In this document: piece after piece, positions 1 through 64,000 of the stretch
Numbering within the stretch: the first letter of the stretch is position 1
Layout: each line of letters begins with the position of its first letter
Origin: Nemertoderma westbladi
Lineage: Eukaryota > Animalia > Xenacoelomorpha
Reading direction: 5' to 3'
Length of the DNA: 64,000 nt
Assembly: GCA_032718475.1 (NCBI GenBank)
Contig: JAUCBJ010002964.1
Coordinates: 5,551 to 69,550 of the forward strand
Translations under genes and position numbers: made by a program
Notes under the pieces: generated by a model
The model's input: only the letters and a program-made list of their open reading frames with translations
Told to the model about the DNA's origin: nothing
Databases searched by the model: none

Positions 1-1139
1 TTAACATGATTCAGTTGGCATAGATAATGAACAACCATCAAAAAATGAGGTTTTGAGAATATATTTTACACCCAACCTCAATTTTGACTAGTTTGGTTAA
101 CACAGCTCAGTTAGTTGGTTATATAGAGTAGTCTGGCAGATATATGCAAGGACATCTAGAACATATTATTTAATATAATAAATACTATGTTCTAGAAGTA
201 TTCATATATGGCGTTTTTTACACAGAATAATGCATGGCATTATTGATAACAATATTAGGCCTACCTTCCTATATCGTCAAAACTTTTACTCCTGCATATA
301 CTCCCATGCAAGGTATAATGCAATATCTGCCTTACTACAGTTGTAGCAAGTAGCCTTTGTCATATTCAATTAATTTATGCCGATGGTTAATGACATTGTA
401 AAATATATTTACGTTTTATAGGATATGCCTATCTACTGTAGCCTATCAGTCTACCAATCCTAAATTCGATCTGTGGCGGTACAGTAGCATGTACGATTTT
501 ACGACCTTATGTATGTTTAATTTCATTATAAGTATTCGTCTAGAATTAGGCCTAGCCTATAAAGTCTGCATAATTTCTTTGATTTTACAGCCACATGTAA
601 TACATGTTGTACTCTATAGAGCATTAATGAGATACGGTAGGTACATTGCAACGAAGTTTTATGTTTGCTGTTATTCTGTTAACGGCGCTGATATGTAAAG
701 TTTCTTATTTTAGAATAAAATATTAGTATTGTTAGTTGTCGAGACCCAGCATAAAAAATGTGGTATGGATGTGACTTTATGTAACTAATATTCTAAAGGT
801 ACGTTTAACATTAGCAAATAAACTGGGTTCAGAGTTCGTAGTAAAATTGGTTTGAAGTTCACGCGTTTGTGTTACACAGAACTACAGATTACGCTATTCG
901 AATTTGTTTACTATAGGCCTACAGCTTATTTCTCAGCAACTCTCCACTTTCTTAAACTAAAAGTAAAAACTAAAAGTGCGGTATAATTACTGGAACGTCG
1001 GTTGTCATTGTTGGTCTCGTCATTGTCATCGCGTCACCGTTGTGAATATTTGAACGACAATAAGTCAGTCAATCTCTGATGAAATGGTAACAAACTTGGA
1101 ACACATGTACTGTAATCTATCAGAAATTGTACACCCACC

Positions 1140-1289
1140 CATAACATACTGTATGTTCATACTTTTATTAGGGCTTATAAGTATTTATTAGCAAGATAAT
1201 ATAGAATAAAAGAAATTGGTTCCGATAAATTGCGAATCAGTTTTCGGTTACCCCCTCCCCTCTTTTTTTATAGAATGACTTTCTTCTGT
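1140..1289. repeat. ~150-bp direct repeat, copy 1 (copy 2 at 4688-4840)
   Basis: CATAACATA...GGGCTTATAAGTATTTATTAGCAAGATAATATAGAATAAAAGAAATTGGTTCCGATAAATTGCGAATCAG...TTCTTCTGT occurs near-identically at both loci. Confidence 0.85.
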
Positions 1290-1744
1290 CTAAAACCCTA
1301 CCTCTTGAATTAGCCAGTCATCGCCCGCGTATGACATTTGGTTCGGTGGTGGGGTGGGTTGGAATGTTTCGATCACGGAGGGGTGGTCGGGGTTGGGTTG
1401 GGAAGAAATAGTTCAGCCGCGAAGGGGTGGTTCACTAGTCTAACAGGCCAGTCGGGATCTCCACCCCCTCCAAATGCAGCTGGACGTTCAACTGGGTGAT
1501 CGGCGCCTGGAAGGACGGCCATTGCCTGCTTGTTAGTCCCCAAACAGAACGCCACATGGTCTAGGTAGCGAGCCAGGTCTTGGAACAACATCGATATGAA
1601 GTACCGTAGTGGAATATGTTCCACAAAACCACTCATTGCTTCTTCGGCTGCTATCATTGGCTGTAATCCGTATCTGTGCTTGAGGCTGTGACTAAGAATA
1701 CCATAGAATACAATATTATATTGAATGTGAGGTTGTCGAAGAAC

Positions 1745-3748
1745 TACTACTATGATCGGCATGCTGCATTGCAGCTGCATTTTTAAGAATGCTGTGCCGG
1801 CTTGTCAACAAAATTGCACCGCCACAACTCCCTATCACCCATGACATTTGCTAGATCATCCGCATCTTTAAGGTCAGTGTCCTTTAAGATGCGTCTCAAG
1901 AAAGTCATGGGCTGTCCACCATGCTTATTCACTCCATGAGGCTGCCAAAGTACAAGATTATGCACTGGCTGGTCCTCACGGCGAAAGCAATGTCCTGCAA
2001 AGCGGAGGCGATTTTGTTCTAGTGTCAAGCTTGGGGGAACCAATGAGACACCTCCAATGTTATATAGTGTCTGGTTGGAGATGTGTGCATTGTACTTGAC
2101 ACAATGAACCCGGCGTAGCATTCTTGTGAATGTGCCATCCAGAGATTTGGTGTCCTCAGCAGTTAGAGCCCAGCATGGACTCCCGTAGAGGAGTACTGGA
2201 ACTACTGCTGCTCTAAATAATCGGACCTTAAGTTTCCGATTAATTCTCGGTGACTTCCAAATCCTGGAAAGCCTATTCAAGGCTGCCCATGCCTTTCCCT
2301 TACGTATTCGAAGGTCCTCACCTGACTTCCGGATCCATGATCCCAGGTAACAGAAGTCGTCCACATGCTCAAGCATACCATCCTTTGAGCTTATGCTCAT
2401 CCGATCAGAGACTTGCTGAGGACTTTCAAAGTTAACTGTCAGAATTTTGGTCTTTCTGGAGTTAATAAAAAGACCAACACTAGAAGCAGCATGTTCTAAT
2501 GAGCTGAGGAGCCGTTGGGCTCCCTCTAATGATTCTGATAGTACTCCTAAGTCATCAGCAAAGTCAAGATCAGTTAGGTACTTGGCAGGATTTCCTCGAC
2601 TTCTGGAGCCAGTAGGTGGAGTTATCATCACCCCATCATCATTATAATGATCTAAGGACATGCGTAGAACATAGTCAACCACAATAATGAACAAGAATGG
2701 TGCAAGTGTGTCTCCTTGGAGGACGCCCCATAACACTTCAAATGGTTCTGTGTCACCGTCAACAGTAGACACAAATGTTGTCGAACCATCGTATACTGAT
2801 CTGATTGCTGCAATAATTTCATCAGGAATCCCATATAATGAAAGTATGCTGAACATACGTGAGCGAGAGACTGAATCAAAGGCCTTGAAGAAGTCAACAA
2901 AGATAACAGCCAGATGCCTGTCTTTCTTTTTTGATAACTCTTCAATTATCCTTCTAAGTGCCAAAATGGGCTCCATGGTCCCACGACCTTTACGGAACCC
3001 ATTCTGATTTCCACGGAGCAGTCTCTCAATGGGATCCCTGATGCGATTTAATAGAATCCTATTGTATAGCTTTGCAGCAATCGAGATCAATGAGATTCCC
3101 CGAAAAGAACCATAGAGTGTTAGGTTGCCCTTCTTGGGAACTGGCACCAACTTATTTGTTTTCATTTCTTGTGGGACTCTTGTTGTTCGGTAGATGTCTA
3201 CTATGATGGGATAGATGAGCTTTAAACACTCAGGTATTTTAAAGACCTCAGGGGGAACACCATCTACTCCACTGGCACGATTGGTCTTAATGCTCTTTGC
3301 AGCAGCCTTCACTTCTGCAAAGGAGATATCGTCAATGGGAATATCTGGGAGTACAGACTCAGACACTTTTACTTCAATAAAGTTATCAGGCAATACCCTG
3401 TCATTATTGAGGAGCTTTTCAAAGTGAGCTTTCCAACCATTGAGGCGATCGGCTGGTGATTCAGCCTTAACCTTGGTGGTTGGTTGGCTTTTCCGCCCAG
3501 TAAGCAGATTGATCGATTTCCATGCCTGGGATGATTGCCTGCTGTCGTCAGCATCATTGATGGCATCAACCTGTTGGTTTATTAGCTCCTGTAGATTAGC
3601 AGAGTACTGCCTGTTCAGGGACCTAGATGCAGCCTTAACTGCATTCTTGGCCGCTGTAGTCTGTTTGAGTCGGGACTCTTTCTGCGCCTTATGAAGGTCA
3701 TTTCGGCACTTCTGAATTTTGTTGTCAGTCCAGGGGGCCCTTTTCCTA
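1745..3748 (-). mobile_element. RTE-clade non-LTR retrotransposon, 5'-truncated copy 1
   Basis: 12-bp TSD TTGTCGAAGAAC at 1733-1744 and 3749-3760; very short 3' UTR ending in a (TAG)n tail; RT ORF inside; no endonuclease domain present. Confidence 0.92.
1783..3748 (-). pseudogene. RTE reverse transcriptase, open but 5'-truncated ORF
   Basis: Motifs QNGFRKGR, FVDFFKAFDSV, GVLQGDTLAP, DFADD, YLGS, LLYGS, RLRFAGH. The first ~48 aa of track ORF 1783..3894 lie in or beyond the TSD and are read-through from flanking DNA. Confidence 0.9.
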
Positions 3749-3923
3749 TTGTCGAAGAACATACAGTATGAAAGATGGTAAACCCCCCCCCCCCTCCCCC
3801 CGGAGACTCCTAGGCTGTAAAACTTGATTACAGTACATTTTTTTTCGGACCTCATCCGCACGTAAACACCATACATGTAGAATAATATTGACAATGATTA
3901 CCTATGTAAAACCAAGACAATAG

Positions 3924-4050
3924 ATTAGCCATAACGCGAAAATTAGCCGTACCGCGACTTTGAAAGTCGCATTACGGCTAAGCTCTCAAAAAAATAGCCG
4001 TAACGCGACAATAGCCGTAATTGCGACATTAGCCGTAACGCGACGACACC
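3924..4050. repeat. Short array of ~17-bp TAGCCGTAACGCGAC units, one inverted; probable DNA-transposon subterminal remnant
   Basis: About five direct copies plus an inverted copy (GTCGCATTACGGCTAA); no partner end or TSD found. Confidence 0.5.
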
Positions 4051-4687
4051 TTTTCCGCTGGGTAGTGCTTCGAATTGGATCCGCTTACAAGTAACACTTC
4101 TCTAATACTTCACTACTACTTCTCTGCAGTTTGGGCCTATCCATTCAATAGCATTCCTTGGCCCTCACTATTATTGTTTGGCTACCAAATAAAGTTTACC
4201 CAAATAACATAAAAAAATGATCAATGGTGGGGTTGGTCGTTGGTGGTGGAAAGATATCTACAAATTAATTAACTTTTAACACAATTTAATACAATTTAAC
4301 TGTTAGGAAAATAAAAAATATCCGCTAATGTTAGCGATGATTTTTCAGTGTAAACTTGGGCTTATTGTGTTGATTTTAAGTGTAATTTATTTATTTATTT
4401 TTGTGTATATGACAATAGTTAATGCGTTAATGGGCCACGTTTTGGGAATGGTTTTTGAGGTTTTGTGGACTATTTGGCTGAGTTACAAACTGTACACACC
4501 CGTTTAGTAGATAAGTTGTGTTAAAACATAAGCTCAAGTGTAGTGTAGAATGTGGGGTTCATTCAATAAATAGTCATTGGACATATGTTTATCTGCACAA
4601 AATTTGGGGAACCCCTTCAATATTCACCTTGTTTGTTGCTATGCTAAATCCATGTTGCTAGAGAAAACATCAAATTGAAGGTGACTG

Positions 4688-4840
4688 CATAACATATGTT
4701 CATACTTTTATTCGGGCTTATAAGTATTTATTAGCAAGATAATATAGAATAAAAGAAATTGGTTCCGATAAATTGCGAATCAGTTTTGGGTTACCCCCTC
4801 CCCTCCTTTTTTATAGAATGACTGAATGACTTTCTTCTGT
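4688..4840. repeat. ~150-bp direct repeat, copy 2
   Basis: Matches 1140-1289; lies just 3' of the Patched-domain gene. Confidence 0.85.
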
Positions 4841-4931
4841 TGAATCTTGAGATCAACCCATTGATTGGACTCTCAAAACATTCTGTTTATATGATTTGTA
4901 AAGAACCAATACATTTCTTTATCCGTTACAA

Positions 4932-4937
4932 TTTATT
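4932..4937 (-). terminator. Candidate polyadenylation signal AATAAA of the Patched-domain gene
   Basis: TTTATT on + strand, ~20 nt after the stop codon. Confidence 0.45.
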
Positions 4938-4955
4938 CCCTACTATAGATAAATA

Positions 4956-7766
4956 TTAAAACAATACGTCATCTACAACCATATTGGCTTCAGGAATTAG
5001 CGAGGGTTTGCGAGAATCTTTGGGGTGGAGTTCATCTGAAGATCCACTAGGCGTCACTGGAAATCGCCTCCTCTCATTTGTTTTTGGTTGCAGTTGTTGC
5101 CAAGGTGATGGGCCAATCAACGAGAGTAGAACCGGCAGGAAGACCAGCCCATGTAAAATCCCTAAAATATTAACCAAAACCATTATCTTAAAGAAAGAAG
5201 AGAATACATAGGATTCTGCGTTAACCAGGGTAATAATCCCGAGGATGGAAGTAACAGCTGCGTTGATTACGGGTACGCCGACTCGTGATAATCCATGAGC
5301 CATCCGCTCATCGCGGGTCTTACCATCGCTCGTCATGAATGCCTGACACACATGAGCGCAGGCATCTACAGTGAAACCGATACTGAGTACAATCTCGATC
5401 ATAGTAACCGAGTTGAGTGTCAAACCCCAGAAGTGCATCAGACCGAACATATCTGTTATTACCATTGCCATGGTGATGGTGATGTAGAAGGCGGATAGAG
5501 GATGAGGTATGAAGATTAGACTGACTATAAACATTGCAGCGACTGCTATGCCTATAGTCTGTAACGTACTACTCACGATGCTGACATATTGTTCGTAGAA
5601 AATAAAAGCAGCTGTATAAGCGAAAACAGGGAGATTGCTTCCATCGACAATGGATCGAACACCCAGCATCATAGCACCCTCCTCAGTGGAAGTTTTAAAC
5701 TGGTTAGCTAATAAGTACATTCTAGATGAAGAAATTTCGTTGTGGAATTCCGAAAATGCAATGTCACTAGTGAATGTTGTTCCATAATATTCGTCAGAAT
5801 TTTTAATAAAACGAATTAATTTCTCAAAAAATATTGACTTTGAATCTGGTAAAGTTTCATTTTGACTCAACAAAAAAGTTTCAAAGCTGAACATCCATGA
5901 GAGAGAGAAATTAGAATTGATGTAATCAGATTCCTTTAGAGCATCAATGAGCCCTTTGATATTTGATTGAATTTCCTTGTCCCAATAGGCCAATGGTTCA
6001 TCGAATACTATCTGAATAGCAGCACCGCCTCTACCGAAGTACTTTTCGGTATAATTAGTGACATTAGCGAAGTAAGAGTCATGAGCAACAACATAGTTCA
6101 GTTCTAGTCCTTGTTGGAGATTTAAAGTGCCCCAAATTCCAACTCCTAGTAGTCCAGCAAAGGAAAACAAAACAAATATCTTTACTAAAATATTCTTTAT
6201 AAATACTGGAAGACACTTTCTCGGTAAGGTCTCACATAGAGAATCATCATCTACAGCGGAATTCGGCTGTTCCCCATTGCACCAGATGATGGCGCATAAA
6301 TGTCTGCGATCATCAATCATCTGTTGTTTGGAGTCGACGACTTGGCATGTGAATGCGTGTCTGTTTGCATAGACCCTCCTGGTGTGGATGGCAAGAGCAG
6401 CTCCGAAGAAAAGGAGTTGGTTGATGTAGGAGATAATAACTGCAAGGCCAGTGTAGAAACAGAAGTAGCGTACACTTGCGAACTGGGTACTAATCCCTGC
6501 GAGGAAAGCCAAAAAGTCGGTGAGTGAAGTTATTGAAATTCCAACAGCGGCACGACGGAACGTCAGACCCAAATGGCGCTCCACAGAATCCTGTATCCCA
6601 ACTTCCTTCCAACCTGCCAACAACAAGAACATATCATCAACACCAATTCCTAGGATGACGTATGGCATGACCCCAACGATGCTCACAAATGGAACCCCAA
6701 CCAGACAACAAAATCCAAAAGAGAACCCAATAGCTAGAACTGTTGCTATGACACCAGCATTGGTTAATAAACCTTTCGAGGTGACCCAATTTCCACCGCT
6801 ATTAACAAATGATGCATAGAAACACATAATAGTGAACGTGATTGTGAAATACGTTATGTCACTTCCGGTTCCTCCGTCTGACTCTATATTCAAACTTTGC
6901 GACACCGAACGGTATATCAGGGAATTGTTTAAAGTCTCTATTACAACGCCAACCTTTTCGAGGAACTCATTCTCGAACATCAAGGAGACATTGATTTCCT
7001 CTTCGTTTCCTTGCCTTAAATTCCACCGAAATTTCAACGCCTCAGCTGATACTAAGAACTTGGTGTCTAGGAAACGCTGATCCAGGGTCGGGTCAATCCA
7101 GTCAGGTGGCCAATCAGGATCTGACACATTCATAACGGATTTCCATTCTTCTAAGCTGTTTGCTACGATAAGATTCAATTTCCCAACATCAACGGCAGTT
7201 TTCCTTCCATTAGGCAGCCATATGAGTGGATAAGGAATAGGTCTACTTTTTATTTGTTCTCTTATTTGGTTCTCATTGAAGTAACTTAGTAACCAATCAT
7301 TATCACATCGCCCATGTATTCTCGAACATGTATCTTCATAATTGTATGTAATTCTATTAGTGTTTACTGTAATATTATCAATGATGTGTTTGACTTTATA
7401 TAAATCTAACAATAAATCTGCACTCAGTACACTTGAACCTTCTGGGGAACTTGTAGCTATCACTTCCCCGTATAGACCCAGGTTTGGCAGTTGGTAATTC
7501 TCCAGACTTTGCCCTGGTCGCAAAGGAAATAATTCAATCAATCTCTGACGATCGAGCACTGATTGGCTGTTGGACGGTGTATACAACTGCTCCACGTCTG
7601 ACGATTGGTTGATGTTTAAGATCCCAATGGCCATTAATCCGCAAACGAGTAGCACTGATAGGATGACATGCCATGGGTATCGAGCCACAAGTCGTCCAAG
7701 CTTCTCAAAAACACCGCTCATACATGAGTCCACCACCATCAGTTTGGGGGAGTTGCAGCACCTCAT
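4956..7766 (-). CDS. PTCHD3: Patched domain-containing protein (PTCHD3/Ptr-like, RND/sterol-sensing family), single-exon ORF, 936 aa
   Basis: N-terminal LGRLVARYPW plus TM helix, large luminal loop, sterol-sensing domain with GIGVDDMF and ITSLTD, second luminal loop, second TM bundle with SIGFTVDACAH and HGLVFLPVLLSLIGP. The symbol is family-level; orthology is not established. Confidence 0.93.
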   Translation of the reverse strand: MRCCNSPKLMVVDSCMSGVFEKLGRLVARYPWHVILSVLLVCGLMAIGILNINQSSDVEQLYTPSNSQSVLDRQRLIELFPLRPGQSLENYQLPNLGLYGEVIATSSPEGSSVLSADLLLDLYKVKHIIDNITVNTNRITYNYEDTCSRIHGRCDNDWLLSYFNENQIREQIKSRPIPYPLIWLPNGRKTAVDVGKLNLIVANSLEEWKSVMNVSDPDWPPDWIDPTLDQRFLDTKFLVSAEALKFRWNLRQGNEEEINVSLMFENEFLEKVGVVIETLNNSLIYRSVSQSLNIESDGGTGSDITYFTITFTIMCFYASFVNSGGNWVTSKGLLTNAGVIATVLAIGFSFGFCCLVGVPFVSIVGVMPYVILGIGVDDMFLLLAGWKEVGIQDSVERHLGLTFRRAAVGISITSLTDFLAFLAGISTQFASVRYFCFYTGLAVIISYINQLLFFGAALAIHTRRVYANRHAFTCQVVDSKQQMIDDRRHLCAIIWCNGEQPNSAVDDDSLCETLPRKCLPVFIKNILVKIFVLFSFAGLLGVGIWGTLNLQQGLELNYVVAHDSYFANVTNYTEKYFGRGGAAIQIVFDEPLAYWDKEIQSNIKGLIDALKESDYINSNFSLSWMFSFETFLLSQNETLPDSKSIFFEKLIRFIKNSDEYYGTTFTSDIAFSEFHNEISSSRMYLLANQFKTSTEEGAMMLGVRSIVDGSNLPVFAYTAAFIFYEQYVSIVSSTLQTIGIAVAAMFIVSLIFIPHPLSAFYITITMAMVITDMFGLMHFWGLTLNSVTMIEIVLSIGFTVDACAHVCQAFMTSDGKTRDERMAHGLSRVGVPVINAAVTSILGIITLVNAESYVFSSFFKIMVLVNILGILHGLVFLPVLLSLIGPSPWQQLQPKTNERRRFPVTPSGSSDELHPKDSRKPSLIPEANMVVDDVLF

Positions 7767-7872
7767 TATTGAAGTTCACAAGGTTACGCTTGTTACTTAA
7801 TTTTTTTCATGATGCACAAATTCATTAAAGTTACTGTGATGTTGCCTATATACCTACTGTACTTACAGTAGA

Positions 7873-8413
7873 TGTTAGCTTATCCAATTCCGCTAACACC
7901 CCACAAAATGAGCCGTTAAGCAATATTGGGAGCACGAGGTTGATTACCCAACCTCGTGTCACCCCAACAAAGTGGGAAGGAGAAACGCACAATAGAGGTC
8001 AGGGGTTATGCCCCTGAAAGAGGGAGAATAACAGGGGCAACGGGAAACACACCAGGGAAGGTGAAAGGGCGACAAGTAGGATATTAGCCAATAAGGGGGG
8101 AAGCATCGACTGGGTACAGCAATATGGCCAACTGTGCAATATATATTACCGGTCCATGCAATCATTTAGTCAGTGTGTCATTTGGTGTTAGTTAGGTTAG
8201 TTTAGCTAGGGAAGTACCGGGACTTTAATCACCGTCTCCCGCCTTCCGTTTACTATCATTCAATTACTGATTCTGTATACCAGCTATCATTTAACTATTA
8301 TACCCGAAAGACTATATACAACAATCAACAGACTCTTTTCACCTTTCACACACGGCGGGGACGCGTAGATTAATAAACCGGATAAATCGGGATCCTTCGT
8401 GGATCCCGTCACA
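7873..8413 (+). mobile_element. Solo LTR of Bel/Pao family 1
   Basis: TGTTAGC...GTCACA termini; 5-bp TSD GTAGA (7868-7872, 8414-8418); diverged homologue of the LTRs at 11867-12430 and 25300-25861. Confidence 0.95.
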
Positions 8414-8697
8414 GTAGACCATCTCTACCAGTATCAGAATCAAACCCACACACCTAGGAATAATTTTTCTACTATTCGTACTAGCAGTGGTACCAAAATT
8501 TTGATTTATTGTGGATGTTTTATTTGTGTTATACTGTATAAGTGTTTTTTATGTGAAGTTATGTAGTAAAGTAAGGCTTTTACCGTACACGTACATACAT
8601 ATATATCTATTACATATTGATATTACTGTAAGATAAGCTACGCTACAGCGGTTAGTGTTGGTTTGATTGCGAATATTATTTGTTTTTGAGTTTGTGT

Positions 8698-10240
8698 AAT
8701 ATAATAATAATAATAATGTATAATTTTTATATAGCGCCTATTTAAAAATGATACTAATTATTCTAGGCGCTGCACGAAAGGCAATCAATGAAGTAAAAAT
8801 AAATATGTCATAATTAAAAACATACAAGTATTGAGTTAGAACAAACAATGGGTTGTTGGCCGAGTTGAAACAATTGAAGGACAAGTTAAAACAAACGCCG
8901 ACGAGTTCTATAAAAGAAATGACGTATGAGTTTATAACTAATGCTGGCGTTGAAAAACAAATGAAGGATGAGTTAAAACGACGCTGGCGGGGTTAAAACA
9001 AATAAAGATGAGTTAAAACGAATGTTGGCGGGGTTAAAACAAATGGCGATGTTAAAACGAAAAATATGAAAAAATGAACTAATAAGAATAACTTGTCTTA
9101 AATAGGTGCGTTTTTAGCAGTGATTTAAATTCAGCTATTGTTGGAGTGAGGCGAATGTGCCGCGGTAGCTGGTTCCACAGGGTTGGCCCGGACACTGCAA
9201 AGGCGCGACGGCCGAGTGTGGCGTGTTTGTGCGGCGGAACACGGAATACAAGCGCATCAGTAGATCGACTATGGTATGGTGAGCGGTAGACGCTGATGAG
9301 TTCATCGATGTATTTCGGCGCTTTGTTGTGGAGGGATTTAAAAACAATGAGTATTATTTTATATTCAATCCGCTTCTTTACTGGCAGCCAATGCAGTGCT
9401 TTCAGCGTGGGCGTTATGTGTTCAGACTTTCGAACACCCGAAACCAAACGAGCGGCCGCGTTTTGAACCCGTTGATAGTCCGGAATTCCGTAATAAAGTG
9501 CATTACAATAGTCTAGTTTGGACGATATAAACGCGTGTATCAGTGACTCGGTAGTTGCCTTGTTTAAAAACGGTCGAATTTGCTGTATATTTCTTAGGTG
9601 ATATAATGCACTGCTACACGTTTTGGTGACAAAGGTGTTCATAGACATTGTACTATCAAAATAAGCGCCAAGGTTGCGAACGTTGTCAGTTTTATTTATT
9701 GTGTGGCCGCCAACTGTAATTGATGATGTATTTACTTTCGATAGTTGCTGATCAGTACCGATAATTATAAATTCCGTTTTGGTATCATTTATTTTTAGCC
9801 AGTTCGAGTTGTTTATGAACCAATTGCGAAGTTCATCAATGCACAGTTCCATAGCTTTTACCGCTCCGTTCTCGTTCGATTCACTGTCAGGTTTAAAAGA
9901 AAGATATAGTTGGTTATCATCGGCGTAACCTTGTACGTCCGGTAGATGGCGTTCGATTATCTGGTATATTGCCGTTACGTATTATTATAAACAATATGCA
10001 GCCAAGGCACGAGCCCTGGGGAAACCCATGGCGGACACATAGTGATTTTGAGCAGCATCCTTTGATTATCACACGCTGAGTTCTATTTGTAAGATATTCT
10101 GTGAACCACTGGTGAGCCACATCGGTTATATTCATTTTCGTTCGTAGTACGTCGAGAAGAGTTTTGCGATCAACAGTATCAAAAGCAGCACTCAAATCTA
10201 GGAAAACTAAAAGCGTTACTCGTTGGTCGTCCATGGCCAT
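8698..10240 (-). mobile_element. L2/CR1-group LINE, 5'-truncated and frameshifted (RT C-terminal half plus 3' UTR)
   Basis: ORF pieces 9917-10240 (LDLSAAFDTVD, GFPQGSCLG) and 9079-9852 (KTEFI, NLGAYFD, LDYCN, LHWLPV); 3' end GGCGCTATATAAA followed by (ATT)n; ~36-bp GAGTTAAAAC repeats in the 3' UTR. Confidence 0.88.
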
Positions 10241-10328
10241 TACGTATTAATCTGTCAAATTGAGCGTCTTCACGATCAGAATCTTGCTGCATCATATTCA
10301 TAATTATCGTATTTTGTTGTACTGTAGC

Positions 10329-10848
10329 GGTATTACTGTGATAGCTTTCCCCATTTTTTGTAATTCTTAAAATATGTTTAATAACTATGGTATTTTATTC
10401 TAGAACATTTTAATAAACGTGTTGTGTGTTATTATAGTAGTATAGTATACATGTTATTATTTTCATAATGACTGACCCTAACATTATCGAAATTGCATCT
10501 ATATTGGCAACAGAAGAGAGCGCTATTACTTTTGCTCAATCGGTTGGATTTCTACCTACTGGTAGAGACATTTAACCATGTACGGTCACTAACTGCGATT
10601 TCAATAAACATGTCATTCAAAGGAGAATGAAGGGCATAACGAAGCTGATGTAGCGATGCAAAGGTCCTACTAGACACTGTCGATCATGTAGGAATGCAAT
10701 TGCTTGTGAAGCAGATTTTAACAAATATTGTAATATTAAATCGTAATATATAAAGTTCTATGTGAATATTGTTCTAGAACATAATAATATTGTCAATAAA
10801 AACGATTAAATTAATTTCAAAAATGGAGATAGCTATCACAGTAATACC
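10329..10848. mobile_element. Non-autonomous Mutator-like (MULE) MITE, 520 bp
   Basis: TIR GGTATTACTGTGATAGCT / AGCTATCACAGTAATACC, continuing imperfectly inward; 9-bp TSD TACTGTAGC at 10320-10328 and 10849-10857. Confidence 0.85.
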
Positions 10849-11866
10849 TACTGTAGCATCATATCGCGGAACACGTACATAATTTCCATAGATCCTCTCG
10901 TTTCATTTCTGTGCTGAAATTGGGACTGATCGTCATTCATCGTCATATTTGGGCTGACATAATTTTCTAGTTGTACAGTAGCGGTAGGCGGTCTCCCCCA
11001 AGTGTTCATTGTCATCATCCTCATATATGTGGTTTCACTTAATCTTCGAGTTCTGTATTCTTTACCCTTTGTGCCCCCTGCTTATTATTACCGCCACTAC
11101 CGGCACTTATTGTTAGTATAATCCTTAGTGTGTCGTCTCTGTCCACATCCATAATCTCCTTTGCCTTTCTTAATTTCGCCGTTATTAACTTCCTTCACTT
11201 CACCTGGGACCTGTCTGGTTATACGCTGCTTCCAATCCAGATTGTATGTTTGTGGACCTCCGTATATACTGTGACAGATAGCTGTCGGTGTCGAACTCGA
11301 AACTACAGACAAAATAACTAGAATATTACTGCGATATTAGTGAAATCTCTTCATGTACCTGTACCTGTAGCTGTAATGAGGTTCTCAATCCTCTCCCAAG
11401 CTCCACAAAATAACTGAGTTAGAATAAGATACAATAATACATTGTAGGCACATATAACAGTATAATGAATAACATATCTCATCAAAACAAATAATATTCA
11501 CGACCGTTGTAGCCTAACTAACTTACAGTAATATAGTAGTTTTTGCTACTTTTTATTTTAGAAATTTTCTATGTGATGTTAACTATTGGTAGGTAAAAAT
11601 AATAATATTCTAGAACAAATATTTTTTGTTCTAGAACATTTTTTTAAAATTATCTAATTTTATTAGAAATTATTGTTATGTGTAATACATTGTTACTACA
11701 GTACATTGTATATAAACATTAATAGCTACAGATTTTCATGCTAGCTAGCGATTTTGCAAGTTACGATTATTTTTTGAGAAAAGTAATTTTTTCGGCTAGA
11801 GTTCCGTATAGAACTGCATTTTTAAAACATATACCGGTACCATTGTTACTATGGCAGCATTGAAGA

Positions 11867-12430
11867 TGTGACGGGATCCACGAAGGATCCCGATTTATCC
11901 GGTTTATCAATCTATGCGTCCCCGCCGTGTGTGAAAGGTGAAAAGAGTTTGTGTTGTTCGTCGTATATAATCCTTGGGTATAATAGTATAGATGAATGAT
12001 GATAATATAGAATTGGTAATATAGTAAACGGAAGGCGGGAAACGGTGATTAAAGTCCCGGTACTTCCCTAGCTAAACTAACCTAACTAATACCAAATGAT
12101 ACACTGACTAAATGATACACTGACTAAATGATAGCTGTACTGATAATATATTGCACGGTTGGCCAAGTTACGCTACTCAGCCGGTGCCTTCCCCCCATTG
12201 GCTAATAACCCTGTTGTCGCCCCTTTTCCTCCCCAGTAGTGCTTCCCTTCGCCCCTGCTATTCTCTCTCTTTCAGGGGTGTAACCCCTGACCCCTATTGT
12301 GTGTGTGTGTTTCTCCTTCCCACTTTGTAGGGGTGACACGAGGTTGATATTGGTAATCAACCTCGTGTTCCCAATATTGCTTAACGGCTCACTCTATGGG
12401 GTTAGGTTAGCGGAATTGGATAAGCTAACA
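11867..12430 (-). repeat. 3' LTR of element 1
   Basis: Reads TGTTAGC...GTCACA on the - strand; near-identical to 25300-25861. Confidence 0.97.
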
Positions 12431-12439
12431 CTCCCCCCC
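12431..12439 (-). other. Polypurine tract of element 1 (GGGGGGGAG)
   Basis: Purine run immediately 5' of the 3' LTR TG; preceded by an 11-bp-stem hairpin at 12440-12468. Confidence 0.85.
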
Positions 12440-13118
12440 ATGCTATCTTCCCGGTGAGAAGATAGCATCCACCTCTAGTGCGCTACAATTCCGCTGGATC
12501 CCGATCTAGTATCGGGTGTGGGGTGGGATTATTTTCTCTCGGAGCCGGCTTCCCAGGCCGCTCCCTGTGGGTATGATAATGCTACCCCGTTTGTCTGGCG
12601 TCCCGTGTCGGGCCGATCGTGCGCTCTTCCCACACGACTTTTGTTTCCCCAACACCTTCGCCCTAACTCTCCTCCACTCTCACCCTAACTCTCGCATACT
12701 CCCGGACCTCCTCGTCCCACACTCCTCCTCTCACTTCTCCCCCCCCCCACACTTGAATTGCGCCCACGCTCTCTTCGCACTCCACACTATCACCCTTTTC
12801 TCGACCCCTCCTCTCACTCACTCACTCCTCCTGACGAATCTCACCCCCCCTCCTGTGCCGTCGCACTCAAGAAGTGTGAAATCGTCTATTGTCTCGTCCA
12901 TAGTGCCATAGTCAGTTGGCCCCCAATCCCAGTAGCTAATTGAGAAAGGTTGTATGACTATAGTACTTACTTCGAATATGTATATTTCATTACTAGATTA
13001 CTGATTGCTACGTACGTACATACAAATTGCACTTATTTGATTATTTACATTATTTGAATTTGTATTTAAGAGTTCGCACGTTTCGCGTGGTGCCTTCCAG
13101 GCATGTTACACCAAAGTC

Positions 13119-15674
13119 TTAGTTCGTTCCACCAGCCTTTGGGAACCACCTCAAGTCTTTCCCTTTGCCGTCCTCCTCCCTGGGTCGTTTCCTGGTCACT
13201 GCCGCTCCTCTGGGATCTGCTTTCTGTCTTCGGACTCTCGCCGCCACCTCCTTACTGATCCCGGTCGTCGACTCCTTGGGTGCCGATGTTATCAGCTCCC
13301 GATATCGCTTCGCGGGTGGCCCCTCCGAGTGGCCCTGTTGTCTCCCCCTGGTGGCGTCCCATAAGATCATCTTCATTGCCCGCAGCACATGCTCCGCCAA
13401 GAAATCCCTAAACTCTCCTCTGGTCTGTGGCGTCCACCTATGCAAATACCTCTGCGTATTTATCACTCCGGCATATGATGCCGCCGTCGCCACTTCCTGG
13501 TAGGTAAACGGAAGCCTCCGTTTGATAATCTCCATGTGAGCCTCCTGATTGATGTTAAAGAAGCCCCACCGGAACTCCTGGGCCTTCATACGTTGCTGAG
13601 TCATCGCCCCGACGTCGGCCCACTCCTCAAAGATCCTGAACTTCTCTTCGTCGTCCATCCAGTCGCACTGGCGTCCGTAATGTCCCCGAAAGTTACATTT
13701 CGAACATCGGTTATGCAACCGTGGACACGCTCCCATCCTGTGGCTCGACTCGCGGCAATAGAGACAGCTAGTCCCTTTCTGGAACCGGTACAAACAGCTC
13801 CTTTCCTGGTGGGTCTGTCTCCCACAGTAATCGCAGCCGAGTACCAATGTCTCCCGCCCCAGGTCGTCTTTCGTCCCAAGCGATCTCCGCGGTCTGTGGA
13901 GTCGCTGGTAAGCGAACTTCCGGACGTTAGTGTCCCTATCTACGTCGATCTCCTCGCCCCTCTCGGGCATCGTCTCCCCGAATACTACCCGTGGTGCCGT
14001 CCCCGGTTGCTCGCCCAACCTGATAGTGCTCCCCGCGAAATCCATCGCCGGCTCCTCGTGCACCCAGGCCCGCTTGCCGGGTCTATCCCAGAAGGCCCTC
14101 GCCCCACTGGCCGTCACCACCCTCCCGCCAACCCAGTCTGTGTCCGAGTGGCCTATCCTCCCGATGGGCGGCATCTCTCCGAACTTGTCGTCGTCTTCGT
14201 CCTCCTCTGGCAGTGGCTCCAACTCCGGTATCCCGGTGGACCCACTATGTCCCTTCCCGCCTTGGCTCTTGCCCGTAGCTCTCCATTCCTCTAGCTCCCC
14301 TAGCTTCCTTAGCGGCTGATCGCCTTCGGCGCCCGCTGGTATGGGCATCGCTTGCAATCCCGACATCGACTGTTTCGGTGATCCCACCGTCCATCCCAGT
14401 TCTCGCCCTAGAGACTCCCTGACGAAGTCCAACGAAGTTTGTCTAAGCCCGCCTGTTCCCCGAAGCCGTAGCTCTGCGCCCTAGCTTCCTCCTCCCTTTC
14501 CTCTGCTTCTCTCCTCTCCCATCTAGCGACTTCTTCCAGTCGCTTCGCCTCTCGTCTATCCGTCTCTAGCTGCTCCCATCTCTGATACGGCGTATCTATC
14601 TCCCCGTCTACCAGATGTCGGCTGTTGTAGTACACCGACTCGCCCTTCAGCCCCGGGTGGTCTACCAGACCCTCGAAAGCCGTCTTAAAGGCTCTTCTGT
14701 AGTTTAGGGGTGATCCCGATAATAGGAATGCCGCCGGTTCCCTCTCGATAACCACGGTCATGAATAGGTTAAGCAAACCTATCATTATCCAGTCCTCCTG
14801 CAGGATATATCACTTCTGATATACCTTTATCGCTCCTCTTCGGAATTGATACACCTCTTGTTTTCCCGGCCTTGCTCCCCACTTCAGCGAGTTCGCTAAT
14901 TCTGCTCCGTACTCTTCTCTGAACTTCCCCCAGTCCATTGGTTTGTGACACACGAGCCCCAATAGCTGGCCCATCGCCACCGCTCCGCAATGGCCTGTTT
15001 TCTCGACTAATCCCAATCCGTCTGGTGCTGTCATAGCCATGTAGACCGTCTGCATGTCCAGGAGGTTGGGGGTGTCCGGACCGATGATTCGCTCCGCGTC
15101 ATTGCGAATCGCCGATCCCACCTTCGTTGTCAACTTCTCTCTCACTAGGACTTGCACCGCCCTCAGCAGCCGGTTTAACTTCGGCCCGTCCTTCTTCCCA
15201 TAGGTTCCCAGGTCGAATAGGAAAATATCCCCATTTGGCGCGGCCAAATGTAGGAGTATGGTTCTGGCCGATCCCGCCGATCCTCTCCTCGAACCCTCCT
15301 CGTCTTCCACGGTCCCTTTGTCGTCTAGGATCATGTATCCTCCCCTGTTGACGGACTCTATGAACCTCTTCCAATCTTTCCTCGGCGACTCTCTCGCGTA
15401 CTTCGGAATCCCGAACTTCGCCTCGTCCCCTTTCACCACGTAGTGGCAATGCTGGAAGATTGCGTTGTCCAGCGACGGCGTCCCGTAGGTCCCGACCAGC
15501 CGCTGTTCATGCACCTCCCTGAAGTGGTCCTGCAGCACTCGCGCTGCGTGACCCTTTTCCAACCGCTCGTAGTATCCCCTTGTCCTCTCTTCTGGATGCC
15601 TCTTGGTGAAATCCACCAGTGGTCTCCTTTCCTCCTGACTCCGCCTTTCTCTTCCTGATCAGCTTCCCTGCCAT
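13119..15674 (-). pseudogene. Accessory ORF of element 1: DEDDy (RNase D/WRN/EXD-like) 3'-5' exonuclease-like domain, coiled coil, three CCHC zinc knuckles; disrupted
   Basis: Pieces 14810-15616 and 14408-14785 are in frame across one TGA; a frameshift leads into 13119-14432. Motifs ILDDKG, LLHLAAPNGDIFLFDL, KVGSAIRND, NLLDMQ, LLGLVCHKP, YQK*YILQE, then CDYCGRQTHQERSC / CLYCRESSHRMGAC / CSKCNFRGHYGRQC. Confidence 0.75.
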
Positions 15675-16174
15675 TTCGAACTCTCCCGATCGCTCACCTA
15701 TAAGGTGGTGCCTTACCAAGGCGCAATATAAGTGAGTGATGTAGCTAGGATGGTCTGTACAGTCCGATAATGGCCTATCTCTCTCTGAAATGCTAGGTTA
15801 TTGCCGAATTTTCTTACTTTTATTTTCTAAGGTGCCAAATTTCCTAAATTCCCTAATTTTGTCCGTTACTTTAATTATGTTCCAGAATTTCTTTATTACT
15901 GTTACCATAATTTGTTCTCTTAGCCCTATTTTATTTTTAATATTTTATTTTTAATTCGATCTTAATTCTACCGTCCTACTACTTACTATTGCCTATGGAT
16001 TATTCTATTTTGTAATCCACATTCTGGCCTACTCTATGGGCCTGTGCAGTACGACAGTATGCGTCGCGTGGCCTACACGATTTATCCAGCTGTACTCACA
16101 TGCCCCCCTCTCGCTACTCACTACTGACTAATATCTATACTATATATACCCTTCTACCTCTATCTCTTACTAAC

Positions 16175-16705
16175 TAGCACTACGTACTTTCTTACTAACT
16201 TCTAACTCTCTCTAACTAACTAACTAACGGTACTACGTACCCTCTAACTCTTGCTCTCTCTAACCAATGGTACTACGTACCCTCTTACTACTCTAACTCC
16301 ACTAACTAACGGTACTGCGTACCCTCTTGCTAACCTCTAACTCCACTAACTCTCTCTACTAACTAACGGTACTACGTACCCTCTTACTAACCTCTAACTC
16401 CACTAACTCTCTCTACTAACTAACGGTACTACGTACCCTCTTACTAACCTCTAACTCTTCTAACTCCACTAACTCTCTCTACTAACTAATGGTACTACGT
16501 ACCCTCTTACTACTCTAACTCCACTAACTAACGGTACTACGTACCTCCTAACTAACTAACTAACTCTAACTTTTGGTACTACATACCTCCTAACTAACTA
16601 ACTAACTCTAACTTTCGGTACTACGTACCTCCTAACTAACTAACTAACTAACTCTAACTTTCGGTACTACGTACCTCCTAACTAACTAACTAACTCTGAC
16701 TCTAA
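16175..16705. repeat. Tandem array inside element 1 (CTAA-rich units with GGTACTACGTACC core)
   Basis: About ten variable-length units between the pol stop and the accessory ORF. Confidence 0.9.
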
Positions 16706-16813
16706 TTTTTTTATTTATTTATTTTTATTTTGTGTGTGGGAAGGGCGTCTCACCCTCAATCCCACCCCCCTCAGTCCAAAACTTGGACGACTAAACTTCT
16801 CTCTAACTCCATT

Positions 16814-19800
16814 CTAAGGTGCCCCTTCTAGTAGACAGCACTTCCCTACAGCCCTCCTGTAGGTTTTTCTGTCTTTCGCACCTATCTTGCCACTTATCCA
16901 CACTTCTACCGATCGGACTCTTCCATCCTCATCGGAGTAAGTTCCCACAACTCTCGCCAACCGCCACTGGTTGTTGATGATGGTATCATCCGTGACGATC
17001 ACGAGATCCCCCTCTCTTAACTCTCTGTTCGTGTTCCTCCACTTGCTTCTTCTGTGAAGTGTGGGTAGGTATTCCTCAACCCACCTCCTCCAATACTCTG
17101 CGCTTATCGCCTTAGCGACTTTCCAACTCTGGCGGGAGTGTATGTCATCTGGGTCTACACCCCGCATATCGATAGTCGCTGGCCTTTCCATTAGGAAATG
17201 GTTGGGCGTCAGCACGTCTAGTGACTCAGGGTCGTCATTCTCCAGATATAGCGGTCTGCTATTAATGATACCCTCACACTTCGCAAGTACTGTTCTCAGC
17301 ACGTCTTCTGTAACCATGTGGGTGTTCATCAACTTCGTCATGAGACGCTTCGAACTACCCACGAGTCTCTCGACGCATCCTAGGGTATGCAGTGCATACG
17401 GCGTCCTCCGCTCCCACTTTACTTGTCGTCATCTCATGGCTGCCCTGACTTCCTCCCCTCCCAGGATGTCCAAGGCCTCTGCCATCTCGTTCTCCGCTCC
17501 CACAAAGTTGGTTCCAATGTCGGAGTATATTACTGCGATCGTCCCACCTTTGCGTTCTCTAAACCTTTCTAAGGCATTAATGAATGCCGATGCGGTTGCA
17601 TCTTGGGTGAGTTCTATCCCTACCGCCCGCGTGTTGTTACATACGAAGATAATACCGTAGCGTTTCTCCGTGTGCCGCATCACCTTGATCTTTATTGGCC
17701 CGAACATGTCCACACCTCAATGCGTAAATGGCGGGTCGTGATGTCTTACCCTACTCGCCGGTAGTGGTGCCATCTCCTGTATGGCTCGCTCCTTCTTCGC
17801 TCGCCGGCAGGTTTGGCACTGCCCCACTACCGCTTTTACCTTCTTCCTCAACTGTTTGACCCAAAAGGTCCTCCTTATCTCCATGAGGGTTCGGTTGGTG
17901 CCCCCGTGCAATATCGACTTGCGGGAGTCCCAAATAATCTGGTGGACTATCGGTGATGCTGTGGGGATGATGATGGGCTTTGGTGGTACGATGATACTGT
18001 TGTTGTATCCCACCCTAGAGTTCATTACTAGAATCCCGTCATCATTGAGTTGTGGTGACAGCGTGATTAGCTTGCTGTCCCGTCGGAGATGCTGCTGTTT
18101 ACCGACGCGTTCCACCTCGTCGCCATAGTTCTTCCGTTGTTCATAGCGGATGACTGCTTTGGCCGCTCCTTCCAGATCTATTGTTGTCGTAGTCTTTACG
18201 CCTTTGCCAACCCCCGCGAGGAAATTCCCGAAGGCTCTCCAATACGCCACTAATTTCTTGGTCTTGTACCAACTAGAGCTGTAGCTGAGGAGTTTATCCG
18301 TCGGGTTATCGCACAGTTCTCCTGGTTTTGGTTGCACGTCCCTTATCTCCCTCACCATCTGGGAGTATATCTCTTCTCCCTCCGAATCTCCCTCTTCTCC
18401 CTCCAATACTGCTTCTCCTGAGCCCAGGTCCACCTTTCTCATCGGCGGCCAGGCCTCCTTGTCGCTCAGAAACTGTGGCCCGTGTTGCCACAATGCTTCC
18501 CTTTTTAAGAAAGTGTGGCGTGCCACGCCCCTCGATAACAAGTCCGCTGGATTCTCGTCCGTTGGGCAGTAGTGCCACCTTTCTAATTCTGTGGTCGCCC
18601 TTATTTCATCCACCCTATTTGCGACGAATATAGTGTATCTCGTCCTCTCGTTATGTAACCAGCCAAGTACTACCACGGAATCCGTCCAGTAGTGTGTCTC
18701 CACTATGTTGGGAATAGCGTCCATTAAGTAGGCTGTGGCCCTAACTCCTAGTCTCGCTGCTGTTAACTCGAGCTTCGGAACTGATGCTGAATCTGGTGGC
18801 GTCGACTTCGCCTTGCTGAAGGCAAGTCTGGGCTTGTGAGGCCCCTCTCGTTGTACTAAATAGAGTGCCACTCCGTATGCCTCTAGTGACGCATTGGAGA
18901 ACATGTGCAGATCCAGGTTCGTCATGTCCCCATCCGGGAAATACACTCGTGGCATGCTGTATGTTCCCATATGCTCCAAACCTTCTGTCCACTTACACCA
19001 CCGTTTCCTGATCTCTTCTGGTACCTCTACGTCCCACTCATCCTTAAGTTTGTATACTTTCTTAAGTATCTGTTTCCCTGTGACTAGTAGTGGGGATGCT
19101 AGGCCTAGGGGATCGTATATCCTTGCTATATACGACACATAGCCCCTCTTTGTGTGGATGTCTGCGCCCTCCTGGCTCAACTGGTACTTCAGTTCATCAG
19201 TCTCTCTGTTCCACACGATTCCCAGTGCCTTCTGTTGAGACTCTATTCTCTTGTTCGCCATGTCCTGCCCCTTTGCTGTTGTGGGATTATCCATGGTCGA
19301 TCCTGGTCTCTCATCTTTTATCGCCTTGATAAATTCCTTCGAACTGGATTGGAATTTGGTTAGGTTGAAGCCGGATCCTTTAAGGATGTCGCGAACCTCG
19401 CGCCCTGTGTCCGGTAGCTCCTTAACCGTATTTCCAGACTCCATCCCGTCGTCTACGTAGAAGCCGCGTCGAATCATATCGACGGCTCTAACACTGTATT
19501 TATCTTCCTTTCCCTTTACTGTGTCTCTTACGGCCATAGTCGTCGTAAATGAAGACGACTTGGCTCCCATATTCTGTACTATCATCTTGTACATCGGTAT
19601 TGTCGACGGTTCCACGTCGCCGTTGTACCATAGGAAGCGTTGACTGTCAATATCCTCTTCCGTCACACGGACTTGGTTGAACATGCCTTCTATGTCACAG
19701 GTGAAGGCGTGTTTCCCATTTCTAAATCTAAGTAGGACCTCTATCCCTGAGTTGTATATGTTGGGACCCTCTAGCAGATAGTTGTTTAGGCATTTTCCAT

Positions 19801-20749
19801 TGGTCTTTGCCGACGCGTCCACTACCATCCGCAGCTTACCTTTCTTTGGATCTAAAGCCATGTGGAGTGGCAGGTAATATGTCCTGTCCGTGTTCAGTTC
19901 GTCGACCGGTAACTCCACGGCCCATCCTTTCTCGACGTACTTTCTGATTGTCTTGTGGATGTACTCATTCTTTTCGGGGCTCCGTTTTAACGTCTGTTTC
20001 AACTTACGAAGCCTCGTGAGCACCATCCCTTTATTATCGGGCAGTGGTAGCTTTGGTAGCTTCCATACCATTCCTATGGTATACCGCCCCTCTTCGCATC
20101 TCATAGACTCCTCTACGCTCTGCTGGGCCTGCTTGTCTTCTACCGAGGTCCCGACCCCGGTTTCCTTTAGCCCCTCAAAATCCTGTCTGAGCAGTCTCTT
20201 GAGCTGTTCCTCCGCTCTCTCATCCTCTATTTCTTGCTTGGTTCCCGCGAACATGCATCCCGATGTCTCCGACATCCTAAATGGTATCTTACTCTTAATT
20301 GGGCCGCTCAGTGTCCACCCGAACGGTGTTAATATGGCCACCGGGTCACACTGCTTGTCTTCGCCGAAGACCATTTGCATTCTTTCGTGGGCCGTCGGGC
20401 AGTCCATTCCTACTATGATGGATACTTTCCTAACGTCCACCTCTGGGATTGAGAAGTCGATATCATCCAGGAATTTATATTGTTCAACCTCGATGTTGGT
20501 TGGCCGCCTGGCATTGATATTTATTGACTCTATCACTTGGATGGGGTTGATGGTCGCCCCGTAGTCGCATCCCGGTGCCACCGCTGCAATTGCACACCGT
20601 CCGGTCCTCATCTCCAGGACCTCATCTTTGCTAGAGATTGTTGTTACCCCCATTCTACTTGGCCTCGTTCTCAATCCTATCTCTTCGGCCACCCAATTTT
20701 CGATTAATGTGAAGGCAGCTCCACTATCGACCAGCATCAGTGTGGTCAC
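16814..20749 (-). pseudogene. pol: pol of element 1 (aspartic protease, RT, RNase H, integrase) with in-frame stops
   Basis: LVDSGA (PR); YYLPLH, RMVVDAS, DIEGMFNQV, FYVDDG (RT); YDPLGL, HMFSNAS (RNase H, catalytic D>N), PKLEL, WTDS, NPADLLSRG; DMFGP, SDIGTNF, INSRPL, LTPNHFL (IN). Track ORFs 17717-20749, 17429-17713 and 16814-17362 share one frame, split by TGA codons. Confidence 0.95.
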
Positions 20750-23700
20750 TTATCGATTGCCTTCTCCAATCACCCGCACTGGTACTACCCCAAGTAGCAC
20801 CGTTCCTCTCTTCTTCGCCCCTACCGTGCTCGTTGCCATCGTTTGGCCTTTGCTTTGACCGAACTTAATTGGCGTCTCCTTGCATTGCCTGGCTCTATGC
20901 CCACTCATCACACATCGCGAGCAGATCTCGTTTCTCGCCGCGTATTCTACCTGATCTTCCCTGGGTAGCGCTTGCCAGTACCTGCAGTTCATGGTTTGAT
21001 GAAGCGCATTTGTATGTAGCTGGCATTTGCTCTTTGGGTTGTAGCTGTCCTTGTACAGTGCATTGCGTATCGCAGTTGCATTTGCACCAAAGTCCCTACT
21101 ATTCTTATTGTTTGGGTTCGGCGTACTGGTCGTACTGGGGTTGTATTTATTTGTGTTGTTATCTTTCCCCTGTCCGCTCCATGATGTGGTCTTACCCCCG
21201 GCTACCTGTGGACTTGCAGTCCCCTGCGTCGCTGCGTATGGCAGTGATTGCCTGAGCTTTGGTAATGCGTTTGACGTGTTGTGTTCTGGTTTCGGCCTAT
21301 GGTAATCGGTTCTTGATCCCTTTCTCAGGCTGTCCTCACTATAGACTGGGTCGGTTATTAATTCGGCTTCGTAATTTAAGAAGCTCGACATTTCTTCTAA
21401 ACCCGGTTCCGCACCCTTCCTATCTCGAGTGGAGAAAGCGATTTTCCTCCACTTGTTGCGCAGCCATATCGGTAGTGCCTGCGCTATCGTGGTGATGTTG
21501 TTGGACGCGTTGAGTTCATATGGCGCGTCTAGCGTTTTTAGCACGATTAGCGCCTTCTCAACTTTGTTAGCGAATGTCTTTATGCTAAAGGGGTTATCCT
21601 GTAGGCCACCCGATGTTATGCCCCTCAGGGTTTGCCGGATGATCTTGGCCGGGTGCCCGTATTCCCTGTCCAGTGCCCGCCATGCCATCGTGAAGCCGCC
21701 CTCTATGCCCTGGTATTGCCTCACGATGTCGTATGCTGGGCCTCCTGTGTATACTTGCAGATATTTTAGGCACTCCGCCTGCGTCAAGTTCTTTGTTGGT
21801 ATTTCGTTACTATACATGCGCCGAAACTGTAGATATTCTTCCGGCCTGCTCCCATCGAATTTGAATGGTTCCACGGGTGGTAGCTCGATCCTAGTTTTTA
21901 GCGCATCGATTAACGTGGCCATTCCCATCGCCTGCGCTTCCAATGGGTTCGATGGATGTTGCATAGTTTCTCCTGTTGGGTGCGGTCCGTCCGTCCTATT
22001 TTCTGCCCTCCTCTGGCTTGGGTATATCATTGGGGGTAGCGGCCCCCTCCATACTTCTGTGTCGCATGATCTATTTTTATCCAAGGGGTTCGTTGTTCTT
22101 ACTCCTGTCAGGGTATATTGTTGATATTGTGATGGGGGAATGTCACCCTGCCCCCCCCCCCCCCCCCCCACCGGTATGTTTGGTACTGGGGTTGATGTTA
22201 ATATATTGGGGCCCATGCATCTATCCGCAATAATTCCCCCCTCTCCTGGGTATATGTTATGTCCTTGCATGCTGTAGTCATACTGCTGTACTGGTACCGG
22301 TATAGGCCTATCAGCTTCTGGCCTGCCTACCGGTATGTATTCCGCGACCTCCGGGTTTAATCCTGTCGTCCGCGCTATCCTATCGCCTACATTATTTCTG
22401 CCAGCATGGCCTATAGTATGTGCAGTAAGGCCTACAGTATGTCCTACAGTCTGTATGTGTTGCTCGGGATCGAAGTTTATTCTTCTCGAGTAATCCTCCC
22501 CACGGCTACAGTATTCTCGATCGGTAGGTAGATCCCGTTGGAAAGTTTCTCTTCGACCCCCTCTACTGCTCTCGTCCTCGTACCGGTACATCCAGTACAC
22601 CCCTCTCTCGACGCGTAGTGCGCCTCATCAGTTCGCGTTTCTCCGGGACGACGGCAATCTCCCGAAGTTCGACCCCACCGACTCTCCCTTTCCATCTCGA
22701 CTACCGACGGCTCGCTATCCGTCCTTGCTCTCCTATTGTTCGCGGCGATACTTCTCCAACTGTCTTCTCTTCTTCTCTTCTTCTCTTTTCAGTGCAGTGT
22801 TCCCTTCCGTGAGATCTCTCGTCGACCTCCCGGTTAAACTCCACTGTTCTTCTTCCCTCTTCTGATCGGGCTCGACGCTTCGTCCGCCCTCTCGTGACGT
22901 CAATCTGGTCAATCGCAATCCCCCTATTACTCTCCGTCGCCGGGTGTTGCGGTTTACCTAATTCGGCCCGCACATTATCCGCCGATGCCTGTGGGACACT
23001 CTCTGCCCCCCCCCCTCTCGCCGCTAACCTGTTGCTGTGGGGTTCCCGTAGTCCCCCCCCACTCGCCACTAACTTCCCGTTGTGGGGCTCCTGCAGCCCC
23101 CCCCCCCCCCACTCGCCACATATCACACCGCTACCTCTTACTCCACTTCTACACCCCTCTCCAGTCGACACAACGTTTCTACTGCGGCTAGGTCTACTCA
23201 CCCCCGCCTCTCTCTCTACTACTACCTGGCCTCTTTCGGGTTGGCTCAACCCCGCCACCTCCTGCCTACTAACTACGTGGCCTGCCAGGCCGCCGTCGGG
23301 TTGACTCAACTCCGCCACCTCCTGCCTACTAACTACGTGGCCTACCAGGCCGCCACCTGTCGTGTTATACACGTCCGACGCGTCCACATTAATAGCACCA
23401 CCGGTATTGCCATCAGTTAGATCAATTAAGTCTTCTAACTCAATTAAATTATTTTGTGCACCCAAATTAGAAATGGAATTATTTTGTTCGTTTGAAATAA
23501 GATTATTTGAATTATGTTGTGTGGCTACGTTATTTGAATTATTTTGTAAATTCGAATTTGGGTCATTATTTAAATTATTTGGATTATTTTGCGTAACTAC
23601 GTTATTTGAATTATTTCCTACATCAACATTAGAATCGTTCGGATTTAAATTTAAATTACTACCACTAGGTAAAATATTTCCTGCAATAAAAGTTTGGTTA

Positions 23701-25231
23701 GAATTATCCAATACGGTACTATTAATATTAACGTCGCCTACTCTAGTATTATTATTACCCCCCCCCCCCCCCCCCCGCCCGTACGGTCACACCAGTCTCG
23801 GGTTTGTCGTGCGGTCCCTGTAAGTGGGGTATTAATAAATGTTTCCACGACCCCTGGTTCCTCATAAACACTCGAGCCAGCCTCACTCTCCGACAATCCC
23901 ATCCGCGCCAACTCCAGTTTGCGCTTCTGTCTAGTTTGGTACTGTATAAGCCCACTTAAACGCGTATGTAAATCATCCCGCACACGCTGCCCCTGTTCCA
24001 TTCTCTCCTTATTTTCCCGCGTGCTCTGCTCGGCCAGTTCCCTCTCTCTTACAACTCTCTTCATTCGTCTCGCCTCCCTCGCTACCTCACGCTCTTTACG
24101 TTCCGCCTCGCGCTCTTTACGTTCCGCCTCGCGCTCTTTACGTTCCACCTCGCGCCTTTCACGTTCACTCTCCTCTCTCGCCTCACGCTCTTTACGTTCA
24201 CTCTCCTCTCTCGCCTCACGCTCTTTACGTTCACTCTCCTCTCTCGCCTCACGCTCTTCTTGTTCCTTCCTTCCTATTTCTTCACACTCCCTAAAGCTTC
24301 TCGCGGCCTTCTCGGCCCTCTCTCCGGTCTCTCTAACCAGTTCCATTTCCTTCTCTAATAGCGCTCTCCCCTCCTCTAACTGTCTCTCTACTTCTCTCTG
24401 GCCTTGCGCTATCAGATCGAGATGGTACACCGCATTTATTTCCCTCACCCGTCTTTCTTTTGCGGAGGATGTAGCAGACTTATTGGTTGTGATGGATTCC
24501 CTCTGCCTTCCCGTTCTACTAACTTTCCCCCTCCTCCCGGAACTTCCTCCGACCGACGAGACCGAATCCTCGGGGTTAACCTCGGATTCGCCCTCCTCAG
24601 GTCTCCTCCAACCCACTAATTTTGCTCCCCGGGCATCGACTAAGTATGGCCCTATGTACACTACACTAGGCTGCATACCCCTACACTCCCATAGATCATG
24701 CAGTTCGCTGGCAACCCCTCTCGCTCTGTCCTCGGCTAGTTCTCTCTGCCTAAAGCGCAGTAAATAGTTAAAGTGTTCGTTCGACTCACCTAGTCTTTTC
24801 TTTAACTTTACCTCGCCTACTTTCGCCCCTCCTTTGGCCTCTTTAAGTAGTTTCCGGGTCGCGTTGTAGGCCCGTTGAAGTCGATCGCTGACCCCAACGT
24901 CCTCATTGCCGACCTCTCCTCCATCTCTCCGGGTCCGGCGTCGTACCGTCGGCCCCACCGTCGCCGTTCCGGTGGGCCACCCGTCGCCCTCAGCCTGTGG
25001 CTGGCCGGCGACGTTAGTATGTTGACCCTCACTCCGTGCCGACTCGTCTTTCTCCTCTCCCGTCTCGCTTTCTCCTCGTAGACGGTCCCCCACATCTTGG
25101 TTCGCCGGGTCGTTCGTCGTCGGTGTGGCGTTGACCGGCGTCGTGGGCCTATATCGTCTCATCGCGGCCTCGCGGATCGTTAGGTCTCCGTCCGGGGTCC
25201 GCGGCGGTGTCGTCTCCCTCCCTTGGCTCAT
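20750..25231 (-). pseudogene. gag: gag of element 1 (long low-complexity N-terminus, Bel/Pao capsid-like region, Cys/His knuckles); frameshifted
   Basis: ORFs 23738-25231 (contains PEDSVS and E/R coiled-coil repeats), 22701-23711 and 20750-22600 (FKFDG...Y..F, L...YG, LP.WLRNKW, CQLH..H....C, CSRC..GH....C); in frame with pol across a single TAA. Confidence 0.88.
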
Positions 25232-25245
25232 CTTTGTACTTTAGA

Positions 25246-25299
25246 TTGGTGGCTGGTAGTCACTGTTTAACTAGGGGCGGCAGCTTGGGTTTTAATCAC
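25246..25299 (-). other. Non-canonical primer-binding region of element 1, complementary to its own LTR
   Basis: The RNA strand after the LTR end reads GTGATTAAA...CCCTAGTTAAAC...CACCAA with no TGG; complementary segments lie in the LTR at 25478-25486, 25499-25510 and 25523-25528. Confidence 0.75.
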
Positions 25300-25861
25300 T
25301 GTGACGGGATCCACGAAGGATCCCGATTTTTCCGGTTTATCAATCTACGTGTCCCCGCCGTGTGTGAAAGGTGAAAAGAGTTTGTGTTGTTCGTCGTATA
25401 TAATCCTTGGGTATAATAGTATAGATGAATGATGATAATATAGAATTGGTAATATAGTAAACGGAAGGCGGGAAACGGTGATTAAAGTCCCGGTACTTCC
25501 CTAGCTAAACTAACCTAACTAACACCAAATGATACACTGACTAAATGATACACTGACTAAATGATAGCTGTACTGATAATATATTGCACGGTTGGCCAAG
25601 TTACGCTACTCAGCCGGTGCCTTCCCCCCATTGGCTAATAACCCTGTTGTCGCCCCTTTTCCTCCCCAGTAGTGCTTCCCTTCGCCCCTGCTATTCTCTC
25701 TCTTTCAGGGGTGTAACCCCTGACCCCTATTGTGTGTGTGTTTCTCCTTCCCACTTTGTAGGGGTGACACGAGGTTGATATTGGTAATCAACCTCGTGTT
25801 CCCAATATTGCTTAACGGCTCACTCTATGGGGTTAGGTTAGCGGAATTGGATAAGCTAACA
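25300..25861 (-). repeat. 5' LTR of element 1, with CCAAT (25630-25634), TATA-like (25576-25585) and Inr-like TCAGT (~25552-25556)
   Basis: TG...CA termini, TSD, identity to the 3' LTR; promoter motifs identified by consensus only. Confidence 0.95.
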
Positions 25862-25866
25862 GAAGA

Positions 25867-27460
25867 GTTCTAGAACAATAGAAAAGTATTATATACTATT
25901 CTAGAACATAAATAAAAAAAATATATAATGTTCTATAACATATAGTTATTTTTTTTTAATTTTAAATTAGCTAGTAAATTAAAAAAAATATCAAATTTGG
26001 TAGATAAATTTTCTAATTAATAAATACCGGTAATATAAATAAAGAAATTTTTTTGTATTACTAGCTATTTTAAATTTGAAAAATAACTAGATGTTCTAGA
26101 ACATTTATATTATCTGTATTATTTAAGCTCTAGAATATTGTTATATATATATACATATGCTAAATAATATACATATACTATTACATAAATAAAAAAAAAA
26201 ATAATGTTCTAAAGCATATAGCTAGTTTTTTTTTAATTTTAAAATAGCTAGTAAATTTAACAAATAATACAATTTGGTACCGGTAGATAAATTAAGGCTA
26301 TGTAATGCCTATGTTGTAAATGCCTATTCCTATTCCTATGCAATGTAATGTGTTATTACTATTTATTAGGCATTACTATGTTATGGGTACCGGTACCAAT
26401 TTTTTGACCAATTTTTATTATATGAATATGGCTTTTATCATGAGGTTTTTTTGTTCTAGAACAAATATTTAACCTTCTTCCAGTAAGATGGTAGCTAGTA
26501 ATTTTGATTTTGTGTTAGCTAGTACTTTTTATTAGCTAGTGAAAAAAAATTATAATTGAAAAATTGAAAAAAAAATTTAACCAACTTTTTTCCTGTTAAA
26601 ATAGCCTGTTAAATTTAATATGATGTTTTTTGTTCTAGAACAAATATTTGACCTTCTGACAGTAAGATGGTAGCTAGTACTTTTGATTTTTTGTTAGCTA
26701 GAACTACTGTATTTATTAGCTAGTAAAAAAATTTAAGATATAATTTAATTCACAATTATATTACAGGTATATATTTATGCCTGGAATAATCTTGAGCTAC
26801 ATAGTAACATTTATCTCATAGTCAAAGTAGCTTGTAATTATTCACTAGCTAGTTTTTTTTATACAAGATATAGGCAGATGCAACAGTTTTTACTATTCAG
26901 AAATCTAAATTATATACATTTTTATTATACGCAGTCAGAACATTCATCGTGTTTAATACTATTATTTTCTTGATCTTTTCCAGAGCATCCAAAAAAAATT
27001 TCTTGATTTATTTATCGTTTTATTAGTCATTTCGAGAATATATTGATGATATGGAAATTGTCTAAATAAAAGGGGCACTACAAATTATCTTTTGTAATTT
27101 TATGATCACTAGCTATCTTTAAAAACACTAGCTATCATAATAAAAAATAAAAGGTAACCTCTCTCAGAAGGTGAAATTTACGTTCTAGAATACAAAACAT
27201 CGTTCCGATAGATAATTAATATCCATTAACATTGTCAAAAATTTATCAAAAATTAGGTACCAAAAATTTGGTTTTGTATTTTTAAAAACAGTAGTTACTT
27301 AAAAAAAAACACGGGAACAGTTCCGTATGTGCCAACATTTTCGTTGTTTTTTTCAACAAATTGTCATGCTCTTTTGTCAGGTTTTTCTCTTGATAAATGT
27401 TCTAGAACGTATATTGAGTGTTCTAGAACTTTAAAAAAATATTCTAGAACATTTTAATTA
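25867..27460. repeat. Degenerate AT-rich repeat rich in TTCTAGAA and CTAGCTA motifs; continues at ~11590-11861 on the other side of element 1
   Basis: Recurrent (G)TTCTAGAACA in both orientations; internal duplication at ~26440-26550 and ~26620-26730; probably an old DNA element targeted by element 1. Confidence 0.55.
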
Positions 27461-27730
27461 TGAATCTTCGAGAAAATAAATTACTTACTCTTAAAAAGAA
27501 AATTATTAAAAAAATTATTCAATTTTAAAATTGTTTTTATAATATTTATTATTATTTGAAAAGATGATAGAAAAAATAAAGTATTGAGGGTCTTTAGCTG
27601 GTTATATTATATTAAATAAAGATACAATAGTAAACGTTTTCGACCTACCGGTCTGCATCAGACTATGTACTGGCAACTAACAGGAAAAGGTGGGGGTCTA
27701 TATATATATTTTTAAAGGGGAATAATAGTT

Positions 27731-27988
27731 TTAAAGGGGAATACCTGATAGGTGAATCCCAGAAAGGTTAACGTCTATGTATGTACTGTATAACGTAAGG
27801 TAATTGTGATAGGGAAAATACACCGAGTAAGTTGAAAGCTGTCAATCTAAAGTACAAATATTTGTACTTTAGATTGACAGCTTTCAACTTACTCGGTGTA
27901 TTTTCCCTATCACAATTACCTTACGTTATACAGTACATACATAGACGTTAACCTTTCTGGGATTCACCTATCAGGTATTCCCCTTTAA
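27731..27988. mobile_element. 258-bp perfect spacer-less palindrome bounded by TTAA; Kolobok-like MITE
   Basis: Arms mirror about 27859/27860 (AGTACAAAT|ATTTGTACT); ends TTAA-AGGGGAAT...ATTCCCCT-TTAA fit a TTAA TSD with RR termini. Confidence 0.75.
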
Positions 27989-29439
27989 CCTTTTAGCTGC
28001 CAAGTTCCCATTTTGTTCCCTCAAATTTAGATGTAAGCCAGAGCTACAAATAAGACAATTCGGTATGTTCAATATACAACCCACAACAATCAAATGCTTT
28101 CAACAGTAATGTATCCTATACCTGTATACTATATGTAGTGGCATACGTTAAGAATACATTTTCTTCACTTCATGCGTTGCTGCGCGCGCTAAAATGTGTT
28201 AAAATGTTTAGAGTTCAAAAATAGTTTACAAAGGAAATAGGCCGATGGTTCTTATCGATTCTCCATTGCTTTTTATTGCCTTTGTTCACGAGAGGGCAAG
28301 GATAGGCCTATATTTAATATGTTAACCCCTTGACTAGGGAAGGGGGAGACTAAATTGTCTACCATGATTGGTTGCATTTGTTATCGCTATGGCATCACTA
28401 TAGTTTGGTATAGGACGGTTTTAGCTCGGTATAGCTCTGCATTGGATTGAATTGAACTCTCTTTTTATTAAAATTATAAAATAAAACAAATAAGTAACGA
28501 AATCAACAATTTACATTTAAATACACTGAATTAGAAACGGCAATAATTACAAATAACCACGCCATCAATAACTGTTCACTCTTCTATAAAAACATTTTAT
28601 GTTTTATAAGGACAAACGTTTATGCATACTGAGTAGAAACTAAAAACAAATGAATGATCACGCGTCCTAATTAATCGAATCTATTGAAATGGCAATGTAC
28701 TAATAAATTACAAGTTTTAAGTTTGTCACAAAAGGACTTAACACTTACTGATTCGATAACGTCACTGGGAAGTGAGTTCACATTGGTACTAGGATTGTTA
28801 TAGGTCGCATCCCTTTTAGAACGTACAGTACCTTGCTTTATTTATTACTCTGTTGCGCCATCGGCGCTACAGAAATGGAATGTCATAGAACGCAACAGAA
28901 TGTACAAGCCAATGGAATTAGAGTGGAATGTATAAACCAATCTTAGGTTGTTGCGCTGTTGCGCCAATGCTGCCATTGGTTATAGAGCTGTTGCGCTGTT
29001 CGCCATTGCGCTGTTGGGTGTTTTCCAGGAAGCCTGCTATATTACCAGTATTGGAAATTCCGTAATGCAATTTTGGCTAATTTTTCGACCCCCTCCCAAC
29101 TTAGTAACGATCCACCTGTACGACCCCCCCCCCCCCCCCCCCCCCCCCCTTCCACGTAAAGCTGGCTCGCTACATATATTAGTGGCCCTTTACCCAAGCG
29201 AAAAGATCGGCTATATTCCGCTGGCAAAAAGCCGACCATGTTTTGGGTTACTGTCGTAATGCTTTGTTCACTATGTTGTGACCGGTTGACCCCATGGATA
29301 TGTTAAAGTACCTTTGGACACGTTCATAGATTGTGGCCACCCTGGATCTAGAATATTAGCTGCTGCCTTAATCCCAGGTGGGATTCTGAGTTTTATTAAT
29401 AGGCAACACAAATAAGTCTTTTAATCTTTTTCTCAACTA

Positions 29440-32412
29440 CTACTACAGTAGGATCGGCATGCTGCATTGCAGCTGCATTTTTAAGAATGCTGTGCCGGCT
29501 TGTCAACAAAATTGCACCGTCACAACTCCCTATCACCCATGACATTTGCTAGATCATCCGCATCTTTAAGGTCAGTGTCCTTTAAGATGCGTCTCAAGAA
29601 AGTCATGGGCTGTCCACCATGCTTATTCACTCCATGAGGCTGCCAAAGTACAAGATTATGCACTGGCTGGTCCTCACGGCGAAAGCAATGTCCTGCAAAG
29701 CGGAGGCAAATTTGTTCTAGTGTCAAGCTTGGGGGAACCAATGAGACACCTCCAATGTTATATAGTGTCTGGTTGGAGATGTGTGCATTGTACTTGACAC
29801 AATGAACCCGGCGTAGCATTCTTGTGAATGTGCCATCCAGAGATTTGGTGTCCTCAGCAGTTAGAGCCCAGCATGGACTCCCGTAGAGGAGTACTGGAAC
29901 TACTGCTGCTCTAAATAATCGGACCTTAAGTTTCCGATTAATTCTAGGTGACTTCCAAATCCTAGAAAGCCTATTCAAGGCTGCCCATGCCTTTCCCTTA
30001 CGTATTCGAAGGTCCTCACCTGACTTCCGGATCCATGATCCAAGGTAACAGAAGTCGTCCACATGCTCAAGCATACCATCCTTTGAGCTTATGCTCATCC
30101 GATCAGAGACTTGCTGAGGACTTTCAAAGTTAACTGTCAGAATTTTGGTCTTTCTGGAGTTAATAAAAAGACCAACACTAGAAGCAGCATGTTCTAATGA
30201 GCTGAGGAGCCGTTGGGCTCCCTCTAATGATTCTGAGAGTACTCCTAAGTCATCAGCAAAGTCTAGATCAGTTAGGTACTTGGCAAGACTTCCTCGACTT
30301 CTGGAGCCAGTAGGTGGAGTTATCATCACCCCATCATCATTATGATGATCTAAGGACATGCGTAGAACATAGTCAACCACAATAATGAACAAGAATGGTG
30401 CAAGTGTGTCTCCTTGGAGGACGCCCCATAACACTTCAAATGGTTCTGTGTCACCGTCAACAGTAGACACAAATGTTGTCGAACCATCGTATACTGATCT
30501 GATTGCTGCAATAATTTCATCAGCAGAGGCGGAAATCCTGGGGGGGAGCAGGGGAAATTGTCCCCCCCACTTTTTAGAATCCATGATAATGTCCCCTCCA
30601 CATTTAGGTAGCACATGTTTTTTCATTCAGTCCAGATTCCACCGGCGGTTGAATTGATCCAATTATCGGTTAAATATCATTATAGCGGTTATTACATGAA
30701 ACACGGCAACGTTGGTATATTGCCTCTATGTATACTAGCCTCAATGTGAGCAGGGCCTCATTACCGCCTAGGCTAACAAGGCCATCATGGCGTCGGCCTT
30801 GTGGCCGGCCGAATTATAACATGGGGCCTCGAACAATACAAGAGCTATTTTTATTAATAATGATTTTAAAGACATTCTAACCACATTTAGATAGTTAATT
30901 TATTTGGAAAAATCGTAAATATTCATTCCAGAACATATATTTATTTAACATGGGGTGAATCAGTCAGCTAGTAGAGGGACAGAAACAAGTAGAAACATTT
31001 TAAAGTTGAGAGTTGTTTCTATTGGTTGTCTGGCAACTGACGTAGCCGGCTGGGGATTTGGGATGCCCCATGAGTGGACAGGGCATCCAACTACTGCTAA
31101 CATACTGTAACTGTTTCCAGTGAAACAAAATATGAGGGCCCTTAGTAGTCAATGTGAGAGGCAGCCAAGTTGTAAATATTCATTCCAGAACATGTATTTA
31201 TTTAACATGGGGTGTATCCATTCAATTCATTAGTAGCGCAGACAAGTAGACACTTAGTATATTGAAGGTAAGTTGATTCTATTGGTTGACTGACTAGACC
31301 TCTGGTGTATACCATGAGCGCATATATACAATACAATAGGAAGGGATTCCCTCTAATATTGATAACAAAATGGCACAATGCAATATACTTTATTAGTGTT
31401 ATTTTTCCGTGGTTTGCGTTATGGGCGAATTACTCAATAGTATAGTTTAGTATCGTTATTGGCTTTAATGTTGGCTGTAAAACCCTTAACTATAATGGAG
31501 CAATTTAATAAGTCGCTGCAGTCCCGCACTATGACTCTTAAAGGTACGATGGAGACAGTCCCTCTGATTGTTAACGAACTGCAGAGGTTGAGAACAGCAG
31601 AGGCATTCAGCGCGGATTTCACTGAAGCTAGTGCGAAGCTAGAGGAATTGGGATTAAGTACGCTATCGATTCCAAGAAATAGACGCCCCCCAAGACGTTA
31701 TACTGGTCCTGCTGAACAATATCACTATAGGGGCTGTTGCGCTGTCAGTCAGAGAGGTAACAGCCCATGGGGTAAGGATTTACCCATGGGGCACTAACTA
31801 TCAGACAGTCTGATACCAACTGTCAGACAGTCTTTTTCAACTATCAGATAGATGATCGCCCAGTTACAAGTTGCCCGATAGTTGTATTTTTTAAACCCCG
31901 AGTGTTGTTGACGGAGTCTGTTACTTCCGAAATCGTTAATCGTGGTGCCGGTGCCGGAATTATGCTGAATGAAAGTATGCTGAACATACGTGACCGAGAG
32001 ACTGAATCAAAGGCCTTGAAGAAGTCAACAAAGATAACAGCCAGATGCCTATCTTTCTTTTTTGATAATTCTTTTTTAATTTAATAATTTTTATCCTTCT
32101 AAGTGCCAAAATGGGCTCCATGGTCCCACGACCTTTACGGAACCCATTCCGATTTCCACGGAGCAGTCTCTCAATGGGATCCCTGTTGCGATTTAATAGA
32201 ATCCTATTGTATAGCTTTGCAGCAATCGAGATCAATGAGATTCCCCGAAAAGAACCATACAGTGTTAGGTTGTCCTTCTTGGGAACTGGCACCAACTTAT
32301 TTGTTTTCATTTCTTGTGGGACTCTTGTTGTTCGGTACATGTCTACTATGATGGGATAGATGAGCTTTAAACACTCAGGTATTTTAAAGACCTCAGGGGG
32401 AACACCATCTAC
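29440..32412 (-). mobile_element. RTE copy 2 (5'-truncated), interrupted by an insertion at 30524-31967
   Basis: Near-identical to copy 1; (TAG)n tail; TSD-like TTTTCTCAACTA at 29428-29439 and 32448-32459; premature stop and an AT-rich frameshifting indel near 32070-32090. Confidence 0.92.
30524..31967 (+). mobile_element. Composite DNA-transposon debris including a hAT (ZMYM1-like) transposase fragment at ~31459-31710
   Basis: Begins CAGAGGCGGA...GGGGGGGG (hAT-like terminus); peptide FNKSLQSRTMTL...V...LQRLR...F...LSIPRNRRPPRRY resembles the mid-region of hAT transposases; absent from duplication unit B. Confidence 0.6.
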
Positions 32413-33080
32413 ATCTCTATATATCTACATCTTCATCCATATACATCTTTTCTCAACTAGAACACTACTGATAGGCCTAATCAATTAAGATGCTAATAAA
32501 TAATGCTCCACAGTCAGACAGTAGTTAATTTCGTATTCTGTATTTTTAATGAACAAATAATAATATATACAAAATTTAGCTTACCGGTACACTAAAAGGG
32601 GCATTCGCGATTACATCAAATATTAACCGACTCATTTGTTATTAGCATTCAAACATTTCCAACGACGAAGAAAGACCGTCACTAGTGCAGATATGCTAAA
32701 GACTTACCTTACTTAGGCTAGACTTCGTAGCTCGCCCCACGCACACCTTCACCTTCCACCTTCACCTTGTCACCTTTCAGTTTTTCTATTCTACTCATCA
32801 GCTCATACTGTCATAGGTTATTCGTATCTGTTCTGTTCCCACCCCAAGCTCCAAGACTGCCAAGCAAGAACAAAGCTCTCTCACAACATATTATATTTAA
32901 TACCTTGTGACCCAACAGCCCAATGTCTTTCATCGTTGTCACCTTTGTCATCCAATGAGAATGAGAATACTGGATTCAAATAATTCTGTAGGGTGGCCTG
33001 TTATTGACTGAGTTCTGGAGTTAAGGCTGTAAGCAGGTAAGGAGGCCAATTCAGTCTCCTTCACAGGATTTAGTCTCATG

Positions 33081-33785
33081 TATGAAGCGCCGTTTACGCC
33101 AAAACTATCTGAATAAATATTATACTCAAGATGTGTCAATAAAAAATATTATACTTAAGATGTAACTAAATTCTCGGCCGAGATTCTCGGCCGAGTTTTT
33201 CTCGGCCGAGTTTTCTCTGCCGAGTTTTTCTCGGCCGAGTTTTTCTCGGCCGAGATCTCGACCGAGTTTTCTCTGCCGAGTTTTTCTCGGCCGAGTTTTT
33301 CTCGGCCGAGAATTTATAATCTTAAAAGTTGTAACAGCGGGAAATATTGCTCAATATATGTCGTATAGCTTTATCAAGGTTGACATTATCTATATCAGAG
33401 TATTTATTATTATTCAGTCCATATTGTTTACAACGCCTTGAAATAGTTCGTTCGCTAACATCCAAAATGCGTGCCGTAAATACTGTAATTATTGCAAATA
33501 CAATGCCATTTTAAATTTCCCGCCGTTTCATATTTTAATACTTTCTCGGCCGAGAAAAACTCGGCCGAGAAAAACTCGGCCGAGAATCTCGGCCGAGAAA
33601 AACTCGGCCGAGATCTCGGCCGAGAAAAACTCGGCAGAGAAAACTCGGCCGAGATCTCGGCCGAGAAAAACTCGGCCGAGAATCTCGGCCGAGAATTTAG
33701 ATACATCTTAAGTATAATATTTTTTATTGACACATCTTGAGTATAATATTTATTCAGATAGTTTTGGCGTAAACGGCGCTTCATA
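33081..33785. mobile_element. 705-bp MITE with long TIRs and subterminal arrays of the palindrome CTCGGCCGAG
   Basis: TIR TATGAAGCGCCGTTTACGCCAAAAC...; TSD CTCATG (33075-33080, 33786-33791); empty site seen in unit B at ~61698-61703. Confidence 0.92.
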
Positions 33786-34784
33786 CTCATGTACTGATGT
33801 AGACACGGAAAAGAGTACAGCTGTACAGGGGTATCTTTCCGATTGCGCGAAGGTAAATCATCCTCTAACAACTGGTAGGCCTTGCTGCCTTGGCCTACCG
33901 ATACTTGGTCGAACGTGTCTGACTCAAACGAAGGAGCCTACCTGCTGGCTGGCTGGACGGGCGTAGCACATCTCTGCCATCTGCGCAGCCCTTCCACCTT
34001 CTAGCACTTTCAGACTTTGCTGCTTTGCCTGCCCTTGCACATTTCTGCGCCGGCTCCCGCTGTGTGTTGCGCGCGCAGTTGCAAGGTCAATAGTATCTAC
34101 ATCATTGTCCAGAATAGGGTGTTTCCCTTCACTTCTATGGGGCTTTCTATTATTCCTACCTGTCCCAAATACGTTGTGTAATGATTTCCAACCTGTCCAA
34201 TATAGGGGCATCCAATCAAATCATCATATGAGCGAACTCCTCTTCATCGGACCAATACCAACATTCCTAAAGTTAGGCATCTCCCTTATTGGCTATATAA
34301 TGTAAAGGTTAACGGAAAATTCCACTGATATATAATCCAAGTGTCAACTACGAATCCAGGGCTCATTATAACAACCTATACTGGACAGAGCAACGTATTT
34401 GGGACAAGAGCTGGTTGAGGTATATGTACAGTGGAAATTCCCATTCTAAATAAGGGCATTTGGAATGCTTGTTCCCTAGTTATGGTTAAAGATATACTGT
34501 GGGTGCCTTGCAAATGGCCTGTACGACTGATGCATTATAGGCTATAGTGTCATCATAGTCACGTTATTTAATTTCATGTTGTACAATTTATTCATATTGT
34601 GCAATTTATTCATGTTGTGCAATTTATTCTTTGTGCAATTTATTCATGTGGTGCAATTTATTCACTTATAATAAATCTAAATACATTCGTATATTAATAA
34701 TTAAATGACAATCAAATTAGTGATATCGCAACCTCCTCCCCTGGACACAACTTCATCCCAAATAGTCCTTAATAAGTCTTAAAT

Positions 34785-37700
34785 TTGACTCAAATAGGTT
34801 GTTAGTGTCCCATATAGGGTGTTTGTGTCCCATATAGGTTGATTTTGTCCAAAATAGCCTGTAGCTTTATCAAAATTATTTCAAATAGTTTGTAAATGTA
34901 AAGGAATACTGAAAAGAATATCGACTTCATAATCACAGCTTTAATTCCAATTTGTCCCAAATAGGTTGTTTATGTCCCATATAGGGTGTTTGTGTCCCAC
35001 ACAGGGTGTTTTTGTACCAAATAGCATGTAACTTTCTCAAAATGATTTTACATAGTTTATAAATATGATGGAAATACTCAAAAGAAAATAGAATCCACTA
35101 TCATAGCTTTAATTTAAATTTGTCCCAAATAGGTTGTTTGTGTCCCATATAGGGTGTTTGTGTCCAGTATATGGTGTGAAGTGCTTATAATGATTTCAAA
35201 TAGTTTCGAAATGTAATGGAATACTCAAAAGAATATAGCATTCACTATCATAGCTTTAATTTAAATTTGTCCCAAATAGGTTGTTTGTGTCCCATATAGG
35301 GTGTTTGTGTCCAGTATATGGTGTGAAGTGCTTATAATGATTTCAAATAGTTTCGAAATGTAATGGAATACTCAAAAGAATATAGCATTCACTATCATAG
35401 CTTTAATTTAAATTTGTCCCAAATAGGTTGTTTGTGTCCCAAATAGCGTGTGACTTTCTCAAAATGATTTTAAATAGTTTCTAAATCTCATGGAATACTC
35501 AAAAGAATATAAAATTCACTACTATAGCTTTAATTTCAATTTGTCCCAAATAGGTTGTTTTTGACCCATATAGGGTGTTTATGTCCCGTATAGGGTGTGA
35601 ATTGCTTATAATGATTTCAAATAGTTTCTAAATGTAATGGAATCCTCAAAAGAATATAGAATCCACTATCATAGCTTTAATTTAAATTTGTCCCAAATAG
35701 GTTGTTTATGTCCCATATAGGGTGTTTGTGTCCCATATAGGGTGTTTGTGTCCCAAATTGCGTGTGACTTTCTCAAAATGATTTTACATAGTTTATAAAT
35801 ATAATGGAATAGTCAAAAGCAAATATAATTCACTATCATAGCTTTAATTCAAATTTGTCCCAAATAGGTTGTTTTTGTCCCATATAGGGTGTTTGTTTCC
35901 CGTATAGGGTGTGAATTGCTTATAATAATTTCAAGTAGTTTCTAAATGTAATGGAATCCTCAAAAGAATATATAATTCACTACCATAGCTTTAATTTCAA
36001 TTTGTCCCAAATAGGTTGTTTTTGTCCCATATAGGGTGTTTGTGTCCCGTATAGGGTGTGTATTTCTTATAATGATTTCAAATAGTTTCTAAATGCAGGG
36101 GAATACTCAAAAGAATATAGAATTCACTACCATAGCTGTAATTTCAATTTGTCCCAAATAGGTTTTTTTGGCCCATATAGGGTGTTTATGTCCCGTATAC
36201 TGTAGGGTGTTTGTATCCCAAATAGCGTGTGACTTTCTCAAAATGATTTTAAATAGTTTCTAAATCTCATGGAATACTCAAAAGAATATAGAATTCACTA
36301 CTATAGCTTTAATTTCAATTTGTCCCACATAGGGAGTTTGTGTCCCGTATAGGGTGTGAATTGCTTATAATGATTTCAAATATATTTTCTAAATGTAATG
36401 GAATATTCAAAAGAATATAGAATCCACTATCATAGCTTTAATTTAAATTTGTCCCAAATAGGTTGTTTATGTCCCATATAGGGTGTTTGTGTCCCATATA
36501 GGGTGTTTGTGTCCCAATTTGCGTGTGACTTTCTCAAAATGATTTTACATAGTTTATAAATATAATGGAATAGTCAAAAGCAAATAGAATTCACTATCAT
36601 AGCTTTAATTTAAATTTGTCCCAAATAGGTTGTTTTTGTCCCATATAGAGTGCTTGCGTCCCGTATAGGGTGTGAATTGCTTATAATAATTTCAAATAGT
36701 TTCTAAATGTAATGGAATAATAAAAATAATATAGAATTCACTATCATAGCTTTAATTTCAATTTGTCCCCAATAGGTTGTTTTTTGTTGTCCCATATAGG
36801 GTGTTTGTGTCCCGTATAGGGTGTGAATTGCTTATAATGATTTCAAATATTTTCTAAATGTAATGGAATACTCAAAAGAATATAGAATTCACTATCATAG
36901 CTTTAATTTAAATTTGTCCCAAATAGGTTGTTTATGTCCCATATGGGGTGTTTGTGTCCCATATAGGGTGTTTGTGTCCCAAATTGCGTGTGACTTTCTC
37001 AAAATGATTTTACATAGTTTATAAATATAATGGAATACTCAAAATAAAATATAATTCACTATTATAGCTTTAATTTAAATTTGTCCCAAATAGGTTGTTT
37101 TTGTCCCATATAGGGTGTTTGTGTGCCAAATAGCGTGTGACTTTCTCAAAATGATTTTACATAGTTTCCAAATATAATGGAATACTTAAAAGAAAATATA
37201 ATTCACTATCATTTTTTCTTTAATTTAAATTTGTCCCAAATAGGTTGTTTATGTCCCATATAGGGTGTTTGTGTCCCATATAGGGTGTTTGTGTCCCAAT
37301 TTGCGTGCGACTTTCTCAAAATGATTTTACATAGTTTATAAATATAATGGAATAGTCAAAAGCAAATATAATTCACTATCATAGCTTTAATTTAAATTTG
37401 TCCCAAATAGGTTGTTTTTGTCCCATATAGGGTGTTTGTGTCCCATATAAGGGTGTGTATTGCTTATAATGATTTCAAATAGTTTCTAAATGTAGGGGAA
37501 TACTCAAAAGAATATAGAATTCACTACCATAGCTTTAATTGCAATTTGTCCCAAATAGGTTGTTTTTGGCCCATATAGGGTGTTTATGTCCCGTATAGGG
37601 TGTTTGTGTCCCAAATAGCGTGTAACTTTCTCAAAATGATTTTAAATAGTTTCATTACATTTCGAAACTATTTGAAATCATTTTAAGCACTTCACACCCT

Positions 37701-38835
37701 ATACGGGACACAAACACCCTATATGGGATACAAACAACCTATTTGGGACAAATTTAAATTAAAGCTATGATAGTGGATTCTATTTTCTTTTGAGTATTTC
37801 CATTATATTTATAAACTATGTAAAATCATTTTGAGAAAGTCATACGCTTTTTGGGACACAAACACCCTATATGGGACACAAACACCCTATATGGGACATA
37901 TACAACCTATTTGGGACACATTTAAATTAAAGCTATGATAGTGGGTTCTATTTTCTTTTGAGTATTTCCATTATATTTATAAACTATGTAAAATCATTTT
38001 GAGAAAGTCATACGCTATTTGGCACACAAACACCCTATATGGGACAAAAACAACCTATTTGGGACAAATTTAAATTAAAGCTATGATAGTGAATTATATT
38101 TTCTTTTGAGTATTCAATTATATTTATAAACTATGTAAAATCATTTTGAGAAAGTCACACGCTATTTGGGACACAAACACCCTATATGGGACACAAACAA
38201 CCTATTTGGGACAAATTTAAATTAAAGCTATGATAGTGGATTCTATTTTCTTTTGAGTATTTCCATTATATTTATAAACTATGTAAAATCATTTTGAGAA
38301 AGTCATACGCTATTTGGCACACAAACACCCTATATGGGACAAAAACAACCTATTTGGGACAAATTTAAATTAAAGCTATGATAGTGAATTATATTTTCTT
38401 TTGAGTATTCCATTATATTTATAAACTATGTAAAATCATTTTGAGAAAGTCACACGCTATTTGGGACACAAACACCCTATATGGGACACAAACACCCTAT
38501 ATGGGACATAAACAACCTATTTGGGACAATTTTAAATTAAAGCTATGATAGTGAATTCTATATTCTTTAGAGTATTCCATTACATTTAGAAAATATTTGA
38601 AATCATTATACGCAATTCACACCCTATACGGGACACAAACACCCTATTTGGGACAAAAACAACCTATTTGGGAAAAATTGAAATTAAAGCTATGGTATTA
38701 AATTATATATTCTTTTGAGTATTCCATGAGATTTAGTAACTATTTAAAATCATTTTGAGATAGTGACACGCTTCACACACTATATGGGACACAAACACCC
38801 TATATGGGACACAAACAACCTATTTGAGTCAAATT
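34785..38835. repeat. Satellite of ~120-145-bp units with internal ~19-bp subrepeats (GTCCCATATAGGGTGTTTGT); forward to 37653, reversed after
   Basis: Recurrent TCACTATCATAGCTTTAATTTAAATTTGTCCCAAATAGGTTGTTT; two alternating unit variants. Confidence 0.95.
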
Positions 38836-39117
38836 TAAGACTTATTAAGGACTATTTGGGATGAAGTTATGTCTGGGGGAGGAGGTTGCGATATCACTAA
38901 TTTGATTGTCATTTAATTATTATTATACGAATGTATTTGGATTTATTATATATGAATAAATTGCACCACATGAATAAATTGCACAATGAATAAATTGCAC
39001 AATGAATAAATTGCACAACATGAATAAATTGCACAATATGAAAAAAATGCACAACATGACATGAAATAATGTGACTATGGTGACATTATAGCCTATAATG
39101 CATCACAGTCTTACAGG

Positions 39118-39662
39118 TGTTAGCTTATCCAATTCCGCTAACCAACCCATAAAGTAAGGTTTAAGCAATATTGGGGAACACGAGGGTAATCAATCAACCT
39201 CGTGTCACCCCAACAAAGTGGGAAGGAGAAACCCCAAAGAACATATGCACAATAGGGGTCAGGGGTTACACCCCTGAGAGAGAGAGAATAGCAGGGGCGA
39301 AGGGAAGCACTTCAGGGGAAGTAAAAGGGCGACAACAGGGTTATTAGCCAATGGGGGGAAGGCACCGGCTGAGTAATGTAACTCGGCCAACCGTATATCA
39401 TCAGTGATATATTATCAGTACAGCAATCATTTAGTCAGTGCATAGTTAGGTTAGTTTAGCTAGGGTAGTACCGGAACTTTAATTACCGTCACCCGTCTTC
39501 CGTTTATTACCAATATTATATCCTATATTCTGTGTCATATTATTTCATCTTATACTATTATACCCGGAGAACTATATACAACGATCAATAAACTCTTTCA
39601 CCTTTCACACACGGCGGGGACGCGTAGATTGAAAACCGGGATCCTCCGTGGATCCCGTCACA
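39118..39662 (+). mobile_element. Solo LTR of Bel/Pao family 1, inserted in the right arm of the foldback element
   Basis: TGTTAGC...GTCACA; TSD ACAGG (39113-39117, 39663-39667). Confidence 0.95.
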
Positions 39663-39986
39663 ACAGGCCATTTGCAAGGCACCCACAGTATATCTTTAAC
39701 CATAAATAGGGAACATGTATTCCAAATGCAATTATTTAGAATGGGAATTTCCACTGTACATATACCTCAACCAGCTCTTGTCCCAAATACGTTGCTCTGT
39801 CCAGTATAGGTTGTTATAATGAGCCCAGGATTCGTAGCTGACACTTGGATTATATATCAGTGGAATTTTCCATTAAGCTTTACATTATATAGCCAATAAG
39901 GGAGATGCCTAACTTTAGGAATGTTGGTATTGGTCCGATGACGAGGAGTTTGCTCATATGATGATTTGATTGGATGCCCCTATATT

Positions 39987-40356
39987 CAAACCCTTGCAAG
40001 GTTTAGGTGCTCGTCCCACAACTTAGAGATTGAAGTTGGTCGTTGGGATCACAGAGCTGTACAGGATCGGGTGTGTAAAATTTGTAACTTAGGGGAAGTA
40101 GAACATGAGTACCACTTTCTGCTTGTGTGTCCTGCTTACTCAAATATAAGGCAAACTTATTTACGGCAATATTACACTATAAACCCATCGGTATATAAGT
40201 TTAAGGCATTACTACGGCGCAAACCAGATTTAAAAAACTTAGCTTTATATCTGAGTAAAGCATTTGCCGTAAGGGAGCGATTGCTAGCAAGATTATAGTT
40301 AATGCGCAATTCAACAATAACATATACGTATGCTTGTTGTCGTTTAATAATAATAA
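39987..40356 (+). mobile_element. 3' fragment of a non-LTR retrotransposon (RTE-X-like C-terminal zinc-binding domain)
   Basis: LARFRCSSHNLEIEVGRW...RVCKIC...EHEYHFLLVCPAY; (TAA)n tail; TSD TATATT (39981-39986, 40357-40362); absent from the left foldback arm. Clade assignment is from memory. Confidence 0.8.
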
Positions 40357-41289
40357 TATATTGGACAGGTTGGAAATCATTACACAACGTATTTGGGACA
40401 GGTAGGAATAATAGAAAGCCCCATAGAAGTGAAGGGAAACACCCTATTCTGGACAATGATGTAGACACTACTCTGCAAGTACCGTATTCTGGCAGCTGGT
40501 ACATGTGGTATGCTGTGTACCGTACAGCCGTACTGCCGTACTATAGGCCAGTAGGGCAATAGGCTAACTAGCTAACTGCTTAACTGTGGGTTACCGCTGT
40601 ACTGTCTGACTGTGTACGATAGTAGTAGGCCTACTGTAGTACAGTAGTAGGGCTACAGTAGTAGTGTAGTAGTAGTAGCTGAGTACAGGAGTAGGCTAGA
40701 GTCATTGTATTGTAGAGTCATATAACAAACATTGTATTTTATTGAACTTCATAATTATTTATTTTATAGGCTATATTTTATATAGTGTTTTTATTATTGC
40801 ATTTATTGCTATTTTTTATTGTATTTTTCAGTTACTTTTAGCATTTCATTGGCGCCATTCCATTTTCATTACAATTTTGGTGCAAATAATATTGTCTGCC
40901 GCATAGAGCACAGGGACCCTTATGTAAACGAGGTGAAACCTCATAAGGCTATCCCTCCATTTTAATCCTCCATTTTAATCCATTTTAATTATCGCCTCCA
41001 CGCCTTTTATATTTATCTTATTACTTTATGATTTTACCATGTTACCATTAACTTCTTTAACTTTTTATTGATTTCTTTGTTGGTTAAATAATTTAAATAA
41101 TATGCGATCTCTAATTATTTTTGCTAGAAATTTGTGCTGTTTGTATATTTTGTGAATCGCTTCCAGTTCTATTTTGTGTTATATTAAAAATAAATATAAC
41201 ACACTACTTTTAAAGCACAAATTTCCTGATAATACCTGCCTTTCATCAATCCTGAGTGCGCCTTTGGGTTGGGGTGGTCCAGATTAAGA

Positions 41290-42020
41290 GGGAGGTTGAA
41301 GGGGGGGGGGGGGGGGGGGGGGCTAGCACCCCCCTATTTTGGAAATTGACAAAAACGTTTTTTATTCTATCATGTGCCGAATTTAATTGAGATTTCAAAT
41401 CTGCAATTCTCATATCTTTTCTCAAACTCAAGTTATTACCCAAAACGTAAGAGCTAGTCTGATTTTTGAAAAGCCTTCGAGCAGCACTATATTTTACAAT
41501 TGTACGGGGCCCTTTTCATAAAAAAAAAGGCTTTTTCTCCGCCAAGTTTAACTGAAATGAGTTGAAATCTGGTATACCTTTTAAGATTACCCTTCTCCAA
41601 ACTTCTTCTGAACAAATTTGGTTGGAAATGCCCTGGAGCCTTTTTATATCGAAAAGGCCCAAAAAAAGCCCTTTTTTGCGGCCTTTTTGTTCTAAAAAGG
41701 CTCCAGAGCATTTGAGGCAAAATTTGTTCAGAAGAATTGGATGCAGGGTTGTTCTGAACCTATATTCTAAATTTCGACAAATTTTAACAAATATTAGTTG
41801 AGAAAATGCCCTTGGCGCAAAAAGGCACTTTTGGCCATTACGGAGCCATTTTGAGGCCAATTTTAAAAATATTTGGTTTGTTTATTCTCACACAGTCCAG
41901 ACGATGTTTAGTAGCACAATAAATAATTTTGACCCAATTGTATGGTCCAGAGACACAAAAATGTGGGGATCAATTTGGGGGTGCTACCCCCCCCCCCCCC
42001 CCCACCACTGCACCCCCCTT
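41290..42020. mobile_element. Possible degenerate MITE with poly-G/poly-C inverted ends
   Basis: GGGG-GCTAGCACCCCC near 41320 and GGGGGTGCTAC-CCCC near 41977 are inverted counterparts; no TSD found. Confidence 0.35.
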
Positions 42021-42230
42021 AATTGTGTTTGGTTAAATTTCTTAAATACCGAGTTTATGATACAGTAGAGTCGCTCAATATTAATCTTTATCTCATAACC
42101 AAGCCTTTGGACACGTTCATAGATTGTGGCCACCCTGGATCTAGAATATTAGCTGCTGCCTTAATCCCAGGTGGGATTCTGAGTTTTATTAATAGGCAAC
42201 ACAAATAAGTCTTTTAATCTTTTTCTCAAC

Positions 42231-43533
42231 TACTACTAGGATCGGCATGCTGCATTGCAGCTGCATTTTTAAGAATGCTGTGCCGGCTTGTCAACAAAAT
42301 TGCACCGTCACAACTCCCTATCACCCATGACATTTGCTAGATCATCCGCATCTTTAAGGTCAGTGTCCTTTAAGATGCGTCTCAAGAAAGTTATGGGCTG
42401 TCCACCATGCTTATTCACTCCATGAGGCTGCCAAAGTACAAGATTATGCACTGGCTGGTCCTCACGGCGAAAGCAATGTCCTGCAAAGCGGAGGCAAATT
42501 TGTTCTAGTGTCAAGCTTGGGGGAACCAATGAGACACCTCCAATGTTATAGAGTGTCTGGTTGGAGATGTGTGCATTGTACTTGACACAATGAACCCGGC
42601 GTAGCATTCTTGTGAATGTGCCATCCAGAGATTTGGTGTCCTCAGCAGTTAGAGCCCAGCATGGACTCCCGTAGAGGAGTACTGGAACTACTGCTGCTCT
42701 AAATAATCGGACCTTAAGTTTCCGATTAATTCTAGGTGACTTCCAAATCCTGGAAAGCCTATTCAAGGCTGCCCATGCCTTTCCCTTACGTATTCGAAGG
42801 TCCTCACCTGACTTCCGGATCCATGATCCAAGGTAACAGAAGTCGTCCACATGCTCAAGCATACCATCCTTTGAGCTTATGCTCATCCGATCAGAGACTT
42901 GCTGAGGACTTTCAAAGTTAACTGTCAGAATTTTGGTCTTTCTGGAGTTAATAAAAAGACCAACACTAGAAGCAGCATGTTCTAATGAGCTAAGGAGCCG
43001 TTGGGCTCCCTCTAATGATTCTGAGAGTACTCCTAAGTCATCAGCAAAGTCTAGATCAGTTAGGTACTTGGCAAGATTTCCTCGACTTCTGGAGCCAGTA
43101 GGTGGAGTTATCATCACCCCATCATCATTATGATGATCTAAGGACATGCGTAGAACATAGTCAACCACAATAATGAACAAAAATGGTGCAAGTGTGTCTC
43201 CTTGGAGGACGCCCCATAACACTTCAAATGGTTCTGTGTCACCGTCAACAGTAGACACAAATGTTGTCGAACCATCGTATACTGATCTGATTGCTGCAAT
43301 AATTTCATCAGGAATCCCATATAATGAAAGTATGCTGAACATACGTGACCGAGAGACTGAATCAAAGGCCTTGAAGAAGTCAACAAAGATAACAGCCAGA
43401 TGCCTGTCTTTCTTTTTTGATAATTCTTTTTTAATTTAATAATTTTTATCCTTCTAAGTGCCAAAATGGGCTCCATGGTCCCACGACCTTTACGGAACCC
43501 ATTCCGATTTCCACGGAGCAGTCTCTCAATGGG
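42231..43533 (-). mobile_element. RTE copy 3, 3' part (split by element 2; 5' part at 60811-61044)
   Basis: ORF 42308-43342 is near-identical to the RT C-terminal half; same flanks and same indel as copy 2. Confidence 0.93.
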
Positions 43534-44676
43534 TGTAAAGGCTTTTGCGGAATTGGCCGGTTATTTCCCCCGTAAAGTACTCTGTAGTTGGTTTAACAGG
43601 CATAAAAGGCCGTGTCCTTACTGTACTGGTGTTTTAGAGGACATAAAAGCCATTTCTTCTGTATGTGTACTTTAGCGGACATAATTAGCAATTCTATGAC
43701 GCAATACGCCAGATCCTCTTGAAACAGTGTAGCTACCATGACGACGGCTAACAGCTGATGCTGTACACGTGGAGCTTTTTCTTTGTTCTCTGTTCCTTCT
43801 TTGTTCGGTCGACCAATCAGAGCGTTTTTTGCCTCTGTGTTGGAGATTGTATATAGAAACTCATGGAGTTGAGTCAGTATGTGATTTTGTCCACAGCCTA
43901 GAACACCGGCTTTGGAACCTCCGTGTTTCAGTCTTTAGCCCAACATTAGTAGGCTTAATTATAGAACGTATATCTGTTATCAAATCGATCATATCAATTT
44001 ATATCTTAACATTTTACTGCTATTTACTGTCGGTTATTCATTATATTTGTTGATGGAATATTATATTTGGAATACTGATAAATAATCAGACACCCCAATC
44101 TTCTTGATATACTAAAGGTTAGAGAGACCGGTTACATATAACGATTGCGACTTACATTAAGTGGTTTGAAGTGAATCTAATGCTATTTCATAAGCCCTAC
44201 ATGTATTGTCTGTTGTTCTCTTTATATGTGACTAAATTTAGTGAAGGTCGGCAGATTAGTGTGCAGCATTGTGCAGTATTGTGTATGATTGTGACTGATA
44301 ACAAAGCATCTCCTAAAGAATGCGCCATATACGTGAATCTATAGCCATCCCGTTGTGTCTAGTTTAAGTCATAACTCTGTTTACATATTTAGAGCGCCAC
44401 GTCCTAAAGGAACTGTTAATATTTCCCGAAAGTGAATAATATTTGTCAGAGATTATATATTACGATCAGTCGAATAATACAGTAGGCCTACCCCGCAATA
44501 CGGTTAGGCTTCCGAATCCAGTCTCCCGGGTATATCCAGCGGGTGAATGATCGCGCATAGACTGGCTTCGGCTAATGTAGTGTATCAAATACTTGTCATA
44601 GGCTAAAGACGATCTATTATCTAAAAGACATCCCAATTTGGCAGGTTAAACTGCTAAAGGTCTGAAAGCGCGAACA
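43534..44676 (+). repeat. 5' LTR of element 2, with CCAAT (43813-43817), TATA-like (43850-43858) and Inr-like TCAGT (43874-43878)
   Basis: Identity to 59663-60805; TG...CA ends; promoter motifs identified by consensus only. Confidence 0.96.
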
Positions 44677-44735
44677 ATAACAGATATTGCTTCTGTATTG
44701 CAGTAGGCAATAACGCTGAAGTACCGGACAACCGG
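44677..44735 (+). other. Non-canonical primer-binding region of element 2, complementary to its own LTR
   Basis: ATAACAGATAT (44677-44687) is the exact reverse complement of ATATCTGTTAT (43970-43980); further helices extend to ~43906/44735; no TGG. Confidence 0.78.
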
Positions 44736-44955
44736 TACCTAGTAGGCCTGACTACTTAACCACCCGGACCGGTACCTCTACAGCAGTACAGGTACAGCAG
44801 TATTATTTGATTGTGAAATTGTATACCGGTAGGCTGTTTAAGAGATTAGGGACTGTACACCCCTTGTTTCTTTTGGAGCTTACTTATTTCTGTCAGTTTT
44901 ATTTATTTGTAGGCCAATATTGAGCAGAAGACGTGTAAGCCTGCCCAGATTATAC

Positions 44956-45527
44956 AGATAATTTGTAGGCTGGACTGTTGTCTGACTGTTGTTAGGTCTG
45001 AAGGGACTGTAGTGTGTGTAGAGCGTATATCCGAAAAAGTACTAGTTAGGAAAGTAGGGGCTGCCAGTGCTGTGAGGTGAACCCCCTCGAAAGAATAAGT
45101 CGTACTACTCGGTTAGAACGCATACTAACTAACCATTTCGGAGTCTGCATATACTGTAGTTTATTTAGGCTTGATAGTAGTCTGCCAGCGTTTGGTCTGT
45201 ATTTTGTTTGTGTAGTTTGTACGGGTAGCGTAATATTTCTTACTTAGATAATTTGTAGGCTGCATTTTGTCTGGCTGTTGTTAGGTCTGAAGAGATTTCG
45301 GTGTGTGTAGAGTGTATGTCCGATAAAGTGCCAGTTGGGAACGTAGGGGCTTCCAGAGCTGTGAGGTAAACCCCCTCGAAAGAATAAGTCGTACTACTCG
45401 GTTAGAACGCATACTAACTAACCATTTCGGAGTCTGCATATACCGTAGTTTGTTTAGGCTTGATAGTAGTCTGTCAGTATTTGGTCTGCATTTTGTTTGA
45501 GTAGTCTGTACGCGTAGCGTAATATTT
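44956..45527 (+). repeat. Two tandem ~285-bp repeats in the 2.2-kb leader of element 2
   Basis: 44956-45238 versus 45246-45527; central ~70 bp identical; another duplication at ~46481-46712. Confidence 0.88.
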
Positions 45528-46883
45528 ATTATTCAGAGTTTATGCGATTATTCGCAACATTCATATCCCCAAGTTTATTTCTACAGTAATTGTGCTTGTT
45601 ATATATACCGTTATAGTTAAACTAACCCCGGTACTACATCAGGGCTGCTTGGCGTAGGTAAAGACTGGTGATTTTGTGCCCCGGTCACTCCAGCAGATAC
45701 CGTGGTTCTTTTAGCTGTTCAAGTATTTTTAACTACTGATTATTTGTTGTATAAGTACTTGTACCTAATTTAGGGTTTAGTGTACAGTACTTTCCGAAGG
45801 TGATTAGTGTGTAGGCAGTATATTTGTGTTGTAAAGTGGTTAATAGGCACGTTGGTTCTGGTAGACCGCGGTAATTAACTTCTAGGTAGGAACACTCCGT
45901 GATACATAACGTAGTACTTATAGCAATACGGCTATAAGTCGTCAGATGGTGGTATTTTTCTATCTGGACAACGCAGTATATTTACTACTACTTATTATTT
46001 TCAAATACCGTAGTACCCTGTCTGTTTGTAATCACCAGATATTCTAACCCTTTGTTAGGCTGGTTTGTAGACTTCTTGTAAAATTACCCTAAAAATTCGT
46101 ACTTGTAATTTTTGTGTTTATTTAGAGATTGTAATCTCACCCCGAATTGTATGTAATTTGTAGTATTAAGTAACTTAGTTAAATTATAATTATTTGTTTT
46201 AGTGTCCAACAAGTAGCACTTCACTGAGAGCACAGCTTCTGTGTAGTGACTCCCCCAGAAATAATAACATTTATTTCAAATATTGACAAAACCCATTTTA
46301 ACGGGTATATATATTATAAATCAACTCAAACCGATTTATAAAATAGTAGGCCTGCCATACAACAATTAGGTCTAAATATCAGTTGGACTACTGCTTAAAT
46401 AACGGTAATCGAGTAAAGCAAAGTAACCAAGCAAGTAACCCCTAAAATTTCAGAAATTCAATTATTCTAAAAATAATTGATATACCGGTATTCACGATAG
46501 GCCTATTATATATTTATAGTTTTAGGCTGAAATTATACCGGTATTCTGTAATTAATTCTAGTCCATAATTATACTTATATATACTATAAGTGTAAGCTGT
46601 ATACCGGTATTCACGATAGGCCTATTATATATTTATATATACTGGTGCTGGAAAAACATACCGGTATTCTGTGACAAACCTAGTCTGTAATAATACTTAT
46701 ATATACTATAAGCATACCGGTATTCTAATATATTATATATATATATCAAGTTACATTAGTGACGATATCAAGTTACATTAGTGACGATATCGGTAATTAA
46801 TTACTAGGCTATCAGTTGATACTGAATTACTAGACTTGCTTTAACTGTAATATAGCAGTAGGCATTCAACTGTACAAACAAAC

Positions 46884-49800
46884 ATGTCTGACAAAAGCCG
46901 AACCTGTCAGATAGTCTCCTAGATACAACCATCTGTGACCCAGACAGGAGTGTGGAACGTGAGAGACCGAAGTTCAATTCACCTCCTACTGTAAGAAAGA
47001 TCATCCCTCCAGTAGTAATATCAGACCCTAGGCTAGTCCAACATCGTAGGTCTATCATAGGCACTCGAGCTCAGGTCAAGCGGGACCAAGAAGCAGCAGA
47101 ACAGCAACTACCCGCGAGCCGAGAACTTATTTCCCAGCGGCCCGGCAGCTCCAGTAGTGAGGATACTGTGGAGCTGACACCCGAGCGCGGAGCAAAGATG
47201 ACAGATGCGGTTTATTCGGATCCCCTTCTCATCCTTCCTGCAGCCGTACTCACTAGGGTATTGATTGCGGTGGAAGAACACCAGATTGATTGGGCGAGAA
47301 GTAAGCGGTCGACTAAAGATAGTTATGCGGGATACACAAGGGAAGAACTGAAGTCTATTGTCGAGTCGCAATGGAACTTCCCTGGACCCGGACTACCTTT
47401 CGACTTATCAGAAGCTGCCTGGGAAGACATACACAGGATGGGAGTAATAAAAGAAACCATCGATCCAGCTGTGTGGAAGAGGTCAGCAGCAGGATACGTA
47501 CAGGGATTCTTCAGCTCTATGGAGCGATTAAAAGAACAACTGTTTCAACAACCCCAAGGATCTCAAGAGCAGGGACAGCTGCTTTATCAAGTTAGAGAAA
47601 GAATTCTACGAATCAGGCTAATCTTATCGGCCTTTGAGGAGGCTTCTAAAAGAAGACAAGACACGTCGTTGCAAGTTGCCGTAAAGACTTGGTTTCAACG
47701 GGTGAGTCTCCAGGTTCAAGGAACGGCTCAGTGGAAAGCTCAGCTGGAGGAGCGCTCAACCCATGGAGAATCAACAGACGCTACTTTTTCCCAAGTGGAA
47801 AGTGAAGCGACGGCAGAGAAACCGCATAAGAGGGATGCCATTGACATCTATCTGTCAGACTATCAACGCTTTGTAGGAGACGAAGAGTTGAGGAGACGGC
47901 TGGATGGACTTAGCCCTAATAGTGAAGGAGCCAAGCTTGTGTTGGACGCAATCGATGTGGATAGGTTAGCTGCGAACCAAGCTAAATTCAATGAAAGCAT
48001 CCGCATCACTAAGGTTCAAGAAGAACAAGTAAAGAAAAAACGTATAGAAGACAGAAAGACAGCGGCAGTGGCAGCAGCAGTGGCAGCGGCAGAAGCGGAA
48101 AGAAAAGCGGCAGCGGCAACGGCAGAGGCAGAAGCGGAAAGAAAAGCGGCAGTGGCAGTGGCCGAAGCGGAAAGAAAAGCGGCATTGGCAGCGGCAGAGG
48201 CAGTGGCAGAGGCAGAACGGAGAGCGTCTGAAGAGACAACCCAACTAGAGTTGGAAAATCTTCAAGAGAGGCAAGACAACTTCAATAAACAGTTAACAGC
48301 TAGTAATATGCAGATGATGAGTCGATCTACTCCCAAAAGACAGGGATATACATCATCTGAGGAAGGCGATACCACCGATACTGAAAGCGGAGGAAATAGA
48401 TCTCGTCTAAGCAGACGTAGAAGAATATCCCACCGCCAGAAACTGCCTGATTTGCCCCCAGCTGTTAGAAAGCAACTAAATAACACAAACTTAGGTAGTA
48501 CAGAACCCACAGACCAAATAATTGAAATAGAAAGACTCCCTACTATAGTAGATGAGCCTGAAATAATTAGGCCTGTTCCCGAAGCCACCCCTTCGGTGAT
48601 AGAGACACCTGTACTCCCTGAACCTACCTCTAAATTCCCTCTGCACAGCACTAAGTTATCTGTGCCACACAGAACCACCCTTGAAAATGCTCATGTCCTG
48701 GACTCCGAGCGAAATATTAATGATTTATCGCCCGTTGTCCCTCGTCAGCCCGTTACAACGTTGGCGGCTCCCGCTTCGGTGGTCGAGTGGGTGGATGAGA
48801 GACGACGGGGGATGGATCTCCTGCTCGGGCAGATGCAGGAGACTGTTCAGCAATTCAAGGGCACAGTAAGGGAAAGTAGGTTAGAGTTGCAAGAAGTGCA
48901 GCAAAGCATCGCGTTAGAACGCGATAAATTAGTAAATACACAAAGAGGTATACCACCACCCCCTGTAACAATGTGTCAACCTGTTAGGTCTGAAGTATCT
49001 CATGCGCAAGGTGTGGAGCCTACACGCATATATACTGCTAGCGAAGTAGAAACTCCTATAGTAAACCCTATAAAGGGTAATTATAGACCTGTTGATAATG
49101 ATATTCCCTATAGACCTGATCATAATCCGAGAAATTTATATACCGATAACTCGATATTAAATAACACGATGGCCCAAGAAAGTTTTACGCGTCAAATGGC
49201 TAGAACCGAAGCCCGTCAAGCGGTAAAGGTGGGAGAGATAGTCAAGTTCAATGGAGATGAGATGAAATGGTTACCTTTTAATGAATATTATAAAGATAAC
49301 ATACAGAACTCTGTACTATCTAATGGAGAGAAACTTACATTCCTCATCGAGTGCTTGGAAGGATCTCCCAAGTTAATGGCGTTAAAGTTTATTGGACATC
49401 CAGATGGATTAAGACAAGTTTGGGATACACTAAACATCAGGTATGGTAATAGGAATAACATAGCTAAATATTTATACGCAAAATTAGTAGCGCCCCGAAA
49501 GTTCATTAGCAGCGGGATAATAGAGTTTTCCGATGAGATTCAAGAGATCTGTAGACAATTAGATTGGTTAGGTAAGTCTCATGAATATCAGAGTTCTATG
49601 GTCATTGGAGCCGTGGCTTCTACTTTACCGAAGGGTGGAGTAGGTACACGCTGGGATAAGAAAGTGTTATATATGATGGAACAACAACGACGAGACCCTA
49701 CCATGGCTGATCTCATGTCATTCTTAGATGGAGAAGTGAAATTACAGCTCCTAAAACAGTCCAGAGAGAAGACACCGGAAAACAAGGTAAGTGAGAAACC

Positions 49801-51780
49801 CGTTTCTAGGAGAAAGGTAACACCAGTGTGTTATACAGACGACGGCGAAAGCCAGACTTCTCAAGGAGAGGATAGCGGGAAAGACACTGAAAGATCTTAT
49901 TATGTCAATAAAATGCCTAAAGAACAGGTAAGTAAATTCAAGTCTCGAACCAATGACAGGAGAGAACAGGTAAGAAAAACTCCTCCTACGTCTCCTAAGA
50001 GAATTCAGGTGAGAAAGCCTGAAGAAAGAACGAGTGTGCACAATGTTATTCAAAATAAGGTAAGTAACATCAAACCGAAATGTGCGCTATATGACGGGAC
50101 CCACCGTTTGAATATGTGTGATGAATTCCTGAAGAAATCATTAACGGAGAGACGGGAAGTCATGTGGGATAAGCGGTTGTGTTATAATTGCCTCAGACAA
50201 GGACACCATCGGCGAACCTGTTACTCCGACATAAGGTGTGCAAAGTGTGGTGCGAAACATCATATCTTGTTGCACACTGAATTTGAGCGAAACAGCCAGA
50301 GTCAGGTAAGTGATTCCGAACTACATGTCCAATTCAGTGATGTGAACGACACTGACCAAAGTTCTGAGATGGAAGGATTCTATACAGATGAATTCTCCGA
50401 CGAAAATGAATCCTGTTACATGATAAATACCGCAGTGTATCGAGCACTTACGTATGAAAAAGACACGGACAGCGACCTCACCCTAACTACTTCTGATCGA
50501 CAACCATCTTGGAAAGCGCCACCTTCCAATGTAGGAATCCGAGAATTTCCTGTAGTACAGGTAAGGGTCCATGGACCTAAAAGGAGTTATGTAGTGAACG
50601 CCCTCCTTGACTCCGGTAGTACAGGAACATTCATCGACAAAGAACTAGCCAAAGACATCTTTGCTGGACAACCCAAGTTCCGAACTAAGCTAAACATGTC
50701 AGGAATTATGCAGGTTTGGAAATCTACAGTAATAGCGGATTATTATGTAGGTGCGTTGTCCACCCCCCAGGATGAACTAGGAGAACATAGTATAAGGTCA
50801 GTAAAAATGGTGGCGATAAAGAACTTCGCTACCACCCAAGTGGAACCTTATAACTGGGATGAGGACGATTTCACCCAGCAGCTGGAAATACCTAGATTCA
50901 ACACCGATTACCCTGGAGTGCAAATACTCATCGGTCAAAACGCGCATGAAGCGCTCGAGACATTGGAGAAACGGCCTGCTCAACCGCAACCACTACAAGC
51001 TTATGCGGGAAGAACTAGAGTGGGTTGGTACTTTACTGGCCCTTCCCGTAGAACTCTCATGGAAAGATTACCGAAAGACCAGGTATATCAGGTAAGAGAA
51101 TGGGAAGTCGAGAGCAGTGAGTTAGACGATCCAACTGAGGGAACACCATACTCCTCAGATAATGACGATGTCCACCAACTTTTCGATGAGGAGAATACCA
51201 TTGATCTCCTTAAGGAAAATGAGACTTGGCAAAACCAAGTGAACTTATGTCAGCTCCTTCTTCCATCAGAACGAGACGACTATAACGACGAACTTAATGA
51301 CGTCATTGAACGTTATAATGCCAAGACTCGGGATGAACACGCCGTACGATTCTTTACTCAAGAGGCTGTAGAGCCCAATTCCTACGATAAGGCCCTATCG
51401 GTAGAGGAAGAAAGAGCCAAGCAGATCCAAGAGACAACTACACGTTTTCTTAAAGATCAAGGTAGATATGAGATCGGTCTACCTTTCCGAAAGCGAGAAC
51501 CAAAGTTCGTAAACAACAAACCCTTGGCGGAGAAAAGAATTGCTCAACTACATCAACGCCTTACGGCAAATTCTTCAGCTAAAGAAATGTATCAAACGCA
51601 GTTGAAGAAATTTATTAGCAAGGGATATGCGGAGCTAGTACCGGAAGAAACACCTATAACTGAGAGAACGTATTATTTAACTCACCATTACGTTCCCAAA
51701 CCCGGTAAACCCCATGAAGTACGAGTGGTGTTTGACGGCTCCGCCCTCTATATGGGCCAATCCCTTAATTCCGAATTGTT
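46884..51780 (+). CDS. gag: Gag-protease part of the element 2 polyprotein (track ORF 46952..51898)
   Basis: KFNGDEMKW, L..RYG, CALYDGTHRLNMC / CYNCLRQGHHRRTC / CAKCGAKHHILLH (Bel/Pao triple knuckle), ALLDSGS (PR), YYLTHH, RVVFDGS. The ATG at 46884 joins the frame if one A is added to the A-run at 46893-46896. Confidence 0.9.
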
Positions 51781-54700
51781 TGCCCGGACCCAACTTACTC
51801 CAATCCTTGTTGGGAATACTCTTAAGATTAAGACAATATTCAATTGCTTTCGCCTCAGATATAGAAGGCATGTTCTTACAAGTCAAGGCGCTGGATAGGG
51901 ATCGAGATAGCCTACGATTTCTGTGGTGGCCTGAAGGAGACCTCAACCAGAAACTGGTGGAGTACTGGATGACCATCCAGGCTTTTGGGATAATCTCAAG
52001 CCCTTCAAACGCCTGTTCCGTGGTGCGCACCACTGCGGATGACAACCGAGACGCCTTCTCTAAAGAGGTGATTGACAACATCAAGCGGGATATATACATG
52101 GACGACAATCTAAAGTCCCTTCCATCAGTCGAAGAAGCCATCGATGTCGCTAAAGGAATGGTAGAGTGCTTAAAAAGAGGTGGATTTCGATTAACTAAAT
52201 TCACCAGCAACTCCCGTGAGTTTCTGGAGTCGATCCCAGTAGAAGATCGAGGAGCGAAAGACCTGGATCTAATAAAAGATGATCTCCCAGAAACTAAGAC
52301 CCTTGGTTTGAAATGGGACACAGAAAGAGATATCCTGTTTTTCCAACTAAAACAGCGAGATAATCCAGTTCGGACTAAACGGATTTGTTTAAGTATCCTG
52401 AGCACTTATTTCGATCCATTGGGATTTATTAGCCCAGTTATATTGATTGCTCGGAGTTTAGTACAACAAATGTGGCTTGAAAACCACTCATGCGACGATC
52501 CACTTAAGGGAGAATTATTAAAGAAGTGGATGAAATGGGAAGATTCTCTACCAGCCATCGAGAACTTTATAATTTCCCGTTCATATTTTGGTCATGTTCT
52601 CCCTACGTATTCCTATCAACTCCATGTGTTTGGAGATGCCAGCGATATGGGAATAGGTATAGTAGCCTACCTAAGGGTGGAAACTCCGGACGGAATCACA
52701 GTCGCCTTGGTTACCTCTAAGGCATTGATAAACAATAAGTTGAAAGTTCCTCGAGCGGAGTTAAAAGCGGCTCTATACGCTACAGCCATCGGCCGGAATG
52801 TAACAGAACAGATCGACTATCCACTGGAGAAAACTGTCTATTGGACCGATGCTTTACTCGTGTTGGAGTATATAACCAATGAAGTCTGTCAGTTCAGCGT
52901 CTTCGTTACCAACAGAGTAGCCATTATACTCAGTCGCACAACGATGGATCAATGGAGACATTGCCCCGGAACGACTAATCCAGCAGACATCGCCTCCAGG
53001 GGAGCAACTCCCCAAGAACTGGTAGACACTCCAGACTGGTTAGGTGGACCCGACTTCCTCTACAAAGAAGAAGAAGAATGGCCTCCTCATCTTACTACCA
53101 CAGAGATTAGACAGGCCAAGGGAGCGGAGAAAGTCAAACCTAAAACTCGGGCGAGTAAATCGAAGTTATTTAAACCTATGGTAGATCTGTCTGTACTACA
53201 TACTTCCGGAGATGACGCTTTGGATCAGAAACCCACAGCCACAAATAAGTCTGTAGTGGAAATCCGTGAGAAGGATTGGAAATCTGGAATACCAGACGTC
53301 TCGCAAGGACTCTCACCTCTCCTGCAGAGAGCGATACATCACTACAGTTCCTGGAATCGGCTCTGTAAGGCCGTCACATATTTAAAACGATGTTTTCATC
53401 ATCACTACTCCGGGACGAAGACCAATAGTGATACCGCTCCACTAACATCGGTGCAGGTCCATGTTGTTAAAGATCTTCCCAAATATAAGATATCCGACAG
53501 GTTTCTGAAGGAGAAGATCAGTTATCAGGAGCATGAAGAAAACAACAAGCAGATGCTGAGACTCCTGCAATGCTATGAGGATTCCGATAAGTATTTCCTG
53601 TTGTTGAGAAATCCACAGATGCGCTTAAGGGATCGTTTCTCTAGCACAATGATAGATGGGTTGATACGTGTTGGAGGAAGATTAACGAATGCTCCATTAT
53701 CCTTTGACACTAAGTTTCCCATACTCATTAGAAATCTTGAAATACAAGTCAAGATGATTGTAGATGTTCACAGCAAACTTTATCATGCTGGTAGAGAACG
53801 AGTTCTTAGCGAAATTCGAACTCGCTATAATTTTTATAAACCCCGTAGAGCTCTGAACCAAGTTCTTAGGAACTGCATACCCTGTAGGAAAGCATTCAGT
53901 AGGCCTTTAACACAGCGAGAGGCAGAATTACCTAGGGAACGAGTAAGCTTCTATGAACCACCCTTTACTAATACCGGTGTGGATTTATTTGGCCCTATTG
54001 AAGTATATCGTGCTAGGACTATAGTCAAGAGATGGTGTGTCATCTTTGTTTGTATGACTTGTAGAGCTATCCATCTCGACATGGTGAACGATTTATCTAC
54101 CAACAGCTTTCTATTAAGCTTACGACGACAGATCGCTCGCTTTGGCACTAGTAACACGATGAGATCTGATAAGGGAACAAACTTCATTGGTGCCAACAAT
54201 GAAATCAAAGCTTACGTCAAAGATTGGAACCAAAGACAGGTGGACGATCAGCTACGAGTAACAGCGTCTAGCTGGACCTTCAACGCCGCCGACGCCCCTT
54301 GGTGGGGAGGAAGTTGGGAGAGATTAATAAGAAGTGTGAAGACCGCATTTCACTTTATAGTGCCTTGCCGCGCGTATCTCACCGACGAACTTTTGCGGAC
54401 GTTAATGGAGGAAATTGCCGCCTATCTCAATGAGAGACCGCTTATGCCAGTCTCATCGAGTCCTGATTCCCTGGAAGCGCTAACACCCGCGCACTTCCTA
54501 CTGAAGAAACCTGTAGCCATGCTCCCACAATCGGAAATCACAGATGGAGACGAATACTGCCGGCAAACTTGGCAACTCATGCAGTTGTTATCCCGTCGTT
54601 TCGCTGACCATTTCGAAAAACATTATCTGCCCACGCTACAACTTCGAACTAAGTGGTTTGCACAGCAAGAAAACGTCAGCGCTGGAGACATGGTTCTTAT

Positions 54701-54980
54701 TGTGGATGTAGATCTTCCACGTAAGCGGTGGCAGACAGGTCGTATCATCGAGACTCACATCTCGGATGACGGTTTGGTGCGATCGGTAGAACTCGTCGTC
54801 ATGCGACGTAACTTCAAGAAACCGGGAATTGTCTTCGAGACACAGCAGCTCAATCGCCCAGTTGGTCGCTTATGTTTACTGGAAAGAGACAGAGAACTCT
54901 CCGGAAACTATGGAAGGCAGGATACTCTTCCCACGACCACCTCCCTAATCCAACAAACATCTAGGGACTCCCCAACTTAA
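51781..54980 (+). CDS. pol: RT-RNase H-integrase part of the element 2 polyprotein (track ORF 51714..54980)
   Basis: GPNLL, DIEGMFLQV, YMDD, FDPLGF, FGDAS, PRAEL, WTD, NPADIASRG, H-H-CC, DLFGP, SDKGTNF, WGGSWER, LNERPL; removing one T at 51779-51781 fuses it to gag. Confidence 0.95.
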
Positions 54981-55540
54981 CAACGGCTGGAGTGGGTGTA
55001 TGACTATATTTTATATTTTATATTTGTTTTTATTCTTTTATATTTATGTATGTATTATTATGTAATTTTATTATAATCGTTTTCTTTAATTTTATTTAGT
55101 AGAATGTTATTTTAGCGATTATTTAGTAGATTAGTGCAATATATATTAGCGTTTATTACTTAATTACTTATATATTATATATTTAGTGCGACGGCGAGAA
55201 ATAATTATTTTTCTCCTTCCTTACTGTCCGTATTACATTACAAATACGTAACTACAGTAAGATGAAATGTCTGTACTTATTAAAGTACAATAAAGCTCCT
55301 ACTATATTTAAGTATTATTGGTAAGCAGAGTATTAGGAATGCAAAATTCAGATCCTCGTGTCTCGGCTAAACCAAGCTCTGGGTAGACCTTGGAAACGAC
55401 TTGCCTCTTCTCACTGACATTGCTTCGTGCGATATTGCTCTCATACCGTATATTAAATAATACATATAGTAGCGTGATGTCCCTTTAACAGTAGCGTATA
55501 AGGCAAAATAAATCTGTTAAACCCTTTGACCATCTGTAAC

Positions 55541-55800
55541 TCTAGTCGATTAAGATATCGTGGCACCCACCGATATACTTGAAAGACAAATTCTAGAATC
55601 AGTGGTTAACATCCCCAGACAAGTTCTGGAATAAATGGTGCCCATCCTAAATATTAATTATTAATATTTACAAAATCTGTCAAATTTTAGATCCTTTAAA
55701 ATTCTAGTCGATTAAGATATCGTAGCACTTACCGATACTCTTAAAAAGACAAAATTCCTAGAATCAAGGATCCCAGTCCCCAGACACGTTCTGGAATAAA
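55541..55800 (+). repeat. Two ~95-bp structured repeats between pol and the accessory ORF
   Basis: 55541-55635 and 55702-55800; each has nested inverted repeats, a CCAGA/TCTGG hairpin and a terminal AATAAA. Confidence 0.75.
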
Positions 55801-56620
55801 ATTGTGTCTATTTAACATTAAATAATAAAATTTACGGGAATAAATTTAAATTCATACATTTCAATGAATTTAATAAATTGTCATTTTTATACAATTTATA
55901 ACATTCCCAAAATTCCTTTAATTAATAGATCATGGGAGCGGAGATTCACTCTATTAAGTGTATTAGTGTGCGAGAATCTCCAATATATAGTCAATAGCCG
56001 ATAAAATTCATAAAATCATGTATAAAGGGGATATTGACCATTAAAGAATTACTATTAAATAGCATCCCAGATCTGTATGCATGAGAATTACCCTAATTCT
56101 ACCGCTAGCTTTCCATAATGTCACCATGGCAACAACCACGCTAGAATTAGAAGTGAGTTAAAAGAACACTAGAAAGCTTGCCCATTGAATAGCATAGGGA
56201 ATAAATAGCGCACTGCTAGTATCCAAGGATACATAATAAATAAAGTGACATTCTGGAAGGTACTGACTAACGGACAAATGGCCCGAATGTGTACAGTTTG
56301 TGACAGTTGTGTCGAATTTGTGCGTTCATAGGTGAATGTTACTGCTAAATTGTGTTTACAGTAGCTAGTCGCAATTGTGAAAGTAGCCCTAACTCTCCAG
56401 AAAGAACCTGAAGTACATCTAAGCCTTTGGGACGGACAGTGGAGTGACTTGTGCCGGTTATCATTGTCGTTATGTAGCTACATCGTTGGCGAAAGCACAG
56501 CGACGACGGTACATCGGCGCTGAGAATCTTGCACTGTCCGGGGGCAAAAGAGGGGTAGGCAGCGACGCCCGCTAGCCTAATATATAAACTCATTATAATA
56601 TTGATAAACTCATAGCAGAT

Positions 56621-57808
56621 ATGACTGAGTTGATAGAAGATGTTCTTAGTATCAGGGAGCGATATACTCTACCTTTACAAGCGTTTGTCGATAGCTTGAA
56701 ACGCGGCGACGCTGGTCCAACTCCTACGGAGGATGATGGTCGTTATATCGAACCGCCAATGTCCTAGGAGCAACTTACGCGTGAATTGGATTATAGAAAG
56801 TTCACCGCTCGCTATACGCATCGTAATGGTACGTATATGGACTTCTTAACTACTGGCCATCCTATCGATTTACACGATACGGACGACGTAGACACCGAAA
56901 GGGAAATGGTTTTATTTAAATATCATACCCAGCGGAGTCGGCACGATAAACCGAGAATAGAACACGAGAATTCTATTCGAAATCAGCTCGAAAGATAGAA
57001 CGTGGAAGAAGGCTTGTAGAGACAAATAGAGGAGAACCACTGGAGAAGAGACATGGGTTAATGTCCAGGGTCCATAATGTGAATAGTTTTCCCCAGGGCA
57101 CGGGTGCTCGCGGGCGGTCTCCTTCGGGAGGCTGTAAATTTCTCTTCCTTCATCGTTTTCCTGTAATTATTGTGATCAGTGTCACAATTAAAAGGCAAGA
57201 ATGAATGATGACATGACGGAAAACTTGTCCATTGTGGTATCTTATGGATACTACCATATATCCTCCCTCCCCTTTACTTCCCTTATCCCTCTATACATCG
57301 CTATTGAAAATACAACATTCTTCGTCCCACCTTCTCTTCCCAACGCGCTCGGAGCTTTGGGAAACGATCGACCAATCATTGCCGTATCGTGGTATTGATT
57401 ATACCACCTCTTAATAAACCTCCCATCCCTTACTATTAATCTGGATGCTCATATTGGTGTCCGCACCTCCTGTCCATGTCACACTCTGTTGATATTTATG
57501 ATATCAACTTCCACCCTCTCGTTGTTGATTAGAAAATCAACCACCAATGATTTCCTTAAGTCCACAACCGTGATACAAGGACTGAAAGGACATGCGGATA
57601 GTTTGTGAACAACTGGTACCATTATGTGTCATAAATCTGGTTGTTCACCCCCTAATCACTGGGGATAAATTCATTTGGAGATAGTCATCGAATGATGCAA
57701 TCCTCCTACTGAGATCGTATTTCGGAATATTTCTAAATACGACATAGGTCTTCCCCTGCTCTCTACCACTACCATCAATGGAAGACATATTAGGCATACG
57801 ACGGGAAT
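56621..57808 (+). pseudogene. Probable decayed 5' part of the element 2 accessory ORF
   Basis: ATG at 56621 after TATATAAA (56581-56588); coding-like composition; 56621 and 56786..56998 are in the same frame as 57809, with many scattered stops. Confidence 0.45.
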
Positions 57809-59584
57809 ATGGAGAACATTCCATACCCTTTCGTGGATACTCAGCTGATTGCTCCCTGGGCAGAAGGCCGAGGTTTCTTCCGCACTATGTATGCAAATAC
57901 ACCCAGCGGCATTACTAAAGTACAACGAACCTCCATCGGACATCTTGCCTTTCAAGAATACGGATGGAATTTCAAGGTTGGAAATCCTATAAATTACCAA
58001 CAAGTATATGGAGATCATTATTCTCGTTTATACTTTGATGGACCATTGACCGCACCTGGCGCCGTGTATAGCTTTATGAGTGTTCCACTTCGTCCCTCCT
58101 TAGCTATATACACGATCTTTGAAAACGCAGCACTTGCCGGTTGGCTAACCGATGTGTGCAGTCGTACCATACGCGCCCATCCCTTAATACTTGGAACCAA
58201 ACTCGCCAAGTTAGATGAACACAATAAATTCATCCGCTTCGAATGTTTCAGGCGCTTTCTGACTCCGTTCCGTAACGTTGATAGTCAGTTCAAGGACTGC
58301 GCTCTGACCAAGCTCAGCCTAAGAGACTCAGCTGCGGAGAAGCTAAACAGCGCGGGATTTGCTCTCTTTCAGGACGTTTGTATACAGAACTTACATTCAT
58401 CTGTTATACAAAGACCCCGAATACCCACAGGTTATTCTGTCGTGGAAGTTCAGACAGTGGGTCCGCTTGCGGAGACAGCCGCACCTACCTCAGCTATGCA
58501 ATTGGAAGACGAACCAATATGCTTAGAATCTGAAGCGATCCAGCCTAGAGCGCCCCGGAGCAGCGATAACGATTACGTCTTGGAGTGGTATCAAGGTCCA
58601 CAATGTCTCACCGCATACGATTATCGACACGCCAACTATGTTTCTCGAAAACGTTGTCGATTATGCGCATCGAGAGACCATTTCACCCCTATGGACTCAG
58701 ACGTACCCTGCTCCTATTTCCACGAACAGCCAATGATAGAGATCTATTGTGCGTATTGCAGACTTAATAACTCGCATATTTTTGCAGTCTGCCCCCAATT
58801 TATGACCCAATGCCACCACTGTCAACTTAAAGGACATGCCAGTTATAATTGCCCCTTTAACCGCGATTTAGAAAGCGTAGATGAGATGATTACCCTGCGC
58901 TACATCCGAGCTTGGGAAGCGAACGCGGATTTACATTGTGAGTCCCGCCATCGTTACTATCCTGGACGCTCTTACGAGGGAGTTTACGCGTTCCATCCCT
59001 ATCTATTCGCGTCTGTGGAACAAAAAACACGCACACCGAGTTACGAACTAATGAAGCATGTTGGTGAGTGTATTTCCACCAAATTTGTTCGAAAATATCT
59101 TAGGAACGTCAATCCTAACGATATTACTTTATACCATTTGATCAATTACATCCGTCAAGACCCTGAGTATGGAGATTTATTTATCAACTCGCACCCTGAG
59201 TTACAGGAAGTATCTCGACGGCCCTACGAATATCGAGCCCGAGAACGCGAGCTGGAAAGAACCATTAAACCAAGGAAGTTTCTCACCACTCATGGTCCGC
59301 CTACCGCCATTGTCCAGACGACCCGTCAAGGACCCGTAGGAGCTGCTGTCCTAAGACGCACCCTAAAGGCCGTTAGACCTCTCTCCACTGAAGTTGATAT
59401 CGATCAACCAGGTACCTCGACCGGCGGATACACCGATCGTAATCCTAAACCTTCTGATGCAATTGTATTGCACCCTTCACCCAGGAGTTACAGCCCTCCT
59501 AGTAAAGTGGCTCGCCCCAAAGAGAAAAGGACTCTTGCTAGCCTCAAAAAACTGCGTAAACGCTGTCCGCGTAAGAAAGACTAA
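57809..59584 (+). CDS. Accessory ORF of element 2 (591 aa): C-terminal half of a DEDDy-like exonuclease fold, three zinc knuckles, basic tail
   Basis: FVDTQL, SIGHLAFQEYGWNFK, VYSFMSVPLRPSLAIYTIFE; CRLCASRDH, CAYCRLNNSHIFAVC, CHHCQLKGHASYNC, WEANAD; colinear with 13119-15616; ends KKLRKRCPRKKD (NLS-like). Confidence 0.8.
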   Translation: MENIPYPFVDTQLIAPWAEGRGFFRTMYANTPSGITKVQRTSIGHLAFQEYGWNFKVGNPINYQQVYGDHYSRLYFDGPLTAPGAVYSFMSVPLRPSLAIYTIFENAALAGWLTDVCSRTIRAHPLILGTKLAKLDEHNKFIRFECFRRFLTPFRNVDSQFKDCALTKLSLRDSAAEKLNSAGFALFQDVCIQNLHSSVIQRPRIPTGYSVVEVQTVGPLAETAAPTSAMQLEDEPICLESEAIQPRAPRSSDNDYVLEWYQGPQCLTAYDYRHANYVSRKRCRLCASRDHFTPMDSDVPCSYFHEQPMIEIYCAYCRLNNSHIFAVCPQFMTQCHHCQLKGHASYNCPFNRDLESVDEMITLRYIRAWEANADLHCESRHRYYPGRSYEGVYAFHPYLFASVEQKTRTPSYELMKHVGECISTKFVRKYLRNVNPNDITLYHLINYIRQDPEYGDLFINSHPELQEVSRRPYEYRARERELERTIKPRKFLTTHGPPTAIVQTTRQGPVGAAVLRRTLKAVRPLSTEVDIDQPGTSTGGYTDRNPKPSDAIVLHPSPRSYSPPSKVARPKEKRTLASLKKLRKRCPRKKD

Positions 59585-59654
59585 CTGTTTAGAGTATTTT
59601 TATATTTTAGAAACTGTGATTTGTTATATTTTATAGACTTAAATCCCATTTTCT

Positions 59655-59662
59655 GGGAGCGG
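59655..59662 (+). other. Polypurine tract of element 2 (GGGAGCGG)
   Basis: G-rich run abutting the 3' LTR TG; overlaps a TCCCA/TGGGA hairpin. Confidence 0.7.
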
Positions 59663-60805
59663 TGTAAAGGCTTTTGCGGAATTGGCCGGTTATTTCCCCC
59701 GTAAAGTACTCTTTAGTTGGTTTAACAGGCATAAAAGGCCGTGTCCTTACTGTACTGGTGTTTTAGAGGACATAAAAGCCATTTCTTCTGTATGTGTACT
59801 TTAGCGGACATAATTAGCAATTCTATGACGCAATACGCCAGATCCTCTTGAAACAGTGTAGCTACCATGACGACGGCTAACAGCTGATGCTGTACACGTG
59901 GAGCTTTTTCTTTGTTCTCTGTTCCTTCTTTGTTCGTTCGACCAATCAGAGCGTTTTTTGCCTCTGTGTTGGAGATTGTATATAGAAACTCGTGGAGTTG
60001 AGTCAGTATGTGATTTTGTCCACAGCCTAGAACACCGGCTTTGGAACCTCCGTGTTTCAGTCTTTAGCCCAACATTAGTAGGCTTAATTATAGAACATAT
60101 ATCTGTTATCAAATCGATCATATCAATTTATATCTTAACATTTTACTGCTATTTACTGTCGGTTATTCATTATATTTGTTGATGGAATATTATATTTGGA
60201 ATACTGATAAATAATCAGACACCCCAATCTTCTTGATATACTAAAGGTTAGAGAGACCGGTTACATATAACGATTGCGACTTACATTAAGTGGTTTGAAG
60301 TGAATCTAATGCTATTTCATAAGCCCTACATGTATTGTCTGTTGTTCTCTTTATATGTGACTAAATTTAGTGAAGGTCGGCAGATTAGTGTGCAGCATTG
60401 TGCAGTATTGTGTATGATTGTGACTGATAACAAAGCATCTCCTAAAGAATGCGCCATATACGTGAATCTATAGCCATCCCGTTGTGTCTAGTTTAAGTCA
60501 TATCTCTGTTTACATATTTAGAGCGCCACGTCCTAAAGGAACTGTTAATATTTCCCGAAAGTGAATAATATTTGTCAGAGATTATATATTACGATCAGTC
60601 GAATAATACAGTAGGCCTACCCCGCAATACGGTTAGGCTTCCGAATCCAGTCTCCCGGGTATATCCAGCGGGTGAATGATCGCTCATAGACTGGTTTCGG
60701 CTAATGTAGTGTATCAAATACTTGTCATAGGCTAAAGACGATCTATTATCTAAAAGACATCCCAATTTGGCAGGTTAAACTGCTAAAGGTCTGAAAGCGC
60801 GAACA
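59663..60805 (+). repeat. 3' LTR of element 2
   Basis: Near-identical to 43534-44676; followed by TSD ATGGG. Confidence 0.97.
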
Positions 60806-60810
60806 ATGGG

Positions 60811-61044
60811 ATCCCTGTTGCGATTTAATAGAATCCTATTGTATAGCTTTGCAGCAATCGAGATCAATGAGATTCCCCGAAAAGAACCATACAGTGTTAG
60901 GTTGTCCTTCTTGGGAAATGGCACCAACTTATTTGTTTTCATTTCTTGTGGGACTCTTGTTGTTCGGTACATGTCTACTATGATGGGATAGATGAGCTTT
61001 AAACACTCAGGTATTTTAAAGACCTCAGGGGGAACACCATCTAC
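60811..61044 (-). mobile_element. RTE copy 3, 5' part
   Basis: Resumes the RTE sequence exactly after the TSD; same truncation point as copy 2 (32412). Confidence 0.9.
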
Positions 61045-62000
61045 ATCTCTATATATCTACATCTTCATCCATATACATCTTTTCTCAACTAGAACACTAC
61101 TGATAGGCCTAATCAATTAAGATGCTAATAAATAATGCTCCACAGTCAGACAGTAGTTAATTTCGTATTCTGATTTTAATGAACAAATAATAATATATAC
61201 AAAATTTAGCTTACCGGTACACTAAAAGGGGCATTCGCGATTACATCAAATATTAACCGAGTCATTTGTTATTAGCATTCAAACATTTCCAACGACGAAT
61301 AAAGACCGATATGCAGATATGCTAAAGACTTACCTTACTTAGGCTAGACTTCGTAGCTCGCCCCACGCACACCCACACCTTCACCTTCCACCTTCACCTT
61401 GTCACCTTTCAGTTTTTATATTCTACTCATCAGCTCATACTGTCATAGGTTATTCGTATCTGTTCTGTTCCCACCCCAAGTCCAAAACTGCCAAGCAAGA
61501 ACAAAGCTCTCTCACAACATATTATATTTAATACCTTGTGACCCAACAGCCCAATGTCTTTGTCACATTTGTCATCCAATGAGAATGAGAATACTGGATT
61601 CAAATAATTCTGTAGGGTGGCCTGTTATTGACTGAGTTCTGGAGTTAAGGCTGTAAGCAGGTAAGGAGGCCAATTCAGTCTCCTTCACAGGATTTAGTCT
61701 CATGTACTGATGTAGACACGGAAAAGAGTACAGCTGTACAGGGGTATCTTTCCGATTGCTCGAAGGTAAATCATCCTCTAACAACTCGTAGGCCTTGCTG
61801 CCTTGGCCTACCGATACTTGGTCGAACGTGTCTGACTCAAACGAAGGAGCCTACCTGCTGGCTGGCTGGACGGGCGTAGCACATCTCTGCCATCTGCGCA
61901 GCCCTTCCACCTTCTAGCACTTTCAGACTTTGCTGCTTTGCCTGCCCTTGCACATTCTGCGCCGGCTCCCGCTGTGTTGCGCGCGCAGTTGCAAGGTCAA

Positions 62001-64000
62001 TAGTATCTACATCATTGTCCAGAATAGGGTGTTTCCCTTCACTTCTATGGGGCTTTCTATTATTCCTACCTGTCCCAAATACGTTGTGTGATGATTTCCA
62101 ACCTGTCCAATATAGGGGCATCCAATCAAATCATCATATGAGCGAACTCCTCTTCATCGGACCAATACCAACATTCCTAAAGTTAGGCATCTCCCTTATT
62201 GGCTATATAATGTAAAGGTTAACGGAAAATTCCACTGATATATAATCCAAGTGTCAACTACGAATCCAGGGCTCATTATAACAACCTATACTGGACAGAG
62301 CAACGTATTTGGGACAAGAGCTGGTTGAGGTATATGTACAGTGGAAATTCCTATTCTAAATAAGGGCATTTGGAATGCTTGTTCCCTAGTTATGGTTAAA
62401 GATATACTGTGGGTGCCTTGCAAATGGCCTGTACGACTGATGCATTATAGGCTATAGTGTCATCATAGTCACGTTATTTAATTTCATGTTGTACAATTTA
62501 TTCATATTGTGCAATTTATTCATGTTGTGCAATTTATTCTTTGTGCAATTTATTCATGTGGTGCAATTTATTCACTTATAATAAATCTAAATACATTCGT
62601 ATATTAATAATTAAATGACAATCAAATTAGTGATATCGCAACCTCCTCCCCTGGACACAACTTCATCCCAAATAGTCCTTAATAAGTCTTAAATTTGACT
62701 CAAATAGGTTGTTAGTGTCCCATATAGGGTGTTTGTGTCCCATATAGGTTGATTTTGTCCAAAATAGCCTGTAGCTTTATCAAAATTATTTCAAATAGTT
62801 TGTAAATGTAAAGGAATACTGAAAAGAATATCGACTTCATAATCACAGCTTTAATTCCAATTTGACCCAAATAGGTTGTTTATGTCCCATATAGGGTGTT
62901 TGTGTCCCACACAGGGTGTTTTTGTACCAAGTAGCATGTAACTTTCTCAAAATGATTTTACATAGTTTATAAATATGATGGAAATACTCAAAAGAAAATA
63001 GAATCCACTATCATAGCTTTAATTTAAATTTGTCCCAAATAGGTTGTTTGTGTCCCATATAGGGTGTTTGTGTCCAGTATATGGTGTGAAGTGCTTATAA
63101 TGATTTCAAATAGTTTCGAAATGTAATGGAATACTCAAAAGAATATAGCATTCACTATCATAGCTTTAATTTAAATTTGTCCCAAATAGGTTGTTTGTGT
63201 CCCATATAGGGTGTTTGTGTCCCAAATAGCGTGTGACTTTCTCAAAATGATTTTAAATAGTTTCTAAATCTCATGGAATACTCAAAAGAATATAAAATTC
63301 ACTACTATAGCTTTAATTTCAATTTGTCCCAAATAGGTTGTTTTTGACTCATATAGGGTGTTTATGTCCCGTATAGGGTGTGAATTGCTTATAATGATTT
63401 CAAATAGTTTCTAAATGTAATGGAATCCTCAAAAGAATATAGAATTCACTATCATAGCTTTAATTTAAATTTGTCCCAAATAGGTTGTTTATGTCCCATA
63501 TAGGGTGTTTGTGTCCCATATAGGGTGTTTGTGTCCCAAATTGCGTGTGACTTTCTCAAAATGATTTTACATAGTTTATAAATATAATGGAATAGTCAAA
63601 AGCAAATATAATTCACTATCATAGCTTTAATTCAAATTTGTCCCAAATAGGTTGTTTTTGTCCCATATAGGGTGTTTGTTTCCCGTATAGGGTGTGAATT
63701 GCTTATAATAATTTCAAGTAGTTTCTAAATGTAATGGAATCCTCAAAAGAATATATAATTCACTACCATAGCTTTAATTTCAATTTGTCCCAAATAGGTT
63801 GTTTTTGTCCCATATAGGGTGTTTGTGTCCCGTATAGGGTGTGTATTTCTTATAATGATTTCAAATAGTTTCTAAATGCAGGGGAATACTCAAAAGAATA
63901 TAGAATTCACTACCATAGCTGTAATTTCAATTTGTCCCAAATAGGTTTTTTTGGCCCATATAGGGTGTTTATGTCCCGTATACTGTAGGATGTTTGTATC
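62001..64000. repeat. Left arm and satellite of the duplicated foldback element (unit B), running off the window
   Basis: Near-identical to 34091-~36200; satellite starts at ~62695. Confidence 0.92.

Follow-up and report, generated by a model that had tools for sequence, protein, structure and literature searches.

A probable DEDDy exonuclease-like domain and triple zinc knuckles in the env position of a BEL/Pao-type retrotransposon copy from Nemertoderma westbladi

A dead copy of a BEL/Pao-type LTR retrotransposon (element A), found in a 64,000-nucleotide stretch of the Nemertoderma westbladi genome (contig JAUCBJ010002964.1; hereafter the window), carries in the env position a third open reading frame, ORF3, whose front half very probably represents a very diverged DEDDy exonuclease fold and which further downstream contains three zinc knuckles. 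What is new here is that a BEL/Pao-type element combines a probable DEDDy domain and three knuckles in the ORF at the env position, as seen in one dead copy. Our preferred but tentative reading is that ORF3 is the broken gene for a knuckle-bearing DEDDy 3'-5' exoribonuclease that would have trimmed small silencing RNAs of the host, or the precursors of such RNAs. The weight of the finding is limited by the single dead copy and the lack of homologs.

Element A is 13,995 bp long and lies on the minus strand of the window (11867–25861). Its LTR pair ends in TG...CA, is flanked by a 5-bp target duplication, and differs by four substitutions and one indel between the 5' and 3' copies, a divergence of 0.7%. 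The pol domains follow the order PR-RT-RH-IN, as in BEL/Pao, and DUF1759, Peptidase_A17, Integrase_H2C2, and DUF5641 all exceeded their Pfam cut-offs (E-values in pol: PF05380, 3.6e-39; PF17921, 1.3e-10; PF18701, 1.8e-24). Because the Pao marker domains were above the cut-offs, we class element A as BEL/Pao-type, an assignment made by marker domains. Database searches with its pol found no close relative, and neither tRNA genes nor Rfam families were found within the 64-kb window.

This copy of element A is dead. The gag region contains frame changes and is closed by an in-frame stop ahead of the protease, two more in-frame stops lie further along (three in the pol frame in total), and 2 of 15 catalytic or zinc-binding positions that we take to be invariant in pol were substituted as counted by eye, one in RNase H and the other in the integrase zinc finger. 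The available text of PMC554778 names the RNase H motif used for this count. A perfect 8-bp hairpin was located inside the 3' end of the LTR (25305–25325, minus strand) and is kept in solo LTRs, and a 9-bp hairpin (~12440–12465, minus strand) was located immediately upstream of the purine tract that precedes the 3' LTR. The 688 bp downstream of ORF3 are strongly purine-rich.

Table 1. Positions in the window of the features of elements A and B.
Feature	Position	Strand	Remarks
5' LTR, element A	25300..25861	-	562 bp, TG...CA
Candidate self-primer, 9-nt LTR segment, element A	25478..25486 and 12045-12053	-	complements the bases right after the LTR
Primer-site position, element A	25291..25299	-	no TGG start
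gag region, element A	20750..25240	-	three pieces, two frame changes, DUF1759
pol, element A	16814..20749	-	protease, RT, Pao RNase H (Peptidase_A17), integrase, DUF5641
pol-ORF3 spacer	15675..16813	-	1139 bp; 42- and 57-bp tandem repeats at ~16210-16701
ORF3, element A	13119..15674	-	~852 codons, env position, one stop and two frameshifts
DEDDy-like domain of ORF3	14735..15424	-	profile, MAFFT alignment, guided model
ORF3 motif residues, ExoI and ExoII	ExoI Asp 15325; second-acid Lys 15319; ExoII Asp 15100	-	
ORF3 motif residues, ExoIII	Gln 14818; Tyr 14809; Glu 14797	-	
Glu/Arg-rich helix, probable coiled coil	14483..14596	-	sequence judged by eye
Three zinc knuckles	13665..13835	-	exact CX2CX4HX4C
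3' LTR, element A	11867..12430	-	purine tract just before the LTR
11-nt self-complement, element B LTR	43970..43980	+	pairs with 44677-44687, directly after the LTR
Third ORF, element B	57794..59584	+	intact, 596 aa, knuckles

ORF3 and pol are on one strand. Three-frame translation and the ORF list placed the start of ORF3 at an ATG at 15674 and its first open frame at 15658–14813, followed by a TGA (14812–14810) beyond which the identical frame reopens to ~14411. A second frame is open from 14480 to 13122 and ends with the stop at 13119, and the frame changes fall near the start and at ~14480–14411. A codon-usage score trained on the gag and pol of element A itself was calculated in successive segments along ORF3. 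It picked one frame in all 13 segments from 15620 to 14540, through the stop; from 14450 to 13190, 12 of 15 segments favoured the other. Of the steps in this reconstruction, the 5' frameshift is the least secure: its evidence is the ATG together with two segments whose scores are weak. Translation and codon usage together bear out the initial annotation, which had described a sense ORF of ~850 codons after pol with one TGA and two frameshifts; in this copy, ORF3 is a pseudogene.

The same annotation had counted three CX2CX4HX4C knuckles and had judged the ORF not to be env, and both points held. The knuckles (13835–13794, 13766–13725, and 13706–13665, minus strand) match the pattern exactly in three of three cases and are separated from the nuclease-like domain by ~300 codons. 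They were not reported by the Pfam scan, and the PDB sequence matches to this region were weak and mostly to CCHC proteins (best match 7C42, E 0.033). No membrane helix was found in ORF3, with a highest 19-residue hydropathy of 1.46 in any piece, and neither the hydropathy scan nor the sequence indicated a signal-like start, the start being basic. Since none of the ORF3 pieces has a membrane-like stretch, ORF3 is not env-like, and an env identity was rejected.

Standard searches with the front half of ORF3 gave no matches in Pfam, among PDB sequences, or in three word-indexed sequence searches. With phmmer, ORF3 had a single match among 1.84 billion representatives, a TPR protein that we rejected as a relative because the match was spurious, and no homolog was found. 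As these searches were empty, we built a dedicated DEDDy profile from 66 bacterial PF01612 domains (67 loci were translated, L123 was dropped for want of a usable frame, and the partial loci L151–L154 were left out). In local mode, the exonuclease piece of ORF3 was the top scorer among 66 ORFs of the window, and its score was reached by 2 of 1000 shuffles, though it amounted to only 3.1 bits. In glocal mode, no control sequence reached the ORF3 score, whether a simple shuffle (0 of 400), a five-residue block shuffle (0 of 400), or a tile of another real protein of the window (0 of 81); in a larger glocal run, 17 of 10,000 shuffles reached it (p ~0.002). Compared to true DEDDy members, which scored at least 129 glocal bits, ORF3 scored −21 bits, and the hhalign probability was 12% at best. 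The top three ESM Atlas matches to ORF3 were PF01612 clusters (score 0.82), and the 10 best family-bearing matches all belonged to one family or clan, which we treat as a lead only; shuffled proteins attain the same score about one third of the time.

The single-sequence AlphaFold model was unusable (pLDDT 33.8). When AlphaFold was fed the DEDDy alignment, the model reached a pLDDT of 72 and a pTM of 0.71, with a pLDDT of 80–90 in the core. In a Foldseek search with this guided model, the RNase D of Trypanosoma brucei (TbRND) occupied ranks 1–5 and Egalitarian ranks 6–10, both of which are outside the guiding alignment. DnaQ-like domains led the 50 matches listed for the guided model (best Z 15.3, rmsd 2.9, 180 aligned residues), and the matches listed included Nibbler (Z 14.6), WRN (13.9), EXD1 (13.4), and TbRND (13.2). 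Because the model was guided by a DEDDy alignment and has no control fold, it indicates compatibility only. The predicted fold is partly circular and not independent evidence, and the ranking of TbRND and Egalitarian is the less circular point of the modeling. TbRND was the top Foldseek match and also, in an independent but weak result, the best PDB sequence match of the knuckles. As the structural ranks were near-tied, also with the domains of Pol I and RNase D, we assign ORF3 to no subfamily.

The initial annotation had proposed a DEDDy-like domain joined to the knuckles, which the profile test, the Atlas lead, and the guided model support. The DnaQ-like fold that it implied is compatible with the guided AlphaFold model and its Foldseek ranks, but was not seen in the unguided model or borne out by the hhalign probability. 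The front half of ORF3 might also have no homology to DEDDy exonucleases and show their motif order by chance, a reading that the empty database searches, the 17 of 10,000 shuffles, and the frequency of the Atlas score among shuffled proteins would allow. However, the DEDDy family was named ahead of the test, the profile, the motif register, and the Atlas matches concur, and the core of the model is confident, making chance quite improbable.

All the DEDDy motifs that had been quoted for ORF3 were found in its sequence, in register. A MAFFT alignment of ORF3 with 48 of the 66 profile proteins, bacterial DEDDy domains to which it is 10–21% identical, was invariant in only four columns, the Asp residues of ExoI and ExoII and the Gln and Tyr of ExoIII, and the ORF3 residue matched in all four. 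Three of the four acidic sites are filled. The ExoI DxE is not complete in this copy, in which the Asp is kept and a Lys occupies the site of the second acid. In ExoIII, within which the stop codon falls, QxxY is in register, with Glu at +4 where Asp is usual and Asp at +5. About 12 additional residues lie ahead of ExoIII, where model confidence was low.

As the second ExoI acid is absent in this copy, we do not file ORF3 as an active nuclease. The retention of three acidic sites and the Tyr despite such low identity suggests catalytic constraint, and the sequence makes it fairly likely that the ORF3 family had nuclease activity before this copy decayed. One lost acid fits such decay because invariant pol residues were also hit in this copy; the small LTR divergence of 0.7% would by itself make the loss of a given residue unlikely. 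Alternatively, ORF3 may encode a catalytically dead DEDDy fold that acts as an RNA-binding adaptor carrying or packaging element RNA, with the coil and the knuckles supplying partner and RNA binding, as in Egalitarian and EXD1. This would agree with the Lys in ExoI and the Glu in ExoIII, with the Foldseek ranks of Egalitarian, one listed complex of which contains a retrotransposon (I-factor) RNA signal, with the Z score of EXD1, described in the available text of PMC5408684 as a DEDD derivative that is inactive but still binds RNA, and with the presence of knuckles but no exonuclease in element B (see below). However, the Tyr and the three remaining acidic sites have been kept at extreme divergence, the pol of this copy has lost invariant residues too, and the structural ranks are near-tied and come from a guided model. 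We therefore consider an adaptor somewhat unlikely.

The GPY/F integrase module is a Ty3/gypsy trait. It is found in the rotifer carriers of comparable genes, whereas the carrier here is BEL/Pao-type: the available text of Rodriguez et al. 2017 (PMC5408684) describes DEDDy ORF3s in the bdelloid Juno, Vesta, and Athena/Terminon elements, confirming the statement in the initial annotation that such ORFs occur in rotifer LTR elements. According to that text, the rotifer DEDDy ORFs span LTR and Penelope-like elements, and like the ORF3 of element A they are non-env, located after pol, RNase D-like, and without a membrane helix. They differ, by description only, in having no coiled coils and intact catalytic residues, and the only knuckles that the text mentions are those of gag and pol, whereas in element A they are in ORF3. 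Roles in 3'-end processing and silencing were already proposed in the same text for the rotifer ORF3s, for which no unambiguous link with copy number was seen. The recurrence of DEDDy ORFs in unrelated retroelements is also described in the available text of PMC6431247.

TbRND (PDB 7C42; Gao et al., PMC7797062, available text) resembles ORF3 in having tandem CCHC fingers downstream of a DEDD exonuclease; in TbRND, these fingers raise RNA binding and cleavage. However, TbRND is a cellular mitochondrial enzyme that has four fingers and a 28-residue linker and trims the U tails of guide RNAs, whereas ORF3 has three knuckles ~300 codons off with a coil between and is 16% identical to it. We treat the likeness of the two fusions as an analogy. 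Egalitarian, EXD1, Nibbler/Mut-7, and WRN belong to the fold class proposed for ORF3 (Z 12–15 to the guided model) and are host genes.

By analogy with the trypanosome enzyme, the knuckles of ORF3 would grip single-stranded RNA while the nuclease would trim RNA 3' ends, and the targets would be the small silencing RNAs that the host directs against the element, or the precursors of such RNAs. This small-RNA substrate, which we infer, is the weakest step of the proposal. Small silencing RNAs would be the most likely target, given that unrelated retroelements repeatedly carry DEDDy ORFs, and the recurrence in rotifers suggests a general role that is not tied to the primer site of element A. Nibbler and EXD1 are among the near-tied structural neighbours of the guided model. 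The env position of LTR retrotransposons can house enzymes, and if the exoribonuclease reading is true, ORF3 extends the rotifer-type accessory gene to another retroelement lineage, BEL/Pao, which would have taken up an RNA trimmer with knuckles as in trypanosome RNase D; this would point to an advantage of a general kind, for example in evading silencing by small RNAs.

A second BEL/Pao-type element in the window, element B (43534–60805, plus strand, 17,272 bp), was used for comparison. It has 1143-bp LTRs with seven substitutions, a 5-bp duplication, and long open gag-pol frames, and its pol is 30% identical to that of element A. Its flanks match 31968–33082, and element B thus seems to be inserted into another repeat. 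The knuckles of its third ORF aligned to those of ORF3 in element A (E 3e-7). The N-terminal part did not align to the front of that ORF3 and had no Atlas match and no known relative, and against the DEDDy profile in glocal mode the ORF was not significant (21 of 400 shuffles). Its score against an RNase D sub-profile was above 300 of 300 shuffles, on a stretch of 17 residues; given this short stretch and the glocal result, we rejected this match as chance among five profiles.

ORF3 could also be neutral cargo, a host nuclease gene captured without benefit to the element, and it is broken in this copy, the single one examined. However, the codon usage of ORF3 fits that of the gag and pol of the element, the distant element B has related knuckles in an intact frame at the same position, and no close host-like relative was found among the 1.84 billion representatives. 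We hold this to be very improbable.

The initial annotation had also pointed out that no tRNA-type start follows the LTR of element A and that a self-complementary site is present instead, as was found. The 9-nt match begins at offset 0 from the LTR end, with 37 of 3000 shuffled LTRs giving equal length, and is extended by 3 further bp across a small loop. In element B, the match is 11 nt long, also at offset 0 (9 of 3000 shuffles of equal length). The extended pairing energies were −13.8 kcal/mol for element A and −16.2 kcal/mol for element B. The part of the LTR leading into the site of element A was identical at 38 of 40 positions across three LTR subfamilies, tied best of 27 such intervals, compared to 402 of 562 positions for the whole LTR. 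Two solo LTRs (7873–8413 and 39118–39662, plus strand), each with a 5-bp duplication, are 80–83% identical to the LTR of element A, and one of them is altered within the 9-nt site in a way that still allows a G-U pair. The self-complementary sites, the extended pairing, and the conserved interval make self-priming plausible for both elements; element A may also be primed by a tRNA fragment. A splice-made primer was rejected as unnecessary, since the LTR contains the complement in one uninterrupted piece that no AG precedes.

Motifs that we take to be promoter-like put the primer site of element A ~55–95 nt inside the transcript and not at its start, and AATAAA and ATTAAA are absent from the LTRs of both elements. 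Tf1 and Tj1 are members of the Ty3/gypsy group. According to the available text of PMC4600332, their primer site complements their own LTR-derived RNA, as in elements A and B, but they prime with the mRNA's own 5' end, whereas the site of element A seems to lie inside the leader.

ORF3 might instead mature the primer for reverse transcription, with an LTR-derived RNA pairing with the primer site and its 3' tail being trimmed to the duplex edge. Matches that begin at the first post-LTR base in both elements, the conserved LTR interval, the internal position of the site, and the lack of AATAAA and ATTAAA are in line with this. However, the primer duplex had a pair probability of ≤0.01 in cis in 15 of 15 leader folds, the leader of element A folded no better than shuffles (z −0.78), one solo LTR is changed at the site, and the self-priming of Tf1 relies on primer release by RNase H cleavage, according to a title cited in the available text of PMC4600332. 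Furthermore, element B has a self-complementary site without a detectable exonuclease, which makes the priming link weak. The link between exonuclease and priming put forward in the initial annotation is thus weakly contradicted, as is the co-occurrence of the ORF with a self-complementary primer site, since element B has the site only; element B could have an exonuclease that has diverged beyond detection, or could borrow one in trans. We regard primer maturation by ORF3 as improbable. If it were true, an element-encoded primer-maturation enzyme would be a third route beside tRNA and the RNase H of Tf1.

Among 11 distant BEL loci (33–36% integrase identity), none had an ORF3 relative or a DEDDy ORF, but many of these loci are short or cut, so that they say little about the co-occurrence of exonuclease and primer site. 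Self-matches were at most 6 nt long in the three distant loci that have terminal repeats. At the distant BEL loci L158 and L159, the contig starts equal the contig ends, and these may be circular or tandem forms.

The ICTV profile of Belpaoviridae (PMC8742986) gives a size of 4.2–10 kb, a third gene that is env-like, and a primer site of 18 nt for tRNA-Arg or tRNA-Gly. Elements A and B have LTRs, gag, a pol in the order PR-RT-RH-IN, and the optional third gene in common with this family, but exceed its size range and have non-env third genes and self-complementary sites. A literature search, with Repbase, subscription papers, and supplements outside its scope, found no report of a DEDDy ORF3 in BEL/Pao. 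The word exonuclease is absent from the available text of a BEL/Pao survey (PMC3118150) and of the Troyka paper (PMC12440569), and the available text of PMC3601003 and PMC4600332 does not describe self-primed BEL elements. Two self-complementary primer sites in one window add to the case for tRNA-independent BEL/Pao elements.

Other repeats were also found in the window. Tandem arrays of a 147-bp unit with inner 20-bp repeats lie at 34700–38840 and 62690–64000 in two opposite orientations. Inverted repeats of 324 bp (34199–34522 and 39663–39986) flank the 147-bp arrays like those of a foldback element, with a solo LTR in one arm. Three non-LTR retroelement fragments on the minus strand (1373–3897, 29311–30626, and 42104–43533) are 97–99% identical and encode RT and DUF6451. 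An uninterrupted frame of 939 codons at 4956–7775 (minus strand) encodes Patched and sterol-sensing domains and is probably a host gene or a large exon.

Follow-up and report, generated by a model that had tools for sequence, protein, structure and literature searches.

Pairing of the primer site with the element's own LTR in two Bel/Pao-type retrotransposons of Nemertoderma westbladi, and a case for self-priming

In two young Bel/Pao-type LTR retrotransposons (elements 1 and 2) of the window, i.e. the whole 64,000-nucleotide stretch of DNA that was analysed, the primer-site position lies flush with the LTR end, lacks TGG and is complementary to a segment of the element's own LTR; the same arrangement recurs in related families with other letters. 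The explanation that we regard as probable, by analogy with Tf1, is self-priming from an internal primer located about 77-105 nt into the predicted transcript, with a presumed cut freeing its 3' end. Self-priming had been proposed in an earlier note on this DNA: the pairing and its recurrence in relatives have held up, whereas priming itself, which we infer, is their best explanation.

Structure and coding content of the elements

Both elements possess the TG...CA LTR ends, the TSD and the polypurine tract by which Bel/Pao elements are recognised (Table 1). Their Pol is of the Pao type, in the order PR-RT-RH-IN, with matches to Peptidase_A17 (E 3.6e-39 and 1.1e-33), DUF1759, DUF5641 and Integrase_H2C2, and 120 of the 120 homologues among the matches listed carry PF05380. 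Element 1 is assigned to the Bel/Pao type because of its DUF1759, protease, Peptidase_A17, Integrase_H2C2 and DUF5641 matches; element 2 has the same Pfam families, with a single frame change in the RT region. Judged from their sequence, both are thus Bel/Pao-type by Pol and form a variant departing from the ICTV profile in primer site and size, being filed in this way because neither element shows a TGG in the 50 nt that follow its 5' LTR.

Concerning element 1, its gag-pol is interrupted by in-frame stops at 20750, 17717 and 17429, frame changes are present in gag, and the first ATG is found at 25231, 15 nt beyond the CACCAA arm. Since the coding regions of both window copies are broken, the proposed mechanism applies to the family. 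In element 1, a short-unit tandem array (16147-16701) separates pol from the accessory gene; element 2 has a 2.2-kb leader with a 290-bp tandem duplication (44956-45537) and is inserted into a repeat of the RVT_1/DUF6451 RT type.

As for the rest of the window, three related copies of an RT matching RVT_1 and DUF6451 (1783-3897, 29520-30626 and 42308-43435, minus strand), which we take to be Penelope-like, were observed, together with an intronless ORF of 939 aa with Patched and sterol-sensing-domain matches (4956-7775, minus strand), probably a host gene. A 147-bp satellite that contains 20-bp sub-repeats and is arranged as inverted blocks occupies 34518-39117 and 62428-64000 and adjoins the solo LTR at 39118. 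Finally, AT-rich DNA at 27731-27988 forms a perfect 258-bp palindrome, which may be real or an assembly artefact.

Table 1. Positions in the window of the elements, their LTRs and the features discussed in the text
Feature	Position	Strand	Remarks
Element 1, 14.0-kb Bel/Pao-type LTR retrotransposon	11867-25861	-	young copy, interrupted gag-pol; TSD TCTTC
Element 1, 5' LTR (562 bp)	25300-25861	-	TG...CA; ends GTCACA
Element 1, 3' LTR (564 bp)	11867-12430	-	preceded by G-rich polypurine tract; primer copy at 12053-12045
Element 1, gag-pol in pieces	16814-25240	-	DUF1759, protease, RT, Peptidase_A17, Integrase_H2C2, DUF5641
Element 1, accessory region 3' of pol	13119-15658	-	exonuclease-like piece (lead only) and triple Cys/His-knuckle piece
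Element 1, primer-binding site position	25291-25299	-	GTGATTAAA; flush with LTR end, no TGG
Element 1, candidate self-primer 3' end	25478-25486	-	TTTAATCAC
Element 1, TATA-like stretch and TCAGT initiator-like motif	25550-25585	-	predicted start 25554; motif prediction only
Element 1, 12-bp flanking helix, 5' arm	25499-25510	-	upstream of primer
Element 1, 12-bp flanking helix, 3' arm	25265-25276	-	downstream of primer site
Element 1, outer helix, TTGGTG arm	25523-25528	-	
Element 1, outer helix, CACCAA arm	25246-25251	-	
Element 1, 8-bp hairpin, U5-IR-like	25305-25325	-	ends 5 nt before LTR end
Element 1, predicted helix, bases just after primer (25477-25467) with 25359-25348, and loop between	25348-25477	-	constrained fold
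Solo LTR, element 1 family, 83% identical	7873-8413	+	TSD GTAGA; primer TTTAATCAC at 8224-8232
Solo LTR, element 1 family, 80% identical	39118-39662	+	TSD ACAGG; primer variant TTTAATTAC at 39478-39486
Element 2, 17.3-kb Bel/Pao-type element	43534-60805	+	LTRs 1143 bp, 7 differences; TSD ATGGG
Element 2, candidate self-primer 3' end (11 nt)	43970-43980	+	105 nt from predicted start 43876
Element 2, primer-binding site position	44677-44687	+	flush with LTR end, no TGG
Element 2, accessory ORF (596 aa)	57794-59584	+	triple-knuckle domain as in element 1

Pairing between the primer site and the LTR

In element 1, GTGATTAAA (25299-25291) is the exact reverse complement of TTTAATCAC (25486-25478); beyond it, on the LTR side, the following pair is C-A. 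This 9-bp match is the longest among the 60 offsets tested and is located at offset 0; the 11-bp match of element 2 is also the longest at offset 0. The description given in the earlier note (GTCACA end, flush 9-bp complement, C-A mismatch at the edge, no TGG, further helices) was found to be accurate, and the shuffle test that it had suggested was run. Among dinucleotide shuffles of the LTR, 121 of 20000 gave a flush match of at least 9 for element 1 (378 of 20000 with offsets 0-3) and 35 of 20000 gave one of 11 for element 2. When the search was at its loosest, admitting contiguous and spliced matches at offsets 0-9, shuffles equalled element 1 in 48 cases out of 300 and element 2 in 14 out of 300. 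Taken alone, the evidence from element 1 is modest, and the main weight lies with the relatives. In the accessible text of PMC6317226, the criterion for self-primers is 10 bp; element 1 lies one base below it and element 2 above it.

A spliced primer was also sought in elements 1 and 2 and none was found (238 and 39 of 300 shuffles, respectively, were as good), so that both are read as the contiguous, i.e. unspliced, form. The starts predicted in their LTRs from a TATA-like stretch and TCAGT, an invertebrate initiator motif (25554 and 43876), place the primer end about 77 nt inside the predicted transcript of element 1 and 105 nt inside that of element 2; other TCAGT copies in the LTR of element 1 would put its start at 25574 and 25538. 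Neither leader has a second copy within the window, and no Rfam match was obtained in 25100-25900 up to E 5.

Predicted folding of the leader

The 9-bp match of element 1 is adjoined by the 12-bp helix (25510-25499 with 25276-25265), whose pair probability is 0.97-1.0 and whose length is reached by chance in 46 of 1000 shuffles. The TTGGTG:CACCAA helix (25528-25523 with 25251-25246) has a pair probability of 0.5-0.99, and the stem of the U5-IR-like hairpin shows no change among the four LTR copies present in the window. The fold of the element 1 region has a z of -2.68, with one of 100 shuffles as good. When the primer-site helix is imposed, it meets a second helix (25477-25467 with 25359-25348) and the U5 hairpin in a helix junction at the 3' end of the primer.

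In whole-leader folds, the probability of the primer-site helix is 0.01 for element 1 and 0.0 for element 2, and forcing it costs +4.1 kcal/mol (325-nt fold) and +14.5 kcal/mol (885-nt fold), respectively. Neither helix is therefore predicted as ground state by these models, the gap of 4.1 kcal/mol being small for a 325-nt fold; RNA fold models are poor over spans such as the 700 nt of element 2. Concerning the flanking duplex between the cut piece and the leader, element 1 beats 1975 of 2000 shuffles by energy and element 2 beats 1852 of 2000, the remaining 148 being as good, which is not clearly above chance.

Variation within the element 1 family

Four DNA runs from one organism, representing at most three samples, were mapped on 24700-26000. 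At 25297, the third base of the primer site, A instead of the G of the window was found in most of the contig depth in four of the four runs (14097/16032 in X1, with 22 contigs; 11593/11989 in X2, with 18; 6241/6599 in X3, with 14; 152/152 in X5, with 3), depth not being equivalent to copy number. The A variant pairs with the T of TTTAATTAC in the solo LTR at 39118, as G pairs with C in the window copy. The partner base (25480) is C in three of the four LTR copies of the window, two of which are element 1's own, the third being the other solo LTR (7873). Taken together, the variant at 25297 and TTTAATTAC would fit a matched change, position 25480 itself being absent from the 40 rows listed out of 453. 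Across the LTR copies of the family, which are 80-83% identical overall, the primer and the 12-bp arm are nearly invariant.

Related Bel/Pao loci

An alignment combining both Pols with 13 matches served to scan metagenome contigs, and the best 79 of at least 546 confirmed loci were considered. The LTR end was fixed by two diverging copies in ten of these 79; among them, the LTR copies of L021 are only 71% alike, the end is uncertain by about 7 nt in L028, and 400 nt were taken as the LTR in L068 and L028. In all ten end-fixed loci, the primer site pairs with the own LTR over 10-13 bases within 0-9 nt of the LTR end, with different letters. The lineage-wide, non-chance reading of the earlier note is supported by these relatives. 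Its "natural covariation test" between elements 1 and 2 is weaker than claimed: because their LTRs cannot be aligned, the two represent a recurrence and not strict covariation. A real matched change occurs elsewhere, between the sister families L068 and L028, both with contiguous primers, where a single A/T substitution in the LTR has its opposite counterpart in the primer site. Sister contigs belonging to one and the same family are near-identical at the primer site, with no covariation among them.

A joint test covered these ten loci and elements 1 and 2 (offsets 0-9, contiguous or spliced, the range having been widened to 9 after L028 was seen). Own pairs reached at least 9 bases in 12 of 12 cases, at least 10 in 11 and at least 11 in 9, vs. 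25, 8 and 5, respectively, among the 132 mismatched LTR-leader pairs, a part of which combine related families. Nine of the 12 own pairs were equalled by at most 5 of 300 shuffles; the match of L068 was equalled by 39 of 300 in this loosest search. The 3' end of the primer is AC in 10 of the 12 and AT in the other 2, and TGG occurs in the first 8 nt of a single one (L053).

Flush matches of 7-11 bases are found in four loci (L003, L007, L021 and L064). In seven (L003, L007, L021, L025, L032, L053 and L069), a 10-13-nt match runs across a GT-AG junction, with only 0-6 of 300 shuffles as good, mostly with consensus-like GTAAG donors and with pyrimidine-rich acceptors. Six further loci, of which only the LTR start was known, were scanned blindly for junction matches after a CA: three gave such a match, of 15 nt in L010 (0 of 60 shuffles), 11 in L026 (0 of 60) and 11 in L017 (3 of 60), and nothing above chance was obtained in L015, L075 and L044. 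In the seven loci and these three, the primer site complements the exon-exon joint of a predicted GT-AG intron of 77-186 nt inside the LTR.

As for other sources, 47 pattern matches were obtained in viral contigs, none confirmed as a relative, and no tRNA gene was found in the window or in the 60 of 79 loci scanned for them.

Kinship of the two elements

Over RT-IN, the Pols of the two elements share 29% identity. Trees were built with FastTree (122 rows) and IQ-TREE (57, 36 and 21 rows), leaving out 23 near-duplicates, L058 (short match) and poorly filled rows; one insect bel12 match was the named Bel/Pao reference. The elements are non-sisters in three of the four trees (FastTree 122; IQ-TREE 36 and 21) and are joined, as long branches and with a warning, in the 57-row IQ-TREE tree; constraining them together was not rejected (p-AU 0.414), which does not establish a clade. 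The RT/IN phylogeny that had been suggested as a test of their grouping thus resolved no clade of the two. In the IQ-TREE trees, the starred group of L003, L007, L021 and L064 excludes both elements, which stand on long branches outside the starred groups of signal-bearing loci and are placed firmly in none of the trees.

Independently of Pol, a triple Cys/His knuckle with a conserved motif after it is encoded in a sense gene 3' of pol in both elements. P0121 is the one match to the accessory protein of element 2 among 1.84 billion representatives (E 5.8e-5) and also matches that of element 1 (pairwise E 2.9e-26). Oversize and this orphan triple-knuckle gene favour a common lineage for the two elements. 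The upstream accessory piece of element 1 resembles 3'-5' exonucleases of the DNA_pol_A_exo1/WRN type (Atlas score 0.82), which is a lead only. Searches with the accessory proteins yielded no Pfam match under E 0.01, no PDB sequence match and no word-search match, the single-sequence model (pLDDT 34.6) was unusable, and no env-like Pfam match was found in the extra 3' gene.

Proposed mechanism and alternatives

In Tf1, the primer is released by RNase H cleavage and its pairing is needed for transposition. For element 1, we infer a comparable series of steps beyond the pairing itself. Transcription would start near 25554, and roughly the first 77 nt of the RNA would pair back onto the leader, with the 12-bp helix as their main hold, so that TTTAATCAC would come to lie on the primer site, its 3' end reaching the LTR edge. 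This end would be freed by a cut immediately 3' of the primer, for which the RNase H of the element is the likeliest agent, as in Tf1. Extension by RT would then run across the LTR as far as the cut; the cut, rather than the transcription start, would thus mark the beginning of the strand-transfer repeat. During retroviral plus-strand synthesis, the primer is copied into its binding site; here, the same process would keep primer and site matched at each cycle. In the spliced-type relatives, the primer site would be the complement of an exon-exon joint because the plus strand would rewrite it from the spliced primer.

The pairing could also belong to a leader structure with another job (a packaging or dimer signal, a translation switch, the hiding of a 5' poly(A) or splice site), priming being left to some host RNA. 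Stability in the fold indeed resides in the 12-bp helix and the U5 hairpin rather than in the primer-site helix, and the conserved hairpins of fungal GalEa elements replace the primer site with no mechanism known in the accessible part of PMC5445492. We nevertheless consider it unlikely: primer sites vary by family, so that no single host RNA fits all of them, and the start of the match at or a few bases from the LTR edge, the AC or AT ends in 12 of 12 cases and the exon-exon joints in seven of ten relatives are left unexplained. A priming of element 1 by an internal tRNA-Lys fragment, over 7-8 bases after a 2-3-nt spacer as in half-tRNA-primed copia elements, with the LTR match being secondary, would explain neither element 2 nor the ten relatives. 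It draws on an 8-nt match put forward in the earlier note and on fungal FunCo1, whose primer site complements an internal part of tRNA-Lys and has ATTAA in common with element 1 (PMC5445492, accessible part); however, the FunCo1 site pairs over 11 bases vs. only 7-8 here, and element 1 departs from it after five letters. Furthermore, with the variant that predominates in the family, the first pair of the 8-nt register is lost, although not that of the register one base later, and half-tRNA priming is confined to Ty1/copia lineages in the plant survey of PMC6317226, as far as its accessible text goes. We hold this origin of the primer to be very unlikely.

That the 9-bp match of element 1 is due to chance or is a decayed relic, the signal of the relatives belonging to other lineages, appears most improbable. 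Its flush position (only 121 of 20000 shuffles), the adjoining 12-bp helix (46 of 1000 by length and 25 of 2000 by energy), the AC end shared with the relatives and the near-invariance of primer and arm in diverged LTR copies all count against it, even if 48 of 300 shuffles were as good in the loosest search, the branch of element 1 is long and unplaced, and the motif is AT-rich. In addition, the LTR pair of element 1 is 98.9% identical (four substitutions and one 2-bp indel), which indicates that the family has moved recently without a TGG site.

Self-priming could moreover be set in a broader frame, which we advance tentatively, at somewhat less than an even chance. A large branch of animal Bel/Pao elements would have lost tRNA priming and would use an internal self-primer ending in A-pyrimidine, the transcript being cut 75-105 nt after its start and the site being rewritten at each cycle; in many families, host splicing of an LTR intron would assemble the primer and so gate replication, elements 1 and 2 representing the unspliced form in a giant sub-lineage. 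That the exonuclease-like, zinc-knuckle extra gene of this sub-lineage might trim the primer flush is a far-fetched idea.

Comparison with known systems

Statements on PMC10085805, PMC4600332, PMC6317226, PMC5445492 and PMC3286476 refer to the accessible parts of these papers, the last of which concerns gypsy elements. In Tf1/sushi self-priming, the primer is the mRNA's 5' end, engaged in a three-duplex pretzel (PMC10085805, PMC4600332). Tf1, Tf2, Tj1 and Tf1/sushi elements resemble elements 1 and 2 in lacking a tRNA site and in having, after the CA of the LTR, a site that pairs with their own LTR RNA (PMC10085805, PMC4600332), and Tf1/sushi also has further helices round the primer site and a U5 stem-loop (PMC10085805, PMC4600332). 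However, Tf1/sushi elements are Ty3/gypsy chromoviruses with a chromodomain, whereas elements 1 and 2 have a Bel/Pao-type Pol and no chromodomain match. The primer lies at the 5' end of the transcript in Tf1 vs. a predicted 77 and 105 nt inside it here; the pretzel of Tf1 uses LTR sequence downstream of the primer, whereas the main helix of element 1 uses upstream sequence, with a long nested stem and the U5 hairpin; and many of the relatives, unlike Tf1, build the primer across an intron. Elements 1 and 2 thus most likely work like Tf1 without belonging to the Tf1/sushi group.

Self-priming is predicted in more than one superfamily, namely for Tcn1 (gypsy) and for the plant elements TAR/Houba/Osr-1 (copia), with a criterion of at least 10 bp (PMC6317226); it was derived there from the same kind of sequence test as here, in other superfamilies and other hosts. 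In fungal GalEa elements, a self-complementary sequence at the LTR edge, the Conserved Hairpin Site, likewise replaces the tRNA site, but this hairpin is local, conserved in sequence and devoid of an LTR partner (PMC5445492), whereas in the present elements the partner lies inside the LTR and the letters change from family to family.

The ICTV profile of the Belpaoviridae describes an 18-nt site for the 3' end of tRNA-Arg or tRNA-Gly, a size of 4.2-10 kb and a replication that is poorly understood, tRNA priming being taken for granted (PMC8742986). Elements 1 and 2 share with it the LTRs, the polypurine tract, the gag-pol order PR-RT-RH-IN and the Pao-specific Pfam families, but have no tRNA-type site, measure 14.0 and 17.3 kb and carry the extra 3' triple-knuckle gene. 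No report of Bel/Pao self-priming was found in the literature searched, which lay mostly outside subscription papers, and the main text of three Bel/Pao surveys (PMC3118150, PMC554778 and PMC6238403) contains neither "PBS" nor "tRNA".

If the proposed mechanism is true, LTR finders demanding a tRNA site would miss such elements, and the question of priming could be tested directly, by asking whether RNA ends fall on a single predicted base. The mechanism would also be relevant to the order in which hairpin and tRNA priming arose, as asked in PMC3601003. Self-priming would then extend to a third LTR superfamily, with a geometry unlike that of Tf1: an internal primer, a long upstream helix and, in the relatives, primers built by splicing.

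Follow-up and report, generated by a model that had tools for sequence, protein, structure and literature searches.

A Bel/Pao retrotransposon of Nemertoderma westbladi that probably primes reverse transcription from its own RNA

How does an LTR retrotransposon begin reverse transcription when no tRNA site follows its 5' LTR? The question is raised by a Bel/Pao element, here called element 2, in the 64-kb stretch of Nemertoderma westbladi DNA analysed in full (the window). In the ICTV profile of Belpaoviridae (PMC8742986), genomes measure 4-10 kb and an 18-nt primer-binding site (PBS) pairs with the 3' end of tRNA-Arg or tRNA-Gly, the tRNA site being a descriptive trait of a family defined by phylogeny. 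As originally noted, no TGG adjoins the 5' LTR of element 2; the first one occurs only at 44874, 197 nt away, and what follows the LTR is an 11-mer (44677-44687) that is the exact reverse complement of 43970-43980 within the same LTR. Judging from sequence, we consider it likely that element 2 primes itself in cis, from the segment of its own RNA ending at 43980 and without a tRNA.

Element 2 occupies 17.3 kb (43534-60805, + strand), as delimited by self-BLAST and inspection of the window (Table 1). Its Gag and Pol match PF03564, PF05380, PF17921 and PF18701 with the order PR-RT-RH-IN, and the combination of a DUF1759 Gag with PF05380, PF17921 and PF18701 identifies it as Bel/Pao. The gag-pol frame has a single break, early in RT. 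Since the two LTRs are 99.4% identical, with 7 differences (among them 43968, G in the 5' LTR and A in the 3' LTR), the insertion is young. Its best homologues share 31-43% identity and the same domain families; those with names, at 31-42% identity, belong to fish, echinoderms, cnidarians and crustaceans, and no named reference element of the Sinbad/Sailor, Suzu, Dan or Flow lineages appears among the loci or homologues recovered. Element 2 resembles Belpaoviridae (genus Semotivirus) in its TG..CA LTRs, 5-bp duplication, DUF1759 Gag, PF05380, PF18701 and PR-RT-RH-IN order, but differs from the ICTV description in its 17.3-kb length and in having no PBS of the tRNA type. For the extra frame before the 3' LTR, no Pfam family was found, and ESM Atlas gave weak CCHC-like leads only (0.83 or less). 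The leader of about 2.5 kb (44677-47200) holds a 289-nt tandem duplication at 44956-45537, and 54981-57793 is a 2.8-kb stretch with no long frame.

Element 2 sits inside a copy of a non-LTR (RVT_1, DUF6451) retrotransposon, near-identical copies of which lie at 1742-3897, 29311-30626, 42104-43533 and 60806-61044. A 147-nt satellite with 20-nt subrepeats fills 34759-38840 and 62736-64000, its array inverting near 37500 to give long inverted arms, and a perfect 258-nt palindrome stands in A/T-rich surroundings at 27731-27988. The window also contains an uninterrupted 939-codon patched-domain (PTCHD3-like) frame at 4956-7775 (-), a host gene whose nearest matches, hemichordate and mollusc proteins, share no more than 41% identity with it.

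Table 1. Features of element 2 and priming features of element 1, in window coordinates
Feature	Coordinates	Strand	Remarks
Target-site duplication ATGGG, left copy	43529..43533	+	right copy 60806-60810
5' LTR	43534..44676	+	1143 nt, TG..CA; direct repeat with 59663-60805
Predicted promoter	43813..43878	+	CCAAT 43813, TATATAGAA 43850, initiator-like TCAGT 43874, predicted +1 43876
Predicted self-primer end ATATCTGTTAT	43970..43980	+	predicted cut between 43980 and 43981 fits the clade pattern A-Y/C (slash, cut)
Loop (rest of R and U5), 696 nt	43981..44676	+	predicted template of minus strong-stop DNA
Predicted PBS ATAACAGATAT	44677..44687	+	flush with LTR end, no TGG
Local hairpin	44681..44718	+	-12.1 kcal/mol; competes with PBS duplex
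Possible short duplex extension	44688..44697	+	with 43960-43969, two bulges; z -1.9, not significant alone
Gag (DUF1759, Cys-His boxes) and DSG protease motif, stop-to-stop frame	46892..51898	+	protease motif by eye
RT (YMDD), RNase H (FGDAS) and integrase, stop-to-stop frame	51681..54980	+	PF05380, PF17921, PF18701
Extra 596-aa frame, three Cys-His clusters	57794..59584	+	before 3' LTR
Polypurine-tract-like GGGAGCGG	59655..59662	+	directly before 3' LTR
3' LTR	59663..60805	+	1143 nt; second copy of primer 11-mer at 60099-60109
Element 1, predicted PBS GTGATTAAA	25291..25299	-	flush with 5' LTR (25300-25861), no TGG
Element 1, predicted self-primer end TTTAATCAC	25478..25486	-	also in 3' LTR and two solo LTRs

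The local evidence for the pairing is concentrated in its 11-bp core. When the element 2 LTR was shuffled with its dinucleotide composition kept, a flush match of at least 11 nt arose in 24 of 20,000 trials (p about 0.001), and pairing halts at the LTR boundary, as had been stated, with a C:A mismatch between 43981 and 44676. The flush position itself holds for element 2 and not as a rule, its relatives having spacers of 0-5 nt. The CCAAT, TATATAGAA and TCAGT motifs all stand where they had been placed, the start site itself being a prediction. The wobble helices by which pairing was thought to continue outward can indeed be drawn but are no better than those of shuffled sequence: 279 of 1000 shuffles did as well for 43900-43959 with 44698-44760, 98 of 1000 for 43955-43969 with 44688-44702, and 190 of 1000 for the two outer helices jointly. 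When 43876-44760 is folded, the 11-bp duplex is disfavoured: forcing it costs 14.5 kcal/mol, and its pairing probability in naked-RNA folding is about 0. A TATA-like box lies 131 nt before the predicted cut and none lies near 40 nt, and the 696-nt loop holds neither AATAAA nor ATTAAA. That the primer 11-mer recurs in the 3' LTR weighs against priming in cis, since nothing in the proposed scheme would direct an intron-less element to its 5' copy. No tRNA gene was found in the window, and 43400-47300 gave no match to Rfam. A primer built by splicing proved unnecessary for either element 2 or element 1, and the element 2 LTR has no GT[AG]AG donor.

A second arrangement of the same kind is found on the opposite strand. 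Element 1 is a 14-kb Bel/Pao element (11867-25861, -) with LTRs of 562 nt at 25300-25861 and 11867-12430, a TCTTC duplication and several frame breaks, and its pol is 29% identical to that of element 2. Its flush 9-mer was equalled in 147 of 20,000 shuffles (p about 0.007), and an alignment of its LTR copies shows one G-U-compatible change in the primer segment. Extra frames at 13119-14480 and 14810-15658 have no Pfam matches. Solo LTRs of the family at 7873-8413 and 39118-39662, each with a 5-bp duplication, are 80-83% identical, yet near-invariant over the 50 nt ending at the predicted primer.

Conservation of the pairing among relatives was examined on LTR ends fixed by the direct repeat alone. 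An alignment of 42 Pol proteins, used as query, retrieved 78 + 37 loci (115), from which 26 with LTR-like direct repeats were inspected; L042 and L106 (near-copies) and L052 and L083 (truncated repeats) were dropped, and the remaining 22 loci formed the strict test set together with both window elements. A spacer of 0-4 nt was permitted, and the partner could be contiguous or be reached across a GT[AG]AG..AG junction. Under this rule, 11 of the 14 elements without a TGG pair over 10-15 bp with their own LTR (8 spliced, 3 contiguous), against 1 of 180 cross-matched PBS/LTR pairs within the group that reaches 10 (that one 11) and 2 of 530 overall, so that the pairing predicted from element 2 is conserved in its relatives. 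In 8 of these 11, the partner is present only across the GT..AG intron junction. As to the other three, element 1 has 9 bp, and L057 and L112 miss; both have ragged LTR ends, and resetting these by eye gives 11 and 12 bp. The TGG-type elements, 5 of which are near-copies of one family, reach 10 bp in 0 of 10 cases, with a maximum of 5. Between the sister families L082 and L097, two matched changes are seen, on both strands, and the LTR intron is kept in both LTRs of L059, L082, L085, L097 and L114.

The same features extend to a wider set of 29 elements, 15 of which had the LTR end set at an ACA beside the match and are not independent. Twenty-two of the 29 are spliced and 7 contiguous; duplexes measure 9-15 bp, with 11 bp in 19. 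Self-pairing in place of a tRNA site, as claimed for element 2, marks one Bel/Pao branch, with 27 distinct PBS 11-mers among the 29 elements and each matching its own LTR. The primer end has A at -2 in 27/29 and a pyrimidine at -1 in 29/29, with C after the cut in 20/29. From cut to LTR end the relatives span 44-222 nt, as against 696 nt in element 2, the longest seen. An AATAAA or ATTAAA falls 0-93 nt past the cut in 21/29, as strand transfer needs, and the poly(A) signal of L085 is the LTR end itself. TATA-like boxes were matched in 12/29 elements, 60-261 nt before the cut; none of these 12 pattern-matched elements has one at about 40 nt, as a Tf1-type primer needs.

The split primers show a splice-site context also in matches sought with no splice motif assumed: AG precedes 19 of 22 short plain matches (background about 0.055), including 7 of 8 among the fixed-end spliced elements. 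Furthermore, acceptors carry 7.8 pyrimidines per 11 nt vs 5.8, and position +6 of the donor is T in 18/22, which the search did not demand. Introns are 71-1022 nt long, and the second exon gives 4-8 nt of the primer. L009 has one LTR copy with an acceptor and another that is intron-less, joined where L017 has its donor; these copies lie at 1-326 and 6694-7103 on one contig and may be two subfamilies merged by assembly. With a looser rule, 5 of 6 further loci were seen to pair over 10-12 bp, while 0 of 30 cross pairs reached 10; the sixth, L062, has 9 + 7 bp.

Naked-RNA folding gives a duplex probability of 0.8 or more in 13/29 elements, with loops of 49-219 nt, and of 0.1 or less in 11/29, including 6/7 intron-less ones, these counts being read with no null computed. 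A short extension beside the core duplex is the only trend seen (mean z -0.94, 6/29 below -2). Flanking helices like those of the Tf1 "pretzel" fell below z -2 in 1/29 elements in each of three tests with self-chosen windows, element 2 itself scoring z -0.2, 0.1 and 1.9. Beyond the Pol search, 29 pattern matches in viral contigs included no relative, and a polypurine-tract pattern in genome contigs led to 18 loci, which gave one with a Bel/Pao pol, a repeat of L083, and one whose LTR was truncated. Among L079-L115, many prokaryotic genome bins carry whole animal Bel/Pao elements, most likely as host DNA contamination.

A quick maximum-likelihood tree of RT-RNase H (92 rows; 25 of the 115 loci, whose matches were short, are excluded, and L059 and L085 are in the strict test and absent from the tree) separates the two kinds of PBS. 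A single label change divides 34 self-pairing from 18 TGG-type rows (0/500 shuffles), with rows outside the self-pairing clade bearing TGG-type sites; 40 rows, mostly with incomplete LTRs, are unlabelled, and rows were scored as TGG-type by pattern and visual inspection. Both window elements come out as the most basal members of a branch of 68 rows (SH-aLRT 95), a placement that is tentative given the midpoint root, the long branch of element 1 and the quick search. Spliced and contiguous states change 6 times among 29 rows, which suggests repeated intron loss.

The lineage has lost the TGG site, has PBSs complementary throughout to the element's own LTR, shows a splice context in the relatives and has a conserved A-Y/C end to the predicted primer. 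The course of events that we propose for element 2 would begin with transcription near 43876, after which 43970-43980 would anneal to the PBS; since naked RNA prefers the local hairpin, the Gag nucleocapsid probably assists this step. A cut between 43980 and 43981, for which the element's own RNase H is the likely agent as in Tf1, would then yield a capped primer of about 105 nt. Reverse transcriptase would copy 696 nt back to the cut and jump to the 3' LTR, and the upstream LTR would be rebuilt from the 3' copy, in relatives with the intron recopied along. These data fit the original model, in which an internal primer some 100 nt past the cap is cut after 43980 and closes a 696-nt loop. Most relatives would obtain their primer only once a cap-proximal LTR intron is spliced out, and this requirement would confine the primer to the 5' copy; element 2 and element 1 carry it ready-made, with no intron. 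Cap-proximal introns are spliced better than one that ends a multi-kb exon, which would explain an unspliced 3' copy in the relatives.

Self-priming is known for Tf1/sushi, Tcn1 and copia TAR elements, as described in PMC7175516, PMC6317226, PMC4600332, PMC10085805 and PMC5341516. Tf1 itself uses an 11-nt primer cut by RNase H (PMC7175516). Tf1/Tf2, Tj1 and the Tf1/sushi group, with plant Tcn1, are alike in having no tRNA PBS and an 11-nt 5' LTR RNA that pairs beside the LTR, and in requiring the duplexed RNA to be cut to free a 3'-OH (PMC7175516, PMC4600332, PMC10085805). Element 2 shares the Tf1/sushi trait of an LTR complement of about 11 bp at the PBS. However, Tf1/sushi elements are Ty3/gypsy chromoviruses, and element 2 has Bel/Pao domains and no chromodomain match; Tf1 takes the first 11 nt of its transcript as primer, whereas the element 2 segment lies about 95-105 nt past the predicted start; Tf1 needs a three-helix pretzel, of which none was found in element 2; and, unlike Tf1, most relatives of element 2 have an intron-split primer, with element 2 itself having a 696-nt loop. 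By analogy, element 2 would work like Tf1 self-priming, presumably by a comparable cut, without membership of Tf1/sushi. The TAR copia elements (Houba, Osr-1) are predicted to self-prime where LTR complementarity of at least 10 bp lies 0-5 bp past the 5' LTR (PMC6317226), a description that applies to element 2; TAR elements are plant Ty1/copia, and the available text of the same paper describes no spliced primer for them.

No Bel/Pao self-primer is mentioned in the accessible text of PMC3601003, PMC5006619, PMC6934838, PMC554778, PMC3118150, PMC6238403, PMC8233318 or PMC5408684. The main text of PMC554778 (Sinbad), PMC3118150 (Bel/Pao survey) and PMC6238403 (mollusc survey) does not contain the word tRNA, nor does that of the first two mention a PBS. 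Among the titles and abstracts surveyed we found none on Bel/Pao self-priming.

Other origins of the primer have to be weighed against priming in cis. The element might encode its primer and receive it in trans, from the other of two packaged genomes or from a short transcript of the LTR, spliced in most relatives, with trimming or cutting at the same base; we regard this as unlikely. Such a supply would dispense with closing the 696-nt loop that naked folding disfavours, would account simply for the LTR intron surviving in both LTRs of relatives, and sits well with the retention of the segment in solo LTRs of element 1. Yet folding favours pairing in cis (0.8 or more) in 13/29 elements, whose loops measure 49-219 nt; a poly(A) signal shortly beyond the cut suits priming in cis followed by strand transfer; and Tf1 uses its own transcript as primer.

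It is rather improbable that the duplex is structural or regulatory, serving packaging, translation or the hiding of the PBS until maturation, while a host RNA, for instance half of a tRNA, acts as the true primer. A fixed host RNA would not permit 27 different PBS 11-mers in 29 elements, each tracking its own LTR; moreover, 0-5 nt separate the end of the duplex from that of the LTR, which is where a primer has to stop, and Rfam returned nothing across 43400-47300, even though half-tRNA primers lacking TGG are known for copia lineages (PMC6317226). Still more doubtful is priming from the 3' LTR copy at 60099-60109, by which the RNA would circularise, be cut after that copy and use its own 3' end. 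The identical 11-mer in the 3' LTR and the absence of a canonical poly(A) signal downstream in element 2 speak for it, whereas intron-bearing relatives would need a spliced 3' copy and their new LTRs would lose the intron, which both LTRs of L059, L082, L085, L097 and L114 retain. Chance complementarity of an A/T-rich LTR beside a decayed PBS is scarcely credible, for although the outer helices are at chance level and 1 of 180 cross-matched pairs does reach 11, p is about 0.001 for element 2 and 0.007 for element 1, LTRs 99.4% identical mark a young insertion, and 11/14 fixed-end elements against 1/180 refute chance at the level of the clade.

Priming in cis from an internal segment is the reading that we carry to the branch as a whole, where we lean, with some reserve, towards the following view. 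A large Bel/Pao branch of aquatic animals may have swapped the tRNA for an internal self-primer cut from its capped leader; joining of two LTR exons by the host spliceosome would, in most members, license reverse transcription and confine it to the 5' LTR. The window elements would represent the deepest-branching, intron-less form, which may be ancestral and prime across loops as long as 700 nt. The idea can be checked in existing RNA data of the clade's hosts, through reads across the junction and RNA ends at the predicted base, and for annotation of PBS-less Bel/Pao elements it supplies a rule, namely to seek about 11 bp ending in A-Y/C, contiguous or across an LTR junction. The ICTV profile treats Bel/Pao as tRNA-primed and does not describe self-priming. 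If true, our reading would make Bel/Pao a third LTR superfamily in which self-priming has arisen, by a design unlike that of Tf1 (an internal primer and no pretzel); it would free these elements from host tRNAs; and, with the primer of most members existing only after splicing, it would tie their reverse transcription to host splicing.
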